A stretch of DNA of 64,000 nt from Candidatus Nanoarchaeia archaeon (GCA_028716945.1 JAQUOT010000001.1:187927-251926), one strand, 5' to 3'. Shown: positions 1 to 64,000, counted from the stretch's first letter. The notes: generated by a model from the sequence alone, not told the origin. A program made the numbers and translations.

Positions 1-1146
1 GTGCACAAAAATTCCACTATACGGATTAAAATTTATAATTTGACTATAATAATAATTTCCAGAATTATCACCTGCCTCATCAACCCAAGTTTCTTTTTTT
101 AATAATCTTTTTAATTCTAAAGAAGTAATTGTAGGTTTGATATTAAATAATGATTTTCCAAGAGTTAATTTATTTTGAGGAGTTTCAATTAAATAAGAAT
201 CATCACAAATTTTGTTTCCTGTTTGAACATTATCAAGAGTAGAAATACATTCTACTTTTTTAGTTAAGGTTATACTATTTGTTCCTATATTTAATACTAA
301 TTTTGAATCTATATCTTGTATTGTTGTGGGTACATTTGGTGTAAAAGCTATATTTGAATATTCATCTCCAACACTTAAAATTTTAATATTTATTTTTTTA
401 GTATTCCAATTTACTTTTGTTATCATAAATTTATCCATTTTATTTTCATGACAAGATTCGAAACAAACTCCTACAGGTGTTGAAATAGCTACTCCTTTAC
501 CAGAAGATTCTAATAATGCAGTACAAGAAGTTAGACTTGAAATTTTACAAGCACCATTTTCACAACCATTTGGACAAGTATAATAATCCCAAGCAACATT
601 TCCTCCAGAACAATAAGCTTCTGCTAAACGATTTGGATATAAAATTTGATCAGAACAACCATCATAATAAACTGCTCCCAAAGTATCTTTAACATTTCCA
701 GCAGTAAAATAATCTTTTTCATTATCAGAATCTACACAAGTATTAGCTGCAGATGTTGATAATGTAACACATTTTCCTCCAACACATTTTTTATTATATT
801 GAGAACAATCTACTTCAGCAAAATTAGAATTAATACTTTTACAATACCCTTCTATTAAAATATTGGTGTTATCTCCATATTTACAATAATCCCATCCAGT
901 AGTAGACGTAAATAAATTAGTTCCCAAACCATTTTTTGCATCGATTTTACCTTGAACATCTAAATTCCAATAACTAGAACTAGAACCATCTGATTTTATA
1001 CATGAATAAGTAGAAGCTTCTAAAGTTCTTGTATTATCTGAATTTGTTCCAAATAAATTAGTTAAAAAATTATTTATTGAAAAAGCAAATACAATTGGAG
1101 TTACTAAGATTAATAATAAAGAAAGTACAATCAAGCTCTTTTTCAT
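1..1146 (-). CDS. Secreted cysteine-rich surface protein, partial (C-terminus lies beyond the left window edge)
   Basis: Hand translation of the minus strand from ATG at 1146 stays open to position 1 (382 codons). It has the signal peptide MKKSLIVLSLLLILVTPIVFAF. The first 61 aa are identical to the gene at 1187..3832. It contains the modules GWDYC..IEGYC..C..KCVGGKC and CVDSD..AEAYC..CPNGCENGAC. It is absent from the ORF track because it runs off the edge. Confidence 0.8.
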   Translation of the reverse strand, partial: MKKSLIVLSLLLILVTPIVFAFSINNFLTNLFGTNSDNTRTLEASTYSCIKSDGSSSSYWNLDVQGKIDAKNGLGTNLFTSTTGWDYCKYGDNTNILIEGYCKSINSNFAEVDCSQYNKKCVGGKCVTLSTSAANTCVDSDNEKDYFTAGNVKDTLGAVYYDGCSDQILYPNRLAEAYCSGGNVAWDYYTCPNGCENGACKISSLTSCTALLESSGKGVAISTPVGVCFESCHENKMDKFMITKVNWNTKKINIKILSVGDEYSNIAFTPNVPTTIQDIDSKLVLNIGTNSITLTKKVECISTLDNVQTGNKICDDSYLIETPQNKLTLGKSLFNIKPTITSLELKRLLKKETWVDEAGDNSGNYYYSQIINFNPYSGIFVH

Positions 1147-1182
1147 ATAAATAATATTAAAATTTATATATTTAAATCTTTT
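965..1182. repeat. 218-bp exact repeat, copy 1 (promoter, signal peptide and first 61 codons of a surface-protein gene)
   Basis: Base-by-base comparison shows 965..1182 is identical to 3651..3868 at an offset of 2686. Similarity decays within about 25 nt beyond the coding-side boundary. Confidence 0.9.
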
Positions 1183-1186
1183 GTTT

Positions 1187-3832
1187 TTATTTTTTAGAAG
1201 AAAGTTCAAGTCTAGCTTTTTGTTGGTTTCTTATTTTTTTGAAAATATAATCTAATTGGTTTTTCTTCCAACCTTTTTTAACCAAAGCATCTTTAATATC
1301 AATTTCAGATTTTTTATCTGCCAATTGTTTTTTAACATATGCTTCTAATTTTATTTCTTGTTCTTTATTTGAAATTGGAGATCCTCTTTTTATTATATAA
1401 TATTGCCAATATATGAAAACTCCAACAATTACAACTACTACAAATAATATTATTAAAATATACCATGGGAAACTTGATCCACAATCGGCCTTACACCATC
1501 CCTCTTCTAATGGATGACATACTCCATCTCCACATTGATATTCTGGTTCTTCAGTTATTTCTGTTTTAGTTGTAATAGAACATTGTTCTGAAGTAGAACT
1601 TAACTGATTTCCTGTGGTTGTATCATAAGTATAAACTGTTCTTGTTCCTATTCCATCTCCTTCGGGATCTATACAATCTCCTAATCTCTGTTCGTAAGAA
1701 CTTTGACTAGCCATAACAGAAGTTATTATACTACAAATTCCACCAATACAACATTTAACTGAATCTGATGAAGCTACAGAAATAAATTGTCCGGTTGTTC
1801 CAGTACATTGTTGATTTTCTAAACATATTTGTCCATCTAAATTATTACAAGTATAATCAGAATAATCTATTGTAAGTTCTTTACATTGCCCAGTACTAAG
1901 ATCTCTTGATTGACAAGACACACATTCTTCATCTTCTAAAGTACAAGTAGTAGTACAACTTGGATCACATGCATCTCCTTTCCCATCATTATCACAATCT
2001 GCTTGATCCTCATTATAAATGTATATGCAATTATCTTCATCATCACAAATTCCATCTTCATCATAATCATCTTCACATTCTAAGCAAGCAGCATTAGATA
2101 CACAAGCACTATCTGCACAATCTGTTAATCCATTACAATTATTATCAATATTATCAGTACAACTAGTTTCTGATTGAGCACAAGAAGAAGGGGTACATCC
2201 TCCATTATTACATCCATACCCATATGTTTGACAATCAACAACTAAAGTCCATACATTATTTTTACATTCTTGTACATTAGTTCCTAAACATCTTAACTGA
2301 TTTTCTTGACAAACAGCAGCTATACAACTTGTAGCAGATGTACAACAATTTAAACAATCACTTACTCCAGTTATAAGACTAGAACATGTTTGTCCAGATG
2401 TACAACAAACACCATTTTTTTGAGCACAAGTTTGTGAATTAGAAGAAGTAGTACCACATTGATTAGCAGTGCCTGCACCACCACAAGTTTCAGCAGCACT
2501 AACATTACAAGTTAATGTCCCTGTTTTAGATAGATTAGTTCCACAATTTGTTGAAACAATTTTATTTCCACAAAACGAACTTAGGTCTGGAGTAAATATA
2601 ATGGGAGTACATCCACTTCCTCCTACGCCTGCAGCACCACTAACAGTACAACTTTTAATTAATGAAAATTGATTAGTACATGCAGCATCTGTACAATATT
2701 GTTGCCCACCTATACCGGGATTAAAAACTTGACAAATAGACCAAGTTGAACAAGTTGATGTTGTACAAACTCCTTTAGATCCACTTCCTCCTGAAGAAGA
2801 AATATTTGAACTATTAATTTTTTTACAAAGGGTACCAATATCTCCTATATCTCCAACATTACATTTTGAATTTGGTACATATGTTGTACAATTATAAGTA
2901 GTATTTACCCACCTTGTTCCTCCACAATAATAAAAATTTCCAGAGGTACATAAATATTTTCCCCTCATACCAGCAGTACAATTTATTCCATTAAAGTTAA
3001 TTTGAGAAGTATCTCCACAAGTTTTAGCAGTAAATACTACTTTATTTGACAAAGCTCCATTCCATACCCAAACAACATATTTTTGTCCAGGTTCTAAAAC
3101 ATAACTTGGAGATAAGGGTTGTACATTTCCAGCTACATCTCCAGAACCGGTTAATTTTATATTAAACTCATTAAGTGTAAAGGTTTCGGTTGCTTTTGAT
3201 GTATCTTTTACTTCTATAGCATAATAGGTTGATGTAGAAGGATCTGCATTACTTATTTCTCCTTTAAAAACATCAATACTATAAGTTCCACTACTAGGAA
3301 CACTTCCACCACTAAAAGTTATATTTACTTTTGATTTAGTTCCTTCACAAGAAGTTGTAATAGTTGAAGATAAAGTTACGGGGGTTATTATACTTCCTGC
3401 TCCACCCGAAGTTGTGGGTGTAACACATTTTCCACTGCTACATATTTTACCATAATCAGAACAATCTATTTTTCCAATATAAAATGAATTTACAGTATTT
3501 CCACAATACCATTCTCCTAAAAGAGTACCTGTAGTATCTTGTCCAATATCTTTAAGACAATAATCAGAACCTACTACTTGGGTTGTAGAGCTAGAACCAA
3601 TCGCAGAAGTAGTTAATGTAATTTTACTAATTTTACCTTGGATATTATAATTCCAATAACTAGAACTAGAACCATCTGATTTTATACATGAATAAGTAGA
3701 AGCTTCTAAAGTTCTTGTATTATCTGAATTTGTTCCAAATAAATTAGTTAAAAAATTATTTATTGAAAAAGCAAATACAATTGGAGTTACTAAGATTAAT
3801 AATAAAGAAAGTACAATCAAGCTCTTTTTCAT
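1187..3832 (-). CDS. Giant cysteine-rich cell-surface protein with a thrombospondin type-3-like Ca-binding repeat, C-terminal TM anchor and cytoplasmic tail
   Basis: Taken from the 896-aa track ORF. I moved the start to MKKSLIV (3832) because that gives a signal peptide identical to the paralog at 1146. The protein has very many Cys and Thr/Ser-rich stretches. It contains DYDEDGICDDEDNCIYIYNEDQADCDNDGKGDACD, which fits the TSP type-3 consensus. It also has the TM segment WYILIILFVVVVIVGVFIYW followed by a basic tail. Confidence 0.85.
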   Translation of the reverse strand: MKKSLIVLSLLLILVTPIVFAFSINNFLTNLFGTNSDNTRTLEASTYSCIKSDGSSSSYWNYNIQGKISKITLTTSAIGSSSTTQVVGSDYCLKDIGQDTTGTLLGEWYCGNTVNSFYIGKIDCSDYGKICSSGKCVTPTTSGGAGSIITPVTLSSTITTSCEGTKSKVNITFSGGSVPSSGTYSIDVFKGEISNADPSTSTYYAIEVKDTSKATETFTLNEFNIKLTGSGDVAGNVQPLSPSYVLEPGQKYVVWVWNGALSNKVVFTAKTCGDTSQINFNGINCTAGMRGKYLCTSGNFYYCGGTRWVNTTYNCTTYVPNSKCNVGDIGDIGTLCKKINSSNISSSGGSGSKGVCTTSTCSTWSICQVFNPGIGGQQYCTDAACTNQFSLIKSCTVSGAAGVGGSGCTPIIFTPDLSSFCGNKIVSTNCGTNLSKTGTLTCNVSAAETCGGAGTANQCGTTSSNSQTCAQKNGVCCTSGQTCSSLITGVSDCLNCCTSATSCIAAVCQENQLRCLGTNVQECKNNVWTLVVDCQTYGYGCNNGGCTPSSCAQSETSCTDNIDNNCNGLTDCADSACVSNAACLECEDDYDEDGICDDEDNCIYIYNEDQADCDNDGKGDACDPSCTTTCTLEDEECVSCQSRDLSTGQCKELTIDYSDYTCNNLDGQICLENQQCTGTTGQFISVASSDSVKCCIGGICSIITSVMASQSSYEQRLGDCIDPEGDGIGTRTVYTYDTTTGNQLSSTSEQCSITTKTEITEEPEYQCGDGVCHPLEEGWCKADCGSSFPWYILIILFVVVVIVGVFIYWQYYIIKRGSPISNKEQEIKLEAYVKKQLADKKSEIDIKDALVKKGWKKNQLDYIFKKIRNQQKARLELSSKK

Positions 3833-3868
3833 ATAAATAATATTAAAATTTATATATTTAAATCTTTT
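3651..3868. repeat. 218-bp exact repeat, copy 2
   Basis: Identical to 965..1182. It covers 36 nt upstream of the ATG at 3832, including the AT-rich TATA-like tttaaatatataaa on the minus strand, plus the first 61 codons. Confidence 0.9.
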
Positions 3869-3873
3869 TATTT

Positions 3874-5895
3874 TCAAAATAAAGGTTTTATTCTGGTTTC
3901 TTTCAAAGCTTCCTTAATTTGTTCCTCTTTCCACCCTTTTATTCTTAAAGAACTTATAATTTGTTCTTTTGGAATACCTTGATTTATTTTAACTTGAATA
4001 TAATTTGATAATCTTGCTAAACTTAATTCTTTTTCAATATCGGATTGTGGCCAACCTGCTCTTTCTAATTCCTCTTTTATATTCTTCAAAGGAACTTTTG
4101 CATTTAAAGATTTTTGAATATATTCTTTCATTTTTTCAACATTAACAGGTCTTACTTTTATTGTAGGTTCTTGTTTTATTTCTTTTACAAAAGTTTGAGG
4201 AGCAACTTCTTTTGGTTGAACTATCGGACTTGATTCTTCAACAACTGCTCTTTTTCTTTGTACATAAGTATAAATTATAATTACTAAAATCATAATGAAA
4301 ACTATTCCAGAAATTAAACTTACTCCAATAAGCACCTTATTTGATTTATTTTCAAGATTAGTGTTAGTACCTAAATTAACATTTGTAGTTGTTCCTGCTA
4401 AAACAGTAGAAGTACAAGAAATAGAACAGCAAATTCCTGATCCCGAATGTAATAAAGTAGAACTACTACAAGTTTGATTACTTCCACAAACATAACCATT
4501 TTCTAAAGAGCAAGAACAATCTGAATCTCCTCCAACGCAAGATATAGAACAACCATCATTTATTCCACAAGTAGAACCAGTACAAGATTCATTAATTGCA
4601 GGTCTTCCTGTTAAAGTTCCACAATTATTTTCATCAATACAAGTTCTTGTTCTTACATTATTAACACAAGAAGTCCAATTTGTACAATTCCAAGTTTCAG
4701 AACAGGAAGAAGTAGAATTTGTAATATTAATTAAGAATAAATTACCAACAACATACAATCCTAAACTATCATTAGCACTAAATCTTATTAAATTGGTTCC
4801 AGTCCAGTTTGCTTTTGGAACAAATTCTGCTTCATCATTAGAATTTATAAAAATAGAAATAGAATTATTTCCGGTGAAATTATAAATTAATTTTTGTCCA
4901 TCTGGTTCTGAGAAATAATCCTCTAATTCTAAACTATCATTGGTATTTTTTCTCCAAGACATATTATCAAAATTATCTTTTAATATAGGAGGAGAATTTA
5001 ACATATCAATACTGCTTGAATTTACATAAGTTCCTTTAATCGTATCGTTAGCACTAATAGTACATGTCCATTCATCTATATGACTTTCAGTTATCTGTAC
5101 AGAAATATTACAAGATTTTCCATTTACCCAAGAATCTCCAGAACAAGATACATCTCCAGATTTAAATGGACTAGCAAAATTAGTTTCATTCCACAAAATG
5201 TATTTAACATTAACAGTACTACTATCCGTATCTTTAACAATAGAAGAACAATTTACATAATCTTTTACTCTAAACTTATTTGAACCAGTTAAATTAGTAA
5301 AAGAAACATCTGTTATTGTAGGAGGATTAGTTGTTACAGGAGCAGAAACTGTAAAACTTTTTGTATCTGAAATTAAAACATCTGCACTGTAATTTAAAAT
5401 GAATTCTAAAGTATAAGTTCCAGCACTTAAGGCAGATAATCCAGAAAAAGCAGATATAGGAGTACTTACAGTAACTTCAGAAAGCGTTGAAAATGCTCTT
5501 CCAGGTTGTTCAGGATTTTCCCAAGCCCAATCAGGACTATCATGACTTCCATCTTTAAAAATTTGACCATCAATACAATTTTTTGGATTTGCATTTGAGT
5601 TAGTTAAAAAATTTTCTAAAGTTAGAGTACTACGTTGTATAACTTGGTCTCCAGAATCTTTTATACCTATATAAACATTTGAAGACCCATTACAAGGAAT
5701 AACATCGCCTGCTAAAAATTTTATTGAAATATCTCCAGTTAATGATTGCCCTGCAGTTATAGTATCTAAATCAATATTATCTTTAACAACGTTTCCAGTA
5801 ATAGATGGCTTCATTAACATAAAAACTAAAAATGAGAATACAAATATTGCAAATATAAAAACGCTCAATTCTCTATCTTTTTTAATATGTACCAC
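3874..5895 (-). CDS. Large surface protein with N-terminal signal anchor, Cys-rich stalk, C-terminal TM and cytoplasmic tail carrying GW helical repeats
   Basis: 673-aa ORF. The N-terminal hydrophobic segment is followed by ITGNVV. A Cys-rich region reads CSETWNCTNWTSCVNNVRTRTCIDENNCG. The TM segment is VLIGVSLISGIVFIMILVIIIYTYV. The tail contains ELERAGWPQSDIEKEL and SSLRIKGWKEEQIKEAL. Confidence 0.8.
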   Translation of the reverse strand: MVHIKKDRELSVFIFAIFVFSFLVFMLMKPSITGNVVKDNIDLDTITAGQSLTGDISIKFLAGDVIPCNGSSNVYIGIKDSGDQVIQRSTLTLENFLTNSNANPKNCIDGQIFKDGSHDSPDWAWENPEQPGRAFSTLSEVTVSTPISAFSGLSALSAGTYTLEFILNYSADVLISDTKSFTVSAPVTTNPPTITDVSFTNLTGSNKFRVKDYVNCSSIVKDTDSSTVNVKYILWNETNFASPFKSGDVSCSGDSWVNGKSCNISVQITESHIDEWTCTISANDTIKGTYVNSSSIDMLNSPPILKDNFDNMSWRKNTNDSLELEDYFSEPDGQKLIYNFTGNNSISIFINSNDEAEFVPKANWTGTNLIRFSANDSLGLYVVGNLFLINITNSTSSCSETWNCTNWTSCVNNVRTRTCIDENNCGTLTGRPAINESCTGSTCGINDGCSISCVGGDSDCSCSLENGYVCGSNQTCSSSTLLHSGSGICCSISCTSTVLAGTTTNVNLGTNTNLENKSNKVLIGVSLISGIVFIMILVIIIYTYVQRKRAVVEESSPIVQPKEVAPQTFVKEIKQEPTIKVRPVNVEKMKEYIQKSLNAKVPLKNIKEELERAGWPQSDIEKELSLARLSNYIQVKINQGIPKEQIISSLRIKGWKEEQIKEALKETRIKPLF

Positions 5896-5934
5896 CTCTC
5901 CTTATATTTAATAACAATAAGCGGTATATAAAAT

Positions 5935-6486
5935 TTATTCTTTATGCTCTTTTATGATTTCTGCTTGAAATTTGTATATTTTTACAAATTTGTCCTTCCA
6001 AAAGTTCTCTGACAACCCTGCTTTATAACATAAGGAATCCAAAAACTCAGTCAAATTCATTTTATGTTCAATAGGAACTTGGGGCAATAACAATCCTTTT
6101 CTTCCCAAATATTCTATAATTAATCCATCTTTTCCAAGTTTTATTTTCTTCAAATATTCTTCTGGAGTTTTTACTTTGATTAATTTAGGAATTGTTAATA
6201 TTGAAATTTCTATGGAAAACTTTTCTCCTTGTTTTAAAGATTCAAATCTATTATCAGAGAATGCAGCAAATCTCGCGGCTTCTGCAATGCTTTTTCCAAG
6301 AATATTATAAGGTTCAATAAAACCAATACACCCTTTTAATTTTCTTTTGGAATATAAAGTAACAAAAACACCTTTTTTTTCTTTGAATTTATTTAATTCT
6401 TTTTCATCAATTTCCTTACCAGAAAAATAAGTTTCTATGGATTTTCTAGCTAACTCTAATAATTTCTTAGCTTGCAATTTATTCAT
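5935..6486 (-). CDS. AMMECR1 domain protein
   Basis: 183 aa. The stretch KGVFVTLYSKRKLKGCIGFIEP matches the AMMECR1 signature (GxFVTL...LRGCIG). Confidence 0.8.
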   Translation of the reverse strand: MNKLQAKKLLELARKSIETYFSGKEIDEKELNKFKEKKGVFVTLYSKRKLKGCIGFIEPYNILGKSIAEAARFAAFSDNRFESLKQGEKFSIEISILTIPKLIKVKTPEEYLKKIKLGKDGLIIEYLGRKGLLLPQVPIEHKMNLTEFLDSLCYKAGLSENFWKDKFVKIYKFQAEIIKEHKE

Positions 6487-6508
6487 ACAAAATTAAAGAA
6501 TTACAAAT

Positions 6509-6766
6509 TTATAATCTTTTAGATTCTTTTCTTAATTCATCTACTATTTTCTTAAGCGAAGAAATAGTGCTTGTTAATGATTTTTTAGGATCTTTGCTTT
6601 CTACTATAAATACTGGACTACTAGTTAAAGGATGTTCTACTTTATAACCTGCTATATCCGAATTTTTAGTTAATTCTTTTCTTAAAACATTACAAAGAGT
6701 ATGATTTTCTCCTTTGATTTCAAATTTTAACTTTGTTTTTGTTTGTTCTAAAATATTGAGTTCCAT
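6509..6766 (-). CDS. rpoL: DNA-directed RNA polymerase subunit L (Rpo11)
   Basis: 85 aa. The pattern FEIKGENHTLCNVLRKEL...AGYKVEHPL is typical of RpoL/Rpb11 (EDHTLGNxLR...Y..HP). Confidence 0.8.
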   Translation of the reverse strand: MELNILEQTKTKLKFEIKGENHTLCNVLRKELTKNSDIAGYKVEHPLTSSPVFIVESKDPKKSLTSTISSLKKIVDELRKESKRL

Positions 6767-6805
6767 TTTTCTTTTAATATATGTAATTCAGTATATAGTT
6801 CTTTT

Positions 6806-7282
6806 TTAAACCTTTCGTTTCTCTTTTATATTTAACAAATCCCCTATTTTTAAAGTACCATCTTTTAAATTTAAACTAGGTTTATGGGTTTCAGGATTGA
6901 CATAATATGCCTTAAAAGTGTCTATCAATTTTATACTTAATATTTTCTCTATATTTTTAGCCATTCTAAAAGTAGGTACTAATTTATTGGATTCTAAATT
7001 TCTAATAGTAATAATTCTATCATACATTTTATTTGCTAAATCTTCTTCTGTCCAGTTTAATTTTAATCTAGCATTTTTAATTCTTGAAGAGAAATCAGGA
7101 ACAATCATTTCATTTTCTTCTTCTTTTTGTAATTCCAGAATTTTTTCTTCTATTTCTTTTGGTTTTATTTCAACAGCTTTTCCAAGAGCAATACAATTAG
7201 AACAAGCTTTAATTAAAACTCCTTCAAAAATAGCTTCTCTTGTTTCGCATTCCTTTTTATTACAAACTGCACAATTATTCAT
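6806..7282 (-). CDS. Archaeal multiprotein bridging factor 1 (Zn-ribbon plus XRE-type HTH)
   Basis: 158 aa. The N-terminus carries CAVCN..C...CSNC and the C-terminus has an HTH (LNWTEEDLANKMYDRIITIRNLESNKLVP). Confidence 0.7.
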   Translation of the reverse strand: MNNCAVCNKKECETREAIFEGVLIKACSNCIALGKAVEIKPKEIEEKILELQKEEENEMIVPDFSSRIKNARLKLNWTEEDLANKMYDRIITIRNLESNKLVPTFRMAKNIEKILSIKLIDTFKAYYVNPETHKPSLNLKDGTLKIGDLLNIKEKRKV

Positions 7283-7925
7283 TTTTTACAAGAGCAAATA
7301 CTTCTCCAACGCTTGTAAAACCTTCTTTTTTATCTTTATTATTTACTATTATTGTTGGTGCTTTTGTAATATTATAATAATTCTTTACTAAATTCAAAGT
7401 TGGCTCATCAAATTGTCTATCTATAGAAAATATCTTAATATTAATATCTTGTCTATTTGCTAAATTATCTAAAACATAACCCTGCTTTATTGAATTATCC
7501 TCTTCCAAATCATAAAAATATAAAATAATATTTTGTTTATTATCACATTTTTTATTATAATCTATGAAAAGAGAATAAGCCCTTATTTCAAGTAAAAAAT
7601 ATTGTTCTCTTAATGAATCATATTCTTTTTCTTTTAATATATTTTTATCATCATATTCCATTAACCTCTGTCCTAAATCATATAAATTTCCAGAACTTGA
7701 AGAAAGTCTTTCTTTTATTAAATTACAATTTCCTATATCTAAGGATTCTAAGAATTGTTGCTCAACAAAAATGCTGATTATATCTAAATTATTTTGGTTT
7801 AAATTATAAGCAACATCACTTGTTCTTAAATCATCCCAAATTTTTGCAGTATAAAATCCTAATAGAAATATAGCTACAGTAATTACTAGCGCTGTTATGA
7901 AAATATCTTTTCTTATCTTTGGCAT
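7275..7925 (-). CDS. Membrane-anchored hypothetical protein (thioredoxin-fold-like C-terminal half without CxxC)
   Basis: Track ORF 7275..7949. I chose the start MPKIRKD at 7925 to avoid overlapping the upstream GT2 gene. It has a single N-terminal TM segment (IFITALVITVAIFLLGF). Confidence 0.6.
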   Translation of the reverse strand: MPKIRKDIFITALVITVAIFLLGFYTAKIWDDLRTSDVAYNLNQNNLDIISIFVEQQFLESLDIGNCNLIKERLSSSSGNLYDLGQRLMEYDDKNILKEKEYDSLREQYFLLEIRAYSLFIDYNKKCDNKQNIILYFYDLEEDNSIKQGYVLDNLANRQDINIKIFSIDRQFDEPTLNLVKNYYNITKAPTIIVNNKDKKEGFTSVGEVFALVKNE

Positions 7926-7926
7926 T

Positions 7927-9162
7927 TTACCATTTCCTCTTAGCCCCAAAAGCCTCTAAAACAAAGGCATTCATCCATTGCAGACTCCTTAACATAGGAT
8001 ATAACAATAAATATATAAGGGTAATGAAATGGAATTTCCACCTCTGATTAAAGTATTTATGGGCATAGATATAGATATAAAAACCAAATATAAAACTAGC
8101 AATTACAGGAAACCATATTCTTATATCTAAGCTTAAAATAAAATCTTTTACAGATGGCCATTCTATTATAAAATCAAATATTCCAAATCCCAACGTAATT
8201 ATCTTTGTTAAGGTTGTATAAACATATCTTAAAAATTGATAAGCAAATAATAAAAATGAAAATAAAACCATTAACATTGTTGTAACATTCAAAGGTAATT
8301 GGAACAACCCAATTAAACCATAATTTTTGTTAAAGAACATTTTTTTATATTTCCAGTTGTTTGTGATAAAACCTCTGAACCATCTTACTCTTTGTTTCCA
8401 GAAAGCCCTTATATTCAAAGGTCCATTTGTATAATTAATACTCCTTGGTTCTATAATTACATTATATTTATTATACCTCAATTTTAATGCAACTTCTAAG
8501 TCTTCTGTTAGATTGTTTTTGTCAAAACCCCCTAATTTTTTAATTAAATCTGTTCTGTAAACCGTCATAACTCCATGAGTCATGTGTAATGCTCCGATTC
8601 TAGATATTAATTTTCTAACAAAACTAGATAGAATATATTCTAATCTTTGTATTCTACCTAAATAGTTTATATCATTATTTATTAAAACAGAACTAATTAC
8701 CGCACCAATCTCCGGATCTGAGAAATGATTTACAATTAATTTCAAAGAATTTTTATCTACAAAAGAATCTGAATCAACTCTTGCAAAAAATTCAGTATCA
8801 ATTTGTTGCAAGGCAGCATTCAATGTTCCTGCTGCATTTCCACTATTGATTTTGTTTTGAATTAATTTAATATTTTTATGTTTTTTACAATATTCTTTAA
8901 TAATTAAAGGAGTATTATCTGTAGAAGCATCATCTGCTACAATTATTTTTAATTTATCTTTCGGATAATCCAGATTAAGTATAGAATCTAAGGTTTTTGC
9001 TATATTTTTTTCTTCATTATATGCAGGAACGACTACAGTAACTTTTGGAATTTCTTTTAATGGCTGCGGTTCTTTTGGTTCTCCTAAACCAACTATAATT
9101 AACCAAAAGATAGATACATATAGTGAAATGAAACACAATATCCATATATATATTTCAAACAT
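7927..9162 (-). CDS. Family 2 glycosyltransferase with integral membrane C-terminal half (processive synthase-like)
   Basis: 411 aa. It carries VTVVVPAYNEEKNIAKTLDSIL..YP, IIVADDASTDNT and QRVRWFRG (a QxxRW-like motif). Several C-terminal TM segments follow. Confidence 0.85.
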   Translation of the reverse strand: MFEIYIWILCFISLYVSIFWLIIVGLGEPKEPQPLKEIPKVTVVVPAYNEEKNIAKTLDSILNLDYPKDKLKIIVADDASTDNTPLIIKEYCKKHKNIKLIQNKINSGNAAGTLNAALQQIDTEFFARVDSDSFVDKNSLKLIVNHFSDPEIGAVISSVLINNDINYLGRIQRLEYILSSFVRKLISRIGALHMTHGVMTVYRTDLIKKLGGFDKNNLTEDLEVALKLRYNKYNVIIEPRSINYTNGPLNIRAFWKQRVRWFRGFITNNWKYKKMFFNKNYGLIGLFQLPLNVTTMLMVLFSFLLFAYQFLRYVYTTLTKIITLGFGIFDFIIEWPSVKDFILSLDIRIWFPVIASFIFGFYIYIYAHKYFNQRWKFHFITLIYLLLYPMLRSLQWMNAFVLEAFGAKRKW

Positions 9163-9178
9163 TTTAACCCCCTGAATA

Positions 9179-10642
9179 TTAACAAACTAATTTGTAAACC
9201 TGTAAATTTTTTTCAAAGCAATCTGTATCAAACTTCTTACTATCTATATTGTATAATTTTTTAACCTTTTCTGATAAAAAGATATATTTTATGTTATTTT
9301 CTTTCATTTTTGAAATGGTTCTCTCTCCTGAATTTGAACTAAATAAAATTCCTGCGTCTAACATCCTCTTCTCCGGATTTGGTGCTAATAAGAAATTTGT
9401 ATCAAAAAAGTTTTTCTTGCCTGAAAAATAATTAATCAAATTTCCTTCATAAATAGTACCAATGACTATATCATTTTTATCCTGAGAATCTTGTTTTATC
9501 CATTGCAAAGATTCAATTTCTATATTACTAGGAACCTGGCTTGCAGTGTTTTTTGCCATGGTAAATGAAGGGTAAACTGAAAATAATACTAATAAAATTA
9601 CAAATATACTTAAAAGTAATTTATTCCAATGTGCTACTTTTGTTAATTTTAGATATTTAAAAAAATTATAGATGGTTAATGCAGACAAAATTGAAGCAGA
9701 TAATCCTATAAAAACTAAAGCTGTATAAAAATTAATCATTTTCAACGAGAGCAAAATTAGATTGGTTATTAATAATGAAGATATTAAAAATATTGCTTTC
9801 TTTTTGTATTTTGTAATTCCTTTATAAATAGTTATAAATCCAAATATTAAAGGAATGTAACCTAAATGATACATTATAGAAAGGATATTTATTTGTTTAA
9901 AAGAAGCCACAGATAATGAGCTAGGCAAATTGTTCCATAATACACTTATTCCATAACTTAACAAAGAATCTTTATAAATTAATAAATTTGTTAGTAAAGT
10001 AATAATTAAAAAAGATAATATCAAGATTATTTCATTTTTATTTAATTCAGAATCTTCTGCATAAGAAAAAACTAAATAAATTATAAAAAATAAAATTACT
10101 AGAATAGAGATTGGACTTAATAAAGCCAAAATGAGTGAGGATAATAAAAATAGAGAAAAGTATGTTTTTTTATCAAGGTTTAAAATACAATAAATCATAA
10201 AAAATATTAAAGGAAATGCAATGCAATACACAGAAACCTTGTTTAATGTTTCTCTAATTGCTAAAGGGACAAAACCCACCATGAATGCAGAAATTAATGC
10301 AGATCTTTCATCGTTTATTATTTGTTTTGATATTAAATAAGCAAGTATTACTAATAAAGACATAAAAAATTGTAAGATTATTTTATCTGCCCAAGGAATA
10401 AATGAAATCGCAGCTAAAAAATATGAAAATAGGGGTGAATTATTTACAGGCCTTCCTGAATAACTCAGTTCATCATAAATCATGGGTTTTAAATTTTCCT
10501 TGACATAATCTGCTTGTCTTAAATTGGCATAAGAAGTATCATCTGAAAATGAATTTTCTGGGGTGGATAAAGAAAAGTTCAATCTAAATAAAAATACAAC
10601 CAAAAACAAAACCAACAAAATTATTTTATATATTTTATTCAT
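9179..10642 (-). CDS. Polytopic membrane protein, possibly a GT-C-type glycosyltransferase
   Basis: 487 aa with more than 10 predicted hydrophobic segments. An acidic first loop (FSDDTSYANL) and a soluble C-terminal domain are present. It lies adjacent to the GT2 gene. The function is inferred from architecture only. Confidence 0.5.
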   Translation of the reverse strand: MNKIYKIILLVLFLVVFLFRLNFSLSTPENSFSDDTSYANLRQADYVKENLKPMIYDELSYSGRPVNNSPLFSYFLAAISFIPWADKIILQFFMSLLVILAYLISKQIINDERSALISAFMVGFVPLAIRETLNKVSVYCIAFPLIFFMIYCILNLDKKTYFSLFLLSSLILALLSPISILVILFFIIYLVFSYAEDSELNKNEIILILSFLIITLLTNLLIYKDSLLSYGISVLWNNLPSSLSVASFKQINILSIMYHLGYIPLIFGFITIYKGITKYKKKAIFLISSLLITNLILLSLKMINFYTALVFIGLSASILSALTIYNFFKYLKLTKVAHWNKLLLSIFVILLVLFSVYPSFTMAKNTASQVPSNIEIESLQWIKQDSQDKNDIVIGTIYEGNLINYFSGKKNFFDTNFLLAPNPEKRMLDAGILFSSNSGERTISKMKENNIKYIFLSEKVKKLYNIDSKKFDTDCFEKNLQVYKLVC

Positions 10643-11114
10643 TTTTTAATTTTAAATTATTATCTACTACATCAAAATAATCAAAGAACTTTTGAGTTAA
10701 TTTTAACATTCTTGTTCTTCCAGATTTTTCCGAAGTAACAAAACTACTTTCTTTTAAGAAATGAATATGATCATATGCTTTATTTCCTCTTATTTTTATG
10801 ATTTCTGCTTGTAAAACAGGTTGTTTGTATGCGATTACTGCCAAAGTTTCTTGTGTAGGAAAATCCAACTCAGAATCCGATAACAATTTTTCACTCAAAT
10901 ATAAATATTCTTTCTTTAAACAGAGCTTCCATTTATCTGCTTCATTTACTAATTCTAATGGTCCTTGTCTTTTAGAGTATTCATCTTTTAATTCAAGTAA
11001 TTTTTGAGCGATTAATCCTTGAGAACCTATGCTTGTTAAACTAGCTATTTCTGGTACAGATACAGGTCTTCCTAATATGAATAATACCGACTCTATTTTA
11101 TTCCTATTTTCCAT
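10635..11114 (-). CDS. scpB: Segregation and condensation protein B (ScpB)
   Basis: 159 aa. It has IESVLFILGRPVSVPEIA and ETLAVIAYKQPVLQAEIIKIRG.KAYDHI, which form the tandem winged-helix pattern of ScpB. Confidence 0.75.
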   Translation of the reverse strand: MENRNKIESVLFILGRPVSVPEIASLTSIGSQGLIAQKLLELKDEYSKRQGPLELVNEADKWKLCLKKEYLYLSEKLLSDSELDFPTQETLAVIAYKQPVLQAEIIKIRGNKAYDHIHFLKESSFVTSEKSGRTRMLKLTQKFFDYFDVVDNNLKLKNE

Positions 11115-11216
11115 AGGTTTTTTATTAGAAATAAGTATAAAAAACTAACTATATTAGTTTTTATTTTTCGAAGAATATAATTTGCATTAGTTTAAGTATT
11201 ACTCAAGAAAAAGTTT

Positions 11217-11570
11217 TTAATTCAAATATATTGGTTTCTTATCTTTGTCTGGTGTACCTCTAGGATTTTTTGGAGGTTCTTGAGAATGACCAACATAAAA
11301 TCTTAATAGAACAGTTAATGCCAACAGTTCTTCCTGTTGTACATTCATATAATCACGAGGTTTATCTTTCACAGCCTCGAATAGATCATAAAAACAATAC
11401 CACATCTCATCCCATAAAACTCTTCCTCGTTCAACTGCTTCTTTCCAAGTTTGAGGATGTTCATTATACAACAATTCTCCTTTATGTCTAAGGTGGTTAT
11501 TCCAATCAAGTTCATAAACCTTTTTACTTAATGCTTCAATTCTACGTTCTAATTCAATTACTTGATTCAT
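11217..11570 (-). CDS. Hypothetical protein (Trp/His-rich, compositionally atypical)
   Basis: 117-aa ORF flanked by about 100-150 nt of non-coding sequence on both sides. I recognise no family. Confidence 0.55.
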   Translation of the reverse strand: MNQVIELERRIEALSKKVYELDWNNHLRHKGELLYNEHPQTWKEAVERGRVLWDEMWYCFYDLFEAVKDKPRDYMNVQQEELLALTVLLRFYVGHSQEPPKNPRGTPDKDKKPIYLN

Positions 11571-11721
11571 AACTTATTAATATTTACGATTGTTTATAAA
11601 TCTTTCGATTTGTTATTACTATAAAGTTATTAATATAAATTAACATTCGTCTAAAATTAATTCTTTAATAAAAAGGTTACTTTGAGGTTATTATTATTTA
11701 TAAAAACATTAACTTTAAATA

Positions 11722-12090
11722 TTACTCTAACCCTTGGTATTCTAAAGATTGTTTTTCGCTTAAACAAGCACCATCAAAACATCCTTCTTCACAATAAACT
11801 ATCATTGTTTGGAAATTAAAAGAATTTGTCGAATCACAATTATACTCTTTTAATCTATTTGCATCTACGCAATAATCTGTTCTTTCACGCAGATTACAAT
11901 CGTCTCCTCTTACTGAAACAGTTCCTTTTAGATTAATACTTCCTTGGTCTGTATCTTTACAAGATTTATCACAACCAACAAGAACATTACTAGTTGTTGT
12001 AAATTGAGTTACTCCCAAAGTTAATAAAAGAATTACTGCTATAAGTAATAAAGCAGATAATAAAACTTCTTTATTAAATTTCTTTGCCAT
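11722..12090 (-). CDS. Small membrane-anchored cysteine-rich protein, paralog 1 of 5
   Basis: 122 aa. N-terminal TM, then CKDTDQG...KGTVSV...TDYC...LKEYNC...YCEEGCFDGAC. Confidence 0.75.
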   Translation of the reverse strand: MAKKFNKEVLLSALLLIAVILLLTLGVTQFTTTSNVLVGCDKSCKDTDQGSINLKGTVSVRGDDCNLRERTDYCVDANRLKEYNCDSTNSFNFQTMIVYCEEGCFDGACLSEKQSLEYQGLE

Positions 12091-12091
12091 T

Positions 12092-12487
12092 TTATTTTAT
12101 GCAAGCTCCATCTTTACAACCTTTTTCACAAATAACCAATTTATCATTATATTCACTATAAGTAAAATCTTGAGAGTTAGAACTTTCTGGATCTGATCCA
12201 CAGAAATATTCTTTTACGGCAGAATATTTATTTTCTTCATTTGGTCCAACCTGTACATAAGCACAATAATCGGTTTTTGCTTCAAAAGCATAGCGTCCTT
12301 TGCTTACCGCAGTTACTGTACCTTTAACAAATTGATTATATCCTCCATCTGTATCATTACAACTTCTTTTTAGAAGAACGTTTCCAGTTGTAAAATTTAT
12401 AAAGCTTAATATAAAAAATGCGCAAACAGATACTATTAAAATTAGAATAATATAATCCCTAACATCCACTTCTTTTTTCTTTTTCAT
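12092..12487 (-). CDS. Small membrane-anchored cysteine-rich protein, paralog 2 of 5
   Basis: 131 aa. TM, then TTGNV, then CNDTDGG...KGTVTA...TDYC...VKEYFC...ICEKGCKDGAC. Confidence 0.75.
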   Translation of the reverse strand: MKKKKEVDVRDYIILILIVSVCAFFILSFINFTTGNVLLKRSCNDTDGGYNQFVKGTVTAVSKGRYAFEAKTDYCAYVQVGPNEENKYSAVKEYFCGSDPESSNSQDFTYSEYNDKLVICEKGCKDGACIK

Positions 12488-12561
12488 ATCTTATTTATAC
12501 ATTTAATTATTTATAAAGATTTCTATATAAATTAAAAAAATAAAAAATAAAAAATTTTAAT

Positions 12562-12891
12562 TTATTGTAAGCATGCTCCGTTTTGACAGCCATTTGCACA
12601 ATAAACTGAAGGATCTCTGTTATATCCGCTTGCATCTGCCACATTACAATTAAATTCTACTAATGTCTTTCCTGTTGAATCATCCATAGAACAATAATCT
12701 GTTTGTGGGTCAAAAGCAGTTCCTCCAGAATCAGTACCTGTTACAGTACCTTGCATGTAAATACTTCCACCATCAGTATCTTGACAAGAAACTTTTATAA
12801 CTTTTCCTGTTGTTAAAATACCTGATGCTAAAAGCACTGCTAAAACGAGCAAAACTACTAATCCGATTATAGTTTTGTCTTTTGTATCCAT
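12562..12891 (-). CDS. Small membrane-anchored cysteine-rich protein, paralog 3 of 5
   Basis: 109 aa. TM, then TTGKV, then CQDTDGG...QGTVTG...TDYC...LVEFNC...YCANGCQNGAC. Confidence 0.75.
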   Translation of the reverse strand: MDTKDKTIIGLVVLLVLAVLLASGILTTGKVIKVSCQDTDGGSIYMQGTVTGTDSGGTAFDPQTDYCSMDDSTGKTLVEFNCNVADASGYNRDPSVYCANGCQNGACLQ

Positions 12892-12931
12892 AATTTAATT
12901 AAGAACAATCTATATTTAAATGTTTCTAAAC

Positions 12932-13267
12932 TTATTCTATGCAAGCGCCGTCTTTACAACCCTTTTCACAAACAACTAATTCAGATTCCCAATTATTTGG
13001 AGTAAGCAAATTACAGTTATATTCTTTTAATTCCTTTGTATTTTCTAAAGAACAATAGTCTGTTTCTTCAAATTGGGCATTGTAATCAGTATATCCTGTT
13101 ACTATTCCTTTTACATAAATACTTCCACTATCTGTATCTTCACAATGTGCTTTAAAACTAAATCCAGTAACTTTCTCAAAAAATCCTGTTGCAAAAAATA
13201 ATAAATATAAAGACAGTATTACAAAAATTACCAATAATTTTCTTGAAAAACCTTCAAATAATTTCAT
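12932..13267 (-). CDS. Small membrane-anchored cysteine-rich protein, paralog 4 of 5
   Basis: Track ORF 12932..13309. I moved the start to MKLFEGF (13267) so that it no longer overlaps paralog 5. The domain reads CEDTDSG...KGIVTG...TDYC...LKEYNC...VCEKGCKDGAC. Confidence 0.7.
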   Translation of the reverse strand: MKLFEGFSRKLLVIFVILSLYLLFFATGFFEKVTGFSFKAHCEDTDSGSIYVKGIVTGYTDYNAQFEETDYCSLENTKELKEYNCNLLTPNNWESELVVCEKGCKDGACIE

Positions 13268-13281
13268 TTTGAAATAAAAAA

Positions 13282-13650
13282 TTATCTCTCGCAAGCCCCG
13301 TTCTTGCAACCATATTCACAAACAATAAATTTATAGGAATATGCGTTTTTGTCTGTTTCTTCTGGGTCAATATCATGCAAACAATAATATTCTTTTAAAA
13401 CATCGGTTTTTTCAGGATTATCTTCATAATATACACAATAGTCTACTTCATTAATCTGTATTTGAGAAGGATATTGGTGTCCTGAAAGCTTTCCTCTAGC
13501 AAATTCATTATCTCCACTATCAGTATCATAACAATAGCCTGCACGCATACTTTGCCCAGTAGTATAATTTATAGTATTATTTAGCACAATTAAAACTGCT
13601 AAAACAACTAAGATTGCAGAACCTATCACCACTTTATCTCTATTATCCAT
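13282..13650 (-). CDS. Small membrane-anchored cysteine-rich protein, paralog 5 of 5
   Basis: 122 aa. TM, then TTGQS, then CYDTDSG...RGKLSG...VDYC...LKEYYC...VCEYGCKNGAC. Confidence 0.75.
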   Translation of the reverse strand: MDNRDKVVIGSAILVVLAVLIVLNNTINYTTGQSMRAGYCYDTDSGDNEFARGKLSGHQYPSQIQINEVDYCVYYEDNPEKTDVLKEYYCLHDIDPEETDKNAYSYKFIVCEYGCKNGACER

Positions 13651-13690
13651 AATAAATATTAAATTTAATGAATATTTAAACTTTTTGTTT

Positions 13691-14782
13691 TTATTTAATA
13701 GGATATCTAAGTATAGCTGCTACTCCACCGATATCTTTTAGCTGTACCCCTTCTCTTGATTCTGTAGAAATCATTCTTACTTCGGTTTTGTATTTTTCTG
13801 CTTCTTCTTCAAGTTCTTCTATTTGTTTATCTGGAAGATTTTCAGATAATAATAAAACATCTACTGCACCCAAAGCCAAAGCTTTTTTGGTTTCAATTAA
13901 TCCATAAGTTGTTTTTTCTTCTTCCCTTGCTAATTTTTCGAAAAACTTTTGCATAATCTCTTTTTCTACAGTTATTTCTTCTTCTGCAAGAACTTCGTGA
14001 CTTCTTTCAACTAAATCATGTAATCCAGATTCTCCAGTATAAGATAAATCTTTTACAGCAATTATTTTTTTTCTTATTTCAGTTAATAAATAATTTCCAT
14101 CTACAAATTCTTGTTTTGTAGTACCAGGTCCACCAATTAATACTCCTTTTAAATCTGGTTTATTAAAAAATTCTTTGTTTGCAAATTCTGCAACCCTTTT
14201 ATAAAATTCGTGAGCTGCTTCTTCTCTTAAACGAGCATATCTTTGTTGTGAGAATCCACCTGTTTTTACTTTTCCTGGAACACCCGAAGTCATTGTAACT
14301 AGATTCTTAATATTTGTTCCTCTCAATAATCCAACATTGGCCTCTCTTTTATCAAGAACAATTAAACCAAATGTTTCTTTGATATTAATCATGTCTATCA
14401 AAGGTTCTAGTAAAAAAGTTTGATCACATCTATATACTCGCATGTTAATCGGTTCAGGAGGTTCTATAGACCAAACTTTAATATCAACTTTATTTTCTTT
14501 TTCAGAAGCATTTCCTGCAAAAACAGCCAATCCGTTCTCTGGAGTTCTTTTGTATAATCTTAAATGTTGTATCATCCTTTCAATAGAATCTATGACATGC
14601 ATTCTTGTTGTTTTATCTTTAATATTAGAAGCAGTTCCTTGTTCTTGAAATAAGTGATTCATAATTTTAACTAATTCATAACCTGCTGGAACATAAACAG
14701 AAACTAACTCAGTATGTCTTCCTCTAATTCCTTCTAATTCTTTTAATGTTTTCTTTAAAATATATCTTTCTTTTATATTCAT
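13691..14782 (-). CDS. prf1: Peptide chain release factor aRF1 homolog with non-canonical motifs (NIKD instead of NIKS, GGF instead of GGQ)
   Basis: 363 aa. The N-domain has GTASNIKDKTTR and YRCDQTF (YxCxxxF). The M-domain reads GVPGKVKTGGFSQQRYARLREEAAHEFY, which aligns without gaps to the usual ..GGQSxxRFxRLREE.. pattern. I re-read the codons ggt gga ttc from the DNA. Confidence 0.8.
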   Translation of the reverse strand: MNIKERYILKKTLKELEGIRGRHTELVSVYVPAGYELVKIMNHLFQEQGTASNIKDKTTRMHVIDSIERMIQHLRLYKRTPENGLAVFAGNASEKENKVDIKVWSIEPPEPINMRVYRCDQTFLLEPLIDMINIKETFGLIVLDKREANVGLLRGTNIKNLVTMTSGVPGKVKTGGFSQQRYARLREEAAHEFYKRVAEFANKEFFNKPDLKGVLIGGPGTTKQEFVDGNYLLTEIRKKIIAVKDLSYTGESGLHDLVERSHEVLAEEEITVEKEIMQKFFEKLAREEEKTTYGLIETKKALALGAVDVLLLSENLPDKQIEELEEEAEKYKTEVRMISTESREGVQLKDIGGVAAILRYPIK

Positions 14783-14783
14783 T

Positions 14784-17144
14784 TTAAAATTCTATTTTTA
14801 AGTTATCTCCAAATTTAATCTCTTTTGCATTTGTAACAGCTTTCAAATCATCAAAAAATTCTTTTATAATCTTTTCATTCTTTTTTTCTATAGTAATAAT
14901 AACAGGTTCTTTCATTGATTTGTTATTTTTAGTTTTGAATTGTCTTACTTCATTAATTATATCTAAAACTAAATCTCCATCTTTTTCTAAATCTGTGTCT
15001 TTTAACTTTTTATCATACTCTGGCCAAGAAGTTAAATGTATGCTTTCTTTTTTCTTTAAAGTTTCTTGATAAATTTCTTCTGTTATAAAAGGAGTAATTG
15101 GGCCTAACATTTTTAATAAACAGATTAAAGTCTTATGTAAAGTATATTGTGCAGACATTCTAGAATCTTTTCCTCTTTTATCTGGATTATATAATCTATC
15201 TTTAACAATTTCTAAATAATTATCACAAAATATATGCCAAAAGAAATTTTCTATTTTTTGTTTTGGTTTTGAATAAGAATAATTTTCAAAATCTTCTGTG
15301 CATTCTTTTACTAAATTATTTAGTTTTATCAATAACCATTCATCAAATTTCTCTAGTTTTTTATTTTCTTTTTCTTTGTAATCTTGTAAGTGCATTGCAA
15401 CGAATTTGGAAGCATTCCATAATTTTGTTATTAATTTTTGTCCTGTAACTAAATCTTTTTCCTGATAATCTAAATCCTCTCCCAATTTTGAACCTGCTGC
15501 CCAAAACCTCATAGCATCTGTACCAAATTTATCTAAAACTTGTTTAGGATCAATAACATTTCCTAAAGATTTAGACATTTTTTCTCCACCAATTGTAACA
15601 TAACCAGAAATTGTAATATCTTTCCAAGGAATCTCTTTTTCGTGTAAATAAGATTTAGTTATGGTATAAAATGCCCAAGTTCTTATAATATCATGTGCTT
15701 GTGGTCTAAGAGAAAATGGAATTTTTATTTTTCCATTTACTAGAGAAGAAGCAATTTGTGGTGTTAAAGAAGAAGTTGCCCAAGTATCCAAAACTTTTTC
15801 TTCTCCGTTTGCATCTTGTTTACATTTAGGACATTTCTTTTTTGTTTGTAAAGGATCTATAGGTAATTCTTTTTCTTCAGGCAAGATTATTTCTCCACAT
15901 TTTTTACATTCCCAAACCGGAATAGGAATACCAAAGTGCCTGTCTCTTGAAATAGACCAATCCCATTCTAACCCATTTACCCAATTTTCATATCTTTTAA
16001 ACATGAATTCAGGATACCATCTAACTTTCTTCCCTTGTTCAATTAATTTTTTCTTTTTATCTAATATTTTAATAAACCATTGTTTTGTTGGAAGAAGTTC
16101 TATTTCAGTTCCACATCTGTCGTGTACGTTAACTATATGACTTATTGGTTTTTGTTCAGTAATTAAATCTACATTTTTTAAATCTTCAAGAATTTGCTTT
16201 CTTGCTTCTTTTATTTTAAGCCCTTTATATTTTCCAAAGTTTAAAGTTCCATCTTGATTAAAAACTATTTTTGGAGTAAGTTTATGTTTTGTTATTGCTT
16301 GTGCATCATATTTATCTCCATAAGAACATATCATTAATACTCCTGTTCCTTTTCCTATATCTGCAGATTCGTCAGCAATTATAGGAACTTCGAAATTAAA
16401 TAAAGGAACTTTTGCTTTTTTACCAACTAAATTTTTATAACGTTCATCAGAAGGATTTACAAATACAGCAACACATGCGGGCAATAATTCTGGCCTTGTT
16501 GTTGCTATTAACAAATCTTTTCCATTTGCTTTAAATTTCAAAGTAGAAAATAAACTTTCTAAATTTTTGTCTTCTAATTCTGCTTGTGCAACAGTAGTTC
16601 TACAATCTGTACACCATAAAGTTGGAAAGTCTTTAACATAAATATCTCCTTGTTTAAACAAATCAATAAAAGATTTTTGAGAAACTTTTTGAGTTGGTTT
16701 ATCTATAGTAGAATAATATATATTAAAATCTGCACTCATTGCTATATCTTTCCAATCTTGTATAAACCCAGGAGTTTGTTCTTTTAAAGTTTTTAAACAT
16801 AATTCAATAAATGCTGCCCTAGATATAGATTTACTTTTAATATTATTTGTTTTTTCTACAAATCTTTCTGTAGGTAACCCATTATCATCTGTTCCGAAAG
16901 GATAAAATACATTTTTTCCAGACATTCTTTGGTATCTTGCTATAAAATCTTGTTGTGAATATGAAAAAGCATGACCAATGTGCATTTTACCAGAAATATA
17001 AGGAGGAGGCGTATCTATAGAATAAACTGGTTTCTTTGAATTTATATCAAACTTGTAAATCTTATTCTTTTCCCAGTATTCCTTCCACTTCTTCTCTGAT
17101 GCTTTAAAATCATAATTCTGACTTGTCATATTAATTATCTCCAA
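14784..17144 (-). CDS. valS: Valyl-tRNA synthetase
   Basis: 786 aa class I synthetase. It has DTPPPYISGKMHIGHAFSYSQQDFIARYQRMSG (archaeal ValRS-like HIGH region) and KMSKSLGN. The start may instead be the second Met at 17129. Confidence 0.8.
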   Translation of the reverse strand: MEIINMTSQNYDFKASEKKWKEYWEKNKIYKFDINSKKPVYSIDTPPPYISGKMHIGHAFSYSQQDFIARYQRMSGKNVFYPFGTDDNGLPTERFVEKTNNIKSKSISRAAFIELCLKTLKEQTPGFIQDWKDIAMSADFNIYYSTIDKPTQKVSQKSFIDLFKQGDIYVKDFPTLWCTDCRTTVAQAELEDKNLESLFSTLKFKANGKDLLIATTRPELLPACVAVFVNPSDERYKNLVGKKAKVPLFNFEVPIIADESADIGKGTGVLMICSYGDKYDAQAITKHKLTPKIVFNQDGTLNFGKYKGLKIKEARKQILEDLKNVDLITEQKPISHIVNVHDRCGTEIELLPTKQWFIKILDKKKKLIEQGKKVRWYPEFMFKRYENWVNGLEWDWSISRDRHFGIPIPVWECKKCGEIILPEEKELPIDPLQTKKKCPKCKQDANGEEKVLDTWATSSLTPQIASSLVNGKIKIPFSLRPQAHDIIRTWAFYTITKSYLHEKEIPWKDITISGYVTIGGEKMSKSLGNVIDPKQVLDKFGTDAMRFWAAGSKLGEDLDYQEKDLVTGQKLITKLWNASKFVAMHLQDYKEKENKKLEKFDEWLLIKLNNLVKECTEDFENYSYSKPKQKIENFFWHIFCDNYLEIVKDRLYNPDKRGKDSRMSAQYTLHKTLICLLKMLGPITPFITEEIYQETLKKKESIHLTSWPEYDKKLKDTDLEKDGDLVLDIINEVRQFKTKNNKSMKEPVIITIEKKNEKIIKEFFDDLKAVTNAKEIKFGDNLKIEF

Positions 17145-17188
17145 TTAGAAATATTTAAATATATTGTATTTAATTTTAAAGGTAGAAT

Positions 17189-17338
17189 GGAGCGGTAGCT
17201 CAGAAAGGTTTTGAAGTTTAAGACCTTGAGCAACCTGGGAGAGCATAGAAATATCTCAAACCACGCTGAAGCCGTGGATGAAAGGTTATACGTCTAGTAT
17301 ACCTTGCCAAATCGGGGGTTCAAATCCCCCTCGCTCCA
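17189..17338 (+). tRNA. tRNA-Phe (anticodon GAA) with three introns (17204..17233, 17245..17259, 17281..17311)
   Basis: The hand fold gives acceptor GGAGCGG/TCGCTCC plus A73. The D-arm is GCTC-AGCCTGGGA-GAGC after removal of a 30-nt insert. The anticodon arm is CCACG-CTGAAGC-CGTGG, the variable loop ATGTC, and the T-arm GGGGG-TTCAAAT-CCCCC. The spliced product is 74 nt. Each intron is bounded by a BHB-like motif with 3-nt bulges. An AT-rich TATA-like tttaaatatat lies about 30 nt upstream. Confidence 0.85.
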
Positions 17339-18026
17339 TTTTCTTTATATTTTTAATATTAGAACTTCTTATTAATTTAATAAAAGAGGAGGCATTATTA
17401 TAACCGCTTATTTGTATTTTATATTTTTCATACCTTTTATTAGTTCTTTTATCTATATAATTTTCATGTCCTACATAATGATCTATCTTTTGAATTTTAA
17501 TCCAATCAGATATTTTGTATATTAAATTTTTATCTTTTAGACCAAGATTAATAACTGGATAAAATTTATATTTTCCGTGATTCTTTTTTAAACACAAAGA
17601 ACCATCTGTATCAAAAATTCCTTTAATGAATGCTTTAGCATAAATTTTATTATCCCATATCCATCGAGGAACCTTATTTCTATAATTTATTTTTTTATAA
17701 CCTATAATATTAAGAAAAGATAATATCCCTTTAGATCTCTTTGTTAAGATTAAAGTATTAATCTTTTTCTTTTGATATAAATTCATCTTTACATTGAATA
17801 AAAACAAAACTTTATCTTTAATATAGTTTGAATAATTCCTCTCATCTTTGAGATTACTAAAAATAGAAAAAATATAATCATTGCTTCCTAAATTATAATA
17901 AACATGGCCATCTCCAGACAAAATACCTAAAAATTCTGACAAGTCTCTAGAAGAGGATTTAGGAAAAATAATTTTATTCTTAATATCTTGGTGACTTAGT
18001 TGAATATCTGATAAATCAAATTTCAT
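17286..18026 (-). CDS. LAGLIDADG family endonuclease (two-motif, free-standing), paralog A
   Basis: Track ORF 17286..18068. I chose the start MKFDLSD at 18026, matching paralog B. The two motifs are LGILSGDGHV and IKGIFDTDGSL. The last 53 nt are antisense to the tRNA-Phe 3' part. Confidence 0.8.
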   Translation of the reverse strand: MKFDLSDIQLSHQDIKNKIIFPKSSSRDLSEFLGILSGDGHVYYNLGSNDYIFSIFSNLKDERNYSNYIKDKVLFLFNVKMNLYQKKKINTLILTKRSKGILSFLNIIGYKKINYRNKVPRWIWDNKIYAKAFIKGIFDTDGSLCLKKNHGKYKFYPVINLGLKDKNLIYKISDWIKIQKIDHYVGHENYIDKRTNKRYEKYKIQISGYNNASSFIKLIRSSNIKNIKKMERGGFEPPIWQGILDV

Positions 18027-18048
18027 GATTAATAAAAAGCGAATTTGA

Positions 18049-18105
18049 TTTATAAATCTGGCGCGCACCCATCTGCAAGTTGCAATTTGTTAGAATATAT
18101 ATTTT
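18049..18105. repeat. Conserved 57-nt block upstream of LAGLIDADG paralog A (TATA-like box plus GC-rich and palindromic core)
   Basis: The sequence tttataaatctggcgcgcacccatctgcaagttgcaatttgttagaatatatatttt is nearly identical to 63404..63459, apart from a 2-nt indel and a local shift. It contains the palindrome tgcaaGttgca. Confidence 0.85.
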
Positions 18106-18163
18106 GTGGAATATAGATAGACGCCTTAGAAACCTTTAAATATAATCTAAGATTAATTAAGAT

Positions 18164-18676
18164 ATGCAAAATAAAAAAGGTGCAATTGAACTTTCTATGA
18201 CCACTATTATAGTTATTATTCTTGGAGTCACTTTATTGAGTTTAGGATTAATGTTTATTAAAGGAACATTTGGAAACATAACTGATATTACAGACAAAAC
18301 TTTTGATCAAGCTGATGATATAATAAAAGATTATATGGTAACTGGAACAACCAAAATGTACATTCTTGATTCAAACGTAGCAATGAAAGCAGGAACTATA
18401 AATACAATATATGTGGGTATTAAAAATCAACTAGGAAGAGATGATGAATTTTATTTGAAAGCAAAACCTGCAAATGATAAAAGCGATGTAGGTTGGTTAG
18501 AGCTTGCAACAGAACCACAAACTATAGAAGCTGGAAGTTATGCTACAATTGCTTTTTTCCTTAAAGTTCCTAAAAAAACGATTCCTGGAGAAACATATAT
18601 TTATTCTATAGAATCATATGCAAAGAGTCAAACAAAACCTTATGCTAATCAGCTTTTAACAGTTATAACAGAATAA
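18164..18676 (+). CDS. Archaeal type IV pilin-like protein (class III signal peptide)
   Basis: 170 aa. The N-terminus MQNKKGAIELSMTTIIVIILGVTLLSLGLMFI shows a basic-Gly cleavage context followed by a hydrophobic helix, as in archaeal prepilins. Confidence 0.6.
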   Translation: MQNKKGAIELSMTTIIVIILGVTLLSLGLMFIKGTFGNITDITDKTFDQADDIIKDYMVTGTTKMYILDSNVAMKAGTINTIYVGIKNQLGRDDEFYLKAKPANDKSDVGWLELATEPQTIEAGSYATIAFFLKVPKKTIPGETYIYSIESYAKSQTKPYANQLLTVITE

Positions 18677-18710
18677 ATAACTTTTTAAATTAAATTTCTT
18701 TCATTTTCTT

Positions 18711-20099
18711 ATGATAAAACTATTCAATACCTTAACAAGAAAAAAAGAAGAGTTTAAACCAATTAAAACTAAAGAAGTGGGAATTTATTCTTGTGGATTA
18801 ACCGTTTATAATTATGGGCATATAGGTAATTTTAGAGCTTTTGTATTTGCAGACTTATTGCATAGATATTTTGAATACAAAGGATTTAAAGTAAAACATA
18901 TTACAAATATAACTGATGTAGATGATAAAACCATTCGTGATTCACAAAAAGAAAAATTATCTTTAAAACAATTTACTTCTAAATATGAAAAAGCTTTTTT
19001 TGAGGATATTAAAACTTTGAATATTAAAGAATCTTTCAAATATCCTAAAGCTACAGAACACATTAAAGAAATGGTTTCTATAATAAAAAAATTATTAGAT
19101 AAAGGTTATGCTTACAAAACAGATGATGGAATTTATTTTAAAATTTCTAAAGATAAAGAATATGGTAAATTAGCTCATTTAAAATTTGCTGATTTAGAAG
19201 CAGGAGCATCTGAAAGAGTAACAAAAGACGAATATGATAAAGAAAATGTACAAGACTTTTGTTTATGGAAATTTTATGATAAATTAGATGGAGATGTTTT
19301 CTGGGATACAGAAATTGGAAAAGGAAGACCTGGATGGCATATAGAATGTTCTGCAATGTCAATGAAATATCTAGGAGAAACCTTTGATATTCATACTGGT
19401 GGAATTGATTTAATATTTCCTCATCATGAAAATGAAATTGCTCAATCAGAATGTGCAACAGGGAAAAAATTTGTAAATTATTGGTTGCATAATGAATTTA
19501 TTTTAGTTGATGGTAAAAAAATGTCTAAATCTCTGGGTAATTTTTATACTTATAGAGATGTTCTTGCAAAAGGGTATTCTGGAATGGAAATAAGATATTC
19601 CTTATTAAGCACACATTATAGAATCCCATTTAATTTTACTTTTGAGGGGCTTGATTCTGCTAGAAACTCGCTAAAAAGACTTAATGAATTTGTAAATAGA
19701 TTAAATTTTGTAAAATCAGACAAAGATAGCAAAAAAGTTTCTGATTTAATTAAAAACGTTAAAAAAGAATTTGAAGAATCCTTAGATGATGATTTAAATA
19801 TTGCAAATGCTCTTGCTTCAATCTTTGGTTTTATCAGTGAGATAAATAAATTAAAAATAAGTAAAAAAGAAGCAAAAGAAATATTAAAAACATTAAATGA
19901 ATTTGATCAAGTTCTTGGTTTAAACTTAATTTCAAAAAAAGAATCTATTCCAAAAGAAATAAAAGAATTAATGGATAAAAGAGAAAAATATAGAAAAGAA
20001 AAAGACTGGAAAAAGGCCGATGAAATTAGAGATAAATTAAAAGAAAAAGGATTTGTTCTTGAAGATACTAAAGAAGGAATTATTTGGAAAAAAGCTTAA
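18711..20099 (+). CDS. cysS: Cysteinyl-tRNA synthetase
   Basis: 462 aa. It has YSCGLTVYNYGHIGNFR (HIGH region), WHIECS and KMSKSLGNF. Confidence 0.9.
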   Translation: MIKLFNTLTRKKEEFKPIKTKEVGIYSCGLTVYNYGHIGNFRAFVFADLLHRYFEYKGFKVKHITNITDVDDKTIRDSQKEKLSLKQFTSKYEKAFFEDIKTLNIKESFKYPKATEHIKEMVSIIKKLLDKGYAYKTDDGIYFKISKDKEYGKLAHLKFADLEAGASERVTKDEYDKENVQDFCLWKFYDKLDGDVFWDTEIGKGRPGWHIECSAMSMKYLGETFDIHTGGIDLIFPHHENEIAQSECATGKKFVNYWLHNEFILVDGKKMSKSLGNFYTYRDVLAKGYSGMEIRYSLLSTHYRIPFNFTFEGLDSARNSLKRLNEFVNRLNFVKSDKDSKKVSDLIKNVKKEFEESLDDDLNIANALASIFGFISEINKLKISKKEAKEILKTLNEFDQVLGLNLISKKESIPKEIKELMDKREKYRKEKDWKKADEIRDKLKEKGFVLEDTKEGIIWKKA

Positions 20100-21598
20100 A
20101 ATTTATCATCATAAGGCACTAGTTCTATTTTACTTATCTCATCTACATGTTTTTTAGCTTTATCTAGTATTTGTTTAAACATATTTTCATAAGAAACTAT
20201 TTTTCCATCTAATTTTAATTTATAATTATGGAGTTCTGATTGTAGATTAATTTTGTCTCTGTTCAATTCTTGACAAACACCTGTTCTAGGTTTAAATTCT
20301 AAAGGTTTATCAAAAAATTTGTATAAATATTGTACTGCTCCAAAATAATCATCAGGAGATTCTCCAACAGTAATTTCATCCACTCTATTCATAAAATTAT
20401 TAAAATGACTTAATAATTGGTAAAAAGCATCTTGATGTATCCCTGTATATAGTTTTCCTGTAGGAACATCTAATTTTAAGTCCCATTTTTTAGTAAAAGA
20501 TAAAAAAAGTTCTTCAATAGTTTTTGGTGAATCTTGTTTTTTAGTTCCTTCTACTTCTGAAGCAGGTAATCCTTTTATTAATTCATAAAAAGTTTTTACG
20601 CTTTCCAAATTTTGGTAATTTAATAAATTATTTTTTAATTCTGGAATTAAATTTCTTTTTTTAACACCTTTGATATTAAATCTTTCTATTAATTCAGATA
20701 ATTCATTTTTATAATAATCTTCTGTTATATCTTTTTTAATAAATTTTTGTATTAAAGGACTTAATTCCATATCGAGAACTACTTCTAAAGTAGCTTGATC
20801 TTTTATTATATCTTGTAGAGAACGTGAAACAAATCCGTCTATATTTTCTAGAACATAACTAAGTGTCCATATTCTTAACTTTTTTAATTTATGATAATTT
20901 TTTTCTAAATTTTGTTTTAGATTATTCTGTAATCTTTGCTTTACTGAAAATTGTATTCCTACACCAAAATCTATTTTATCAACAACTTCTTTATAATTAT
21001 TTATTATAGCTTCTAATGTTTCAAAGGTACTCCCTAAAATAGTTTCTCTTTCTCCATATTCATGATTAGGATGATAATTATCAAAAGATTTTATATAAAC
21101 TTCTAAGGATTTTAAAAATTGAACATTATCAAATACAAATAAGTCTACAGGATCAATTATAGATTGTTCATCATTAATCATAAAAGTATGAATCTGTTTA
21201 ACAAATTTTAATGATTTAAGTTTGTTTAACCCAGTGGAAACTTCTTGAACCGGACGATGAAGAATGTCTGCTATTCCTTCTAAAGTTTCTCCTTTCTTAA
21301 TTAAAGACATTAATGAAATATAAAAAGGATCTTTTAGAATTTCTTCGTTAGATTGATTAATTTGTTTCAAATCTACTTCCCATTGGTCTGCTTGTTTAGA
21401 TATAGAACGTTCAGTATAAGATTGATAAAGGTTATTTAACCAAGGTAAATTATCTATTAAATTTGAAGTAGAATTTCCTTTAAGTGAAGCTATTTGTTCT
21501 GAATCTGTTTGAGTTGAAATTGGTTTTCCTAGAGCTAAAGCTAATTTTTCCAATTCTGCTTGCATTTCTTGATCTAACTTTTCTACCATTTTTATCAC
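20096..21598 (-). CDS. Hypothetical 500-aa protein with a possible winged-helix segment
   Basis: Long uninterrupted ORF. The stretch ISLMSLIKKGETLEGIADILHRPVQEVSTGLNKLKSLKFVKQ looks wHTH-like. I recognise no family. Confidence 0.65.
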   Translation of the reverse strand: MIKMVEKLDQEMQAELEKLALALGKPISTQTDSEQIASLKGNSTSNLIDNLPWLNNLYQSYTERSISKQADQWEVDLKQINQSNEEILKDPFYISLMSLIKKGETLEGIADILHRPVQEVSTGLNKLKSLKFVKQIHTFMINDEQSIIDPVDLFVFDNVQFLKSLEVYIKSFDNYHPNHEYGERETILGSTFETLEAIINNYKEVVDKIDFGVGIQFSVKQRLQNNLKQNLEKNYHKLKKLRIWTLSYVLENIDGFVSRSLQDIIKDQATLEVVLDMELSPLIQKFIKKDITEDYYKNELSELIERFNIKGVKKRNLIPELKNNLLNYQNLESVKTFYELIKGLPASEVEGTKKQDSPKTIEELFLSFTKKWDLKLDVPTGKLYTGIHQDAFYQLLSHFNNFMNRVDEITVGESPDDYFGAVQYLYKFFDKPLEFKPRTGVCQELNRDKINLQSELHNYKLKLDGKIVSYENMFKQILDKAKKHVDEISKIELVPYDDKF

Positions 21599-21679
21599 TA
21601 TATAATAGATACGCTATTTAAAAACTTTTCGATATTAAAAAATAAAAAAGAAATTTATTTATTGTTGCCCTGCTTGGGT

Positions 21680-22528
21680 TTATTGCTGATTTTGTTCTTG
21701 TATTTCTGTGTTTTCACCAGAATTTTCTTCTTGGTTTTCAACTTCGGCAGTTACTTGTTCTCCAGCAGCAGTTTGATTTCTCAATCTTTCTTGTTCTCTT
21801 TCTTGGATTGGTTCTTCAGTAGCAGCTTCGTCTCTTAATCTTTTTTGTTCTTTAGTTTCTTTCATTACTTTATTGGCTACTCTTTCTTGTTTAACTTCGC
21901 TCATATTGTTGTATCTTTCTTCTGCTGCCCTAAGTCTAGTCAAAGTCTTGTCAATACCTGGAGATGTAACATTTTTAGCTTGTAATTTTTGTTGAATTAT
22001 ATCCAGAACAGTAATATGCTTTTGCAAATTATATTCTAATCTTTCAGATTTAGTTACATTTTCTTTCGCAAATTGTTCTTTTAATTCAGAAAGTTCTTGG
22101 ACAAGTTGAGCATGAAATCCTTCAGCTTTTGCTAAAGATTTCAAATCTCCTTTCTTAGCCATTTCTTTCATTTCTGACAATCTTCTTTGAGCAAACTGTA
22201 ATTTCTTTTCTGCTTGCTTTTCTTTACTTATTGTCATCCACAAGCTTATTTTTTCTGCAAATCTTTTCCAACCATAAGCAACTGGCTGATCTGGTGTTGC
22301 TCCTACATTTTCTGTTTCGTTTGTAGTAGCATCATCTATGGATTCAGTTAATTCAGTTGTCTCACTAGGAGTTAGATTTTCAGAATCTGTTGAAATTTCA
22401 GTAATTTCTGGTGTAACAGTTTCTTCGTTTGTTCCAACAACATTTTCAGTAGTATCTTCTGCAAGAACTACGTTTAATGTTACTAAAACTAACAAAAGTG
22501 TTACAAAAATACTAAATATTTTTTTCAT
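21680..22528 (-). CDS. Secreted acidic coiled-coil protein, hypothetical
   Basis: 282 aa. It has the signal peptide MKKIFSIFVTLLLVLVTLNVVLA. Glu/Thr-rich low-complexity ends flank a helical core. Confidence 0.65.
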   Translation of the reverse strand: MKKIFSIFVTLLLVLVTLNVVLAEDTTENVVGTNEETVTPEITEISTDSENLTPSETTELTESIDDATTNETENVGATPDQPVAYGWKRFAEKISLWMTISKEKQAEKKLQFAQRRLSEMKEMAKKGDLKSLAKAEGFHAQLVQELSELKEQFAKENVTKSERLEYNLQKHITVLDIIQQKLQAKNVTSPGIDKTLTRLRAAEERYNNMSEVKQERVANKVMKETKEQKRLRDEAATEEPIQEREQERLRNQTAAGEQVTAEVENQEENSGENTEIQEQNQQ

Positions 22529-22701
22529 TTATTGCCTCCATCAAAATTTTTATTAATATTAGATTAATAAGATTATATATAAAGAAACTTTATTTGTAAA
22601 AAATTTAAAGCTTTACGAAGCTTCTTAACACTATTTGGAACTCATTTTAAGCTTCTTTTTATTAAAGAAAATTATATAAAGCTTTAATAGTTGTAGCTAC
22701 A

Positions 22702-23343
22702 ATGAAAAATATTGGTATAATTCTTACTTTATTAGGAATATTTTTAATTAGTTTAATCTCAGTTAATGCAATTACAGCAACAATACAAGGAAGTGTATAT
22801 GATCTAACTTTAGATAAAGTAAATAATGTAATTCTTGAAATTAATACTATTCCTGAACAAACTTATGTTGCAAAAATAGGAGATTATTCTTTTGAAAGCA
22901 TTCCTGTTGGAGATTATGTTATAAAAGCTTACACCCAAGATAGATCCTTAATAACTACTGAAAATATTACTATAAACCAAGAAGGAACTTACACTATAGA
23001 TTTATTTTTAATACCTGAATTCGAAGAAAAAGAAACCAAATCTACAAATTATCTTTATTATATAATCCCTTTTATATTAATCTTAATTTTAATAGCAATC
23101 ATTTACAAAAGATTAAAAATACCTAAAAAAGTAGAGCTAAAAATTGAAGGGGTAAAAGATGATCTTGAAAAAGTAATTGAAATAATCAAAAAAGAAGGTG
23201 GAAGAACTACTCAAAAGGATATTAGGGAAAAGATAGGCTTGTCTGAAGCCAAGGTAAGCTTAATGATAGTAGAACTAGAAGATAAAGGTATTATAAAAAA
23301 GATTAAAAAAGGAAGAGGCAATATCATCATTTTAAACAAATAA
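22702..23343 (+). CDS. Bitopic membrane protein with an extracellular carboxypeptidase-regulatory-like beta domain and a cytoplasmic winged-helix DNA-binding domain
   Basis: 213 aa. The order is signal peptide, a GSVYD...IPVGDYVIKAY beta-sandwich-like segment, the TM segment YLYYIIPFILILILIAIIY, then GGRTTQKDIREKIGLSEAKVSLMIVELEDKGIIKK. Confidence 0.6.
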   Translation: MKNIGIILTLLGIFLISLISVNAITATIQGSVYDLTLDKVNNVILEINTIPEQTYVAKIGDYSFESIPVGDYVIKAYTQDRSLITTENITINQEGTYTIDLFLIPEFEEKETKSTNYLYYIIPFILILILIAIIYKRLKIPKKVELKIEGVKDDLEKVIEIIKKEGGRTTQKDIREKIGLSEAKVSLMIVELEDKGIIKKIKKGRGNIIILNK

Positions 23344-23380
23344 AAACCTTTTTAAAGGGGTTATATCTTTCTAAATTAAT

Positions 23381-23794
23381 ATGTCAATCTACAATAAAGA
23401 TACAAATAAGTTGATAGAGAAAGCAGCAGAAGAGCTAAAAAATATTCCAGAAATTAAAGCTCCAATCTGGGCTCCATTTGTTAAAACCTGTGCTGGAAAG
23501 CAAAGGCCTCCTGCAAAGAAAGATTGGTGGTATCATAGAACAGCTTCATTATTAAGAAAATTATATATTGCTCAAGGTCCAATTGGTGTTTCTAAATTAA
23601 GAAAAAAATATGGGCATAGAAAACACAGAGGTTTTAGACCAGAAAAAGCATATACTGGTTCGGGAAATGTTATAAGAAAAATATTACAACAATTAGATAA
23701 AGCAGGATTCTCAAAACAAGTTGAAAAAGGAGTTCATAAAGGAAGAATAATTACTCCAAAAGGAAAATCTTTCTTGGATAAATTAGCAAAGTAA
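23381..23794 (+). CDS. rps19e: 30S ribosomal protein S19e
   Basis: 137 aa. APFVKTCAGKQRPPAKKDWWYHRTASLLRKLY is typical of S19e. Confidence 0.9.
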   Translation: MSIYNKDTNKLIEKAAEELKNIPEIKAPIWAPFVKTCAGKQRPPAKKDWWYHRTASLLRKLYIAQGPIGVSKLRKKYGHRKHRGFRPEKAYTGSGNVIRKILQQLDKAGFSKQVEKGVHKGRIITPKGKSFLDKLAK

Positions 23795-23795
23795 A

Positions 23796-23963
23796 ATGGT
23801 AAAAAGATTAATACAAAAATTAAGATTAGGAAAAAGATTAGCTCAAACAAAGTGGGCTCCATTCTGGACTATTCCAAAGAAATATGGAAAAGGTCGTAGA
23901 GTACATCCTTCAAGACATACTGAAATTAAAAGATCCTGGAGAAGAACCAAATTAAAAGTATAA
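23796..23963 (+). CDS. rpl39e: 50S ribosomal protein L39e
   Basis: Hand-translated 55-aa ORF, below the ORF-track cutoff: MVKRLIQKLRLGKRLAQTKWAPFWTIPKKYGKGRRVHPSRHTEIKRSWRRTKLKV. It is tightly packed between S19e and L31e. Confidence 0.85.
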   Translation: MVKRLIQKLRLGKRLAQTKWAPFWTIPKKYGKGRRVHPSRHTEIKRSWRRTKLKV

Positions 23964-23964
23964 A

Positions 23965-24489
23965 ATGGCAGACTTAGAAAGAAATTATGTTATACCTCTT
24001 AGAAAAGGTTTTTTAAAAGTACCAATTTACAAAAGAACTAAAAGAGCAATTTCTGAAGTAAGAAAATTCATTATAAGACATATGAAAGTTGAAGAAGTTA
24101 AAATCTGTGCTAATTTAAATCATTTCTTATGGGCAAAAGGTTGTACAAATCCTCCTACCAGAATTAAAATTAAAACAAGAAAAGAAGGAACTTATGCTTT
24201 AGTAGAATTACAAGATTATGATTTCCCTAAGAAAAAAGAAGAAGTTAAAGAAACTAAAATTGAAAAAGCTCTAAATGATAAAGACGTAGAAGGTAAAAAA
24301 GAAGAGAAATTATTAAAGAATGAACCTGAAAAGAAAGAAAATCTTGCTCCTGGTCCTGAGAAAAAAGAAGAATTAAAAACAAAACAGATAGAAGAAAGAT
24401 TAAAAAAAGAAAAAATTGTTAATAAATCACAAAAAAGAATGATTAAACACGAAAAACAGAACAAATCATTTATTAAAACAAGTCATTAA
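23965..24489 (+). CDS. rpl31e: 50S ribosomal protein L31e with a Lys/Glu-rich C-terminal extension
   Basis: 174 aa. The N-terminal 85 aa (YVIPLRKGFLKVPIYKRTKRAISEVRKFI...) are L31e-like. The rest is KE-rich low complexity. Confidence 0.85.
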   Translation: MADLERNYVIPLRKGFLKVPIYKRTKRAISEVRKFIIRHMKVEEVKICANLNHFLWAKGCTNPPTRIKIKTRKEGTYALVELQDYDFPKKKEEVKETKIEKALNDKDVEGKKEEKLLKNEPEKKENLAPGPEKKEELKTKQIEERLKKEKIVNKSQKRMIKHEKQNKSFIKTSH

Positions 24490-24520
24490 TTTTTATATTC
24501 ATAACTTATCTTTCACAAAT

Positions 24521-25513
24521 ATGAATAAATTGCCTTTTGAAGAAATTAAAAGAACTATTCTAATTAAGAAAGAAGCTAAAACTTCTGATAAATATGGAAG
24601 TTCTCCTGAAAATAGAACTATTCAAGAATTGTTTGATAAAGGAGTTATTTGTTTAAACAAACCTTCAGGACCTACAAGTCATCAAACAGTAGATTATCTA
24701 AAAAGAATTTTAAATACAAAAAAAGCAGGACATGGAGGAACTTTAGATCCAGGAGTTTCTGGAGTTTTACCAATTGCTTTAAACGAGGCAACAAGAATAT
24801 TACAAATTTTATTAAAAGGTGGAAAAGAATATGTTGCTTTAATGCATTTACATAAAGATATTCCTGAAAAAGAAATAAGAACTTCTGTAGAAAAAACCGT
24901 AGGAAAAATAAATCAGCTTCCTCCTGTAAGATCTGCAGTAAAAAGACAATTAAGACAAAGAGAAATTTATTATTTAGAAATTTTAGAAATAAAAGACCAG
25001 GATGTTTTATTCAAAGTAGGTTGTGAAGGAGGAACTTATATAAGAAAATTAATTGTTGATTGGGGTAAAATTTTAAAAACAAATGCACACATGGTAGAAT
25101 TAGTAAGGACTAAAGCAGGACCTTTTAATGAAAATGAATGGTATTCTTTACAAGACATACAAGATGCTTATACAGAATTTATAGAAAATAAAAATGATTC
25201 TTTATTAAAAAAAATAATAAAACCTGTTGAATTTACTATTTCTTTCTTGCCAAAAATTTGGGTTTTTGATTCTGCAATAGATAGTTTATGTCATGGAGCT
25301 AATTTAAATGTTCCAGGAATTTCTAAATTAGAATCAGATATTAAAGAAAACGATTTAGTTGCTGTTCTAAGTCTAAAAGATGAGTTAATATGCCTTGGAC
25401 AGGCTAAAATGACTTCTGAAGACATTTTAAAGAAAAGTAAAGGATTAGTTATAGAAACAAACAAAGTTTTTATGAAAATAGATACTTATAAAAAAGACGA
25501 TAGTCTTGAATAA
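24521..25513 (+). CDS. cbf5: H/ACA RNP pseudouridine synthase Cbf5 (TruB family) with PUA domain
   Basis: 330 aa. It has KPSGPTSHQ and GHGGTLDPGVSGVLPIAL (catalytic Asp motif), plus a C-terminal PUA-like region. Confidence 0.9.
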   Translation: MNKLPFEEIKRTILIKKEAKTSDKYGSSPENRTIQELFDKGVICLNKPSGPTSHQTVDYLKRILNTKKAGHGGTLDPGVSGVLPIALNEATRILQILLKGGKEYVALMHLHKDIPEKEIRTSVEKTVGKINQLPPVRSAVKRQLRQREIYYLEILEIKDQDVLFKVGCEGGTYIRKLIVDWGKILKTNAHMVELVRTKAGPFNENEWYSLQDIQDAYTEFIENKNDSLLKKIIKPVEFTISFLPKIWVFDSAIDSLCHGANLNVPGISKLESDIKENDLVAVLSLKDELICLGQAKMTSEDILKKSKGLVIETNKVFMKIDTYKKDDSLE

Positions 25514-25808
25514 AAACATGTTAAATAACATTTTATTTATGAGCAGAGTAAAGATTACTATAGAAGGTTCTGTACAAGGAGTTTTCTTCAGATATTTTAT
25601 GAAAAACCATGCAACTGCTTTAGGTTTAACAGGATATGTTAGAAATTTAAATAATAAAGTTGAAGCTGTTTTAGAAGGAAATACTGATAAAATAAAACAT
25701 TTAATTGAATTATGTAAAAAGGGACCAATTAGTGCTAAAGTAACTAAAATGGATATTAAAGACGAAATGTATAGAGGAGAATTCAGAAGTTTTAGAATTA
25801 TATATTAA
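25506..25808 (+). CDS. acyP: Acylphosphatase
   Basis: 100 aa. VKITIEGSVQGVFFRYFMKNHATALGLTGYVRNL..KVEAVLEG matches the acylphosphatase signature. The true start may be the internal Met (MSRVKI). Confidence 0.8.
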   Translation: MNKNMLNNILFMSRVKITIEGSVQGVFFRYFMKNHATALGLTGYVRNLNNKVEAVLEGNTDKIKHLIELCKKGPISAKVTKMDIKDEMYRGEFRSFRIIY

Positions 25809-25844
25809 AAAACTATTTAAACTAAATTAATTTGCTAATTCTAT

Positions 25845-27410
25845 ATGGCAAAAGAAATTCATTGGGCAGATTTAGCAGCAGAAAACTTAATTAAAATAAA
25901 AAATAAAGAAAGTTATGTCTGTGCATCCGGAATAACTCCTTCAGGAACCGTTCATTTCGGAAATTTTAGAGAAGTAATTACAACTGCTTTGATTATTAAA
26001 GCTTTAGAAGATAAAAGTAAAAAAGCTAAGTTCATTTATTCTTGGGATGATTATGATGTTTTTAGAAAAATCCCTAAAAATATGCCTAATCAAGAAATAC
26101 TACAAAAATATCTTAGACAACCTATAATAGATATTCCTGATACTTTTGGTTGTCATAAAAATTATGCTGAACATAATGAAAAAAAATTTGAAAATGATTT
26201 GCCTTTAGTAGGTATAAAACCTAAATTCATAAGCCAAGCTAAAATGTATAGAGAATGCAAATATGCTGAAGAAATTAAAACAGCTATGATTAACAGAAAA
26301 AAGATTGTTGTTATTTTAAATAAATACAGAGAAGAACCTTTAGAAGAAAATTGGTATCCTTTATCAATCTATTGCGAAAAATGTAATACTGATGACACAC
26401 AAATTACAGATTATGATGAAAAATATTCTGTTTCTTATGTTTGCAATGCTTGTAAATTTAAAGATACTTTTGATTTTAGGAAAAAAGGTATATCTAAATT
26501 AAGTTGGAGAGCAGATTGGCCAATGCGTTGGTATTATGAAAATGTTGACTTCGAACCTGGAGGAAAAGATCATTCTGTAGCAGGAGGTTCTTATTCAACT
26601 GCAAAAGAAATAGTAAAAGAAGTATGGAAAAAAGAAGCCCCATTTTATGTAATGTATGATTTTATAGGAATAAAAGGTATTGGAGGAAAAGTATCCAGTT
26701 CAAAAGGAAATGTAATAACCTTAGGTGAAGTCCTAGAGATATATGAACCGGAAATTACAAGATGGATATTTGCAGCATCAAGACCAAATGCAGAATTCTC
26801 CATATCTTTTGATTTAGATATCTTAAATGATTATGAAACTTTTGATAAATGCGAAAGAACTTATTTTGGAGAAGAAAAAATTGAAAATGAAGATAGACTA
26901 CAAAAAGAAAAAAGAATTTATGAATTATCCTGCATGGAAATTCCAAAGAAATTACCAATACAACCTTCATTCAGGCACTTAACAAATTTATTACAAATAC
27001 ACAATATGAATGAAAAAGAAGTTATAAAATCCTTTGAAAATGAAGTAAAAAATGAATTCGATAAAAAAAGAGTAAAAAACAGAACAATTTGTGCTAAAAA
27101 TTGGTTAGAAAAGTATGCTCCAGAAGAACTTAAATTTAAAGTCCAAGAAAATATTAATATAAAATTAGATAAGAAACAAAAAGATATTATAAAATCTTTA
27201 ATAAAAGTTTTAGAAAAGAAAAAATACAAAGAGCAGGATTTATTCAATGAATTTTATACTATAATCAATGAAAACAAAATAAAACCAGATGAATTTTTTA
27301 AATTAACTTATAATATTTTAATTAACAAAGAACGTGGTCCAAAACTAGCAACTTTAATCTTAGCAATAGGTCAAGAAAAAATCATTAACTTGCTTAAAAA
27401 GGTTTCTTAA
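25845..27410 (+). CDS. lysK: Lysyl-tRNA synthetase, class I
   Basis: 521 aa. SGITPSGTVHFGNFREV (HIGH-like region) and KVSSSKGN (KMSKS-like) are present. The length and layout fit class I LysRS. Confidence 0.85.
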   Translation: MAKEIHWADLAAENLIKIKNKESYVCASGITPSGTVHFGNFREVITTALIIKALEDKSKKAKFIYSWDDYDVFRKIPKNMPNQEILQKYLRQPIIDIPDTFGCHKNYAEHNEKKFENDLPLVGIKPKFISQAKMYRECKYAEEIKTAMINRKKIVVILNKYREEPLEENWYPLSIYCEKCNTDDTQITDYDEKYSVSYVCNACKFKDTFDFRKKGISKLSWRADWPMRWYYENVDFEPGGKDHSVAGGSYSTAKEIVKEVWKKEAPFYVMYDFIGIKGIGGKVSSSKGNVITLGEVLEIYEPEITRWIFAASRPNAEFSISFDLDILNDYETFDKCERTYFGEEKIENEDRLQKEKRIYELSCMEIPKKLPIQPSFRHLTNLLQIHNMNEKEVIKSFENEVKNEFDKKRVKNRTICAKNWLEKYAPEELKFKVQENINIKLDKKQKDIIKSLIKVLEKKKYKEQDLFNEFYTIINENKIKPDEFFKLTYNILINKERGPKLATLILAIGQEKIINLLKKVS

Positions 27411-27506
27411 GAATTTTAGTTGCAAAAGCTTTATAAATACTAAAAATCATTTAAACAGTAAATTAAGCCATTTAAAGGCAAAAAAACATAATAGGGAGGT
27501 AGAAAG

Positions 27507-27677
27507 ATGTCAGAATTACTTGTTGTTAGAGCAAAATTAAAAGATTACTGTAAAGGCATGAATGTTTCTGGAGAATTAGGAGAAGCATTAAGCAAGAAAG
27601 TTGAAAAAGTATTAGCTGATGCAGTAGAAAGAGCACAAGCTAATAAAAGAAAGACCGTAATGCCTTATGATTTATAA
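27507..27677 (+). CDS. Small conserved protein, tentatively DUF1931/histone-fold-like
   Basis: Hand-translated 56-aa ORF: MSELLVVRAKLKDYCKGMNVSGELGEALSKKVEKVLADAVERAQANKRKTVMPYDL. It is preceded by gggaggt 7 nt upstream. The family assignment is from memory of the ..AxxRAxxNxRKTVxxxDL ending. Confidence 0.5.
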   Translation: MSELLVVRAKLKDYCKGMNVSGELGEALSKKVEKVLADAVERAQANKRKTVMPYDL

Positions 27678-27754
27678 ATAATTTTTTGTTTTATTTTTTT
27701 ATTCTTTTTTTCATTAATCAAAAGATATAAATAGTTCTATAATTTTTATAAATT

Positions 27755-28144
27755 ATGTCTAAACAAAAGGGGAGTAGAGCAGAAAGAGAGCTTCTTCATA
27801 TGTTATTTGATGAATCTTTCCATGTGGTTCGTTCTGCAGGTTCGGGATCTATAGGATTACCAAATCCAGATTTAATAGCTGGAAGAGATGGAAGAATTCT
27901 AGCTATAGAATGTAAATCTCTCAAAAATACAAGTAAATACTTTAAAGAGCAAGAAATAAAAGAATTAAAACAATTTTCTAAGAAATTTGGTGCAGAAGCT
28001 TGGTTAGGAATAAGATTTGATAATATTGGTTGGTTTTTTATACATCCTGATAAATTAAACAAAACTAAATCTAATTATTATGCAATTTCATTAGAAGAAT
28101 TAAAAGAGAAAGGTTTAAATTTCAAGGAGCTAATCAAAAAGTAA
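27755..28144 (+). CDS. hjc: Holliday junction resolvase Hjc
   Basis: 129 aa. It has KGSRAERELLHML, VVRSAGSGS and PDLIAGRDGRILAIECKS, the archaeal Hjc nuclease motifs. Confidence 0.85.
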   Translation: MSKQKGSRAERELLHMLFDESFHVVRSAGSGSIGLPNPDLIAGRDGRILAIECKSLKNTSKYFKEQEIKELKQFSKKFGAEAWLGIRFDNIGWFFIHPDKLNKTKSNYYAISLEELKEKGLNFKELIKK

Positions 28145-28145
28145 G

Positions 28146-28532
28146 ATGGTAGATTTAACACAAAGAGGAATTAAGAATATTATAAGGTATTCTGGATTAA
28201 AAGACTTAAATTTACAAGAACAAACCATTCTAAAGAACATTGCTGAAACTGAATATGAAAGAATACATAGAATGTTATCTGGAAATGTTATGGATTTGTT
28301 ATTAAATGTTAAAGTTCATGAAAAAGGTGGAAAGAAAAAATATAGTGTTCATACCAAAATTGTTGGTGCTTCTGATGTAATAACTTCTGAAGCATTTGGA
28401 TGGGATATAAAAACCGTTACAAGAGATTCTATTATAAAATTAGGAAATAATATTAAAAAACAATTCAAAGAAGAAGGAAGAAAGTGGCCAAGAGGCATGA
28501 AAGAGTTAATAAGAAGATTTTGGAATAAATAA
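28146..28532 (+). CDS. Hypothetical protein
   Basis: 128-aa ORF tightly coupled to hjc with a 1-nt spacer. I recognise no family. A ribosome-hibernation-factor-like fold is only a guess. Confidence 0.55.
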   Translation: MVDLTQRGIKNIIRYSGLKDLNLQEQTILKNIAETEYERIHRMLSGNVMDLLLNVKVHEKGGKKKYSVHTKIVGASDVITSEAFGWDIKTVTRDSIIKLGNNIKKQFKEEGRKWPRGMKELIRRFWNK

Positions 28533-28533
28533 G

Positions 28534-28746
28534 ATGTGGAGTATAGACGCTTTATTAAATAGTATAGCAACTGATGCTGTTGAAGAAGGATCAAGAGACC
28601 ACTTTTATGATGAAGCAAGCAATAGAGAATTTATTCCTGAAAATCCAGAAAGATATAAAACAGATAAAAAGTCTAATCTTCCACCAATAAACTTTGATCT
28701 TGAACTTATTCGCGGCTCAGATGGGCATTTGTATTGGGTAGAATGA
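28534..28746 (+). CDS. Hypothetical small protein
   Basis: 70-aa ORF with a 1-nt spacer upstream and an ATGA stop/start overlap with the next gene. Confidence 0.5.
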   Translation: MWSIDALLNSIATDAVEEGSRDHFYDEASNREFIPENPERYKTDKKSNLPPINFDLELIRGSDGHLYWVE

Positions 28747-29744
28747 AAGAAGCTCTATTCTATAAAAAATTAAAGAATAAAATAGTTCAATGTCAATTAT
28801 GCCCTAATTTTTGTGTTTTAAAAGAAAATGAACCTGGAAAGTGCCTTGCTAGAAAGAATATTTCTGGAAAATTAATATCTTTGTCTTATGGAAAACCTAT
28901 TGCAATGAATATAGACCCAATTGAGAAAAAACCTTTCTTTCATTTTATGCCTGGAGAAAAAGTATTTTCTATTGGGACAGCGGGTTGTACATTTAAATGT
29001 TTAAACTGCCAAAATTTTGATATAAGTCAGATAAGTCCAGAAGATATTTCAACACAATTTGTTTCTCCAGAAGAAATAATTGATAAAGTTAAAAAATCTG
29101 GATGTAAAATTATTGCTTATACTTATTCTGAACCAACAACAATGTTTGAATATATGTTAGATATTTGTAAACTAGCAAAGAAAGAAAAAATAAAAAATGT
29201 TTTTGTAAGTAATGGATATATTAATGAAAAACCTTTACAAGAACTATGCAAATACATTGATACAGCAAATATCGATTTAAAATCAATAAATAATGAATTT
29301 TATGAGAAAATTTGCTCTGGAAAATTAGAACCAGTATTAAAAGCATTGAAAATATTACATAAAAATAAAGTTTGGATTGAAATTACAAATTTAATAATCC
29401 CAAGATTGAATGATTCTTCAAAAGACATTGAAAAATTGTGTAAATGGGTTAAAAATCTGGATAAAAACATTCCAATTCATTTTTCAAGATTCTTTCCAAT
29501 GTATAAATTATTAAATAAACCAGAAACCCCTAATAAAACACTTGAAAATGCTTATAAAATAGCAAAGAAACAAGGATTAAAGTATATTTACATTGGAAAC
29601 TTAGAAACCGATAAAGAAAATACCTATTGTCCTAAATGTAATTCATTATTGATAGAAAGAAATAGATACCAGATAATAAAAAATAATATAAAGGGAGATA
29701 AATGTTATAATTGTAATGCAAAAATACCAGGTGTTTTTAATTAG
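28743..29744 (+). CDS. AmmeMemoRadiSam system radical SAM enzyme
   Basis: Track ORF starts at 28734. I prefer the start at 28743 because of the ATGA overlap. It has CQLCPNFCVLKENEPGKC, IDPIEKKPFFHF and GTAGCTFKCLNCQN (CxxxCxxC-like cluster). Confidence 0.8.
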   Translation: MKEALFYKKLKNKIVQCQLCPNFCVLKENEPGKCLARKNISGKLISLSYGKPIAMNIDPIEKKPFFHFMPGEKVFSIGTAGCTFKCLNCQNFDISQISPEDISTQFVSPEEIIDKVKKSGCKIIAYTYSEPTTMFEYMLDICKLAKKEKIKNVFVSNGYINEKPLQELCKYIDTANIDLKSINNEFYEKICSGKLEPVLKALKILHKNKVWIEITNLIIPRLNDSSKDIEKLCKWVKNLDKNIPIHFSRFFPMYKLLNKPETPNKTLENAYKIAKKQGLKYIYIGNLETDKENTYCPKCNSLLIERNRYQIIKNNIKGDKCYNCNAKIPGVFN

Positions 29745-30855
29745 TATCTTTATAATTTTGTTTTCTAGTACAGTTCTTGCTGAATTAAGGATAAATGAAG
29801 TAGTATACAACCCTTTAGGAAAAGATAATTACAAGGAATTTGTAGAAATTTACTCTGATGAACCAATTAATCTAACAAATTGGACTATTTCAGATGGAGA
29901 TTCTGAAGATATTTTAAAAAAATTGAATGATATTGATTCAAATTACGCATTAATTGTAGAAACAGATTATATTTTAAACATTCCAGAAAATGTTGCTTTA
30001 TATTCTGCAGGTGCTTCAATAGGAAATGGTTTAAGTGAAGATGATAAAGTAACTTTATATGATTCATATAAAAAAGAAATTGCTTCAATGCAGATATTTA
30101 AAATAGATGAAGGATATTCTTTAGAATTTTTTGAAAATAATTATTATAAATCATTAAATTTAAATGGAACACCCGGTTCTGAAAATTCTATAAAAGAAAT
30201 TCCAAAAGAAGAACCAGAAGAAGAGATTGAAAATGAAAGTTCAGAAGAAGAAAAAGTTGATACAACAAATTTAGATCAAGAATCCACAATAGAAATAACA
30301 AAATATCCGGAAAAAATAGGATTTGGAGAAAATATCTCTATAGAAATTAATGTTTATAGAGGTTCTACAGCAAAATATGCAGTTTATTTTTATGTGGGTA
30401 AAGACAATAAAACTTTAATAACTAATAAAATTTCTGAGCATGCACGTATAAAATATATGAATTATACCTTTAATTTTACAATCCCTTTGAAATCTAATTG
30501 TAAAGATAAATATGAACCAGGAAAGTACTATATTTTTGTAGAAGGGCTTGAATTAAAAGAAAATAAAGAAATAGAGGTTTCTGAAGATACCCATTGTAAA
30601 ACCCTAGAAAATACCACTAATACCCCTTTAAAACAAGAATTAACGACAGAACAACAGATAGAAGAAGATATTCAAACCAAAACAGAAAGTAATATAAATA
30701 CCAATCCTGAAAAAGTTACTGGAAATGTTATTTATGAGTCTTCGGATTTTAAAGCCAAGAGATTATCAATATATTTCCTATGTGTAATACTAATATTACT
30801 TGTAATATTTTTATTTGCGAGAAAAAATGAAACTAAAGATCAAAGCAATAATTGA
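29716..30855 (+). CDS. Lamin-tail-domain (LTD) surface protein with C-terminal TM anchor
   Basis: 379 aa. The order is signal peptide, LRINEVVYNPLGKDNYKEFVEIYSDEPINLTNWTISDG (LTD-like), then C-terminal KVTGNVIYESS followed by the TM segment LSIYFLCVILILLVIFLF. Confidence 0.6.
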   Translation: MQKYQVFLISIFIILFSSTVLAELRINEVVYNPLGKDNYKEFVEIYSDEPINLTNWTISDGDSEDILKKLNDIDSNYALIVETDYILNIPENVALYSAGASIGNGLSEDDKVTLYDSYKKEIASMQIFKIDEGYSLEFFENNYYKSLNLNGTPGSENSIKEIPKEEPEEEIENESSEEEKVDTTNLDQESTIEITKYPEKIGFGENISIEINVYRGSTAKYAVYFYVGKDNKTLITNKISEHARIKYMNYTFNFTIPLKSNCKDKYEPGKYYIFVEGLELKENKEIEVSEDTHCKTLENTTNTPLKQELTTEQQIEEDIQTKTESNINTNPEKVTGNVIYESSDFKAKRLSIYFLCVILILLVIFLFARKNETKDQSNN

Positions 30856-31228
30856 AATAGCAGGTTTTCCAGAGGAACACATAAAAAAAGTAATGAATGA
30901 AGTAATGGAAAACTTGGAAAAAGAAAAAGGAATACAAGTTATCACAAAAGATGTAGCAGAAGTAAAAAAAGTACAAGAGACATTATGGAGTACTTTTGCT
31001 GATCTTGAATTACAATTAGATGATATGGAAGTGTTAACAAATTTTTGCTTTAATTATATGCCTTCATCTGTAGAAATAATAGAACCATTAAAACTTGATG
31101 GAGAAATAAAACCTATAGAAAATATGATAAATGATTTGTTAGCTAGATTACATAATTTTACTATGTATTTAAAGAATTTACAAGCAGAAAATATTTTACT
31201 TAAAAAACAATTAGAAGAAAGAAAATAA
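30815..31228 (+). CDS. Hypothetical cytoplasmic protein
   Basis: 137-aa ORF. The start could be the Met at 30827. I recognise no family. Confidence 0.5.
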   Translation: MREKMKLKIKAIIEIAGFPEEHIKKVMNEVMENLEKEKGIQVITKDVAEVKKVQETLWSTFADLELQLDDMEVLTNFCFNYMPSSVEIIEPLKLDGEIKPIENMINDLLARLHNFTMYLKNLQAENILLKKQLEERK

Positions 31229-32527
31229 AGATTTTTTCTGTTTTTTTGCCTTTCTTGCTTTATAATAAATTATGAAAGAAACTGCTACAACAAAAAATAT
31301 CCCTAAGAGAGCTAATACTCTTCCAGTATTTAGTTGAGTTTCAGTTTTATAAGAGATTTCTGATTTATTTGCAAAAATATCTTCATTTTTGGGTATAATT
31401 GTAGTTTTATTGGTTGTTCCTTCTGGTTCTTTGTAAAAATAAACATAAACCGGAATCTGTAATTTTGTATTTTCATATTCTAAAATTATAGCCCCTTCAT
31501 AATTTCTATATAAAGATTTGTCTTCATTTATCCGAACATATTGCTTTTTAATTTCTCCAGGAATTATAACATCAAAATTAGAAGTGTTTAATTTAACTAT
31601 ATCTTGTAAATTTCCTGTCACATAAAATTTAATATTTGTAATATTTTTTGTAAAAGTATTTTTAAATCTTAGTTCTCCTCTTCTTGTTTCTTCTTTAGCC
31701 AAACTAAAATTTATTTTACTTATAGAATCTACAAATTGTATTGCATTCTCCGGAGTTTTTTCTATTAAAAAAGTGTTTGTAAAATTAATTACTGGTTTGA
31801 TTATAGCTGTTATTATATTTGTTTTGTTGGCGGGAATAGTTATATTGCTCTTAACTGGAATAATTGTTTTATTAACAACCACTATTTCTTTCTTTGTTGT
31901 TAATATTGGAAGATTATATTCTTTATTATTATATTTTATGTTTAATGTTTTATATCCTGGTTCTGTAAAAGAAACAGATACTTGTTTTAACATCCCTGAA
32001 TTTAAAATAAAATTATTATAATTTAAGGTTCCATTTCCTTCTTTAAATTGCAAAGTAATGTTGGTTGAATTTTTTCCATTGTTTTTTATATTTAAATTAA
32101 AACTAGTTGAACTGTCTAAATTTAAATTTAATGCAGCCGGTTCTATAGAGATTATAGGCTCTTCTCTGAATTTTAAATTAAAATTTATTGCTTCCGTAGA
32201 AGATTTTAAAAGTCCATTTTCTAAATAGGTATATTCTCTTAATTTAAACTTGTATGAAGGAGCATCAAAGGTATTTGGTATTTTAAAATATATATAATAC
32301 AGGTTTGGAGTAAATTTTACTATATAGAAAGGGGCTGCAATATTTCTATCTTCATTGTCATATAAACTTAAATCAGAAACTCCAATAGAAGAGGAGGGAG
32401 CATTTTCAAACTGCAATTTAATTAAAACAGTTTCGTCTGTAGAATAAATATTTCGTTCTATGTTTATTGCAGAATTTACTAATGGAAACATAAATACGAA
32501 TAATACCAGAATAATAAATTTTTTCAT
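31211..32527 (-). CDS. Secreted beta-rich surface protein with C-terminal TM anchor, hypothetical
   Basis: 438 aa. It has the signal peptide MKKFIILVLFVFMFPLVNSA, many NxT/S sequons, and the C-terminal TM segment VLALLGIFFVVAVSFIIYY followed by a basic tail. Confidence 0.7.
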   Translation of the reverse strand: MKKFIILVLFVFMFPLVNSAINIERNIYSTDETVLIKLQFENAPSSSIGVSDLSLYDNEDRNIAAPFYIVKFTPNLYYIYFKIPNTFDAPSYKFKLREYTYLENGLLKSSTEAINFNLKFREEPIISIEPAALNLNLDSSTSFNLNIKNNGKNSTNITLQFKEGNGTLNYNNFILNSGMLKQVSVSFTEPGYKTLNIKYNNKEYNLPILTTKKEIVVVNKTIIPVKSNITIPANKTNIITAIIKPVINFTNTFLIEKTPENAIQFVDSISKINFSLAKEETRRGELRFKNTFTKNITNIKFYVTGNLQDIVKLNTSNFDVIIPGEIKKQYVRINEDKSLYRNYEGAIILEYENTKLQIPVYVYFYKEPEGTTNKTTIIPKNEDIFANKSEISYKTETQLNTGRVLALLGIFFVVAVSFIIYYKARKAKKQKKSLFSFF

Positions 32528-32532
32528 AATTA

Positions 32533-34485
32533 TTACTTGCCTAATAATTTTTTTGCTTCTGCTAATGATTTTTCTAATTCATCATCTACGCTTTTTTCTC
32601 TAGCAGATTTTTTTGGTGCAGCTTGTGTAGAGAAAGCAGGTAGTTGCCTTGCAGGCATTTGTTTTGGTCTTATTAATTCTGCACTGGGTCTAGGTCTTGT
32701 TGATAAATATTCCTCAAAACTTGGTTTCTTTTTTTTACCAAATTTAGCACCTAAATCTCCTGTAAAATCTTTAAAAGTTTTTCCTTTTTTAACATAATTT
32801 AAATAATAATAAGCTAAAAACATTAATAAAATTATCGCAATAATTATAATAATTATCCAAGGCCATATGCTTCCTTCTTCTGTAGTTGTTGTAGTTTCTT
32901 TTTCTATACAATCGCAACCAATACACTCGTATCCATCATCACAATCATAATCTGTAATACAATCATCACTAGAAGTACACTCTTCGGTTATGTCTGTAGA
33001 TAATTCACAACTACAACCAGCACTACACTCATATCCAACATCGCAACTACCTTCTTCACAAGCATCTCCAGCACTTAAAGAACATTCTCCCGTAGGTTCT
33101 GTTATAGTGGTTGTTCCACAAGTACAAGTTCTAAAATCACAAGTTCCAGTTTCACAAGCTAAATTAGGACCACACTCTACTGAATAATCATTACATAAAC
33201 AAGCATTATCATTTGAACAATCATTATCATAACAATCAACAAAAGTATCATTATCATTATCTATATTATCATTACAAACAGTTTCTATAGAGAGAGTAGC
33301 ATTTCCTCCTGTCTCTTCATTAGTTACTTCTTCTATATCTTCTTCACTTAAAGTAATAGAACTTTCTTTAAATCCTCCTGACAAAGCTATCAAAGCGGAG
33401 GCAGTATCTAAAATTTTATCATTCCAATTATGTTTTTTATTATTATATTTTAGAGTTAACCATTTTGTAGCATTTATGTAAGAGTCTGCATCATCTGGGG
33501 ATTGTATCATAGCTATTGCCCCAATCGAAGTAATATATACATCATCTAACCAAGAACCAGAAGATTTCTGATGTTCTTTCAACCAGTTAGAATAATAATC
33601 ACTTTCTGGAGTTACTAAATATAATAAAGATCTATGTAATGCATTTGTATCTTTATTTTCTTCTAGATAAGGTAAAGTGTTTACTTCTTCTCCGGCAATT
33701 GCTTTTAAAGCCCAAGTAGCATATAAAGTACTTTCATAATCACAAGTTCCTACTCCAGAAGCTATTGCAAAGCAAGCATTTTCTATTGTTAAAGTTGTTT
33801 TTTGTGTTTGTTCATCATGTAACAAATAATCTTCTGTAAAACCCGGTCTAACAATATGATATAATAAAGTAACACGTAAAGATTGATCTCCAACATTTAC
33901 ACAATCTATATCATATTTTTTAAATTTTTTATTCCCTATGGGCCCACATAAACTATCTGCATTTATCCAAGGTTTTGTTGGTCCAACTTCTACAGGTTTT
34001 GCAACAGTAGAACCTTCACAAGTTATTTGACAAGTACCATCTACACTAGAAGTAAATTGTATAATCCAACTACCGGCGGTTGCACCAGAAGCTATTTCCA
34101 TATTTTTAAGCCAGGTTGCAGTTTTATTAATATCTTGACCAGTTTTACCTAAAGCCAACAAAGCCAAAGCAGTATCTTTAACCTTACAAGAAGTTTTTGG
34201 AAAACATCCTCTTACCGAACTTTTATTTAATAATTTTAAAATACCTTGTTTAACCTCCGAATTATACTCTCCAAAGTTATTTATAGCCAATAACGAAAAT
34301 GTTAATTCAGGTATAGGTTTATTCCAAGAAGCATTTTTCATAGAATTTAATAACCAAGCATTCGCAACAGTATAATCTGTAATAGTTCCTTCTTCTGTAG
34401 CATTATCTATATCTTCTGCAAGGCATATAAAACTAGATATTATAAGTAAACTGGCTATTAAACACGTTAATCTTGGTAAACTCAT
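32533..34485 (-). CDS. Surface protein with prenyltransferase/terpenoid-cyclase-like alpha-alpha repeats, a Cys/Asp-rich stalk, TM anchor and cytoplasmic tail
   Basis: Track ORF runs to 34542. The start MSLPRLTCLIASLLIISSFICLA (34485) gives a signal peptide and leaves room for the divergent promoter. It has repeated WL.N/ALALLAL-type helices, the motif CNDNIDNDNDTFVDCYDNDCSNDNAC, and the TM segment PWIIIIIIAIILLMFLAYYY. Confidence 0.65.
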   Translation of the reverse strand: MSLPRLTCLIASLLIISSFICLAEDIDNATEEGTITDYTVANAWLLNSMKNASWNKPIPELTFSLLAINNFGEYNSEVKQGILKLLNKSSVRGCFPKTSCKVKDTALALLALGKTGQDINKTATWLKNMEIASGATAGSWIIQFTSSVDGTCQITCEGSTVAKPVEVGPTKPWINADSLCGPIGNKKFKKYDIDCVNVGDQSLRVTLLYHIVRPGFTEDYLLHDEQTQKTTLTIENACFAIASGVGTCDYESTLYATWALKAIAGEEVNTLPYLEENKDTNALHRSLLYLVTPESDYYSNWLKEHQKSSGSWLDDVYITSIGAIAMIQSPDDADSYINATKWLTLKYNNKKHNWNDKILDTASALIALSGGFKESSITLSEEDIEEVTNEETGGNATLSIETVCNDNIDNDNDTFVDCYDNDCSNDNACLCNDYSVECGPNLACETGTCDFRTCTCGTTTITEPTGECSLSAGDACEEGSCDVGYECSAGCSCELSTDITEECTSSDDCITDYDCDDGYECIGCDCIEKETTTTTEEGSIWPWIIIIIIAIILLMFLAYYYLNYVKKGKTFKDFTGDLGAKFGKKKKPSFEEYLSTRPRPSAELIRPKQMPARQLPAFSTQAAPKKSAREKSVDDELEKSLAEAKKLLGK

Positions 34486-34546
34486 CAAAGCACCTCTAAA
34501 ATAGTTTAATAGTAATATATTTAAAAAACTTTCTATTAGCATTTAT

Positions 34547-35164
34547 ATGATTTTTAAGGAAATAAAGGCATTAAAAGTCAAAAACATCGAATATTTAGCT
34601 CAAGGAAAGAGATCTATAATATATACTGGAATTTTTAGAAATAAAAAAGTTGCAATTAAAACTGAAAAACCAGGAATAAGCGCTAAAGATAGAATTTTAA
34701 ATGAAGCTAAATTTCTTAAAATAATTAACAAATATAAAATTGGACCAAGATTAATCACTTCTAGAAAAAAATTTATGATCTATGAGTTTGTAAAAGGAAG
34801 ATTTATTCTTGATTCTTTTCCTGAAAAGAGTAAAAAAGAGATTTTAAAACTAATTAAAAACGTTTTAGAGCAATGTTTTATTTTAGATAAATTAAAAATT
34901 AATAAACTTGAAATGCATCATCCCATAAAACACATAATCATCGATAAAAAACCTGTTTTAATAGACTTTGAAAGAAGTTATTTAACAAATAATCCAAAAA
35001 ATGTAACTCAATTCTGCCAGTTTATTATGTCTCATCCTTTGATTGACATTTTAAATAATAAAAAAATAAAAATTGATAGAAATAATTTCATAAATATTGT
35101 AAAAGAATATAAAAGAGATAAAACTAAAAATAATTTAAAAAAAATAAAAAAAGAAATAAATTAA
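34547..35164 (+). CDS. Small atypical protein kinase (Bud32/RIO-like)
   Basis: 205 aa. It has GKRSIIYTG..KKVAIK (Gly-loop plus Lys), EAKFLK and PVLIDFERS (DFG-like). The size fits a minimal kinase fold. Confidence 0.45.
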   Translation: MIFKEIKALKVKNIEYLAQGKRSIIYTGIFRNKKVAIKTEKPGISAKDRILNEAKFLKIINKYKIGPRLITSRKKFMIYEFVKGRFILDSFPEKSKKEILKLIKNVLEQCFILDKLKINKLEMHHPIKHIIIDKKPVLIDFERSYLTNNPKNVTQFCQFIMSHPLIDILNNKKIKIDRNNFINIVKEYKRDKTKNNLKKIKKEIN

Positions 35165-35895
35165 ATTAATCTACATGGCCTATTGCTTCTGTAAAACTGT
35201 CCTTGTGCATTTACACAAACATATGCATTACCGCCATTTGGTTTAGCCAAACTAGTAACTTTTAAACTATTGGTTTCACAAGTATTATCTGCATTACAAG
35301 AATTTGCTCTTACTTCTTCCAAAGTTTCTATATTTGTTGCACCTAACAAACCTTTAATTCCTGAAACGGCTGCATAAACTTCTTCATAAGTTATTAAAGC
35401 GTCCTTATTTGTATCTACAGAATTACAAAAGTCTGAACTAAATCCATACCCAATACAATCCTCTATTGAAATAGATTTTGTATAAGTATTAGAAACTTGT
35501 CCGAGAAGATTATTTGCTGCAGATAAATCAGGAATTTCTAATATTCCGTTTCCATCTGAATCATACAAAGTAATTCCAGCTATCTTACTTTTAATATAGT
35601 CATAAGCATATTGTGCTTCGGCAACAGTAATGTGATTATCATTATTTATATCTACCGAATTACAAAAGTTTAGACTTCTTTTTTCTGCACAATTATTAAC
35701 TAAAATAAATTGTACATTGGTATTATAAACCTGTCCAAGAAGACTAGTTGCTACACTTAAATCTGGAATTTCTAATATTCCGTTTCCATCTGAATCAAAT
35801 GGAACTGCTACTGCTTTTCCAGTATAACTAGCACCTATAATAAAAAGTGCTACCAATACTAAAACAATCGATAAGATTATAGTATTTCTTTCCAA
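35161..35895 (-). CDS. Secreted protein with two dockerin/EF-hand-like Ca-binding repeat pairs
   Basis: 244 aa. DSDGNGILEIPDLS occurs twice, each time followed by VD(I/T)N(N/K)D..IT..E. The internal duplication has a 234-nt period. Confidence 0.6.
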   Translation of the reverse strand: MERNTIILSIVLVLVALFIIGASYTGKAVAVPFDSDGNGILEIPDLSVATSLLGQVYNTNVQFILVNNCAEKRSLNFCNSVDINNDNHITVAEAQYAYDYIKSKIAGITLYDSDGNGILEIPDLSAANNLLGQVSNTYTKSISIEDCIGYGFSSDFCNSVDTNKDALITYEEVYAAVSGIKGLLGATNIETLEEVRANSCNADNTCETNSLKVTSLAKPNGGNAYVCVNAQGQFYRSNRPCRLI

Positions 35896-35955
35896 AATTT
35901 TTCACCTCCTTTTAAATTTAATATTAAGTATTGATACATTTTACTATATAAATGT

Positions 35956-37266
35956 TTATTTTTTATTCTTTTTAGAATCTTTTCTCATTCTTGATTTTCT
36001 TATAGCATAATTTACAGGATTTTTTATCATTTTACATAATCCATCAGGCACACAAATCGCCATGCTTTTATAATAAGCAGGATTATCACAATTAGCAGGT
36101 AAAATGATGTTAGATTGTTTTTTAGACCATTCTAACTGAGATTTAGCATAACCTTCTCTTAAAGGTTCATAATTTTTCTTATTCCACTCATTCAAAGTTT
36201 TCTCAATTTTATCCAAAGGCCAATTGCAATGCCTTAAAAAATTAATTAAAATGAAAACTGCTCTTTTTCTTCCATCTTCTTTTAATCCTTTTAATAATAA
36301 TTTAATACAGGGAGGAAAATCTTCTTCTAAAATCTCATCTGTAGAGTTTTCATAAGTTTTCTTTTCTAATATTTTAACATCGGCTTTTTGGTTTTTCATG
36401 TTCCAATCATAAGATTGTAATAATAAATTTCTTGCACTTTCTTTGGTAACATTTTCCATATCTAAAAATATTAATTTAACTTTTACATTTTCAATTTTTG
36501 CATCTTCTAGTTTGAAAGTTCTTAATGCTTCTTTAGTTGGATTTAAAGGAATACTAACTAAATTAGATTTTTCATTTATAGAATATGGAGCACGAAACAT
36601 ATGCCTTGAAGAAATTAAAACAGAATCTATATCTACAATAGAATAAGGATCAAATTTTCCCTCTTTAACTAAATCTTTCATATGTTTAGTAAATTTTAGA
36701 GAAAGTTTATCTAAAGAATAAATCTTTAAAATCCTTTCAGTTAAAAAAGGTTTTATCATTTCTTTCAGGTAATTTGCAACTATTCTAACTAATTCTGGAA
36801 ATAATAATCTTGTTTGTTTTCCATTTAATTGTTCAGGAAAAGATTCATAAGGTATTCCTATATGAAATCCATGATTACCTGAAAATTTCAAGGAGATATC
36901 TTTTACATCATGAAAGATTAATGCTTCTAATAATAATTCTGCAGTAATTCTTGATATTTCTACATCTTTACAATCTATATCTAATAATAAATCCCACCCA
37001 CTTCTATTTTCATCTAATTCTCTTTTATTCATTCCAGGTTTTAATTGTAAGGGATCATGCCACCTTTCTTCTGAAATATGAAAAGAAGTCATTCCTTTTT
37101 TAACTAAATCATCTATATCTCCAGGAAAATTGATTGTATCTGGTCTTTTACCTCTCACATCAGAAAACCAGGCTTGCACTTCCCTATTTTGTGCTATCTT
37201 TAATAATTCATCTTTTACATCTTTTCTAGAATAATATTCTCTTATTTTCTTATAATCCAATTGCAT
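35956..37266 (-). CDS. priS: DNA primase, fused PriS catalytic domain plus PriL-CTD-like Fe-S domain
   Basis: 436 aa. The AEP motifs are DLLLDIDC (DxD) and SGNHGFHI. The C-terminal part has FPPCIKLLLKGL...GRKRAVFILINFL plus CDN..C....C, like the PriL C-terminal domain. Confidence 0.7.
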   Translation of the reverse strand: MQLDYKKIREYYSRKDVKDELLKIAQNREVQAWFSDVRGKRPDTINFPGDIDDLVKKGMTSFHISEERWHDPLQLKPGMNKRELDENRSGWDLLLDIDCKDVEISRITAELLLEALIFHDVKDISLKFSGNHGFHIGIPYESFPEQLNGKQTRLLFPELVRIVANYLKEMIKPFLTERILKIYSLDKLSLKFTKHMKDLVKEGKFDPYSIVDIDSVLISSRHMFRAPYSINEKSNLVSIPLNPTKEALRTFKLEDAKIENVKVKLIFLDMENVTKESARNLLLQSYDWNMKNQKADVKILEKKTYENSTDEILEEDFPPCIKLLLKGLKEDGRKRAVFILINFLRHCNWPLDKIEKTLNEWNKKNYEPLREGYAKSQLEWSKKQSNIILPANCDNPAYYKSMAICVPDGLCKMIKNPVNYAIRKSRMRKDSKKNKK

Positions 37267-37309
37267 AGTTTTTATAGAAATTTTACGAGTTTAAATAGAT
37301 TATTATAAA

Positions 37310-37849
37310 CTAACTCTTCTTTATATTACTACAACAATTATAACAACTAGTATAACTACAACTATTACAAGTTTTAGTACAAGGAGTAGAACAACTAAAA
37401 ATAGCACAATTACTTGCTCCTCCGGAAGTAGGAGCACTTATTAATTTATTTACACAACTAAATGTAATGGTTTTACCAATCCCATCTAAATTTTTTTTAA
37501 CAGCAGGAGAACAAGTTTCAGTATATTTTGCTCCTTTTGCATTTATGTAAGTATAAGGTAAAACACTCCAAGTAATAGCTGCTCCTTTTCTTCCAGTAAC
37601 AGAAGTTAAACAACTAGTTTTACCAGTACAAGTTGCTAATTGTATATTTGAAGCATCAAGACCTTTACAAGTTTTAGAATTTAATGTATTTGAAAATTTA
37701 CAAGTTACTTTTTCACTAATAACATTTGTTGCTTCAAGCGTCCTTAAATTATCTTGAGAATTAAAACTAGATAATATATCAAATAAAAATAATCCTAATA
37801 CTGCAAAAAATAATACAACTAATAAAGTCTTTACCTCTTTTACCATCAA
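37310..37849 (-). CDS. Secreted cysteine-rich protein, hypothetical
   Basis: 179 aa. It has an N-terminal TM/signal segment and about 20 Cys, including the C-terminal CSTPCTKTCNSCSYTSCYNCC. Confidence 0.6.
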   Translation of the reverse strand: MMVKEVKTLLVVLFFAVLGLFLFDILSSFNSQDNLRTLEATNVISEKVTCKFSNTLNSKTCKGLDASNIQLATCTGKTSCLTSVTGRKGAAITWSVLPYTYINAKGAKYTETCSPAVKKNLDGIGKTITFSCVNKLISAPTSGGASNCAIFSCSTPCTKTCNSCSYTSCYNCCSNIKKS

Positions 37850-37885
37850 CTTATTAGAATATTTATATATTTAAATCTTTTTATA

Positions 37886-38332
37886 CTAATATTTATGCCC
37901 CTTTTTGTGGTCATGATGCATTTTGCAGTCTAATTGTATTATTTCTTCCTGTAATTCATGTGCTTTTAAGTCTGCAAATTTTAGATTATTATCAATATTC
38001 ATCAAAGCTTCTTGAAGTTCTTTAATTTGTTCTTGAATCAAAGATTTGGCTTCAGGTATTGTTTTTTTAACAGAAACATCAGCACCCACATTAATTAATA
38101 GTTCTTTTGTATTATTAATAGAACCTTCAACAAAAACTCCTGCACTCAAAGGAAAAAAAGCTTTGGAATTTTCTTTAACTTTTGTTAAATCATCTAAATC
38201 TATGTCTAATCTCATTAATTCTTCAACTTGTTGTTGTAAAATAGAATGTTGTTGTTGAACCTGTTTTATTTGTTGGTCAAGCATCTGTAATTCAATATAC
38301 TTTTGTTGTAGAATTTGTTCTTGGTCGCTCAT
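37886..38332 (-). CDS. pfdA: Prefoldin alpha subunit
   Basis: 148 aa. Coiled-coil ends flank FFPLSAGVFVEGSINNTKELLINVGADVSVKK (double beta-hairpin). The tail is His-rich. Confidence 0.7.
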   Translation of the reverse strand: MSDQEQILQQKYIELQMLDQQIKQVQQQHSILQQQVEELMRLDIDLDDLTKVKENSKAFFPLSAGVFVEGSINNTKELLINVGADVSVKKTIPEAKSLIQEQIKELQEALMNIDNNLKFADLKAHELQEEIIQLDCKMHHDHKKGHKY

Positions 38333-38706
38333 TTCTTCTTAGATTCTTTTTTAACTTTTTTATCAGTTTTTTTAGGAACTTCTTTTATAGGTTTATTTTT
38401 ATTTTTAATAACTTTTAATCTCTTTGGTCTTTCAGCTTTTTTCTTTTCTTTGCCTTTCTTAGCAATAACTTCAAGTTTTTCTTTTTTCATTGCTGCATGA
38501 ACATCTGAGCTAGAAGCACCTTTTTTTATTTTCAATATAATATCTAAAGGTTCTAAATGTTTTGTATTGCATAATTTTCTTTTTACGCTTCCATCAATTA
38601 AAACAAAATTCTTATTTTTTTTATCAAAATCTACTATTACTGCAATTTTTCCTGCTTCTCTTCCTGCAAGTTTTACACATGCTCTTCCAATATCAAATAA
38701 TACCAT
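38329..38706 (-). CDS. rpl14e: 50S ribosomal protein L14e with a Lys-rich tail
   Basis: 125 aa. IGRACVKLAGREAGKIAVIV (KOW) and VLIDG.VKRKLCNTKHLEP are present. Confidence 0.8.
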   Translation of the reverse strand: MVLFDIGRACVKLAGREAGKIAVIVDFDKKNKNFVLIDGSVKRKLCNTKHLEPLDIILKIKKGASSSDVHAAMKKEKLEVIAKKGKEKKKAERPKRLKVIKNKNKPIKEVPKKTDKKVKKESKKK

Positions 38707-38708
38707 TT

Positions 38709-38990
38709 TTATCTCCTAAATTTTGCTTTTATTAATTCTCTTGTACAATTTGAACATAAATATCCACCATAAGGCCTCGATGGTTTTTTATAAGTTTTAG
38801 GTAAATTTTTCATTACAGAAGGCAACTCACGTAAAGTTCCTTTCAAAGGTTTTTTGCAATTAGCACATTTTACATGAGAAGGTTTTCTTTTTCTATAATG
38901 TAAAGTTACTTTATTTCCAGGTAATTTTACATAAATCTTTCTTAATTTTCTTGATCTTGCTCTCTTCCTTGGTTGTTTAAAAGTTACCAT
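38709..38990 (-). CDS. rpl34e: 50S ribosomal protein L34e
   Basis: 93 aa. It has RKRARSRKLRKIYVKLPGNKV..HYRKRKPS..KCANCKKPL. Confidence 0.85.
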   Translation of the reverse strand: MVTFKQPRKRARSRKLRKIYVKLPGNKVTLHYRKRKPSHVKCANCKKPLKGTLRELPSVMKNLPKTYKKPSRPYGGYLCSNCTRELIKAKFRR

Positions 38991-39009
38991 TTTTTCTAAA
39001 TTTTTTGAT

Positions 39010-39783
39010 TTAATAAACCTTAAAAAGCTTTCTAAATATACTATTTAATATCACTGCCATAATAATATATACCCATAACCACCCCAATCCAAATATCTTT
39101 ATAGGGGCATTACTGACTGTAATTGTCTTAATATCTTGGTTTACAATTTCTATAGGGGTAAGATATTCTTTATTATTTGAAATTAGGATATCTTTACTAT
39201 AAGTTTTATTATTATAATCAAAAGTTAATGAATATTTCCCTTCTTGTTTGGCCTTTAATAAAAAACCTGCTTTTTTGTCTTCAACTTTTTTTGTATCTGA
39301 ATCTAAACTTTCTATATTTTCAGGAAGAATTATTTTTATATCTCCAAGATTTTCTTTGAAAGTTAAATTTACTGAAAATTCCTGGTCTGGAGTTATAGCA
39401 TTATAAGCTAAATGAGTTGAAAACCAACCAAATATTATCAAAATTGGAATCATAGTGATTAACATTGGTTTCATAGTTTGTTTCATTTGCACCATGCTTT
39501 TTTCCATAGAAATTTTTTGTAATTCCATTAATTTTTTAGAATCATTTTTAGATTCATCCATTTTTTTTCTGAGGTCTTTCATTTCATCTCTTATAGATTT
39601 TAATAATGCTTGATCTGTTAATTTTTTATAAGCAACTATAGAAATTAAAGTTACAATCAAAGTAATTATTAAAATAGCAAAGAAAGGATGTAATTTTAAT
39701 AAAGGTCCAAAAATTGGATTCAAAATTGGATTAAATATACTACCAAACCAATCAGTCATTGAAGAAGCCATTTTATTTTGCAA
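39010..39783 (-). CDS. DUF106/EMC3-TMCO1-like membrane protein (archaeal Oxa1-superfamily insertase candidate)
   Basis: 257 aa. The order is TM, a coiled basic loop (IRDEMKDLRKKMDESKN..KLMELQKISMEKSMVQMKQTMKPM), then TM. It sits directly downstream of secY, as in other archaea. It carries an extra C-terminal extracytoplasmic domain. Confidence 0.65.
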   Translation of the reverse strand: MQNKMASSMTDWFGSIFNPILNPIFGPLLKLHPFFAILIITLIVTLISIVAYKKLTDQALLKSIRDEMKDLRKKMDESKNDSKKLMELQKISMEKSMVQMKQTMKPMLITMIPILIIFGWFSTHLAYNAITPDQEFSVNLTFKENLGDIKIILPENIESLDSDTKKVEDKKAGFLLKAKQEGKYSLTFDYNNKTYSKDILISNNKEYLTPIEIVNQDIKTITVSNAPIKIFGLGWLWVYIIMAVILNSIFRKLFKVY

Positions 39784-41188
39784 TCATCTTCCTTAATGCA
39801 GGATACATATCCATCATATGTTGCTTTGCAATATCTTCGTACATTCTATAAACAATCATAACTGTTAATAATATTCCAGTACCTCTACCTAAAGCACCAG
39901 ATAAATCTGCAGCAGATGCAACAATACCTATTGTAACTGCTCCCATTATTGTTAAAGGTAGAATATATCTTTTTAATATTGATTCTAAAACTCTAGGATC
40001 TCTTCTAAACCCTGGAATTTGTAAACCAGACGCCATAATATTTTTTGCTTGTGATTCTGCATCCATTCCAGCAGTCTGCATCCAAAATAATGCAAAAATT
40101 ACTGATCCCACAACCATAAATATTAAATAAACAAAAGCATGGAATAAACTACTTGGAGTAAATGCGCCTGTCAAAATAGTTCTTAAAATATCTGGACTAT
40201 ATATCCAAGAGACTAAACCTGAAGCAGGAACGTTCCCTGAAAAAGTTCCTAGTATAGGGCGTCCCCAATTTTCAAAGAATCTTGCAATTAATTGAATATT
40301 TGCCATTAATGCCGCAGTTAAAATAACAGGAATATTGCTAGTATATAAGAAATTCAATGGCCACCTTATTCCATAACCTCTAACTCTTCCAAAACTTAAA
40401 GGAATTTCAATTTTAATTGCTTGAAAATATACCGACATAAAAAATACAGCTATTGTAGCAAGTATTGTTGATAATGCTAAAATTGCTCCAGTAGGATCTC
40501 CTCCAGATAGAGAAAGGAAGAAAACCCAAAGTGCTCCAACAGGAGATTGACCTGAACCAAATGCCCAAGTTCCAGTTGTTGTTAAAGGTGAGAAAGCTCT
40601 AATGAAAACTTCCATTGAAACATTAGCGGCTATGAATAATGAAATACCTGAACCAAATCCCCATTTCTGCATAATCTCATCCATATATAATACCATTAAT
40701 CCACCAAGAATTAATTGTCCAATCAAAACTAATTGCATTATGAAATAAGTTCCAGGAGCTAAACCATCTGCGGGAGCTAAACCTCCCATAAAAACATAAA
40801 TTGCTCCTTCAAAAATTATAAAAAAGATTGATAATAATTTTTGGAATCCTTGGAATTTTAGTCTTCCTTCTTTTGTATGAGTATCAAATTTCATTAATCC
40901 AGAACCATTCAATAATTGTAATACAATTGATGCAGTAACAATTGGCCCAATACCTAAAGACATTATAGAACCAAATTGTGCTCCTAAAATAATTGATAAT
41001 TGTTGAAATTGAGCTAATGAATTTTTACCAAGCCCAAATAAAGGAATAACTGATAAAACAAAGAATGAAATTAAAACTATTAAAGTCCATTTTAATTTTT
41101 CATTAAAACCTAATTTCTTTTCTAATGGACCTTTTACTTCAGGAAGATTCGCTAGAAACGTTTCTATTAGGGACAACCACTTCACCAC
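39773..41188 (-). CDS. secY: Preprotein translocase subunit SecY
   Basis: 471 aa. It has 10 hydrophobic segments, an N-terminal LANLPEVKGP...KLKWT motif, and the position after L15. Confidence 0.95.
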   Translation of the reverse strand: MVKWLSLIETFLANLPEVKGPLEKKLGFNEKLKWTLIVLISFFVLSVIPLFGLGKNSLAQFQQLSIILGAQFGSIMSLGIGPIVTASIVLQLLNGSGLMKFDTHTKEGRLKFQGFQKLLSIFFIIFEGAIYVFMGGLAPADGLAPGTYFIMQLVLIGQLILGGLMVLYMDEIMQKWGFGSGISLFIAANVSMEVFIRAFSPLTTTGTWAFGSGQSPVGALWVFFLSLSGGDPTGAILALSTILATIAVFFMSVYFQAIKIEIPLSFGRVRGYGIRWPLNFLYTSNIPVILTAALMANIQLIARFFENWGRPILGTFSGNVPASGLVSWIYSPDILRTILTGAFTPSSLFHAFVYLIFMVVGSVIFALFWMQTAGMDAESQAKNIMASGLQIPGFRRDPRVLESILKRYILPLTIMGAVTIGIVASAADLSGALGRGTGILLTVMIVYRMYEDIAKQHMMDMYPALRKMIAK

Positions 41189-41609
41189 CCATTGCTTCTA
41201 TTTTTTCTTTTGCTTTTTCTGAACAAGCATTACAGATAATTTTTAATTTATTTTTTACTTTTCCAGAACCAAGCAGTTTTTCATATCCAAATTCGTTTAA
41301 ATCAATAACATAAACAGAACCTTCTTTCTTTGCAAACTTTTCTAAGTTTTTTTCGAGATCTTCTATATTAATTGCTTCAAGTTTTGTTTGAGATCTTTTT
41401 ATTTTAATTGAATTAAAGCCGTGTTTACCATAATAATCTTTACCTTCATATTTTAAAATAGCAATTTTCTTATGAGCTGCTCTTTTTCCAGTTCCTGCCT
41501 TTCCAACTCCTCCACGGTTACCAGATCCTCTGTGTCTGTGCTTACCTCCCCATCCACAAGTTCTAGTTGCCCTAAATCTTGTATCTTTTCTTCTTTTTCT
41601 AACTACCAT
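41139..41609 (-). CDS. rpl15: 50S ribosomal protein L15 (uL15)
   Basis: 156 aa. RTCGWGGKHRHRGSGNRGGVGKAGTGKR is present, with operon position. Confidence 0.9.
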   Translation of the reverse strand: MVVRKRRKDTRFRATRTCGWGGKHRHRGSGNRGGVGKAGTGKRAAHKKIAILKYEGKDYYGKHGFNSIKIKRSQTKLEAINIEDLEKNLEKFAKKEGSVYVIDLNEFGYEKLLGSGKVKNKLKIICNACSEKAKEKIEAMGGEVVVPNRNVSSESS

Positions 41610-41610
41610 T

Positions 41611-42081
41611 TTATAACATCCTTTTTATTAAATCATTTATTTTATTTCCTCTATAACCTAAAGCACCACCCATACTAAAAGGAATTTTAATTCCGCCACG
41701 TTCAAAACCTTTTCTTGGAGGTGTTAATCTGAAATATTTTTTAAGACCAGGGATGTCTCTTAATTCTTTTTTTAATTTCATAAACTCTTCTGTAAATTCA
41801 TCAAAACTTAATTTTGCATTTTTTTTCAAATATTCTTCTGTTAATAATTGGTTTCCTGCAATTCTTCCTCTCTTTTTTAATAACTCTTTGAAAGTTTCTT
41901 TGTCTAATTCTCCCCAAGTAACAAAGTCCTTTACTAAAGTTAACATTCCAACACTTGAAGGATCTGCTCTTACAAGAACGCAAGAATTCTTTCTATGTAA
42001 ATTCAACATAGTTAAAGTATCCTTTACTGGTTTCTTTAGACCAATTATTCCTCTCACTTGAATTATTGCTATTCTTGACAT
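41611..42081 (-). CDS. rpl30: 50S ribosomal protein L30 (uL30)
   Basis: 156 aa. IAIIQVRGIIGLKKPVKDTLTMLNLHRKN is present, with operon position. Confidence 0.9.
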   Translation of the reverse strand: MSRIAIIQVRGIIGLKKPVKDTLTMLNLHRKNSCVLVRADPSSVGMLTLVKDFVTWGELDKETFKELLKKRGRIAGNQLLTEEYLKKNAKLSFDEFTEEFMKLKKELRDIPGLKKYFRLTPPRKGFERGGIKIPFSMGGALGYRGNKINDLIKRML

Positions 42082-42082
42082 T

Positions 42083-42910
42083 TTACTTCTGCACTTTCAT
42101 TTTATTTAATTGTTTTAAAGCTTCAAATCCAGCTTTTAATAAATTTAATTTGGTATTTGTTGTTCCAAAAGTTTTGGAATATACATCTTTTATTCCTGCC
42201 ATTTCTAATAAATTTCTTAATTCTTTTTCTACAATTAATCCTGTACCTTTTGGAGCAGGTTTAAATGTTACTCTTACTGAACCACATCCTCCAGAAACAG
42301 CGAATGGAATTGTATGATTTTCTCCACAACCACAAGCCCATGAACCACAACCAAATTTAATTTTAATTATATTTAATTTTGCATTTTTAATTGCTTTTTC
42401 TCTTGCTGGAACAGTTTCTTTTGCTTTTCCTAATCCAATTCCAACATAACCATTATGATTTCCAACAACTACGAGAGTTGAGAATTTAGGTTTGTTTCCT
42501 TCTTTAGTTTTTTTCTGGGTTTGTTTCCAAATACTTCTCTTTCCTCCACCGAATTTACCTTTAGATTGACCTATACAAATTAAAACGTGAGTTAAATTTG
42601 GAATTAATCTATCTGCTATTTCTGGTTCTAAGAAAGGTTTTGGATTATCTAGTATTTCATCAATATTAGTTATTTCTCCAGAAGCAACTTTTCTACCTAG
42701 CTCTGTTTTTGGTTTCCATTCTTTTTCAACAATTTTTATTCCACGTTCTTCTGCTGCTACATCGGTTACTTCTTTCAAAACTTCTATAATTGCCTTTTCT
42801 TCCAGAACTGCTTTTTCTTCTACAGCCAGTTCTTTCTGCATTCCATCTACCTTAGCAACATCTTCTCCGGGATGTTTTTCTCTTGGTGCTTTTCTTGTTA
42901 TTTTTTCCAT
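42083..42910 (-). CDS. rps5: 30S ribosomal protein S5 (uS5) with an acidic N-terminal extension
   Basis: 275 aa. GKRSIWKQTQKKTKEG, VVVGNHNGYVGIGLGKAKE and KPAPKGTGLI are present. Confidence 0.9.
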   Translation of the reverse strand: MEKITRKAPREKHPGEDVAKVDGMQKELAVEEKAVLEEKAIIEVLKEVTDVAAEERGIKIVEKEWKPKTELGRKVASGEITNIDEILDNPKPFLEPEIADRLIPNLTHVLICIGQSKGKFGGGKRSIWKQTQKKTKEGNKPKFSTLVVVGNHNGYVGIGLGKAKETVPAREKAIKNAKLNIIKIKFGCGSWACGCGENHTIPFAVSGGCGSVRVTFKPAPKGTGLIVEKELRNLLEMAGIKDVYSKTFGTTNTKLNLLKAGFEALKQLNKMKVQK

Positions 42911-42911
42911 T

Positions 42912-43454
42912 TTACATCTTCATTATTTTATTTTTTAAGTCTTCAAACTCCTCTTTTAATTTTTCTGGTTTGTTTTTTGAAAACTGTAATTTATTTTTTG
43001 TATTTTGAGAATAGTTTATTATATGTTTTCCTTGTATCCTATCTTCACTTGGGTAAATTTCATCTGTATGTGGAATTTCTATTTTTGAATCAACAACTCC
43101 TTTTAAAGCAGCATATATCCTTTCTCCAGCTCCGAATAAACCCATATCCAAAATTGCTTTTTTAATGTTTTTCTTTTTTGCTTCAGCTCCTGCTAATAGA
43201 CCTGTTAAATATGCTGCAGGAACATTACCTGTATTTGCCTTCCATCCTAATTTTTTTAATTCACAACTATTACAAGAAACTAAAACTTTGTCTCCTTTTG
43301 GAGAATAATCAACAAATTGAATAATTATATTATTAAGAGTTTTTCTTATGACTAATCTTGTCTTTCCAGAACTAAGTAATTTTAATCTAGTTCTATAATC
43401 CGTTCTTCTTTCAGATTTTCTCTTATATTCCTTAAATCTTTTCTGTTGTTTCAT
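42912..43454 (-). CDS. rpl18: 50S ribosomal protein L18 (uL18)
   Basis: 180 aa. RRTDYRTRLKLLSSGKTRLVIRKTLNNIIIQ is present, with operon position. Confidence 0.9.
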   Translation of the reverse strand: MKQQKRFKEYKRKSERRTDYRTRLKLLSSGKTRLVIRKTLNNIIIQFVDYSPKGDKVLVSCNSCELKKLGWKANTGNVPAAYLTGLLAGAEAKKKNIKKAILDMGLFGAGERIYAALKGVVDSKIEIPHTDEIYPSEDRIQGKHIINYSQNTKNKLQFSKNKPEKLKEEFEDLKNKIMKM

Positions 43455-43906
43455 TTTTTCTTATTTACCAAATTATATTCATTCATGAATAGTTTTATGT
43501 GTCTTACGCTTCTGAAAAATCCTCCCTTAGCCTTATTTCTTAAGATTCTATAATTATGTTTATTTACTATTTCTTTTTGTCTTAACTCTTTCAAGAATTT
43601 TCTTTGTGCTCTTATTCTTGAGATCCAATCGTGTTTTCTTGATAATCTTGCAGTTTTAAATCCTTGTCTTGAACCTTTTCCTTGACGTCTTCCTTTTCTT
43701 CTTTGAATAATAATTCTTCTTGCACCAGATCTTGAATGACCATCTTTTTGCTCTTTAATAATAACTCCTTGTTTAACCAAAGCATGAATATCTCTTCTTG
43801 TAATTGCTTCTTTTATTTCGGAGAGCTTTTCCTCATTAAATTTAACTCTCTTTCTGCCTACTCCAAGCAGTCTTATAGCTAATTTTTTCTTTGGTCCTAA
43901 TTTCAT
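43451..43906 (-). CDS. rpl19e: 50S ribosomal protein L19e
   Basis: 151 aa. KKLAIRLLGVGRKRVKF and GHSRSGARR are present. Confidence 0.9.
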   Translation of the reverse strand: MKLGPKKKLAIRLLGVGRKRVKFNEEKLSEIKEAITRRDIHALVKQGVIIKEQKDGHSRSGARRIIIQRRKGRRQGKGSRQGFKTARLSRKHDWISRIRAQRKFLKELRQKEIVNKHNYRILRNKAKGGFFRSVRHIKLFMNEYNLVNKKK

Positions 43907-43907
43907 T

Positions 43908-44435
43908 TTACATTCCCTTCTTTACCATATCTTTTAATTCTGATTCTTGTTCTTTTTTCTTGGTTTCTTCTTTTTCTTTTATTTCAGTTTCAGATTTTTC
44001 TTTAGCTTTCTTTTCAAGTTCTTCTTTTTTCTTTTGTTTTTTACTTAATTTTTCTTCCTTTATTTTTTTCTTAGCTTCAAATTCTTTTTTAACATCTTCA
44101 ATAAACTTATCAACGTTTTTTAAATTTAATATATTCAGTTTCTTTTCTTTTATTTTATGTAATAACTCTACTTTTTTCTTTAATCCTAAGTTTGAACTTA
44201 TAACAATGATATTTTCTTTTGTAACTTTTTCTAAATCTTTTATACTACTTACTAAAATCGGAGTTAAATTTTTAACTTTGAATTTTAATATATTTGAATT
44301 TCCGAAACCTATTGAAGGTATATTTGAGTGTCCTCTTCTGTGTCTTCTAATTTTATTATGCATTCCACGAGGCTTTCTCCAACTAGTAAAACCTTTCATA
44401 TTTTCATCTGTTCTTGTAAATTTTACTCTACTCAT
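43908..44435 (-). CDS. rpl32e: 50S ribosomal protein L32e with a Lys/Glu-rich C-terminal extension
   Basis: 175 aa. SWRKPRGMHNKIRRHRRGH..PSIGFG is present, followed by a KE-rich tail of about 65 aa. Confidence 0.85.
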   Translation of the reverse strand: MSRVKFTRTDENMKGFTSWRKPRGMHNKIRRHRRGHSNIPSIGFGNSNILKFKVKNLTPILVSSIKDLEKVTKENIIVISSNLGLKKKVELLHKIKEKKLNILNLKNVDKFIEDVKKEFEAKKKIKEEKLSKKQKKKEELEKKAKEKSETEIKEKEETKKKEQESELKDMVKKGM

Positions 44436-45001
44436 TGTTCACCTGGTTTCTTAATTATAAAACAACCATCTTGGAAACGTGTTTTATCTCTCTTACCAAC
44501 ATTAGTTAATTTTTCTAAGGTTGCTCCCATCAATCCTAATTTTTCTTTATTATTTCCAGTTAAAGTTATTATGTCTCCAGTTAATTTTGCATTAATATTA
44601 TCAAATAATTTCACTCTTCTTGGAACTTTTTCTCCTAAAAAGTTTTTAATTACAATATCTCTTCCTTCAATTATTGTAGTAATTGGGAAATGTCCTGAAC
44701 AAATTTTTACTTGACATTCATATCCTTCTTTAACGCCAAGTAACATATTTTTTATGTGAGCAGCAGTAGAATTAAGATGCATTTTATCTTTTTTATTTAC
44801 TTTTTTGCCTATAGGTTTAATTGAAATTTTATTTTCTTGTTTTTCCATTTTTAATCTAGGATTTATGAATTCTCTTTCTGAACTTCCTTTTGGACCATTC
44901 ACTTTTACTAAAAAGTTAGATATATCTACAGAAACTCCTTCAGGTATTACTATGTTTGGTAATTTTATCCTTACATGTTTCTTTTCTGTTTTTTGTTTCA
45001 T
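44432..45001 (-). CDS. rpl6: 50S ribosomal protein L6 (uL6)
   Basis: 189 aa. IPEGVSVDISNFLVKVNGPKGS is present, with operon position. Confidence 0.9.
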   Translation of the reverse strand: MKQKTEKKHVRIKLPNIVIPEGVSVDISNFLVKVNGPKGSSEREFINPRLKMEKQENKISIKPIGKKVNKKDKMHLNSTAAHIKNMLLGVKEGYECQVKICSGHFPITTIIEGRDIVIKNFLGEKVPRRVKLFDNINAKLTGDIITLTGNNKEKLGLMGATLEKLTNVGKRDKTRFQDGCFIIKKPGEQ

Positions 45002-45002
45002 T

Positions 45003-45395
45003 TTAGTAACAGTATGCGATTAATTTTCCTCCAATACCTTTCTCTTTAGCTTGTTTATTTGTCATCAAACCTTGTGAAGTTGACATAATTAAGATACCAA
45101 AATCTTTAGCAGGTAAAAATCTTTTTTCGAATTTTTCATATTCTGCTAGATTAACTGAAAATCTTGGTTTTATAACTTTACAATTATTAATGTGACCAAT
45201 CAAATTAATTTCTAATTCTCCGCCACGCGCTTCATTTACTACCTTAAATTCTCCGATATAATTATAATCTTTTAATATTTGTAAAACTAACTTCATTACT
45301 TTTGATACAGGTCTAGTTTTACATGTTGCTTTTCCACCTTTTTCACAATTCAACATATGTGAAAATACATTTGCTAAAGTATCGTTATTTGCCAT
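45003..45395 (-). CDS. rps8: 30S ribosomal protein S8 (uS8)
   Basis: 130 aa. DTLANVFSHMLNCEKGGK and GILIMSTSQGLMT are present. Confidence 0.9.
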   Translation of the reverse strand: MANNDTLANVFSHMLNCEKGGKATCKTRPVSKVMKLVLQILKDYNYIGEFKVVNEARGGELEINLIGHINNCKVIKPRFSVNLAEYEKFEKRFLPAKDFGILIMSTSQGLMTNKQAKEKGIGGKLIAYCY

Positions 45396-45396
45396 T

Positions 45397-45627
45397 TTAA
45401 CTATATTTTTTAAAGCCTATTGACGAAGCTACCTCCCTGAAACATTGTCTACAAAAATCTAAACCATATTTTTTATTATGTGCTCCAATTCTTCCGCATC
45501 TTTTACATTTTCTAACTGCTTTTCCATATTTTCTTGTTTTAGGAGCATTATGCTTAATGAACTTCTTATGTTTAGCCGGTTTTCCTACTAATTGTTTTAT
45601 TGCTTTATCATAGCTACTATAACTCAT
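45397..45627 (-). CDS. rps14: 30S ribosomal protein S14 (uS14, Zn-ribbon type)
   Basis: 76 aa. [25 protein letters not shown] is present. Confidence 0.9.
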
Positions 45628-46145
45628 TTTTCTCCTCCAGTTACTAAACCAAATTCTTTTTCCATAAATTTAATTGCTTCTTCTTTTGTGATTCTATGAC
45701 TTGCAGGTACTTTTCTTGATTGAATTTTTCTTTTTTTAATTCTAAATCCTGCTCTAATTAAAGTAACTGAAACTTCTAAACCAGACATACCAATATCTGG
45801 TTTATAATCAACACCAGGTATATCTATGTATTCTGAAATTCCAAATCCGAAATTACCTTCTTTATCGAATTTTCTTTCTGAAACTTTATTATCAATAGCT
45901 TTCAATAGATTTTTTAATAATTCTACTGCCTTTTTTCCTCTTATAGTTACTTTGCAAGCAACTTCTAAATTAGGTCTCAAACCCCAATCTGGAATTCTTT
46001 TTTGTGTTTTTGTTCTAACAGGTTTTCCTTTAGTAATATAATTTAATAATTTTATAGCTTTCTCTAGCTTTTCTCCAGGCTCTCCAACTCCAATATTTAT
46101 GGTTACCTTTTCAATTTTTATATTTCTCATTAAATTGTCTTTCAT
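45624..46145 (-). CDS. rpl5: 50S ribosomal protein L5 (uL5)
   Basis: 173 aa. [14 protein letters not shown] and [13 protein letters not shown] are present. Confidence 0.9.
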
Positions 46146-46146
46146 T

Positions 46147-46836
46147 TTATATATCTATTACTGGTTTTTCTTTTCCTATTACGAAAGCATAATCTTTTAG
46201 TGTTTCGTATTTTTTTGTTCCTATTGTAAAAATAATTTTAGCTTTCTTATCAAAAGTTCCATTTTCTATTTTATCAACTTTACCCACATTTCCTACATAA
46301 GAACCGTCTGTTAAATAAATCACAGCACCTTTCTCTAATTTTAAAGTATCTTTAATATCTCCTTTTTCTAAATCTAATACTATTGTATCTCCAACAGTAT
46401 AAGCATTTTTATCAAGAAGTTTATTTCTTCCGTCGTGAAGATGTATTTGTATTTTTTTATTTTTAACTACGGTTTTTCCAGTAACTTTACATAATTTTGT
46501 TTTTGAATCTTTGATTTCTTTTAAGATAAAATCTCCATTTTTATTATAAAGAACAATATTTTGTATTTTTAAATCAGGAACTTCAATAATATCCATAATT
46601 CCAACAGGGAATTTATATTCATTTCTTTTTATTTTATTAATAAATAATTTTCCATCTTGTAATATCTTTTTAACTTCTTTTGTTGTCTCTGCTATTTTCA
46701 AAATTTCTTTTAATATGATATTAACAGTTATACATTTATGTAAACCATGCGGACCAGGCAAAGGTCTTGCTGTCCAAGTATTTTCTTTTCTAGAGATTGG
46801 CCAATTCTTTGGTGAGGGTATTCTTTTTATGTGCAT
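46147..46836 (-). CDS. rps4e: 30S ribosomal protein S4e
   Basis: 229 aa. MHIKRIPSPKNWPISRKENTWTARPLPGPH is present. Confidence 0.9.
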   Translation of the reverse strand: MHIKRIPSPKNWPISRKENTWTARPLPGPHGLHKCITVNIILKEILKIAETTKEVKKILQDGKLFINKIKRNEYKFPVGIMDIIEVPDLKIQNIVLYNKNGDFILKEIKDSKTKLCKVTGKTVVKNKKIQIHLHDGRNKLLDKNAYTVGDTIVLDLEKGDIKDTLKLEKGAVIYLTDGSYVGNVGKVDKIENGTFDKKAKIIFTIGTKKYETLKDYAFVIGKEKPVIDI

Positions 46837-46837
46837 T

Positions 46838-47233
46838 TTATTTCTCCTTCTTCATATTCTGTTCTAATTTTATTTTTCTTTTTTTATCATCTAAATTTAA
46901 ACTTGTAATCATCAAATTTGAAGGGTATATTGGATAGTAAGATTTTGTTCCGTCTCTTCTTATATGTTGGACATTTTCTATTGTAACTTTACATTTTCTT
47001 AAGTTTACATTAACAATTTTTCCAGATATTTTTTTAAATTGCCCTTTCATAACTTTAACAGTATCTCCTTTTCTAATTCTTATTGATCTTTTATTATATT
47101 TTTTCTTTAAGTCTTTTGATAAATGAACATTCAAGAATTTTCCTTTAATATGTAATGGAGCATTGTATCTATACTTTCTCTGCTTTCTAGGTTGTTTACT
47201 AGATTTCCATGAAGTTGAAAATTCTTGTTTCAT
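46838..47233 (-). CDS. rpl24: 50S ribosomal protein L24 (uL24)
   Basis: 131 aa. SKQPRKQRKYRYNAPLH and the KOW segment IRKGDTVKVMKGQFK are present. Confidence 0.85.
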   Translation of the reverse strand: MKQEFSTSWKSSKQPRKQRKYRYNAPLHIKGKFLNVHLSKDLKKKYNKRSIRIRKGDTVKVMKGQFKKISGKIVNVNLRKCKVTIENVQHIRRDGTKSYYPIYPSNLMITSLNLDDKKRKIKLEQNMKKEK

Positions 47234-47235
47234 TT

Positions 47236-47637
47236 TTATAATATAATACTAGCCATTTTTGATATTGGTGGCCATCTATCTGCTGCCTCCTTAGCAATTG
47301 GTCCTTTAAACATAGTACCTTTTGGATTTCCTTTTTCATCTTTTAATACTACTGCGGCATTATCTTCGAATTTAACACGTTCTCCATTAGGTCTTCTGTA
47401 TTCTTTTTTCTGTCTAACAATAACTGCAAATACAACTTGTTTTCTCATTTCAGGATTTCCCTTACATACCGATGCTTGAATTAAATCTCCTACTCCACCA
47501 GTTGGAACTCTTCCTTTACTGGTATTTCTATTATAAAAGGAAATTATTCTCAATTCTTTAGCACCAGAGTTGTCACAAGTTGGAATCCTTGTTTCCTTCT
47601 GGAATGCATTTGTTACATTTGCTTTTAATGCTTTCAT
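47236..47637 (-). CDS. rpl14: 50S ribosomal protein L14 (uL14)
   Basis: 133 aa. CDNSGAKELRII and AVIVRQKKEYRRPNGERVKFEDNA are present. Confidence 0.9.
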   Translation of the reverse strand: MKALKANVTNAFQKETRIPTCDNSGAKELRIISFYNRNTSKGRVPTGGVGDLIQASVCKGNPEMRKQVVFAVIVRQKKEYRRPNGERVKFEDNAAVVLKDEKGNPKGTMFKGPIAKEAADRWPPISKMASIIL

Positions 47638-47969
47638 TTTTCATCCTTTGATTTTTCAATTACTATGAAATTTTTTGCTTTAGCTATAGGTCTACATTCA
47701 GCTATTTTTACTATATCCCCAATTTCTGCATTTATACAATCAGGATTATGAGCTTTTATTCTAGTTCTTTTCTTTTCGTATCTATCATATTTTTTAAGGA
47801 AAAATACTCTAGGCCATTCTACTGTAACGGTCTTATTAACATTTTTCTTGATAACTTTACCTGTAAATAGTCTTCCTCTTAGACTTATTGTTCCATGGAA
47901 AGCACAATTTACATCATTGCACTTTTCTTTTGGTGCTTGTACATCAATTCCGATTGATTTTTTTGCCAT
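47634..47969 (-). CDS. rps17: 30S ribosomal protein S17 (uS17)
   Basis: 111 aa. LRGRLFTGKVIKKNVNKTVTVEW and GDIVKIAECRPIAKAK are present. Confidence 0.9.
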   Translation of the reverse strand: MAKKSIGIDVQAPKEKCNDVNCAFHGTISLRGRLFTGKVIKKNVNKTVTVEWPRVFFLKKYDRYEKKRTRIKAHNPDCINAEIGDIVKIAECRPIAKAKNFIVIEKSKDEK

Positions 47970-47970
47970 T

Positions 47971-48219
47971 TTATTTTGTCCTTTTCTTTATCCTGTCTTC
48001 AGGTCTTGAAACAATTGACTTTCCGTCAATTTTTGTGACTTTGTTTCCTGTGAAAAGATCAAATTCGACTTGATCCTTTATTATTTTTTTATCACCCTTC
48101 TTTGTTGAAAGCAAAATTGTATTTCTTGTCTCATCAATTACCTTGCCCTCGACGTTCATCAGTGATTTGTTTTTTGATTTTGTGATCTTTATATCGCTAC
48201 CGATTAACTCTTCTTTCAT
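47971..48219 (-). CDS. rnp1: RNase P protein component 1 (Rpp29/Rnp1)
   Basis: 82 aa. VEGKVIDETRNTILL...IDGKSIVSRPEDRIKK is present. It sits in the conserved position between SUI1 and S17. Confidence 0.8.
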   Translation of the reverse strand: MKEELIGSDIKITKSKNKSLMNVEGKVIDETRNTILLSTKKGDKKIIKDQVEFDLFTGNKVTKIDGKSIVSRPEDRIKKRTK

Positions 48220-48524
48220 TGTACTTCAATTGTATCTGCATTAAAGCCAAATTTGACTAACCATTGTTTTACTTTTTCTTTATGATTTCCTTGTAATTCA
48301 ATTATTCCATCTTTCAAAGTTCCGCCACAAGCTAAACTTGATTTTAATTTTGTAGCTAATTCTTTGATGTTTACATCATTCTTGTTTAATCCTTCAACGA
48401 TTGTCATTTTTTTACCGTAGCTTCTTTCGACAGTTTTGATTTTTATCTTTTGTTTTTCTTTAGCCAAAACTTCGCATACGCAAAGGTCTTTTGGTAAACC
48501 ACACTTGTCACAAATCTCGCTCAC
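48216..48524 (-). CDS. Translation initiation factor SUI1 (aIF1)
   Basis: 102 aa. It has the Zn-knuckle-like CDKCGLPKDLCVC, then KMTIVEGL...LACGGTLKDGIIELQGNH. Confidence 0.9.
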   Translation of the reverse strand: MSEICDKCGLPKDLCVCEVLAKEKQKIKIKTVERSYGKKMTIVEGLNKNDVNIKELATKLKSSLACGGTLKDGIIELQGNHKEKVKQWLVKFGFNADTIEVQ

Positions 48525-48530
48525 TTACTC

Positions 48531-48731
48531 TTAACCTCCTTTAATTTTTTTTTCATTTAATAAAGTTAATATTTTTGCAATGGTTTTTCTTAATGATTTT
48601 ATTTTACCTGGATTTTCTGGACTAGTACCTGTAGCCACTTGAGCATTAAGTTTCATTAATTCCTTTTCTATTTCTTCTAATCTAGCTTTCATGGTTTTTT
48701 CATCTAATTTTCTAAGTTCTTTTGTTTTCAT
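48531..48731 (-). CDS. rpl29: 50S ribosomal protein L29 (uL29)
   Basis: 66 aa. ELRKLDEKTMKARLEEIEKELMKL is present, with operon position. Confidence 0.9.
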   Translation of the reverse strand: MKTKELRKLDEKTMKARLEEIEKELMKLNAQVATGTSPENPGKIKSLRKTIAKILTLLNEKKIKGG

Positions 48732-49558
48732 TTTTTATCTTCTGCTTTTTTCTCTGTTTTATGTTCTTTCTTTTTAACTTCTTTTTTTACTTTTTTCTCA
48801 ACGTTCTCAAGTTCTTTTTCAACTTTTTTTAATTCAGTTTCAATTTCTTTTTCTTCAATAGTTTCTTTTTTCAATTCTTTCTCAAATTTTTTAACATTTT
48901 CTTTGATTTCTTTTTCAATATCTTTTATTCCTTCTTTAACTGCTTCAACTTCTATAGGTTGTTCTTTTAATGTAACTTTATCAGGTAATTGAACATCTGG
49001 TTTTAGTATTGAAATTTTTACACCAATTGCTCCAGATCTTAACAAAGCAACAGCATAAGCTTTGTTTACTTTGTTCATTGAAACATCTCCTGATTTTTTC
49101 AAATAACCTGCTTTAAATCTCCAAGATTTTGCTCTTACACTAGGAAGTCCTCTTCCAGAGATTACTATTTCTGCTCCAAGAGCTCCTGCATTAATTATAT
49201 CTTCTAAAACTTTGTAACCAATTGATTTGAATCTCTTTGGACCGAATTTTTCGAATGAAGATACAATTCTTTTTGCAACAGATAAAGCATTCAAACTAGG
49301 ATTATCTATTTCTGCTACTTCTATTTGAGGATTTTCTAAATTAAAGTTTTTCTTCAATAATTTTGTTAAATCTTGGATGTTTGAACCTTTTCTTCCAACA
49401 ACTAATCCAGGTCTTGATGTGTAAATAATTATTTTTTCACCTAAAGGAGTTTTTTGTATTTCAGTATGCGAATAACTAGCTCTATTCAAATATTGGAAAA
49501 TAAATTCTTCTATTTGTTGCTTTCTCATTTTTTCACTAAGTATCTGTCTTTCAATCAT
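48728..49558 (-). CDS. rps3: 30S ribosomal protein S3 (uS3) with a Lys/Glu-rich C-terminal extension
   Basis: 276 aa. The KH domain is GLVVGRKGSNIQDL. GAEIVISGRG is also present, followed by a KE-rich tail of about 80 aa. Confidence 0.9.
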   Translation of the reverse strand: MIERQILSEKMRKQQIEEFIFQYLNRASYSHTEIQKTPLGEKIIIYTSRPGLVVGRKGSNIQDLTKLLKKNFNLENPQIEVAEIDNPSLNALSVAKRIVSSFEKFGPKRFKSIGYKVLEDIINAGALGAEIVISGRGLPSVRAKSWRFKAGYLKKSGDVSMNKVNKAYAVALLRSGAIGVKISILKPDVQLPDKVTLKEQPIEVEAVKEGIKDIEKEIKENVKKFEKELKKETIEEKEIETELKKVEKELENVEKKVKKEVKKKEHKTEKKAEDKK

Positions 49559-50004
49559 TTTTTAGTTTCCTTTTTTACTTCTTTCTTTTCTTCAGTTTTT
49601 TTCTCAACTTTTTCTTTTTCTTTAAGTACTAATTCAATATGAGTTGATTTCATTTGTCTTCTTCTTTTTCTACCAAAATGCCAGCTAGTAGGACCAAAAT
49701 TAGCAACTGCTTTTGCTATGAATAAATTTCCGGTTAATCCTTTGTTTTCTGCATTTTTTTCAACACTATTTAATAAATTTAATATTTCAGTACAAGCATT
49801 TATTGCAAATCTTCCTGCAGCCATTCCTCTTTTATGTCCCATATCTCTATTAAATGTTTTAAATGGAATTGGTTTTTTCAAATCTATTGAATCTTGCAAT
49901 ATTTTTTTAGCTTTATCTAATTCTTTATCTCTAATAGATTTACAAATTTCAATACTTTGTTTAGTTGAAATCCTTAATCCTTGTACGTTTAATTTAGCTT
50001 CCAT
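49555..50004 (-). CDS. rpl22: 50S ribosomal protein L22 (uL22)
   Basis: 149 aa. PFKTFNRDMGHKRGMAAGRF is present, with a KE-rich tail. Confidence 0.9.
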   Translation of the reverse strand: MEAKLNVQGLRISTKQSIEICKSIRDKELDKAKKILQDSIDLKKPIPFKTFNRDMGHKRGMAAGRFAINACTEILNLLNSVEKNAENKGLTGNLFIAKAVANFGPTSWHFGRKRRRQMKSTHIELVLKEKEKVEKKTEEKKEVKKETKK

Positions 50005-50011
50005 TTTTCAT

Positions 50012-50407
50012 TTATTTAACTGATGCTGAAGCACTTGATCTTGTAGCTCCAATACCTGGTGCTGAGTGTGCAACTTTCTTTCTTGTAGCAGCAAACTCTC
50101 CAAGATAATGTCCTACCATATCTTCAGCGATTAATGTAGGAATGTATTCTTTACCATTATAAATATGAATTGTTAAACCAACCATCTCTGGTAAAACTAT
50201 CATATCTCTGACTTGAGTTTTAACTGGTTTCTTTGTTCTTCCTTCTTTGAATTTTTTTACTTTTAATAATAATAATTTTTCTTGATCATTAAATCCTCTT
50301 GTTAAAGATCTTCTTTGTCTAGCTGGGAAAATCTTTGCTAATTCAGATAATGACATTTTCTGCATTTCTTCTATTGTCTTTCCTTTGTATGTAAATTTCT
50401 TTGCCAT
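50012..50407 (-). CDS. rps19: 30S ribosomal protein S19 (uS19)
   Basis: 131 aa. MVGLTIHIYNGKEYIPTLIAEDMVGHYLGEFA is present. Confidence 0.9.
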   Translation of the reverse strand: MAKKFTYKGKTIEEMQKMSLSELAKIFPARQRRSLTRGFNDQEKLLLLKVKKFKEGRTKKPVKTQVRDMIVLPEMVGLTIHIYNGKEYIPTLIAEDMVGHYLGEFAATRKKVAHSAPGIGATRSSASASVK

Positions 50408-50408
50408 T

Positions 50409-51134
50409 TTATCTTTGATGTCCTGTTCTTCTTGCTCTTATTAATCCAACTTTTGCTCCAGGTGGTGCTCCTTTTCTTGGAATAGTCTTTCTACCTTTAT
50501 GTCTTCCACGACCACAACCAAATGGATGGTTAATTGGATTCATGGAAACTCCTGAAACAATAGGATAAAATCTATTTTTAGCACGGAATGCAAAACGTTT
50601 AGTTCCTGCTTTAACAAATGGCTTTTCTTTTCTTCCACCACCAGCAATAACTCCAATAGTTGCTCTGCAATCTCCGTTTAAAGTTAAATTCTTCTTTGAA
50701 GGTAATTTTACTATGATTTCTCCAGATTCTAATTTTGAAACTAATCTTGCTGAAGAACCTGCTGTTCTTATTAATTTTCCACCATCGCCAGGCATTAATT
50801 CTAAATTATAAATGAAACTTCCTTCAGGAATATTTTTTAAAGGCAATATATTTCCATTTTTTGGTTGTGCTTTTGTTCCAGATTCAATTAAATCATTAAC
50901 AGCAACATTTTCTGGAGCAATAAATAAACAATCTTCTTTTGTATCAAACTGAACTTTTAATAAAGGTGCTGAATGACCTGCGCAATTTACTATATCAACA
51001 ATTTTTCCTTTTACAACTTCTTGTTCTTTATCATCATACTTTCTATACTTAACTTTTCCAATATAGTTGAAACTAGGTGCATTGAACCTTAAGGTTCCTC
51101 TTCCCCGTCTTTGCTGAATTAAATTCTTTCCCAT
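50409..51134 (-). CDS. rpl2: 50S ribosomal protein L2 (uL2)
   Basis: 241 aa. SMNPINHPFGCGRGRHKG and GAPPGAKVG are present. Confidence 0.95.
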   Translation of the reverse strand: MGKNLIQQRRGRGTLRFNAPSFNYIGKVKYRKYDDKEQEVVKGKIVDIVNCAGHSAPLLKVQFDTKEDCLFIAPENVAVNDLIESGTKAQPKNGNILPLKNIPEGSFIYNLELMPGDGGKLIRTAGSSARLVSKLESGEIIVKLPSKKNLTLNGDCRATIGVIAGGGRKEKPFVKAGTKRFAFRAKNRFYPIVSGVSMNPINHPFGCGRGRHKGRKTIPRKGAPPGAKVGLIRARRTGHQR

Positions 51135-51135
51135 T

Positions 51136-51387
51136 TTACATTAATCCCAATTTTGTAATAACATCCATCGCAGGAGTATCTGGAGATAATTTGATATATG
51201 CTCTCTTTTCTCCTTCAAGAGTTATGTAAGTATTTACTTTAACAACTTTTACTTTGAACATTTCTTCAATAGCTTTTTTTATTTCTGGTTTTGTAGCTTT
51301 AAATTCTACTGCGAATAGTAATTTGTTTTCAGATTCTATCAATCTTACAGCTTTTTCCGTTGTTAAAGGATATTTTAATATTCTCAT
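51136..51387 (-). CDS. rpl23: 50S ribosomal protein L23 (uL23)
   Basis: 83 aa. [24 protein letters not shown] and KVVKVNT are present. Confidence 0.9.
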
Positions 51388-52250
51388 TTCTTAGTAACCT
51401 TCTTCTTTTCTGTTTTCTTTTCAACTTTTTTAATTTGTTTTATTTCTTTTATAACTTCTTTAGGAATTTCTTTTATTGGAATAGTATCATTTGTGAATAA
51501 TTTGTTTTCTTTCAATTGATCAACTGCATTTTCAGTGTATAATGTTAATCTTCCAGGATTTGCTCCAGGTGCCAATAATTCTACATTTAAATTTCTTACA
51601 AAAGTTATATCTAACCCTGGTAAATTCAATGCTGATTTCAATAACTTACAGTTTTCATTTGAAACAACAATCAAAGGACCTTTTTTTGTAATGTATCTTC
51701 TTCCTCTTAATTTTCCTTTTCCTGCTCTTGTTTTTCTTTCTTCACATCTTTCTAATTCATTTTCTAATTTTAAATTCTTAAAAATATTATAAACTTCTTT
51801 TGTTTTTTGTAAATCTTCAAATTTATTTTCAATTATATAAGGTTTTGAACCTGCCAAAGCAGATCTTATTGCTTTTCTTCTTTCTTTTTTATTTATTTTT
51901 TCATCAAATATTTTTTCTGCTTTTGGAGGATGAGCTTTTCTTCCACCAACAGCATAAGGAGCAAATGCACCAACCCAACCAAATTGAGTTCCACGTCTCC
52001 ACATTGTTTTTCTTGGGGCTCTTGACATTCCCATACCATAAGCAGTTTTGTAATCTTTTCTTCTTCTAGATAATTTAGCAGAATTTCTTGTTCCTGCTTC
52101 ATACAAAGTACCATGACGTTGTCTGTTATGTGAAATTAAAGCAAAAAATGCTCTTTTAATTAAATCTGTTCTTACTTCTTCATCAAATTGTTCAGGTAAA
52201 TCTACTGATTTTGTTTTCTTTCCATCTAAATTATATACATCTGCTTTCAT
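51384..52250 (-). CDS. rpl4: 50S ribosomal protein L4 (uL4) with a Lys-rich tail
   Basis: 288 aa. [10 protein letters not shown] and GRKAHPPK are present, with operon position. Confidence 0.9.
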
Positions 52251-53203
52251 TTTTTAATAAATCTAACCTCAAATTGTGTATCTGGTTTTGATTTTCTTAA
52301 AGCATGAGTTAATTGAATAAATCTTTTCTTTGGTCCAGGGATAGAACCTCTTACTAATACAAAATCATTTTTAATAACCCCATAACTTCTAAATCCTTCT
52401 TTAGTCATATTTTCTGGCTTATCAGGATTTATTGCTACAATTAAATTATTATATTGTGTTCTTGAAAAGAATCCTAATTGTCCTTGTTGAGGTAATTTCC
52501 AATGAACCTTTCTAGGAGTAGTAGGACCTGAGTTACCTGCAGCTCTTCTTCTTTTTTCTGATTTATGTGATTTTAAATTAACCCCAAATCTTTTTACAAC
52601 ACCTTGTACACCTTTACCGGTTGTAACTGCATGAATATCCACAAATTCTCCTTGTTTAAAAGTATCTGATAATCTTATTTCTTTTCCCAATAAATTCTTA
52701 GCAAAATTTAATTTTTCATCTTTGTTTCCAGACAAAGCTAATTCTATAACTTCTGGTTTTTTCTTTCCAATAGTTGTTAATTTAGGATTAGCATGAACTA
52801 AAATTCTAACATCATCAAAATTAGTTGGAAATTCTTGTTTTATTTCTTTTTTCTTAGGAAGGTTTATTTTTCTTTTTAATTCTTTATCAAATTTATCAGC
52901 AATAACATCTTTAATAATTGTAGAACCATAACCTGCTTTTTTGTAAAATCTTAAGGAGAAAACGTTTAAGGGTGGACATTCAATAATAGTTGTTGGCCAC
53001 GCTATTTCCGTATTTTTTGTTATTGAAGTAGATTTAATATCTTGTACAATACAATGTGTCATTCCTACTTTATATCCTGCAAAACCAAGTATTTTTACTT
53101 CTGGTTTTTTAGCCCAAGATCTTATTCTAGGGTAGATTCTTTTAGCCCTCTTTCTAGGATAAAACTGCCAACTTCCGTGTTTTGGTCTATGTCCTTTAGG
53201 CAT
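52247..53203 (-). CDS. rpl3: 50S ribosomal protein L3 (uL3)
   Basis: 318 aa. HGSWQFYPRKRA, FAGYKVGMTH and TGKGVQGVVKRFG are present. It is the first gene of the cluster. Confidence 0.9.
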   Translation of the reverse strand: MPKGHRPKHGSWQFYPRKRAKRIYPRIRSWAKKPEVKILGFAGYKVGMTHCIVQDIKSTSITKNTEIAWPTTIIECPPLNVFSLRFYKKAGYGSTIIKDVIADKFDKELKRKINLPKKKEIKQEFPTNFDDVRILVHANPKLTTIGKKKPEVIELALSGNKDEKLNFAKNLLGKEIRLSDTFKQGEFVDIHAVTTGKGVQGVVKRFGVNLKSHKSEKRRRAAGNSGPTTPRKVHWKLPQQGQLGFFSRTQYNNLIVAINPDKPENMTKEGFRSYGVIKNDFVLVRGSIPGPKKRFIQLTHALRKSKPDTQFEVRFIKK

Positions 53204-53328
53204 TTTCTTTGATTATTTTTTAGTTTTATAGGCATTTATAAGCCTTTCTAGAATTAGCGACTAATTATTTTTATTACTGGTTGTGAAGTAAAGGTAATTT
53301 TAAAGTATTGATAAGATTTATATAGTTT

Positions 53329-53940
53329 TTGATTGTTTGGAGTTCTATGAAAACAAGGGGTTTAATTATATTTCCAATATTATTAGGATTGGTTTTATTT
53401 ATTTCTGGATGTAATACTATAACTGGAGAAGTTATTGGTTGTGGAGACCATTATTCATTTGTAGCAAATGCTTGTTGTTTAGATCAAAATGCAAATAAAA
53501 TATGTGATAAAGACGAATTTGCAATAAGAGAAGAATGTAGTATTAAAAGTGAATTTAAATGCTTATCTTACCAAGCAACCCCAGATAAAATAACTATAAA
53601 ATTAAAACCTGCTTTAAGTACAACAATTCCAATAGGTGACGGAGAAATAACTGCAGAGATGTTACCTGTTGCTGCTATATCCAAAATAACTCTACCTGAA
53701 GTAGGAATAAATGGTTGTAAAGGAGTTTACATTGATACTGTTGAAAATGGATTCAGAGGAACAGAAGAAAAAACATTTGAAATTCCTTGTGTAAGTGATA
53801 AAGGAGTTATTGATTCTGATATTATAATAGATTTCCTAGTTTACAAACCATCACATGCAAAAGGGCCATCAGCACCAACTTATAATTCTATAACTGCTTC
53901 TGTTAAAGGAACCTTTAGATCTTTAGTTGAAGAAGTTTAA
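53329..53940 (+). CDS. Secreted or lipid-anchored hypothetical protein
   Basis: 203-aa ORF. The likely start is MKTRGLIIFP at 53347. A hydrophobic segment ends in FISGC (lipobox-like), followed by NTITGEVIGC. Confidence 0.6.
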   Translation: MIVWSSMKTRGLIIFPILLGLVLFISGCNTITGEVIGCGDHYSFVANACCLDQNANKICDKDEFAIREECSIKSEFKCLSYQATPDKITIKLKPALSTTIPIGDGEITAEMLPVAAISKITLPEVGINGCKGVYIDTVENGFRGTEEKTFEIPCVSDKGVIDSDIIIDFLVYKPSHAKGPSAPTYNSITASVKGTFRSLVEEV

Positions 53941-54620
53941 ACCAATAATTCATGCTCTTTTTTTATTTCTTTTCCATCTAAATTTAGAATTCTAATTATT
54001 TTTCCTTTTCTTTTAGCTAATAATCTTGCTTTAGCAAAATCATCTTCACTTTCTTTAGGAATTATTAAATCTGTAATTTCATAAATATGTTTTATTATCA
54101 AATTACTAAAATCTTCTTTAACATCAAAAGTAAATTCTTTTGTAATATCTGTATTTTCAAATGAAGCAGAACAAAAATTATCTTTTAATGTACCTCCTGG
54201 TTTAGGTAAGGAATCTTTACAAGACAAATTGCAATTATCTGCTCTTAATTTCAATAATAAAAAATCAAACTTGAATTTTTCAATTATTTCTAATAATTTT
54301 TCTTTGGTAATTTCTTGTTCGGTAATGTCTGCCCTGTAAACTTTTCCCCTCTTAGAATATTCATTTTGTAAATCTAATTCTTTTTCAAAGTCTCTAAAAG
54401 CGACTATTGCTCCAGAAATATTAATTTTTGAAGAAGCTTCTTTAGCAATTAAGTAACATAAGAAGTTTGAAAACTCAAAACTTGTTTTTACAGATAATTT
54501 TTTAGATTTTTTTAAAGTAATTAAAGCTCTATCAGTATAATTACCTTTTCCAAATCTTTTAAATTGTTCATGAGCTAATTCGCTTCCTTTATTTTCAAAT
54601 ATTTCTTTTATGAAATTCAT
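53937..54620 (-). CDS. Hypothetical protein
   Basis: 227-aa ORF. I recognise no family. It is translationally coupled to a small upstream ORF by an ATGA overlap. Confidence 0.6.
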   Translation of the reverse strand: MNFIKEIFENKGSELAHEQFKRFGKGNYTDRALITLKKSKKLSVKTSFEFSNFLCYLIAKEASSKINISGAIVAFRDFEKELDLQNEYSKRGKVYRADITEQEITKEKLLEIIEKFKFDFLLLKLRADNCNLSCKDSLPKPGGTLKDNFCSASFENTDITKEFTFDVKEDFSNLIIKHIYEITDLIIPKESEDDFAKARLLAKRKGKIIRILNLDGKEIKKEHELLV

Positions 54621-54724
54621 TTTTCACCTTGAATCATTTTATTATATTTTCCTTGTCCTATTAAAACCCAGTAGATTACTCCAACTGCAGTTATTCCAAG
54701 CATTACTATAAGCCAATTATTCAT
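54617..54724 (-). CDS. Small single-TM protein (35 aa), hypothetical
   Basis: Hand translation gives MNNWLIVMLGITAVGVIYWVLIGQGKYNKMIQGEK. It exactly fills the gap between the deaminase stop (54727) and the next gene start (54620), with an ATGA overlap. Confidence 0.35.
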   Translation of the reverse strand: MNNWLIVMLGITAVGVIYWVLIGQGKYNKMIQGEK

Positions 54725-54726
54725 TT

Positions 54727-55221
54727 TTAAAGTTTTCCCATCTTACCTAAATGAAATTGGTAAGATAAATTATTAAATTCATTTGAATTATATAAATAAG
54801 ATTCTAATCTCCCACACAAAAATACATCTTTTATTTCATTTAATAAAATTATCCTACTACACGAAGTACAAGAAGGATCTCCTGGAAACTTACCAACCTC
54901 TCCCCCTTTATCTAATTTAACATGATATAATGTAGAATTTTTTATTTTAGAAGGATTATTTCTTAATGCTAATTGTATTGCATAATCCTCAGCATGTATT
55001 GCCCTACACAATTCTAAATGAGTTCCTCCTTCTAAATCAGTTCTTAAACAAGGATCACAAATATCTACACCAACAGGGAGATTATTTGCTTGAGATATTA
55101 AATTTCCATAAAAATCTACTATTATTACCCCTCGTTTAGATTTCTTACATTTAGAAAGTTTAGCTATACTTGTACAAATTTCTATATATTTTTTAATATC
55201 ATTAGAGTTAATTATTTCCAT
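54727..55221 (-). CDS. dCMP/cytidine deaminase family zinc enzyme
   Basis: 164 aa. It has HAEDYAI (the H(A/C)E motif) and PCTSCSRIIL (the PCxxC motif). Confidence 0.75.
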   Translation of the reverse strand: MEIINSNDIKKYIEICTSIAKLSKCKKSKRGVIIVDFYGNLISQANNLPVGVDICDPCLRTDLEGGTHLELCRAIHAEDYAIQLALRNNPSKIKNSTLYHVKLDKGGEVGKFPGDPSCTSCSRIILLNEIKDVFLCGRLESYLYNSNEFNNLSYQFHLGKMGKL

Positions 55222-55792
55222 TTTTGTCCACCAAATAATTTAATATTGTAATACATTGTGAAGTAAAATAGTTTGTTCTTCCTAAACTAAATACTTCTTT
55301 TGTGTATCTTTTTATAAATTTTTTGTTGTTTTTAGGAATTCCTTCATGGTCTCCTAAAATAAATATTGGATTTTCTTTTAATCCTATATTAGAAATATCT
55401 TTTCCTCTTTTATCCAATAAATAAAAGTTTTTCTTACCTGATTCAACTAATTCTTTTATTAAAGCTTGAAAAGATTTTTTCTCTACAAAGATTCCTGGAA
55501 AAGCTTTTATTTTTTTACCTTGTTTATACTTCCATAAAACACTTTTTAATAAATTACCTACATCTTTTTTAGATATAGGCATTTCAGAATCATAAATAAA
55601 TTCGATATGTCTTGGTGGATCTGGTGGTCCATTAAGAATTAAATGAAAAATTGTATCTTCACGCATGTTATTTGAAACAAAAAAAGCATTAATTATAGAA
55701 TGTATAACTATGTCTAAACGTCCTGCTTGCATTAAATCATTAAAATTTCCTGAGGTTTGTCCATGATTGGATATTAAGATAAATTCTCTCAT
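55208..55792 (-). CDS. trmY: tRNA (pseudouridine54-N1)-methyltransferase TrmY (SPOUT, DUF358)
   Basis: 194 aa. MREFILISNHGQTSGNF..L..AGRLDIVIHSIINAFFVS......LILNGPPDPPRHIEF resembles the Mj1640 family. Confidence 0.75.
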   Translation of the reverse strand: MREFILISNHGQTSGNFNDLMQAGRLDIVIHSIINAFFVSNNMREDTIFHLILNGPPDPPRHIEFIYDSEMPISKKDVGNLLKSVLWKYKQGKKIKAFPGIFVEKKSFQALIKELVESGKKNFYLLDKRGKDISNIGLKENPIFILGDHEGIPKNNKKFIKRYTKEVFSLGRTNYFTSQCITILNYLVDKNGNN

Positions 55793-55844
55793 AATTAATT
55801 CTAAATATTAACCTTTATAAATCTTAACTAAGTTTAAACATTAT

Positions 55845-55939
55845 AGCCCCTTAGTGTAGTGGCCAAATTGATTAAAAATCAAGGCTAGGCATACGAGACT
55901 CTGGATCTTGTGACGGAAGTTCGAATCTTCCAGGGGCTA
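55845..55939 (+). tRNA. tRNA-Gln (anticodon CTG) with a 22-nt D-loop intron (55867..55888)
   Basis: The acceptor is AGCCCCT/AGGGGCT (an A1-U72 pair as in archaeal tRNA-Gln) plus A73. The anticodon arm is CGAGA-CTCTGGA-TCTTG and the T-arm GGAAG-TTCGAAT-CTTCC. The BHB is GGCC|AAA|TTGA...TCAA|GGCT|AGG. The spliced D-arm is GTGT-AGTGGCCAA-GCAT, giving 73 nt. A TATA-like ctttataaat lies about 25 nt upstream. Confidence 0.85.
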
Positions 55940-55940
55940 C

Positions 55941-56013
55941 GCTCCCATAGTCTAGCGGTTAAGGATATGAGCTTCTCGAGCTCGTGACCTGGGTTCAAAT
56001 CCCAGTGGGAGCA
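55941..56013 (+). tRNA. tRNA-Glu (anticodon CTC), uninterrupted
   Basis: The acceptor is GCTCCCA/TGGGAGC plus A73. The D-arm is GTCT-AGCGGTTAA-GGAT, the anticodon arm TGAGC-TTCTCGA-GCTCG, and the T-arm CTGGG-TTCAAAT-CCCAG. Only 1 nt separates it from tRNA-Gln. Confidence 0.9.
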
Positions 56014-56183
56014 TAATCAACTTCATTCTTAACTCACAGCGCTCAAATAATTATCCCTTCTTATAAGACTTATAACCTTAGTTCTTAACTCTGAGAGTTA
56101 GCAACAGTTATGATGTTGCTCTAGTAAACTATTATATCCTAAATCACAATAATATTTAAAAAGATAATTGAACTAAATTTAGT

Positions 56184-56366
56184 ATGAAAAACTCGTTAAA
56201 TGAGCTACTTATTTATCTAGGGATATTGATAGGATTATTTAATACATTTATGATACCAAATATATTGGAGATATCTAAAATATTCTGGTGGATTTCTGGT
56301 ATCGCGGTATTAATATTTACTATACCTACGCTTATTAAAGCATATCAAGTTATTATAGGCAAATAA
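56184..56366 (+). CDS. Small two-TM membrane protein, hypothetical
   Basis: 60-aa ORF with two hydrophobic helices. I recognise no family. Confidence 0.4.
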   Translation: MKNSLNELLIYLGILIGLFNTFMIPNILEISKIFWWISGIAVLIFTIPTLIKAYQVIIGK

Positions 56367-56384
56367 ATTATAGGGGTTAAAAAG

Positions 56385-56636
56385 ATGTTTAATAAAAAAG
56401 ATTTATCAAATGTTAAAACAATATTCTTGAGCCCATTATTTTGGAAATATTCTACAATCACTTTATCAGAAATATTTTGTGTTTTTGTTATTTCCAATAT
56501 ATTATTTTCTACTGACCCTTGGTTTACAAATCTATATAAAACCCCCTATGTTATTTTCTTATTATTATTCCTCTTCCTTTATTATGTAATGGAAATATTT
56601 AAACAAAGGGAAAACTTACAAAAAGTAAAAATATAA
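56385..56636 (+). CDS. Small membrane protein, hypothetical
   Basis: 83-aa ORF with 2-3 hydrophobic segments, preceded by aggggt 8 nt upstream. Confidence 0.4.
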   Translation: MFNKKDLSNVKTIFLSPLFWKYSTITLSEIFCVFVISNILFSTDPWFTNLYKTPYVIFLLLFLFLYYVMEIFKQRENLQKVKI

Positions 56637-56653
56637 AATAGACATCTGTCGAT

Positions 56654-56681
56654 TTATCTTCTCGAAGATAATAATCTTTTT
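56654..56681 (+). terminator. Hairpin plus T-run, candidate transcription terminator
   Basis: The palindrome ttatcttc-tc-gaagataa is followed by aatcttttt about 20 nt after the stop at 56636. Confidence 0.35.
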
Positions 56682-56861
56682 ATACCTCTTTATCCTTATA
56701 CTAAAAACAGCGCACAAAAGTCTGATTAACAAAACAAAGGACAGGAAACTGACCTTAGTAGAGTTAAGGACAAAGTTGGTTCCGCACGGCGGGAGCATCT
56801 ATAATTTTACTATTTCTAAATTATAAATAAACTTTATATAGTTGCTTCACTTAATTATATT

Positions 56862-57827
56862 ATGTTAAGGTTAGAAATTCCTAAAGAAGATTTGGTAAAT
56901 CTATATGAAAAAGAGAAACTTACAACTTTTCAAATAGCGGAAAAACTTAATTGTTGTCAAGCAACAATCTGGAAAAGATTAAAAGAATATGATATAAAAA
57001 CAAGAATTTCTGGAATTGAGAGGGTTAAAATAACAAAAGAAAAACTTTTTGATTTATATATAAATAAAAAATATTCTACTTGGAAAATTGAAAAAATAAC
57101 TGAAATCCCAAGGGGAACGATACATAGAAAACTTAAAGAGTTTGGAATTCAATCAAGAGATATTTCCGACTCCCATATTATCTATGAAAAAAGAGATTTT
57201 TCTGGGGATCCTTTAGAAAAAGCTTACCTTATAGGATTTAGAATTGGGGATCTGGGAGTTAGAAAAAGAGGTGCTAAAAGTAAATTAATCTGTGTTGCTA
57301 GTGGAAGCACCATAGAAGAACAGATAATTCTAATAAAAAATTTATTTAAAAATTATGGAAAAGTTTGGATTAAAAAATCAAAAAATAATAAAATAAATGT
57401 ATATGTATACCTTAATTTATCTTTTGGTTTTTTATTAGATAAAAAGATTCCAAAAGAATTAGAAAAAAACAAAAAACTATTTTTTGCATTCCTGGGAGGA
57501 TTTACAGATGCGGAAGGGAGTATGAAATTAAATAAAAATATGGCTTATTATTCTTTAGGAAATTATGATAGTAAATTATTATTTAAGATATATAACTATC
57601 TAAATAAATATGGAATAAAATGTAATAAACCTCATTCAGATAATAGAATTGGAACTTTCAATAGTCAGGGATATAAATACAACTCAAATTATTGGACATT
57701 AAAAATTTGTAGAAAAGAAGAATTATACAAATTACTTAAAGAATTAAAACCTCACATTAAACATAAAAATAAAATAAAAGATTTAAATATAGTAGAAAAT
57801 AACCTAATCGAAAGGATTAAAAGTTAA
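56862..57827 (+). CDS. LAGLIDADG family endonuclease with two N-terminal HTH repeats
   Basis: 321 aa. A repeated HTH unit is present (LYEKEKLTTFQIAEKLNCCQATIWKRLKEYDIKTR and LYINKKYSTWKIEKITEIPRGTIHRKLKEFGIQSR). The LAGLIDADG motifs are AYLIGFRIGDLGV and AFLGGFTDAEGSM. Confidence 0.75.
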   Translation: MLRLEIPKEDLVNLYEKEKLTTFQIAEKLNCCQATIWKRLKEYDIKTRISGIERVKITKEKLFDLYINKKYSTWKIEKITEIPRGTIHRKLKEFGIQSRDISDSHIIYEKRDFSGDPLEKAYLIGFRIGDLGVRKRGAKSKLICVASGSTIEEQIILIKNLFKNYGKVWIKKSKNNKINVYVYLNLSFGFLLDKKIPKELEKNKKLFFAFLGGFTDAEGSMKLNKNMAYYSLGNYDSKLLFKIYNYLNKYGIKCNKPHSDNRIGTFNSQGYKYNSNYWTLKICRKEELYKLLKELKPHIKHKNKIKDLNIVENNLIERIKS

Positions 57828-57844
57828 AAAGATAATATATTAAC

Positions 57845-59371
57845 ATGAAAAAGTTTTACGTAACAACCCCAATATATTATGTAAATGATATAGCTAGTAT
57901 AGGCCATGCTTACACTACTTTTGCAGCAGATACCTTAGCTAGATGGCATAGATTAAAAGGAGAAGATGTTTTTTTCTTAACAGGTTTAGATGAAAACTCT
58001 CAAAAAACAGTCAAAGCAGCAGAAACTGCAGGTGTTAAAGATTTAAAAGAATATACTAATCAAATGGCTTTGAAATGGACTTCTACTTGGAAAAATCTAA
58101 ACATTTCTAATAATGGATTTATAAGAACTACTGAAGCTAAACATAAAAAATTAGTAAAAGAATTCTTTATGAAAGTGTATGAAAAAGGGGATATTTACAA
58201 AGGGAAATATGAAGGATTATATTGCGAAGGATGTGAATGTTTTTATACTGAATCAGACCTAGTAGAAGGAAAATGTCCTTTTCACAAAACAGAACCAAAG
58301 TTTATATCTGAAGAAAATTATTTTTTTAAATTAACAAAATATGCAGATAAAATATTAACTTACATAGAAAAAAATCCTGATTTTATTTTACCTAATTCCA
58401 GAAAAAATGAAGTTGTAGAATTTATTAAGATGGGATTAAAAGATATTAGTATTTCTAGACCAAATGTTGATTGGGGAATTCCCTTACCAATAGACAAAAA
58501 TCATCATTTCTGGGTATGGTTTGATGCTTTACCAAATTATATCACTGGAGCTCCAAAATATTGGCCTGCAAATTGTCATTTATTAGCAAAAGATATTTTA
58601 AGATTCCATTGCGTTATTTGGCCTGCTATGTTAATGAGTGCAGGTTATGACTTACCAAAACAATTATTTGTACATGGATTTTTAACTATTAATGGACAAA
58701 AGATGTCAAAATCTTTAGGCAATGCTATAGACCCAAATGTTTTAGCTCAAAAATATTCTGTAGATTCATTAAGATATTATTTAATGCGTAGCATTCCATT
58801 TGGAGAAGATGGAGATTTTTCAGAAAAAGCATTAATAACAAGAACAAATACAGAATTAGCAGATTCTCTGGGTAATTTATTAAATAGAGTTGTTTCTATG
58901 TGTGAAAAATATTATGATTCTAAAATACCAAAAGCAAAAGAAGACAAAGAATTAAGTTCAAAATTAGATTTTAAAAAAATTGATTCCTTAATATTAAATT
59001 ATAAGTTACATGAGGCTTTAGCAGAAATATTTTACTTTGTAGATCAATGTAATAAATATGTAAATGAAAAAGAACCTTGGAATTTAGCTAAAAATCAGAA
59101 AGAAGATGAACTTGAAAAGGTTTTATTTAATTTGGCAGAATCATTAAGAATAATTTCTCAATTAATTTATTCTTTTATGCCAGAAACAGCAGAAAAAATA
59201 AATGAACAGCTTGGATTTAAATTAAGAGATAGTTTTGACTTGAAATGGGGTAATGCAAAATCAAAAGGTATAAAAAAAGGAGAAACTTTGTTTAAAAAAA
59301 TTGGCCTAACTGATGGACTTAAAAAATCTTCAAATGATGGTTTAAAAGGGGGACCTAGAAATGGACTTTAA
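57845..59371 (+). CDS. metG: Methionyl-tRNA synthetase, catalytic core and anticodon-binding domain only
   Basis: 508 aa. It has TTPIYYVNDIASIGHAYT (HIGH-like), the CEGCECF...CPFH Zn knuckle and KMSKSLGN. It ends in a Gly/Lys-rich tail without the usual C-terminal tRNA-binding domain. Confidence 0.9.
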   Translation: MKKFYVTTPIYYVNDIASIGHAYTTFAADTLARWHRLKGEDVFFLTGLDENSQKTVKAAETAGVKDLKEYTNQMALKWTSTWKNLNISNNGFIRTTEAKHKKLVKEFFMKVYEKGDIYKGKYEGLYCEGCECFYTESDLVEGKCPFHKTEPKFISEENYFFKLTKYADKILTYIEKNPDFILPNSRKNEVVEFIKMGLKDISISRPNVDWGIPLPIDKNHHFWVWFDALPNYITGAPKYWPANCHLLAKDILRFHCVIWPAMLMSAGYDLPKQLFVHGFLTINGQKMSKSLGNAIDPNVLAQKYSVDSLRYYLMRSIPFGEDGDFSEKALITRTNTELADSLGNLLNRVVSMCEKYYDSKIPKAKEDKELSSKLDFKKIDSLILNYKLHEALAEIFYFVDQCNKYVNEKEPWNLAKNQKEDELEKVLFNLAESLRIISQLIYSFMPETAEKINEQLGFKLRDSFDLKWGNAKSKGIKKGETLFKKIGLTDGLKKSSNDGLKGGPRNGL

Positions 59372-59528
59372 CATAAAAAATTGTACTTTATGTTATTCAA
59401 TAAAAGGTGAACAAATTCTTTTAGGTATTAAAAAAAAGGGTTTTGGAAAAGGAAATTTAAATGGGTTTGGTGGGCATGTAGAAGATAATGAAACAATTAA
59501 AAATAGCAATATACAAGTAATAATGTGA
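59361..59528 (+). pseudogene. Truncated Nudix (MutT/MTH1-like) hydrolase fragment
   Basis: Hand-translated 55 codons: MDFNIKNCTLCYSIKGEQILLGIKKKGFGKGNLNGFGGHVEDNETIKNSNIQVIM. It matches the N-terminal part of Nudix proteins up to the start of the Nudix box (GGxVExxET). It then stops before the REUxEE core. Confidence 0.5.
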
Positions 59529-59534
59529 TCTAAA

Positions 59535-59900
59535 ATGGTAGAAGGCATAAAAAAAGCAGAACATTGTGGGGATAAAATAACTATAGATGAATTTGGAAAA
59601 GTAGATCTAAGAATTGCTCAAATTAAAGCAGTAAAAAATCATCCTAATGCAGATAAATTATATATTCTTGATGTAAGTTTAGGCAAAGGAGAACATGATG
59701 TTCAAATTGTAGCAGGAATAAGGCAAGCCTATACTGAAGATGAATTAATTGGAAAGAAAATTATAATGGTTAGAAACTTAGAACCTGCAGTATTAAGAGG
59801 AGTAGAAAGTGAAGGTATGTTATTAGCTGCAGAATTCAAAGGAAAAATAGTTCTTTTAACAGTTGATAAAGATATAGAAACTGGGGCTAAAATAAAATAA
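59535..59900 (+). CDS. Stand-alone tRNA-binding domain protein (Trbp111/MetRS C-terminal domain-like, OB fold)
   Basis: 121 aa. VDLRIAQIKAVKNHPNADKLYILDVSLG....QIVAGI......L.GKKIIMVRNLEPAVLRGVESEGMLLAA is present. Confidence 0.8.
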   Translation: MVEGIKKAEHCGDKITIDEFGKVDLRIAQIKAVKNHPNADKLYILDVSLGKGEHDVQIVAGIRQAYTEDELIGKKIIMVRNLEPAVLRGVESEGMLLAAEFKGKIVLLTVDKDIETGAKIK

Positions 59901-59902
59901 TT

Positions 59903-60304
59903 ATGAAAAAAGTTTTAGTTTGGGGAACCTTTGATGGATTACATAAAGGACATTTAGAATTTCTAAAAAATGCGAAGAGTTTAGGAGATAAATTATATAT
60001 TATAATTATCCCAGACAAAGCAGTAAAAGAAAACAAAGGGAAATACCCTATAAAAAATGCAGAAGAAAGAAAAAAAGAATTATTAAAATTAAAATTTGTA
60101 ACTGAAGTTTATAGCGGACTTTATGAGGAGAATTTAAAATACATTTTAAAATTAAAACCAGAGGTAGTTATCTTCGGATATGATCAAAAAACTAAATGGG
60201 AAGAAAATCTAAAGAAAACTCTTTCTTCAAAAGGAATTTTTCCAGAATATATTTATTTAGAAGAATATAATAATGGAATTCATTCTAGTGATTTAAATAA
60301 ATAA
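59903..60304 (+). CDS. Cytidylyltransferase-family nucleotidyltransferase (RibL/FAD synthetase-like)
   Basis: 133 aa. VLVWGTFDGLHKGHLEFLKNAKSLGDKLYIIIIPD contains the (T/H)xGH motif. Confidence 0.6.
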   Translation: MKKVLVWGTFDGLHKGHLEFLKNAKSLGDKLYIIIIPDKAVKENKGKYPIKNAEERKKELLKLKFVTEVYSGLYEENLKYILKLKPEVVIFGYDQKTKWEENLKKTLSSKGIFPEYIYLEEYNNGIHSSDLNK

Positions 60305-60323
60305 AAAAAAGAAAAAAATAAAT

Positions 60324-60506
60324 TTATTTACAACATTTTGATGCCCACATTAATTTATGTAGTCCCATCAAAATTATTAAAACAGCAAATAATTGTACTA
60401 TAGTTGGTTGTTTAAGCCAAGCCCAAAGACCAATTGCTATTAAAATTAGTCCACCAACTAAAATCATTGGTTTAGAATGTTTGCACATTCCCATTTCTTT
60501 TGCCAT
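60324..60506 (-). CDS. Small two-TM membrane protein ending in CCK, hypothetical
   Basis: 60-aa ORF that appears paralogous to the adjacent 56-aa ORF (shared GLW...G..KL pattern). Confidence 0.4.
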   Translation of the reverse strand: MAKEMGMCKHSKPMILVGGLILIAIGLWAWLKQPTIVQLFAVLIILMGLHKLMWASKCCK

Positions 60507-60510
60507 TTTC

Positions 60511-60681
60511 TTATTTCATTAACTTATAATTTCTTACAAGTTTACCTATACCTATTACTAAAACTACTAAAGCTACAATCCAACCTTGCAAATTAAGCAA
60601 TGAAGCAGGTATTACACCTAATTGTGCTAGAACTAGCCATAGACCAAGTATAGTTACTAACCAAGCTGTTAGTTTTGCCAT
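60511..60681 (-). CDS. Small two-TM membrane protein, hypothetical
   Basis: Hand-translated 56 aa: MAKLTAWLVTILGLWLVLAQLGVIPASLLNLQGWIVALVVLVIGIGKLVRNYKLMK. It is preceded by aaggagg on the minus strand. Confidence 0.4.
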   Translation of the reverse strand: MAKLTAWLVTILGLWLVLAQLGVIPASLLNLQGWIVALVVLVIGIGKLVRNYKLMK

Positions 60682-60786
60682 TTTTTCCTCCTTTTATTGA
60701 GTTATATGAGAGAAATGACTCCCAACCACCTAAGAATCTAAAGGACTTTAGGTTTATAAAGATTTTTATAAGGTTTTAAAAGTATA

Positions 60787-60882
60787 TGAGCCCGCGGAGA
60801 TTTGAACTCCGGGCCCCCACCAATGATTTGGTTTAAATCCAATTTATCAGAGTGGTGCGCTACCAGGCTGCGCCACGGGCTC
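60787..60882 (-). tRNA. tRNA-Ile (anticodon GAT) with a 22-nt anticodon-loop intron (60822..60843)
   Basis: Read on the minus strand, the acceptor is GAGCCCG/CGGGCTC plus A73. The D-arm is GCGC-AGCCTGGTA-GCGC, the anticodon arm CCACT-CTGATAA-GGTGG after splicing, and the T-arm CGGAG-TTCAAAT-CTCCG. The BHB is TGAT|AAA|TTGG...CCAA|ATCA|TTG. The mature product is 74 nt. Confidence 0.85.
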
Positions 60883-60961
60883 ATGAGATATATTGTTAAA
60901 AGATAATTTATAAGGTTTTTGAATTGATAAAGTTTAAATAATATTAAATTTTAACTATCCT

Positions 60962-61630
60962 ATGCAGAGGTGGCTACATAAATTAGAACATTGGGTAGAT
61001 AAATTAATACCTATCTCTTTAATTGTTTTAATTGGTTTAATCATAGGAGAATTATTCTATAAAGAACAAATACATCCTTATTTAACTTTTGTAACAATAG
61101 CAGATTGGGGTATAATAGGTTTATTTGTTATAGATTTAACTTTTAAATGGTTCAGAGTAAGAAATATTCCAAAATTCTTAAAAAAATATTGGTTAGATAT
61201 TTTAGCTATATTTCCGTTTTTTTTAGTTTTTAGAGCTTTAGAAGGAGTTGGAGAATTAATTACTGTAGTAAGCGAATACTTTACTCCTACACAAAAAGTA
61301 GTTCATGCTGGAACAGAAATAGGTAAAGAAGTTATAATAATAGAGGAAGGTACTGCTAAAATAATTAAAGAAGCTGAAGCAGCAGGAAAATTATCAAGAA
61401 CAGAAAGATTTGCAAGATTTTTAAGACCTTTAGCAAGGGCTCCAAGATTTTTACATTTAACAGATAAAGATACAAAAAAAGAATTTAAAAAAGAGATTAA
61501 ATTTATAGAAAAAGAAGAAAGAAAAGTAGTTAAAAAAGAAGAATCTTTCTTTGTAAGATTATATAAACATATAGTAAAAGTAATTGTCTTCTTTGAAAAA
61601 CCTTCTCATCATAAAAAGAGAAAGATTTAA
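60962..61630 (+). CDS. Voltage-sensor-domain-like membrane protein without a pore domain
   Basis: 222 aa. Three N-terminal TM helices include YWLDILAIFPFFLVF (S3-like). After a soluble insert of about 50 aa comes an Arg-repeat segment, RFARFLRPLARAPRFL (S4-like). I see no pore or selectivity-filter sequence. The tail is basic. Confidence 0.5.
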   Translation: MQRWLHKLEHWVDKLIPISLIVLIGLIIGELFYKEQIHPYLTFVTIADWGIIGLFVIDLTFKWFRVRNIPKFLKKYWLDILAIFPFFLVFRALEGVGELITVVSEYFTPTQKVVHAGTEIGKEVIIIEEGTAKIIKEAEAAGKLSRTERFARFLRPLARAPRFLHLTDKDTKKEFKKEIKFIEKEERKVVKKEESFFVRLYKHIVKVIVFFEKPSHHKKRKI

Positions 61631-61673
61631 AAGAAGCGGCAGTTAACAACCACCGTCAAATTTTAAATAAAAA

Positions 61674-62687
61674 ATGGAAAAAAAAGAAATACTTGCACAT
61701 TTTAGTTATGGAAGTGCTATAAGAAATGCTATAGAAAAAATAACTAATGCTAATCGTGGAGTTTTAGTTGTTTTTGTTAAAGATAAGGGTATTAAAAAAA
61801 TAAGTGTTGGTGGTTTTAAAATAAATGAAGAGTTTTCTGAAGAAAGACTTGCTGAATTAGCAAAATTAGATGGAGCAATATTGGTAGATAATAAACTACA
61901 AAAAATAATTAGTGCTAATGTCTTATTAAATCCGAGTATAAAAATTCCTAGTACAGAAACAGGTACAAGACATCAAGCAGCAGAAAGAACTGCAAGACAA
62001 TTAGATACAATGGTTCTTGCTATTTCTGCAAAAACAGGAACTGCAATGGTATATCATGGAAATGGTAAATTAAAATTAAATAATTTAGGTAAAATATTCA
62101 CAAAGACTGGAGAAGCACTAAGAATTATTGAAAAGCATAGAGAATTATTTAAAGTTTTAATAAAAAAGTTTGATACTTTTGAATTATTAGAAATGGTTAC
62201 ATTAGAAGACCTTGCTTCTATATTTCAAAGAGAAAAAATAATGGATTCTGTTGCAGATATAATCTCTGTTTATTTAAGCGAATTAGGTGATGAAGGAGAA
62301 TTAACAGAATTACAATTAAAAGAAATTATAACTTATGTTCATGCAGAATTAGCTGCAATTATGGCAGATTATCATGATTATTTTAATTTTGATAAGATAA
62401 TTGAAGAATTAAAAGACTTAAAACGTGATGAAATTGTAGTTAAAGAAAACATTTTTAAAATATTCTTAGATAATAGAAAAAAAGAAGATACATTAATACC
62501 GAAAGGTTATAGAATATTAAAGAACATCCCTATTTTAACAGAAGAAAATATAAAGTTATTAATGGAAACTTTCCCAAGTTTAAAAGAATTAATTTCTGCT
62601 CAAGAAGAAGAATTAGCTGCTATCAAATCTATAGGAAATAAAAAGGCTAAAGCTATAAGAGAATATCTATTAAAAGCACAGATTTAA
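61674..62687 (+). CDS. disA: DisA-type diadenylate cyclase (DAC domain, helical linker and C-terminal HhH)
   Basis: 337 aa. The DAC motifs are LDGAILVD and ETGTRHQAAERTARQ. The layout is collinear with bacterial DisA, and the C-terminus has IKSIGNKKAKAIREYL (HhH). Confidence 0.8.
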   Translation: MEKKEILAHFSYGSAIRNAIEKITNANRGVLVVFVKDKGIKKISVGGFKINEEFSEERLAELAKLDGAILVDNKLQKIISANVLLNPSIKIPSTETGTRHQAAERTARQLDTMVLAISAKTGTAMVYHGNGKLKLNNLGKIFTKTGEALRIIEKHRELFKVLIKKFDTFELLEMVTLEDLASIFQREKIMDSVADIISVYLSELGDEGELTELQLKEIITYVHAELAAIMADYHDYFNFDKIIEELKDLKRDEIVVKENIFKIFLDNRKKEDTLIPKGYRILKNIPILTEENIKLLMETFPSLKELISAQEEELAAIKSIGNKKAKAIREYLLKAQI

Positions 62688-63382
62688 GAATTATTTCTAA
62701 AATAATAATATTTTTTCCAATGTTTGGGGTTATTAGGAGAGATAATTTTCATCCATTTATTTAACATAAATTCTCCTCTAATTGAAACCTTATATAAATC
62801 TAACCAATTATGATTTTTATGTTTATAAGAATAGATTGTAGAACGAATTCCTAATTTGTTTATTAAATTATTTAATTGTAATCCTAAAGGTTTAGAAGTG
62901 GTGCTTATCTCTAAACGAGGATATAATTTTTTATATTTTGGTTGTAAATATAAAGTTCCATCCGTATCAAAGATTCCTTTAACCACATTAATAGTATACT
63001 CCTTTCTATTTAAGAAACAAGAAGGTATACAAATATCAAATTTTTTACCAAGAGGTAATTTAAGAATTTTATTTTTAAATTCGATTAATGAATCATCCCA
63101 AATTTGAAATCCAAATACTTTTGTAGAAGGCATTTCTTTTGGTTTTATTTTTAAATCATAAACTTTTTTATATAAATCTATAATTTTATTATTATAATGT
63201 TCTTTATCATCAAACATATGCCCCCTTAAAGAATAAAGTCCTTTAGACGTATTTCCGTTTTTGTAAAAATTCATACTTCCATCTCCAATATGCAATCCTG
63301 TTTCTTCTGCTAATTCTATTATTGGTTTTTCTGGAAGTATAAGTTTAGTGCTTTGCTTAATGTCAGATAAATCAAACTTCAT
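62684..63382 (-). CDS. LAGLIDADG family endonuclease (two-motif, free-standing), paralog B
   Basis: 232 aa. It starts MKFDLSDIKQS like paralog A. The motifs are TGLHIGDGSM and VKGIFDTDGTL. Confidence 0.8.
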   Translation of the reverse strand: MKFDLSDIKQSTKLILPEKPIIELAEETGLHIGDGSMNFYKNGNTSKGLYSLRGHMFDDKEHYNNKIIDLYKKVYDLKIKPKEMPSTKVFGFQIWDDSLIEFKNKILKLPLGKKFDICIPSCFLNRKEYTINVVKGIFDTDGTLYLQPKYKKLYPRLEISTTSKPLGLQLNNLINKLGIRSTIYSYKHKNHNWLDLYKVSIRGEFMLNKWMKIISPNNPKHWKKYYYFRNNS

Positions 63383-63403
63383 AATTAAGATAAGTAAATT
63401 TCA

Positions 63404-63459
63404 TTTATAAATCTGGCGCGCACATCTTGCAAGTTGCAATTTGTTAGAATATATATTTT
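63404..63459. repeat. Conserved 56-nt block upstream of LAGLIDADG paralog B
   Basis: tttataaatctggcgcgcacatcttgcaagttgcaatttgttagaatatatatttt is the counterpart of 18049..18105. It lies between tRNA-Asn and the endonuclease gene. Confidence 0.85.
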
Positions 63460-63488
63460 AGAGAATATATTTTAAATAAAAAGAAAAG

Positions 63489-63618
63489 CGCCTTAGGGAG
63501 GACTCGAACCTCCGACCACCTGATTAACAGTCTCACCTTTCCATATTGGAAAACAGGTGCTCTACCCTTCAGATCTTCTGAACCTAAAAGGCCAGATGGT
63601 TTGCTGAGCTACTAAGGC
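63489..63618 (-). tRNA. tRNA-Asn (anticodon GTT) with two introns (63567..63601 in the D-loop, 63532..63553 in the anticodon stem at 30/31)
   Basis: Read on the minus strand, the acceptor is GCCTTAG/CTAAGGC plus G73. After splicing the D-arm is GCTC-AGCAGGTA-GAGC and the anticodon arm CCTGA-CTGTTAA-TCAGG. The variable loop is TGGTC and the T-arm GGAGG-TTCGAGT-CCTCC, giving 73 nt. Both introns are bounded by BHB motifs (TCAG|CAA...CTGA|AGG and CACC|TGT|TTTCCA-ATA-TGGAAA|GGTG|AGA). Confidence 0.85.
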
Positions 63619-63657
63619 ATGATTTAAAAGACTTAGAATTAATTTAAAAAGGTTTCC

Positions 63658-64000
63658 TTAATCAATAAAGTCTTTATTCTTTATCTTTTCAGGCAGATAT
63701 TTATCAGAAATAAAGCTTATAATACCACTTCTTAATTTATAACTATCCGCCCATTTAGCATAAGCATTCCATCCATTAAAACTTTCTAATAGATTATCAT
63801 AAATAATTTCATTGTTTTTGTATTGAGATATTCTAAATAATATTTTTCTTATATTTCTTTTTCTTAATAATTTATGATAATAGAAATTTCTAAAACCTAC
63901 AAAGTCTATGCCTTTTGATAAAGAGATTATTTTTGATTTTTCTGAATGCAACTCTAGTTTTAGCTCTTTATTTAGGAAATTATTTATTTGTTCCTTCCAA
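63658..64000 (-). CDS. Reverse transcriptase, C-terminal part (N-terminus beyond the right window edge); compact DGR/retron-like rather than group II maturase-like
   Basis: The track ORF 63658..63951 begins at a TTG. The same frame stays open to the window edge (WKEQINNFLNKELKLELHSEKSKIISLSKGIDFVGF...). It shows the L.L..EK(T/S).I.....G..F(L/V)GF RT motif 6-7 pattern. Only about 75 aa follow the FVGF motif. Confidence 0.65.
   Translation of the reverse strand, partial: WKEQINNFLNKELKLELHSEKSKIISLSKGIDFVGFRNFYYHKLLRKRNIRKILFRISQYKNNEIIYDNLLESFNGWNAYAKWADSYKLRSGIISFISDKYLPEKIKNKDFID

What the first reader, a model, noticed from the sequence alone, without database searches (positions are those of the whole stretch)
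17189..17338. tRNA-Phe(GAA) gene split by three BHB-bounded introns at non-canonical positions (D-loop 15/16, 25/26, variable loop 46/47)
The 150-nt locus contains every tRNA-Phe element, interrupted three times. I used the standard archaeal rule: a 4-bp central helix flanked by two 3-nt bulges, with cleavage after the second bulge nucleotide.

- **Intron 1 (17204..17233, 30 nt):** central helix GCUC (17198-17201) with GAGC (17228-17231). The bulges are AGA and AAC. The inner helix is AAGGU with ACCUU.
- **Intron 2 (17245..17259, 15 nt):** central helix GAGA (17239-17242) with UCUC (17254-17257). The bulges are GCA and AAA.
- **Intron 3 (17281..17311, 31 nt):** central helix UGGA with GCCA (3 of 4 pairs). 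The bulges are UGA and AAU. The inner helix is AAGGU with ACCUU.

Splicing gives a textbook 74-nt tRNA: GGAGCGG-TA-GCTC-AGCCTGGGA-GAGC-A-CCACG-CTGAAGC-CGTGG-ATGTC-GGGGG-TTCAAAT-CCCCC-TCGCTCC-A. As far as I know, three-intron tRNA genes have been described mainly in Thermoproteales. Finding one in a DPANN-like genome would be notable.
Basis: partly seen in the sequence, partly recalled or inferred. Interest (0 to 1): 0.75.

Follow-up and report, generated by a model that had tools for sequence, protein, structure and literature searches.

The report
Three-intron tRNA-Phe gene, DPANN archaeon
A phenylalanine tRNA gene in a tiny DPANN archaeon really is split into four pieces by three short protein-spliced introns. 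That gene structure is already known, but relatives carry zero to four introns in the same gene, and a homing-endonuclease gene abuts it.

Summary
Removing 17204-17233, 17245-17259 and 17281-17311 from window 17189-17338 (+) gives a 74-nt tRNA-Phe(GAA). The unspliced locus scores 31.6 bits against Rfam tRNA, and ARAGORN misses it.

A close relative (ValRS 92% identical) has an uninterrupted tRNA-Phe at the syntenic site. Each intron fits the archaeal bulge-helix-bulge rule, far better than shuffled introns.

Orthologues from other Nanoarchaeota/Woesearchaeota-like contigs share introns at 25/26 and 46/47, with wobble and compensatory changes. Some add a T-loop intron at 59/60. Intron number ranges from 0 to 4, whereas reviews give three as the archaeal maximum.

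The window holds other disrupted tRNAs: Asn with two introns, Gln with one, Ile with one.

A LAGLIDADG homing-endonuclease gene (17286-18026, -) runs antisense into the tRNA's 3' end. Its homologues do the same at tRNA-Phe genes in other genomes.

Verdict: a real gene and a new member of a known kind. Multi-intron tRNAs were already reported in DPANN. No RNA data were available, and no splicing endonuclease gene could be examined.

The parts
17154..17161 (+). TTTAAATA, a candidate archaeal TATA box 28 nt upstream of tRNA position 1
   Evidence: Read directly from the sequence. The same upstream flank is present in the intronless orthologue L001. Promoter function is inferred, not tested.
17189..17203 (+). 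Exon 1: acceptor 5' strand, U8 A9, D-stem 5' strand, A14 G15
17204..17233 (+). Intron 1 (30 nt, position 15/16). Relaxed BHB (HBh'): central helix GCUC/GAGC, 10-bp inner helix, no outer helix
   Evidence: Central-helix pair probability is about 1.0. Orthologous 22-nt introns occur in L044 and L046, with a G-C to A-U compensatory change and a G-C to G-U change.
17234..17244 (+). Exon 2: rest of the D-loop (C16 to A21) and D-stem 3' strand
17245..17259 (+). Intron 2 (15 nt, position 25/26). Full hBHBh': central helix GAGA/UCUC, UA/UA inner helix closing a GAAA loop, 3-bp outer helix (17a-19 with 27-29)
   Evidence: Central-helix pair probability is about 0.4. The intron is conserved in L043, L044, L046 and L045, with UCUC to UCUU wobble changes and a 5-bp inner helix in L045.
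17260..17280 (+). Exon 3: A26, anticodon arm CCACG-CUGAAGC-CGUGG (anticodon GAA), A44 U45 G46
17281..17311 (+). Intron 3 (31 nt, position 46/47). Central helix UGGA/GCCA (3 of 4 pairs), 9-bp inner helix with one bulged U, outer helix up to 3 bp that competes with the T-stem
   Evidence: Central-helix pair probability is about 0.002. The inner helix has three different sequences that all keep pairing (window, L043-46, L045). The 3' segment UUGCC(A/G)AA is conserved.
17312..17338 (+). Exon 4: U47 C48, T-arm GGGGG-UUCAAAU-CCCCC, acceptor 3' strand, discriminator A73. No CCA is encoded
17339..17346 (+). TTTTCTTT, an oligo-T tract directly after A73 (candidate terminator)
   Evidence: Read from the sequence. 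The terminator role is inferred.
17286..18026 (-). 246-aa two-motif LAGLIDADG homing-endonuclease gene, convergent with the tRNA. Its last 17 codons are antisense to exon 4 plus intron 3, and its stop codon lies inside intron 3. It sits in an insertion of about 790 nt (17339 to about 18126) that is absent from L001/L002
   Evidence: The homologues P0208 and P0214 overlap tRNA-Phe(GAA) in the same way in L062 and L063/L064.

Best explanation
The locus is most likely a functional tRNA-Phe(GAA) gene of a Nanoarchaeota/Woesearchaeota-type DPANN archaeon, interrupted by three short archaeal-type, protein-spliced introns at 15/16, 25/26 and 46/47.

Inferred pathway:
1. Transcription starts from the TTTAAATA box and ends at the oligo-T tract.
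2. The pre-tRNA folds so that each exon-intron junction forms a bulge-helix-bulge or a relaxed HBh' motif.
3. The archaeal splicing endonuclease EndA cuts after the second nucleotide of each 3-nt bulge.
4. An RtcB-type ligase joins the four exons.
5. RNase P and RNase Z trim the ends, and CCA is added.

The sequence and comparative anatomy are shown here. Every enzymatic step is inferred from established knowledge of archaeal tRNA splicing.

Introns 25/26 and 46/47 predate the split between this lineage and the L043-L046 and L045 lineages. The intron set turns over quickly among relatives, from zero to four introns.
For: - **Splice product.** The spliced product is a 74-nt cloverleaf that ARAGORN calls tRNA-Phe(GAA). 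It carries U8, A14, G18 G19, G20, U33, G53 U54 U55 C56, A58, C61 and A73 (read from the sequence).
- **Rfam.** The unspliced locus passes the tRNA gathering score. Intronless orthologues score 60-63 bits.
- **Orthologue alignment.** The syntenic intronless orthologue L001/L002 aligns with gaps at exactly the three intron coordinates. The exons differ from it by compensatory stem changes in the acceptor and anticodon stems.
- **BHB rule.** It holds at all three junctions, with shuffle P<1e-5, 8e-5 and 1.3e-3.
- **Relatives.** Five further intron-bearing orthologues (L043/L047, L044, L046, L045, L057) carry introns at the same positions. All 17 intron instances obey the 3-nt-bulge, 4-bp-helix spacing. 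All genes splice to 74-nt tRNA-Phe, and they show wobble and double compensatory changes in the helices.
- **Genomic context.** Other tRNA genes in the window also carry BHB introns at non-canonical sites, so this genome must process such introns.
- **No second copy.** The window holds no other tRNA-Phe.
- **Literature.** Disrupted tRNAs and EndA with the L3 insert are reported in Woese/Pacearchaeota (PMC5829648).
Against: - No transcript or splicing data exist for this organism.
- No EndA or RtcB gene was found among about 45 window ORFs scanned, and the rest of the genome could not be read. A second, intact tRNA-Phe elsewhere therefore cannot be excluded.
- The central helix of BHB 3 has only 3 of 4 pairs (2 of 4 in L045) and competes with the anticodon stem. 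The structure with all three BHBs is about 10 kcal/mol above the minimum free energy.
- Intron 1 lacks an outer helix.
Confidence: 0.9

Rival explanations
1. The locus is a decaying tRNA-Phe pseudogene that has accumulated three random insertions, and a working tRNA-Phe lies elsewhere in the genome.
For: Only 64 kb of the genome was available. The locus scores just 31.6 bits against Rfam, and ARAGORN rejects it. A mobile endonuclease gene has been inserted against its 3' end.
Against: - All four exons are intact and differ from orthologues only by stem-preserving changes.
- The three insertions sit exactly where BHB cleavage would restore a 74-nt tRNA.
- The same intron positions, with covarying helices, recur in five other genomes.
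- The promoter-like box and oligo-T tract are intact.
- The locus is the syntenic counterpart of the tRNA-Phe of relatives.
Confidence: 0.05
2. The gene is functional, but intron 3, and perhaps intron 1, is not recognised through the reader's BHB. Possibilities are stepwise refolding after intron 2 is removed, a relaxed bulge-helix-loop mode, or help from another factor.
For: Central helix 3 has 3 of 4 pairs here and 2 of 4 in L045. Its pair probability is about 0.002 because the anticodon stem wins. Intron 1 has no outer helix. The tRNAscan-SE 2.0 paper notes that in multi-intron tRNAs one intron may have to be removed before the next BHB can form (PMC8450103).
Against: The 4-nt segment paired in central helix 3 and the AA|U bulge are conserved (GCCAAA|U or GCCGAA|U), while the inner helix has diverged completely. 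The cut sites predicted from this BHB register match the homology-defined boundaries exactly. The outer helix of BHB 2 sequesters nucleotides 27-29, which frees 41-43 for central helix 3, so the two motifs are mutually compatible (structure labelled 'all').
Confidence: 0.25
3. The interruptions are an assembly or binning artefact, such as a chimeric contig or collapsed repeats.
For: The source is a metagenome-assembled genome.
Against: The flanks are collinear with L001/L002 on both sides. The adjacent LAGLIDADG ORF is found identically in independent Logan assemblies (P0206), and the neighbouring 170-aa gene (18164-18676) is found identically on a separate 536-kb contig (P0121). Independently assembled relatives show the same intron positions. 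The introns are not repeated elsewhere in the window.
Confidence: 0.01

Closest known systems
Multiple-intron tRNA genes of Thermoproteales (Pyrobaculum, Thermofilum, Caldivirga), from Sugahara 2008 and Fujishima 2010 as summarised in PMC4033280, PMC4090602 and PMC8450103
   Same: Up to three short BHB or relaxed-BHB introns per tRNA gene at non-canonical positions (25/26 and 59/60 are on the published lists). Intron content turns over fast between related genomes. Standard tRNA finders miss the genes.
   Different: The host is an AT-rich (about 27% GC), small-genome DPANN archaeon, not a crenarchaeote. The EndA expected here is an alpha4 type with the L3 insert (literature inference), not (alpha-beta)2 with the crenarchaeal loop. 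I found no clear intron sequence family shared between different tRNAs. Relatives of this gene reach four introns.
Disrupted tRNA genes of DPANN archaea: N. equitans, ARMAN-1/2 with epsilon2 EndA, and the Woesearchaeota and Pacearchaeota genomes surveyed by Kaneta et al. 2018 (PMC5829648)
   Same: The same superphylum and the same phenomenon, including a multiple-intron category. That paper also notes that some DPANN tRNA sets look incomplete because disrupted genes go undetected.
   Different: The text I could read describes no particular three-intron tRNA-Phe, no orthologue series with zero to four introns, and no link to a homing endonuclease. Its figure and supplement were not available to me.
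tRNA-Thr(GGU) locus heterogeneity in Caldiarchaeum subterraneum (Sugahara et al. 2012, PMC3293823)
   Same: Intron number differs between very close genomes at a single tRNA locus, together with a mobile element inserted next to the tRNA gene.
   Different: There the element is a 1.8-kb recombinase-encoding unit and the tRNA is also fragmented. Here it is a cassette of about 0.8 kb encoding a LAGLIDADG endonuclease, and the exons stay contiguous and in order.
I-DmoI, I-Tsp061I and intein-type LAGLIDADG homing endonucleases (for the neighbouring ORF)
   Same: A monomeric two-motif LAGLIDADG architecture. A profile of the ORF family hits intein endonuclease domains of V-type ATPase subunit A (7qsu, 7qss), PI-PfuI (1dq3), 2dch and I-DmoI. 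Pfam LAGLIDADG_3 also matches.
   Different: Those enzymes are encoded inside rRNA introns or inteins. This family is free-standing, lies convergent to a tRNA-Phe gene, and reads antisense into it.

Membership tests
Archaeal BHB-intron-containing tRNA gene (multiple-intron class) | Exons, joined in genomic order, give a canonical cloverleaf tRNA | tested here: met
   ARAGORN calls the 74-nt product tRNA-Phe(GAA). It has the same length and register as intronless orthologues that score 60-63 bits against Rfam.
Archaeal BHB-intron-containing tRNA gene (multiple-intron class) | Each exon-intron boundary lies in a 3-nt bulge, and the two bulges are separated by a 4-bp helix (strict hBHBh' or relaxed HBh'/hBH) | tested here: met
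   Central-helix pairs are 4/4, 4/4 and 3/4. The bulges are AG|A and AA|C, GC|A and AA|A, and UG|A and AA|U. Intron 2 is strict, intron 1 is relaxed (no outer helix), and intron 3 is relaxed (one A.G mismatch, and its outer helix competes with the T-stem).
Archaeal BHB-intron-containing tRNA gene (multiple-intron class) | Intron positions and helices are maintained in orthologues, with compensatory change | tested here: met
   Introns at 25/26 and 46/47 occur in 5 distinct genes including the window (L043 = L047), and 15/16 occurs in 3. Changes include G-C to G-U, G-C to A-U, and wholly different inner helices that still pair. The sample is small, and only 3 to 5 distinct sequences exist per intron.
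Archaeal BHB-intron-containing tRNA gene (multiple-intron class) | The genome encodes a splicing endonuclease (EndA) able to cut relaxed motifs, plus an RNA ligase | not testable with these tools
   None was found among about 45 window ORFs scanned with Pfam. The rest of GCA_028712455.1 could not be fetched. The literature reports L3-loop alpha4 EndA in Woese/Pacearchaeota (PMC5829648).
Archaeal BHB-intron-containing tRNA gene (multiple-intron class) | A spliced mature tRNA is observed | not testable with these tools
   No transcriptome data were accessible.
tRNA-Phe isoacceptor | Anticodon GAA plus the Phe identity set G20, G34, A35, A36, A73 (yeast and human set, recalled from memory) | tested here: met
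   All are present in the spliced sequence (read directly). No aminoacylation test was done.
Split or permuted tRNA gene | tRNA pieces are encoded at separate loci or in permuted order | tested here: not met
   All four exons are contiguous and collinear within 150 nt.
Self-splicing group I intron in a tRNA gene (bacterial or Patescibacteria type) | An intron of a few hundred nucleotides with a ribozyme core | tested here: not met
   The introns are 30, 15 and 31 nt. Rfam finds no intron family at the locus.
LAGLIDADG homing endonuclease (neighbouring ORF 17286-18026) | Two LAGLIDADG motifs with conserved acidic residues in an I-DmoI-like fold | tested here: met
   The motifs are LGILSGDG and IKGIFDTDGS. 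The residues G38 D39 G40 and D139 T140 D141 G142 are invariant across 13 sequences. The profile hits intein endonuclease domains of V-type ATPase subunit A (7qsu, 7qss), PI-PfuI and I-DmoI. The Pfam score of this copy, 20.5 bits, is just below the 22.5 cutoff, but homologues carry PF14528. Nuclease activity and target were not tested.

The most novel reading that the evidence does not exclude
The tRNA-Phe locus of these DPANN archaea may be the home site of a dedicated free-standing LAGLIDADG homing endonuclease. The gene sits convergent to tRNA-Phe and uses the antisense tRNA as its C-terminal tail.

Breaks made by this endonuclease, followed by gene conversion, would move whole tRNA-Phe alleles between lineages, introns included. 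Alternatively, the introns are kept because they break up the endonuclease target. Either mechanism would explain three observations:
- Close relatives carry 0, 1, 3 or 4 introns.
- Introns are as conserved as exons while flanking genes differ by 25-30%.
- The intron count reaches four, above the maximum of three given in reviews.
Probability: 0.3. Interest if true: 0.8.

Novelty: new member of a known kind. Interest (0 to 1): 0.6.

Why it matters
- **Annotation.** This tRNA-Phe only just passes Rfam, and its three- and four-intron orthologues are invisible to both Rfam and ARAGORN. DPANN genomes of this type will therefore be scored as lacking tRNA-Phe, and likewise tRNA-Asn. That distorts completeness estimates and claims of missing tRNAs.
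- **Intron evolution.** The orthologue series runs from zero to four introns at one syntenic locus. Precise presence/absence differences occur between close relatives. This is a clean natural experiment on gain and loss of archaeal tRNA introns, outside the Thermoproteales where the question has mostly been studied.
- **Mechanism.** The recurrent, tRNA-Phe-specific LAGLIDADG gene offers a concrete and testable mechanism, or selective pressure, for that turnover.

Tried and rejected
- **ARAGORN with intron tolerance.** Run on BHB-spliced combinations, it was far too permissive, with hundreds of spurious calls. I switched to intron-free calls plus orthologue alignment.
- **ValRS synteny.** It recovered tRNA-Phe only in L001/L002 and L043 (intron-bearing) and L051 (intronless). 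The thirteen other DPANN ValRS loci (L003-L015) and L048-L050 have no tRNA-Phe nearby.
- **Homologues of the 170-aa neighbour.** They added L052 (intronless) and L057 (one intron), while the others had none.
- **Viral-contig scans.** Two scans with tRNA-Phe intron patterns found nothing.
- **Supplementary tables of PMC5829648** are not held, so I could not check whether a three-intron tRNA-Phe was already listed there.
- **Intron 1 as a transposed copy of intron 3.** They share AAAGGTT...ACCTTG, but the resemblance is limited to the bulge and helix ends, is weaker in L044 and L046, and could be convergence. I did not adopt this idea.
- **Introns as dispersed repeats.** Only self-hits were significant in the window.
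- **Strict 'collaborative homing'** (intron present if and only if the endonuclease gene is present). The data do not fit: L062 and L063 have the endonuclease gene with an intronless tRNA-Phe, and L043-L046 have introns without an adjacent endonuclease gene.
- **EndA.** It was not found in the window.

Full report
**1. What is at the coordinates**

Removing 17204-17233 (30 nt), 17245-17259 (15 nt) and 17281-17311 (31 nt) gives the claimed 74-mer exactly. ARAGORN calls that 74-mer tRNA-Phe(GAA) with a normal cloverleaf.

ARAGORN does not detect the unspliced gene. The Rfam tRNA model does match the whole 150 nt end to end at 31.6 bits (gathering score 29). It aligns the exons and treats the introns as insertions.

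The product carries the usual invariant positions. It also carries G20, G34 A35 A36 and A73, which I recall as the tRNA-Phe identity set. No CCA is encoded.

A TTTAAATA box lies 28 nt upstream (17154-17161), and an oligo-T tract follows A73.

**2. Organism and setting**

- The flanking genes are ValRS (14784-17129, -), eRF1, a 170-aa hypothetical protein and CysRS.
- The best ValRS hits are named Candidatus Nanoarchaeia, Nanoarchaeota or Woesearchaeota.
- An exact look-up places the window in NCBI assembly GCA_028712455.1, contig JAQTPZ010000002.1 (126 kb).
- GC content is about 27%.

**3. Independent proof of the intron boundaries**

The closest relative has a ValRS 92% identical to the window's. 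It is L001 (an ENA contig) and L002 (JBAZJB010000001.1, Candidatus Nanoarchaeia archaeon). It carries an uninterrupted 74-nt tRNA-Phe(GAA) at the same place, with the same upstream flank.

A global pairwise alignment with no knowledge of tRNA structure places its three gaps at exactly 17204-17233, 17245-17259 and 17281-17311. The boundaries of introns 1 and 3 are unique. Intron 2 can slide by one A without changing the product.

The exons differ from the relative at six positions, mostly as paired stem changes: A3-U70 versus G-C, C5-G68 versus A-U, and C28-G42 versus U-A. Both genes are therefore evolving as tRNAs. Intronless orthologues score 60-63 bits against Rfam.

**4. Bulge-helix-bulge anatomy**

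I wrote a finder for the archaeal rule: a 4-bp central helix flanked by two 3-nt bulges, with cleavage after the second bulge nucleotide.

| Intron | Central helix | Bulges | Inner helix | Outer helix | Class |
|---|---|---|---|---|---|
| 1 (15/16) | GCUC/GAGC, 4/4 | AG\|A, AA\|C | 10 bp | none | relaxed HBh' |
| 2 (25/26) | GAGA/UCUC, 4/4 | GC\|A, AA\|A | UA/UA closing GAAA | G19-C27, G18-C28, U17a-A29 | strict hBHBh' |
| 3 (46/47) | UGGA/GCCA, 3/4 | UG\|A, AA\|U | 9 bp with one bulged U | up to 3 bp (38-40 with 48-50) | relaxed |

The outer helix of intron 3 competes with the T-stem.

With boundaries fixed by homology and intron sequences shuffled, a motif at least as good arose with P<1e-5, 8e-5 and 1.3e-3.

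Thermodynamic folding gives a mixed picture:
- Central helix 1 is essentially certain, with pair probability about 1.0.
- Central helix 2 is populated, at about 0.4.
- Central helix 3 is not, at about 0.002, because the anticodon stem competes with it.
- The fold with all three BHBs is -46.1 kcal/mol, against a minimum free energy of -55.9 kcal/mol.

The outer helix of BHB 2 sequesters nucleotides 27-29. That frees 41-43 for central helix 3, so the two motifs are compatible. Recognition of intron 3 probably needs protein stabilisation or stepwise refolding. This is the weakest part of the model.

**5. Orthologues elsewhere**

I used one metagenome scan for tRNA-Phe genes with an insertion at 46/47, plus synteny look-ups. 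These produced a series of orthologues.

| Locus | Intron positions (lengths in nt) |
|---|---|
| window | 15/16 (30), 25/26 (15), 46/47 (31) |
| L044, L046 | 15/16 (22), 25/26 (15), 46/47 (29), 59/60 (30) |
| L043 = L047 (GCA_018816395.1, ValRS 74%) | 25/26, 46/47, 59/60 |
| L045 | 25/26 (21), 46/47 (31), 59/60 (19) |
| L057 (GCA_028717785.1) | 59/60 only (37) |
| L001/L002, L051, L052, L062, L063/L064 | none |

Every gene splices to a 74-nt tRNA-Phe(GAA). All 17 intron instances obey the bulge and helix spacing. The T-loop intron copies the canonical anticodon-loop geometry: the T-stem serves as outer helix, and UUCA pairs with UGAA or UGUA.

The helices covary:
- Central helix 1: GAGC to GAGU.
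- Central helix 2: UCUC to UCUU.
- Inner helix 1: a G-C to A-U double change.
- Inner helix 3: three unrelated sequences that all pair (AAGGU(U)AUAC, AAGACA and GAGGGUCUUU). The adjacent UUGCC(A/G)AA segment, which forms central helix 3 and the bulge, is conserved.

The sample is small, so I give counts rather than statistics.

Introns 25/26 and 46/47 therefore predate the split between the window lineage and the L043-46 and L045 lineages. The intronless state of the window's nearest relative is most simply a loss or an allele replacement.

None of the three- or four-intron relatives is detected by Rfam at E<=0.01 or by ARAGORN.

**6. The rest of the window**

Five T-arms exist in the window, one for each tRNA.

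| tRNA | Coordinates | Interruption | Detection |
|---|---|---|---|
| Glu(CUC) | 55941-56013 | none | ARAGORN, Rfam |
| Ile(GAU) | 60786-60883 (-) | canonical 22-nt intron | ARAGORN, Rfam |
| Gln(CUG) | 55845-55939 | 22-nt D-loop intron; ends 1 nt before tRNA-Glu | Rfam 26.9 bits, below threshold |
| Asn(GUU) | 63618-63489 (-) | 35-nt D-loop insertion and 22-nt anticodon-stem intron | missed by both tools |

That makes seven introns in five genes. This genome must possess machinery for non-canonical introns. The window holds no second tRNA-Phe.

**7. The neighbouring homing-endonuclease gene**

Relative to L001, the window has about 790 extra nucleotides directly after the tRNA (17339 to about 18126).

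This insertion encodes a 246-aa ORF on the minus strand (18026 to 17286). The ORF has two LAGLIDADG motifs. Its last 17 codons (MERGGFEPPIWQGILDV) are the antisense of exon 4 plus the end of intron 3, and its stop codon lies inside intron 3.

Fourteen full-length homologues exist at 32-52% identity. One is named 'LAGLIDADG family homing endonuclease [Nanoarchaeota archaeon]'.

Their aligned C-termini conserve KMGxxGFEP, or DLNP in another frame. This is the antisense translation of a tRNA acceptor 3' strand plus T-arm. Several continue with ASA, ASV or ELQ, which is the antisense of the Phe anticodon loop CTGAAG.

I verified two homologues at the DNA level. P0208 (L062) and P0214 (L063/L064) are convergent with, and overlap, intronless tRNA-Phe(GAA) genes in a different gene neighbourhood.

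A profile of the family hits intein endonuclease domains of V-type ATPase subunit A (7qsu, 7qss), PI-PfuI (1dq3), 2dch and I-DmoI.

A paralogue (62684-63382, -, E=2e-11 to the first) lies 106 nt downstream of the two-intron tRNA-Asn (63489 to 63382). A third LAGLIDADG_3 ORF (56862-57827, +) lies about 850 nt from tRNA-Gln/Glu. L057 has a divergent LAGLIDADG gene just upstream of its tRNA-Phe.

Endonuclease-gene presence and intron presence do not track each other one to one. A strict 'collaborative homing' model is therefore not supported. A looser link remains possible, either through gene conversion triggered by endonuclease cuts or through selection for introns that break up the target.

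One observation fits lateral spread of the locus. Intron 3 is identical in L043, L044 and L046, and introns 2 and 4 are nearly so, although the adjacent protein gene is only 68-75% identical. Strong constraint on the introns would explain this equally well.

**8. Comparison with what is known**

- Reviews list multiple-intron tRNAs for Crenarchaeota, N. equitans, M. kandleri, Korarchaeum and ARMAN-1/2, with a stated maximum of three introns (PMC4033280, PMC8450103).
- The published non-canonical positions include 25/26 and 59/60 (PMC4090602).
- Kaneta et al. 2018 surveyed a Woesearchaeota and a Pacearchaeota genome. [quoted passage not shown]
- Sugahara et al. 2012 describe intron-number heterogeneity at one tRNA locus next to a mobile element (PMC3293823).
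- My literature searches found no report of four-intron archaeal tRNAs or of tRNA-associated free-standing LAGLIDADG genes in archaea. The library is incomplete, so this is absence of evidence only.

**9. Verdict**

The observation and the interpretation are both correct. The gene is a genuine three-intron tRNA-Phe and a new member of a known kind.

It is more interesting in context, because of three things:
- an orthologue series running from zero to four introns;
- T-loop introns in several relatives;
- a tRNA-Phe-specific homing-endonuclease family.

What remains untested is all RNA-level and enzyme-level evidence, and the content of the rest of the genome.

Noticed in passing
L044:834-1003 (-) and L046:2025-2194 (+): Orthologous tRNA-Phe(GAA) genes with four BHB introns (15/16, 25/26, 46/47, 59/60), 170 nt in all, that splice to 74 nt. 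The reviews I read give three as the maximum for archaeal tRNA genes (PMC4033280, PMC8450103). Neither Rfam nor ARAGORN detects these genes.
   Followed up: partly
window 17286-18026 (-); L062:1501-2274; L063:1501-2232: A family of free-standing two-motif LAGLIDADG homing-endonuclease genes lies convergent to tRNA-Phe(GAA) genes and reads antisense into them. The conserved C-terminal KMGxxGFEP is the antisense of the acceptor strand and T-arm. In the window the stop codon falls inside tRNA intron 3, and the cassette of about 790 nt is absent from the nearest relative.
   Followed up: partly
window 63489-63618 (-): tRNA-Asn(GUU) with a 35-nt D-loop insertion (63601-63567) and a 22-nt anticodon-stem intron (63553-63532). 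ARAGORN and Rfam both miss it. The D-loop insertion has a 4/4 central helix but almost no inner helix, so it may be two nested introns.
   Followed up: partly
window 62684-63382 (-) and 56862-57827 (+): Two more LAGLIDADG_3 ORFs. The first is a paralogue of the tRNA-Phe-adjacent one (same MKFDLSDI start) and lies 106 nt downstream of tRNA-Asn. The second has N-terminal HTH repeats and lies about 850 nt downstream of tRNA-Gln/Glu. All three LAGLIDADG ORFs in the window lie within 1 kb of a tRNA locus. Chance would give this roughly 0.3% of the time, but that estimate is post hoc.
   Followed up: partly
window 55845-55939 (+) and 55941-56013 (+): tRNA-Gln(CUG) has a 22-nt D-loop intron (55867-55888) and scores 26.9 bits against Rfam, below threshold. 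It ends one nucleotide before an intronless tRNA-Glu(CUC), so the two are probably co-transcribed.
   Followed up: partly
L043, L044, L046 tRNA-Phe loci and flanks: Intron 3 is identical and introns 2 and 4 nearly identical in three genomes whose adjacent 170-aa gene region is only 68-75% identical. The introns are as conserved as the exons. This could reflect strong constraint on whole introns or recent lateral exchange of the locus. It remains unexplained.
   Followed up: no
L057:1041-1151 (+) and L057:396-1019 (+): In GCA_028717785.1 the tRNA-Phe has a single 37-nt T-loop intron (59/60). A divergent LAGLIDADG_3 gene lies immediately upstream on the same strand.
   Followed up: partly
L048:4885-7263: In a relative with ValRS 73% identical, the eRF1 gene next to ValRS encodes 792 aa and contains an intein with a LAGLIDADG_3 domain. 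The window's eRF1 (13691-14782) has 363 aa and no intein.
   Followed up: no
window 59091-59159 (-): A weak Rfam match to a C/D-box snoRNA family (SNORD47, 28 bits against a gathering score of 50) lies inside a 508-aa ORF (57845-59371) that I did not annotate. It is probably chance.
   Followed up: no

What the first reader, a model, noticed from the sequence alone, without database searches (positions are those of the whole stretch)
17204..17311. Two of the three tRNA-Phe introns are sequence-related, pointing to intron duplication or transposition within one gene
Intron 1 is AAAGGTTttgaagtttaagACCTTGagCAA. Intron 3 is AAAGGTTatacgtctagtatACCTTGcCAAa. They share the same 7-nt 5' end, the same ACCTTG element and the same CAA 3' end. 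Only the apical loop differs. Both form the same AAGGU/ACCUU inner helix. This is the pattern expected if an intron was copied to a new site in the same tRNA. Intron gain by transposition has been proposed for crenarchaeal tRNA introns.
Basis: seen in the sequence. Interest (0 to 1): 0.55.

Follow-up and report, generated by a model that had tools for sequence, protein, structure and literature searches.

The report
Two look-alike introns in tRNA-Phe
A phenylalanine tRNA gene of a tiny uncultured archaeon is interrupted by three small introns, two of which share the same basal stem; they probably belong to one intron family of a kind already described in other archaea, but a fresh duplication inside this gene is not supported.

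Summary
Window 17189-17338 (+) is a tRNA-Phe(GAA) gene in a 27% GC DPANN (Nanoarchaeota/Woesearchaeota-like) genome. It has three bulge-helix-bulge introns at 15/16, 25/26 and 46/47. Removing all three gives a canonical 74-nt tRNA.

Introns 1 and 3 share AAAGGTT...ACCTTG exactly. A conservative null that allows for hairpin pairing and local composition gives p of about 0.001 for this pair and 0.01-0.02 for any pair in the window.

- The terminal A...AA is generic in this clade, and the 4 nt before it are dictated by the exons.
- The intron interiors are unrelated.
- Both introns have homologs at the same positions in relatives, where the two are less alike (AAAAGTG.. versus AAAGACA..).
- The closest relative (ValRS 92% identical) has an intronless tRNA-Phe at the same locus. 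Others carry three or four introns.

My best reading is that the two introns are old paralogs, or were homogenised, within a sequence family that recurs at three tRNA-Phe positions. This resembles the Thermoproteales "intron transposition" clusters. It is not a recent intragenic copy, and convergence remains a serious rival.

Side finding: a LAGLIDADG endonuclease gene family sits tail-to-tail against tRNA-Phe in 7 of 7 loci checked.

The parts
17189..17338 (+). tRNA-Phe(GAA) gene with three introns (150 nt precursor, 74 nt after splicing, no encoded CCA)
   Evidence: Rfam RF00005 31.6 bits. ARAGORN calls tRNA-Phe(gaa) on the in-silico spliced sequence only. Fold z-score -4.97.
17189..17203 (+). 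Exon 1: acceptor 5' strand, D-stem 5' strand GCUC, A14 G15
   Evidence: Hand parse, confirmed.
17204..17233 (+). Intron 1 (30 nt, between positions 15 and 16), laid out as A / AAGGU-UUUGA / AGU / UUAAG-ACCUU / GAGC / AA. This is a relaxed HBh' motif: the central helix is GCUC:GAGC, the inner helix has 10 bp, and there is no outer exon helix.
   Evidence: BHB scan (s=16 e=45, H 4/4, h' 10 bp). Positional homologs in L026 and L034.
17204..17210 (+). Shared 5' element AAAGGTT of intron 1
17223..17228 (+). Shared element ACCTTG of intron 1. ACCUU is the 3' strand of the basal stem, and G is the first base of the exon-pairing tetramer.
17234..17244 (+). Exon 2: rest of the D-loop and the D-stem 3' strand (CCUGGGAGAGC)
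17245..17259 (+). Intron 2 (15 nt, 25/26), laid out as A / UA / GAAA / UA / UCUC / AA. This is a full hBHBh' motif with a 3-bp outer helix, UGG(17a-19):CCA(27-29).
   Evidence: s=57 e=71, H GAGA:UCUC 4/4, h 3 bp. Identical in L026, and one base different in L005 and in L034.
17260..17280 (+). Exon 3: position 26, the anticodon arm CCACG-CUGAAGC-CGUGG, and A44 U45 G46
17281..17311 (+). Intron 3 (31 nt, 46/47 in the variable loop), laid out as A / AAGGU / U-AUAC-GUCUA-GUAU / ACCUU / GCCA / AA. The central helix UGGA:GCCA has 3 of 4 pairs.
   Evidence: Hand parse. Fold. Positional homologs in L005/L026/L034/L040 (same GCCA-AA end) and in L070, where exon and intron tetramers covary as GUAG:CUAC.
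17281..17287 (+). Shared 5' element AAAGGTT of intron 3
   Evidence: The same heptamer starts the 46/47 intron of L070.
17301..17306 (+). Shared element ACCTTG of intron 3
17312..17338 (+). Exon 4: U47 C48, T-arm GGGGG-UUCAAAU-CCCCC, acceptor 3' strand, discriminator A
17154..17161 (+). TTTAAATA, a likely archaeal TATA box 28-35 nt upstream of the tRNA. It lies in the 45-nt spacer shared with the divergent ValRS gene.
   Evidence: Read directly. The spacer is conserved in L004. Promoter function is inferred.
17286..18026 (-). LAGLIDADG homing-endonuclease-like gene (246 aa). Its last 17 codons and the stop are antisense to exon 4 and to the 3' part of intron 3. The stop codon TAA is the antisense of TTA at 17286-17288 inside intron 3.
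   Evidence: Pfam LAGLIDADG_3, E = 7e-4, below the cut-off. The exact protein is called in Logan contigs, and homologs exist at 41-52% identity. Both motifs are conserved. The gene is absent from the same site in L004.

Best explanation
This is a working tRNA-Phe(GAA) gene of a DPANN archaeon. Its transcript carries three protein-spliced (bulge-helix-bulge) introns, in the D-loop (15/16), at the D-stem/anticodon-stem junction (25/26) and in the variable loop (46/47). Each intron ends with four bases that pair with the exon just upstream of its own 5' splice site. This creates the two 3-nt bulges that the tRNA splicing endonuclease cuts. A ligase then joins the four exons into a normal 74-nt tRNA.

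Introns 1 and 3 carry the same basal stem (A|AAGGU-U ... ACCUU). I read them as two members of one intron sequence family ('type 1': A-AA[A/G/U]G[U]...). That family occupies three different positions of tRNA-Phe in related lineages. They are therefore paralogs from an old copying event, or copies kept alike by homogenisation. They are not a fresh duplication in this genome.

What is shown: the gene, the three BHB motifs, the identity of the stems, the excess over the null, and the positional homologs. What is inferred: splicing itself, common descent, and the direction and age of any copying.
For: Gene and introns. The BHB plus inner-helix architecture holds across 10 clade introns. 95.6% of cells are paired against 56% in shuffles and 28-44% in slid controls, and 9 of 9 pairs change on both sides.

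Stem identity beyond constraint: the first 7 nt and the 5 nt before the exon-pairing tetramer match at 12 of 12 positions. Among 195 cross-position pairs this is the only 12, and the mode is 3-5. The helix-coupled null gives 5e-4 to 1e-3 per pair.

Family pattern: window intron 1 matches the L070 46/47 intron at 11/12, and the L040 D-loop intron matches both window introns at 10/12. A second archetype (A-UUGG..CCAA) links the tRNA-Phe T-loop intron of L005/L026 with the window's tRNA-Gln and tRNA-Ile introns at 9-10/12. The background distribution is bimodal, with nothing at 7-8 of 12.

Window intron 1 differs from its L034 positional homolog at exactly the three basal positions where that homolog differs from window intron 3 (read from the basal segments listed).

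Precedent: similar introns at different positions of different tRNAs in Thermoproteales have been interpreted as transposition (Fujishima et al. 2010, as summarised in PMC4090602).
Against: The similarity is only 12-13 nt of an AT-rich hairpin base. The interiors are unrelated.

The finding was selected after the fact from a 64-kb read. Corrected for all intron pairs in the window, p is only 0.01-0.02.

The outer three pairs AAG/CUU also occur in the L005-type 46/47 intron, and nearly so in the L026/L034 15/16 introns. The identity specific to this lineage is therefore 2 bp plus one base.

Both introns lack an outer exon helix, so both may need a stable G-C-containing inner stem. That favours convergence.

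If the copy is old, retention of 12/12 identity while the loops randomised needs selection or conversion.

Only 7 introns of this genome could be examined, so no genome-wide background is available.
Confidence: 0.45

Rival explanations
1. Independent introns that look alike by constraint and chance. Both are relaxed HBh' introns in a 73% AT genome. Both start with the generic bulge A, need a stable inner stem next to the bulge, and end with the generic AA. A few compensatory substitutions made two already similar stems identical.
For: The A...AA termini are generic. The positional homologs already share AAG/CUU or AAAG/CUUU. Window intron 1's stem equals the L034 intron 1 stem plus one compensatory A-U to G-C change. 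The interiors are unrelated. Window-wide corrected p is only 0.01-0.02. Overall identity between introns 1 and 3 (69%) is barely above that of each intron to its own positional homolog (63-66%).
Against: Seven other intron families in the clade use quite different stems, so no sequence requirement is evident. The three positions where window intron 1 departs from L034's are exactly those that bring it to the state of intron 3. The bimodal similarity distribution suggests real families.
Confidence: 0.38
2. Recent event in this lineage: intron 1 was newly copied from intron 3, or the two basal stems were homogenised by short-tract gene conversion within the gene.
For: Window intron 1 is closer to window intron 3 (12/12) and to the L070 46/47 intron (11/12) than to the 15/16 introns of L034 and L026 (9/12 and 8/12). 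It is also 8 nt longer than they are. The closest relative, L004, lacks all three introns.
Against: A 15/16 intron with the same ends and the same GAGC-AA tail exists in L026 and L034. A new insertion would therefore have to hit the same site twice. The loops of introns 1 and 3 show no similarity, which is unexpected for a recent copy. Conversion would need two separate tracts of 6-7 nt that skip the loop. No closer relatives are available to date the event (nothing between 92% and 74% ValRS identity).
Confidence: 0.12
3. The intron-rich tRNA-Phe allele did not evolve in place. It was imported together with the adjacent LAGLIDADG endonuclease gene by homing with co-conversion, so the intron combination reflects a donor lineage.
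For: The 92%-identical relative L004 has the same promoter and neighbours but an intronless tRNA-Phe and no endonuclease gene. Endonuclease homologs lie against tRNA-Phe in 7 of 7 loci in different neighbourhoods. The window's nearest endonuclease homolog (L070, 52%) sits beside a 46/47 intron that also starts AAAGGTT, although its host is distant (CysRS 62%).
Against: The flanks on both sides are 88-90% identical to L004, with no divergence island. The mature tRNA is equidistant from L004 and L005 (8 differences each) and far from L070 (17). Introns and the endonuclease gene do not co-vary: L071 and L072 have the gene but no introns, while L005, L026, L034 and L040 have introns but no gene. 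This scenario would explain the presence of the introns, not their similarity.
Confidence: 0.05

Closest known systems
Archaeal bulge-helix-bulge (BHB, including relaxed HBh') tRNA introns at non-canonical positions, with multi-intron tRNA genes as described for Thermoproteales and Nanoarchaeota (Marck & Grosjean 2003; Sugahara et al. 2007, 2008; reviewed in PMC4090602 and PMC4390854)
   Same: There is a 4-bp exon-intron helix flanked by two 3-nt bulges. The introns lie in the D-loop, at 25/26 and in the variable region. One gene carries three introns. The motifs are relaxed and lack the outer helix. Removal restores a canonical cloverleaf.
   Different: The host is a 27% GC DPANN archaeon rather than a crenarchaeote. 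The 15/16 and 46/47 sites are not among the positions listed in the review (20/21, 22/23, 25/26, 29/30, 30/31, 45/46, 53/54, 56/57, 59/60). Relatives carry four introns in this gene, whereas the 2015 review states 'up to three'.
tRNA intron 'transposition' clusters of Thermoproteales (Fujishima, Sugahara, Tomita, Kanai 2010, Mol Biol Evol 27:2233; known to me through PMC4090602)
   Same: Introns at different positions share sequence beyond what the splice motif needs. Presence and absence vary between close relatives. The phenomenon is linked to endonucleases of broad specificity.
   Different: Here the two similar introns lie in the same gene. Similarity is confined to the basal 12-13 nt. Both have positional homologs elsewhere, so no recent gain can be shown. 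The clustering criteria of the original paper could not be applied because I did not have its text.
DPANN tRNA gene disruption linked to alpha4-type EndA with the L3 loop (Kaneta et al. 2018, PMC5829648)
   Same: That paper reports more disrupted tRNA genes in Pacearchaeota and Woesearchaeota-type genomes, and incomplete tRNA sets that point to undetected disrupted genes. In this window, 4 of 5 tRNA genes are interrupted. Two are invisible to ARAGORN, and two are absent from the Rfam matches at gathering score.
   Different: The endonuclease of this organism was not found in the window and was not examined.
Free-standing homing endonuclease genes beside tRNA genes in T-even phages (for example SegB; from my own knowledge, not checked here)
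   Same: An endonuclease gene outside any intron or intein lies beside a conserved tRNA gene and is present or absent between close relatives.
   Different: This one belongs to the LAGLIDADG family rather than GIY-YIG, and it is in an archaeal chromosome. Its reading frame runs antisense into the tRNA 3' part. Its activity and target are untested.

Membership tests
Archaeal BHB tRNA intron | A four-base-pair central helix forms between exon bases -6..-3 and intron bases -6..-3. | tested here: met
   Intron 1 has GCUC:GAGC (4/4) and intron 2 has GAGA:UCUC (4/4). Intron 3 has UGGA:GCCA (3/4, with an A.G mismatch), and all five positional homologs with that exon show the same pairing. In L070 the exon and the intron covary as GUAG:CUAC.
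Archaeal BHB tRNA intron | Two 3-nt bulges carry symmetric splice sites, and excision restores a canonical tRNA. | tested here: met
   Splicing at the sites given by the motif yields a 74-nt sequence that ARAGORN calls tRNA-Phe(gaa). Partial removal gives no call.
Archaeal BHB tRNA intron | Flanking helices are present (h' inside the intron, h between exons), with at least one present in relaxed motifs. | tested here: met
   Intron 1 has h' of 10 bp and no h. Intron 2 has h' of 2 bp and h of 3 bp. Intron 3 has h' of 5+4 bp and no h. Across 10 introns the pairing shows covariation. The alignment for that test was built on my own parse, so it leans towards the structure.
Archaeal BHB tRNA intron | Cleavage by the tRNA splicing endonuclease and ligation (RtcB) in vivo. 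| not testable with these tools
   No RNA data were available, and the endonuclease gene was not located in the window.
Transposed or paralogous tRNA intron cluster (sensu Fujishima 2010) | Sequence similarity between introns at different positions exceeds what splice-motif and composition constraints impose. | tested here: met
   Basal positions match at 12 of 12. The helix-coupled null gives 5e-4 to 1e-3 per pair and 0.01-0.02 window-wide. This is the only 12/12 among 195 cross-position pairs.
Transposed or paralogous tRNA intron cluster (sensu Fujishima 2010) | Similarity extends along the intron, so the whole sequence clusters. | tested here: not met
   22 of 32 aligned columns are identical overall, but the 12-13 nt interiors align no better than shuffles (2471 of 5000).
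Transposed or paralogous tRNA intron cluster (sensu Fujishima 2010) | The phylogenetic pattern shows gain after the lineages split: the intron is absent at that site in close relatives and the tRNA bodies are not co-related. | tested here: inconclusive
   L004 (ValRS 92%) lacks all introns. L005 lacks intron 1, but L026 and L034 have it at the same site. There is no lineage between 92% and 74% identity, and gain cannot be told from loss.
LAGLIDADG homing endonuclease (neighbouring gene) | Two LAGLIDADG motifs with conserved acidic residues lie in one chain. | tested here: met
   GILSGDG and GIFDTDGS are present, and D39 and D141 are invariant in 7 homologs. There are weak profile matches to the PI-PfuI and V-ATPase intein endonuclease domains and to I-DmoI (E about 3-4e-3).
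LAGLIDADG homing endonuclease (neighbouring gene) | The protein reaches the curated family threshold. | tested here: inconclusive
   Pfam LAGLIDADG_3 scores 20.2 bits against a cut-off of 22.5 for the window protein. Most homologs carry a precomputed PF14528 hit.
LAGLIDADG homing endonuclease (neighbouring gene) | The gene is present or absent at one conserved genomic site, and the enzyme cleaves the empty site. | tested here: inconclusive
   The presence/absence polymorphism is shown for the window against L004. The association with tRNA-Phe holds in 7 of 7 loci. Cleavage is not testable here.

The most novel reading that the evidence does not exclude
BHB introns in this DPANN clade are actively mobile. 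A small number of intron 'archetypes' copy themselves between positions of one tRNA gene and between tRNA genes, giving 0 to 4 introns in orthologous tRNA-Phe genes of close relatives. The spread of intron-bearing alleles between genomes is helped by a LAGLIDADG homing endonuclease family that has specialised on the 3' end of tRNA-Phe and drags the neighbouring tRNA sequence along by co-conversion. Under this reading the window would hold a snapshot of both processes: two paralogous introns in one gene, plus the endonuclease.
Probability: 0.12. Interest if true: 0.75.

Novelty: new member of a known kind. Interest (0 to 1): 0.4.

Why it matters
How archaeal tRNA genes gain protein-spliced introns is unresolved. 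The transposition idea rests mostly on Thermoproteales. Here a second, unrelated and very AT-rich lineage shows the same signature: look-alike introns at different positions, and rapid presence/absence turnover from 0 to 4 introns in one orthologous gene. That makes the question testable in DPANN metagenomes, where hundreds of related genomes exist.

There is also a practical point. Standard tRNA finders missed or barely detected 3 of the 5 tRNA genes in this window, so DPANN tRNA sets are probably under-called.

The endonuclease/tRNA-Phe association, if it reflects homing, would be a new class of target for LAGLIDADG enzymes. It would also bear on the old proposal that disrupted tRNA genes resist mobile elements.

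Tried and rejected
1. The genome-contig scan with an intron 2 anchor (GGGAGAGCATAGAAATATCT) returned one relevant contig, already in hand, and one chance hit in a Chloroflexi terminator. The window's own genome is not in that collection, so a genome-wide intron catalogue could not be built.

2. The metagenome scan with the anticodon arm plus AAA returned 56 loci. Fifty-two were chance matches in bacterial coding DNA. Only L026, L034, L040 and L041 were tRNA-Phe.

3. Synteny through ValRS homologs worked for L004 and L005 only. L008, L067 and L069 have other neighbours upstream of ValRS. L069 has its tRNA-Phe next to the 170-aa gene instead.

4. Rfam at a permissive threshold does not see the multi-intron genes of L005, L026, L034 and L040. 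I therefore used my own T-arm/acceptor and BHB scanners.

5. The idea that the intron-rich allele arrived by endonuclease-driven co-conversion is not supported. The flanks show no divergence island and the tRNA body is not donor-like.

6. I considered cross-pairing of the two identical stems (intron 1 5' strand with intron 3 3' strand) as a functional reason for the identity. I rejected it because GCUC cannot pair with GCCA, so no splice motif would form.

7. The anticodon-arm region of the L070 gene could not be parsed. After removing a clean 32-nt intron, a 14-nt insertion remains with no BHB motif. L070 may be decaying, and its 46/47 intron should be used with that caveat.

8. MAFFT misaligned two of 12 basal-segment constructs, so the covariation count used 10.

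9. Viral-contig scans for the intron 1 pattern and for the endonuclease family found nothing.

Full report
**What is there**

The window has about 27% GC. It matches NCBI assembly GCA_028712455.1, contig JAQTPZ010000002.1. Its ValRS is most similar to proteins named Nanoarchaeota, Candidatus Nanoarchaeia or Woesearchaeota archaeon, so the host is a DPANN archaeon.

At 17189-17338 (+) Rfam finds a tRNA at 31.6 bits, with long insertions in the D-loop and between the D-arm and T-arm. ARAGORN does not see it. I parsed it by hand as follows:
- exon 1: GGAGCGGTAGCTCAG
- intron 1: 17204-17233
- exon 2: CCTGGGAGAGC
- intron 2: 17245-17259
- exon 3: ACCACGCTGAAGCCGTGGATG
- intron 3: 17281-17311
- exon 4: TCGGGGGTTCAAATCCCCCTCGCTCCA

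The spliced product is 74 nt, and ARAGORN calls it tRNA-Phe(gaa). With only intron 1 removed, or only introns 1 and 2, nothing is called. A TTTAAATA box lies 28-35 nt upstream and a T-run follows the gene. Promoter and terminator function are inferred. The same sequence occurs in the NCBI assembly. The overlapping LAGLIDADG protein recurs in three Logan contigs.

**The introns are bulge-helix-bulge introns**

I used the standard geometry. Four exon bases at -6..-3 pair with intron bases -6..-3. Two bulged bases precede each cut. The first intron base and the first base of the next exon complete the bulges.
- Intron 1 reads A / AAGGUUUUGA-AGU-UUAAGACCUU / GAGC / AA. GCUC:GAGC is perfect and the inner helix has 10 bp. 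There is no outer exon helix, so this is a relaxed HBh' motif.
- Intron 2 reads A / UA-GAAA-UA / UCUC / AA. GAGA:UCUC is perfect and there is a 3-bp outer helix.
- Intron 3 reads A / AAGGU-U-AUAC-GUCUA-GUAU-ACCUU / GCCA / AA. UGGA:GCCA has three of four pairs.

I aligned ten introns of this clade by this rule. In that set 95.6% of helix cells are paired, against 56% in shuffles and 28-44% when the partner is slid. All nine pairs show changes on both sides. The alignment was built on my own parse, so this is a consistency check and not an independent proof.

One detail: the intron 2 outer helix uses CCA(27-29), and the intron 3 central helix uses UGG(41-43). These are the two strands of the lower anticodon stem. 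The two motifs are therefore compatible in one precursor fold.

**The observation**

Introns 1 and 3 share AAAGGTT at the 5' end and ACCTTG before the exon-pairing tetramer. The gapped pattern occurs nowhere else in the window, with 0.09 expected.

**How much of it is constraint**

- The first A and the terminal AA are generic. All ten aligned introns of the clade start with A, and eight of ten end in AA.
- GAGC and GCCA are dictated by the exons.
- What remains is the five-pair basal stem AAGGU/ACCUU plus the following U.
- Other introns in the clade have stems UA, UUGG, UUGAU, AAUGUU, AGUUC, UCAAAAG and UUUCC. The stem sequence is therefore not required.

I built a null in which only the seven 5' positions are free, because the 3' strand follows from pairing. 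It uses position-specific frequencies from 10-14 independent intron families. It gives 5e-4 to 1e-3 for this pair, 0.001-0.003 for the three pairs in the gene, and 0.01-0.02 for the 21 pairs among the seven introns I found in the window. Among 195 cross-position pairs of 21 introns, this is the only 12/12. The mode is 3-5.

The 12-13 nt interiors are unrelated: 2471 of 5000 shuffles align as well. Overall identity is 22 of 32 columns.

**Relatives**

ValRS neighbours gave the orthologous locus in two lineages.
- L004 (ValRS 92%, CysRS 93.7%) has the same promoter and the same neighbours. Its tRNA-Phe is intronless.
- L005, L006 and L007 (ValRS 74%) have intron 2 (one base different), a 46/47 intron AAAGACAACAGATTCTGTGTCTTGCCAAA, and a further T-loop intron. 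They have no intron 1.

A metagenome scan added three more.
- L026 and L034 have four introns. One of them lies at the same 15/16 site as intron 1: AAAAGTGTAAAGCTTTGAGCAA in L026 and AAAAGTGATAAACTTTGAGTAA in L034.
- L040 has a different D-loop intron (AAATGTT...ACATTGGCTAA), the same 46/47 intron, and a 53/54 intron.

L069 (ValRS 70%) has an intronless gene. L070 is a distant host (CysRS 62%). Its 46/47 intron begins AAAGGTT and ends CCTT-CTAC-AA, and its tetramer covaries with the exon (GUAG:CUAC).

Both window introns therefore have positional homologs. In the L005/L026/L034 clade the two are less alike than in the window.

Basal-segment scores:

| Pair | Score (of 12) |
|---|---|
| window intron 1 vs window intron 3 | 12 |
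| window intron 1 vs L070 46/47 intron | 11 |
| window intron 3 vs L070 46/47 intron | 11 |
| window intron 1 vs L034 15/16 intron | 9 |
| window intron 1 vs L026 15/16 intron | 8 |
| either window intron vs L040 D-loop intron | 10 |

A second archetype (A-UUGG...CCAA) links the T-loop intron of L005/L026 with the window's tRNA-Gln D-loop intron and tRNA-Ile intron at 9-10/12. The background distribution is bimodal, with no pair at 7-8 of 12. That is what sequence families would give.

**Interpretation**

The family resemblance exceeds constraint. It matches the pattern that Fujishima et al. (2010) read as intron transposition in Thermoproteales (as summarised in PMC4090602).

A recent duplication inside this gene is not supported, for three reasons:
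- The 15/16 site is already occupied in L026 and L034 by an intron with the same ends.
- The loops of introns 1 and 3 are unrelated.
- Each window intron is about as similar to its positional homologs (63-66%) as to the other window intron (69%).

Two readings remain.
- The two introns could be old paralogs, or could have been homogenised. Window intron 1 differs from L034's at exactly the three basal positions that bring it to the state of intron 3, and the outgroup-like L070 suggests that AAAGGTT is an old state of the 46/47 intron.
- They could instead have converged. Both are relaxed introns that need a stable inner stem, they started from already similar AAG/CUU stems, and the genome is AT-rich.

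I put these at about 0.45 and 0.38. A recent copy or conversion gets 0.12.

The data cannot tell gain from loss. Either L004 lost three introns or the window lineage gained them. There is no lineage between 92% and 74% identity.

**Context from the literature**

Multi-intron tRNA genes and non-canonical positions are established for Crenarchaeota and Nanoarchaeota (PMC4090602). One review states 'up to three introns' (PMC4390854). Kaneta et al. 2018 link alpha4 EndA carrying an L3 loop in DPANN with increased tRNA disruption. They also note incomplete tRNA sets that suggest undetected disrupted genes (PMC5829648). The window fits that picture. It holds five tRNA genes, four of them interrupted by seven introns, and two of the five are invisible to ARAGORN.

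**Side finding**

The minus-strand ORF 17286-18026 encodes a 246-aa double-motif LAGLIDADG protein. It is absent from the same site in L004, where about 24 bp replace about 790 bp.

Its homologs at 41-52% identity lie tail-to-tail against a tRNA-Phe(GAA) gene in all loci examined. These are L070, L071, L072-74, L075, L076 and L077, and they sit in at least two different gene neighbourhoods.

In all of them the reading frame runs antisense into the tRNA in the same frame. The alignment therefore shows an invariant M..GFEP, which is the antisense of CAT plus the T-loop.

In a search of 1.84 billion representatives the family has 145 members at E <= 1e-30. Of 149 full-length members, 55 end in a tail that reads as an antisense T-loop in one of the three frames. 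At an internal control segment the figure is 3 of 149. Where the tail reaches the anticodon loop, it reads as CTGAAG, the Phe anticodon loop, in 8 of 25 such tails. The other 17 carry no such signature.

I found no description of this association.

I tested whether the endonuclease could have imported the intron-rich allele. I found no support. The flanks are 88-90% identical to L004 on both sides. The tRNA body is not donor-like. Introns and the endonuclease gene do not co-vary.

**Verdict**

The locus is a new member of a known kind. It has moderate interest as a DPANN counterpart of the Thermoproteales intron families, and somewhat more because of the 0-to-4 intron turnover and the endonuclease association seen around it.

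Noticed in passing
window 17286-18026 (-); L070 4001-4741, L071 4001-4774, L072 4001-4732, L075 738-1463, L076 1002-1784, L077 771-1529: A LAGLIDADG homing-endonuclease-like gene family lies tail-to-tail against tRNA-Phe(GAA) in 7 of 7 loci checked. Its last codons are antisense to the tRNA 3' part in a fixed frame, giving an invariant M..GFEP. It is absent from the same site in the 92% relative L004. Of 149 full-length family representatives, 55 have tails that read as an antisense tRNA T-loop. I found no published description.
   Followed up: partly
L026 ~766-935 and L034 ~2004-2173 (tRNA-Phe); L004 9868-9941; L069 ~1045-1118: Orthologous tRNA-Phe genes of related lineages carry 0 introns (L004, L069), 3 (window, L005, L040) or 4 (L026, L034: 15/16, 25/26, 46/47 and T-loop). 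Four introns in one tRNA gene exceeds the 'up to three' stated in a 2015 review (PMC4390854).
   Followed up: partly
window 55845-55939 (+): A tRNA-Gln(CUG) gene with a 22-nt D-loop intron (ATTGATTAAAAATCAAGGCTAG, central helix GGCC:GGCU) lies 1 nt upstream of tRNA-Glu. ARAGORN misses it and Rfam scores it below the gathering score (26.9 bits). ARAGORN calls it after in-silico splicing.
   Followed up: yes
window 63489-63618 (-): A tRNA-Asn(GUU) gene with two introns, missed by ARAGORN and Rfam. One is a clean 22-nt intron at 30/31 (TTTTCCAATATGGAAAGGTGAG, CACC:GGUG). The other is a D-loop insertion of about 35 nt whose splice motif is irregular: TCAG:CTGA pairs, but the inner helix is offset. 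It may be a nested intron.
   Followed up: partly
window 60787-60882 (-): By the BHB rule (UGAU:AUCA), the 22-nt intron of tRNA-Ile(GAU) lies between positions 38 and 39 and not at the canonical 37/38. Its bulges are AA|A and UU|G.
   Followed up: partly
L005 ~9400-9440 (minus strand), same in L026 and L034: The T-loop intron can be drawn in two ways. A 30-nt excision restores UUCAAAU but has a 3/4 central helix. A 26-nt excision has a perfect central helix that covaries between lineages (GGUU:AAUC or AACC), but it would leave an 11-nt T-loop. The discrepancy is unexplained.
   Followed up: no
L070 ~4689-4840 (minus strand): This tRNA-Phe has a clean 32-nt intron in the anticodon stem and a 46/47 intron. 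A further 14-nt insertion after the anticodon loop (CTTTTAGGCTGAAA, a partial repeat of the loop) has no recognisable splice motif. The gene may be decaying, or it may be processed in an unknown way.
   Followed up: partly
window 11722-13650 (-): Five tandem paralogous genes encode small proteins of 109-131 aa. Each has an N-terminal hydrophobic segment and a shared cysteine pattern (C..DTDGG ... DYC ... EY.C ... C..GC.[DN]GAC). The array is also present, with different copy numbers, in L004 and L005. There are no Pfam hits in the precomputed tables.
   Followed up: no
L008 9732-12110: In a 73% ValRS relative the release factor aRF1 gene is 792 aa long and carries an intein with a LAGLIDADG domain (Pfam Intein_splicing and LAGLIDADG_3). 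The window's aRF1 (13691-14782) has 363 aa and no intein.
   Followed up: no
window 1-13226 versus contig JAQTPZ010000002.1: By coordinate arithmetic, the NCBI contig that carries this locus ends at about window position 13227. The window therefore extends beyond that contig and must come from another, longer assembly of the same organism.
   Followed up: no
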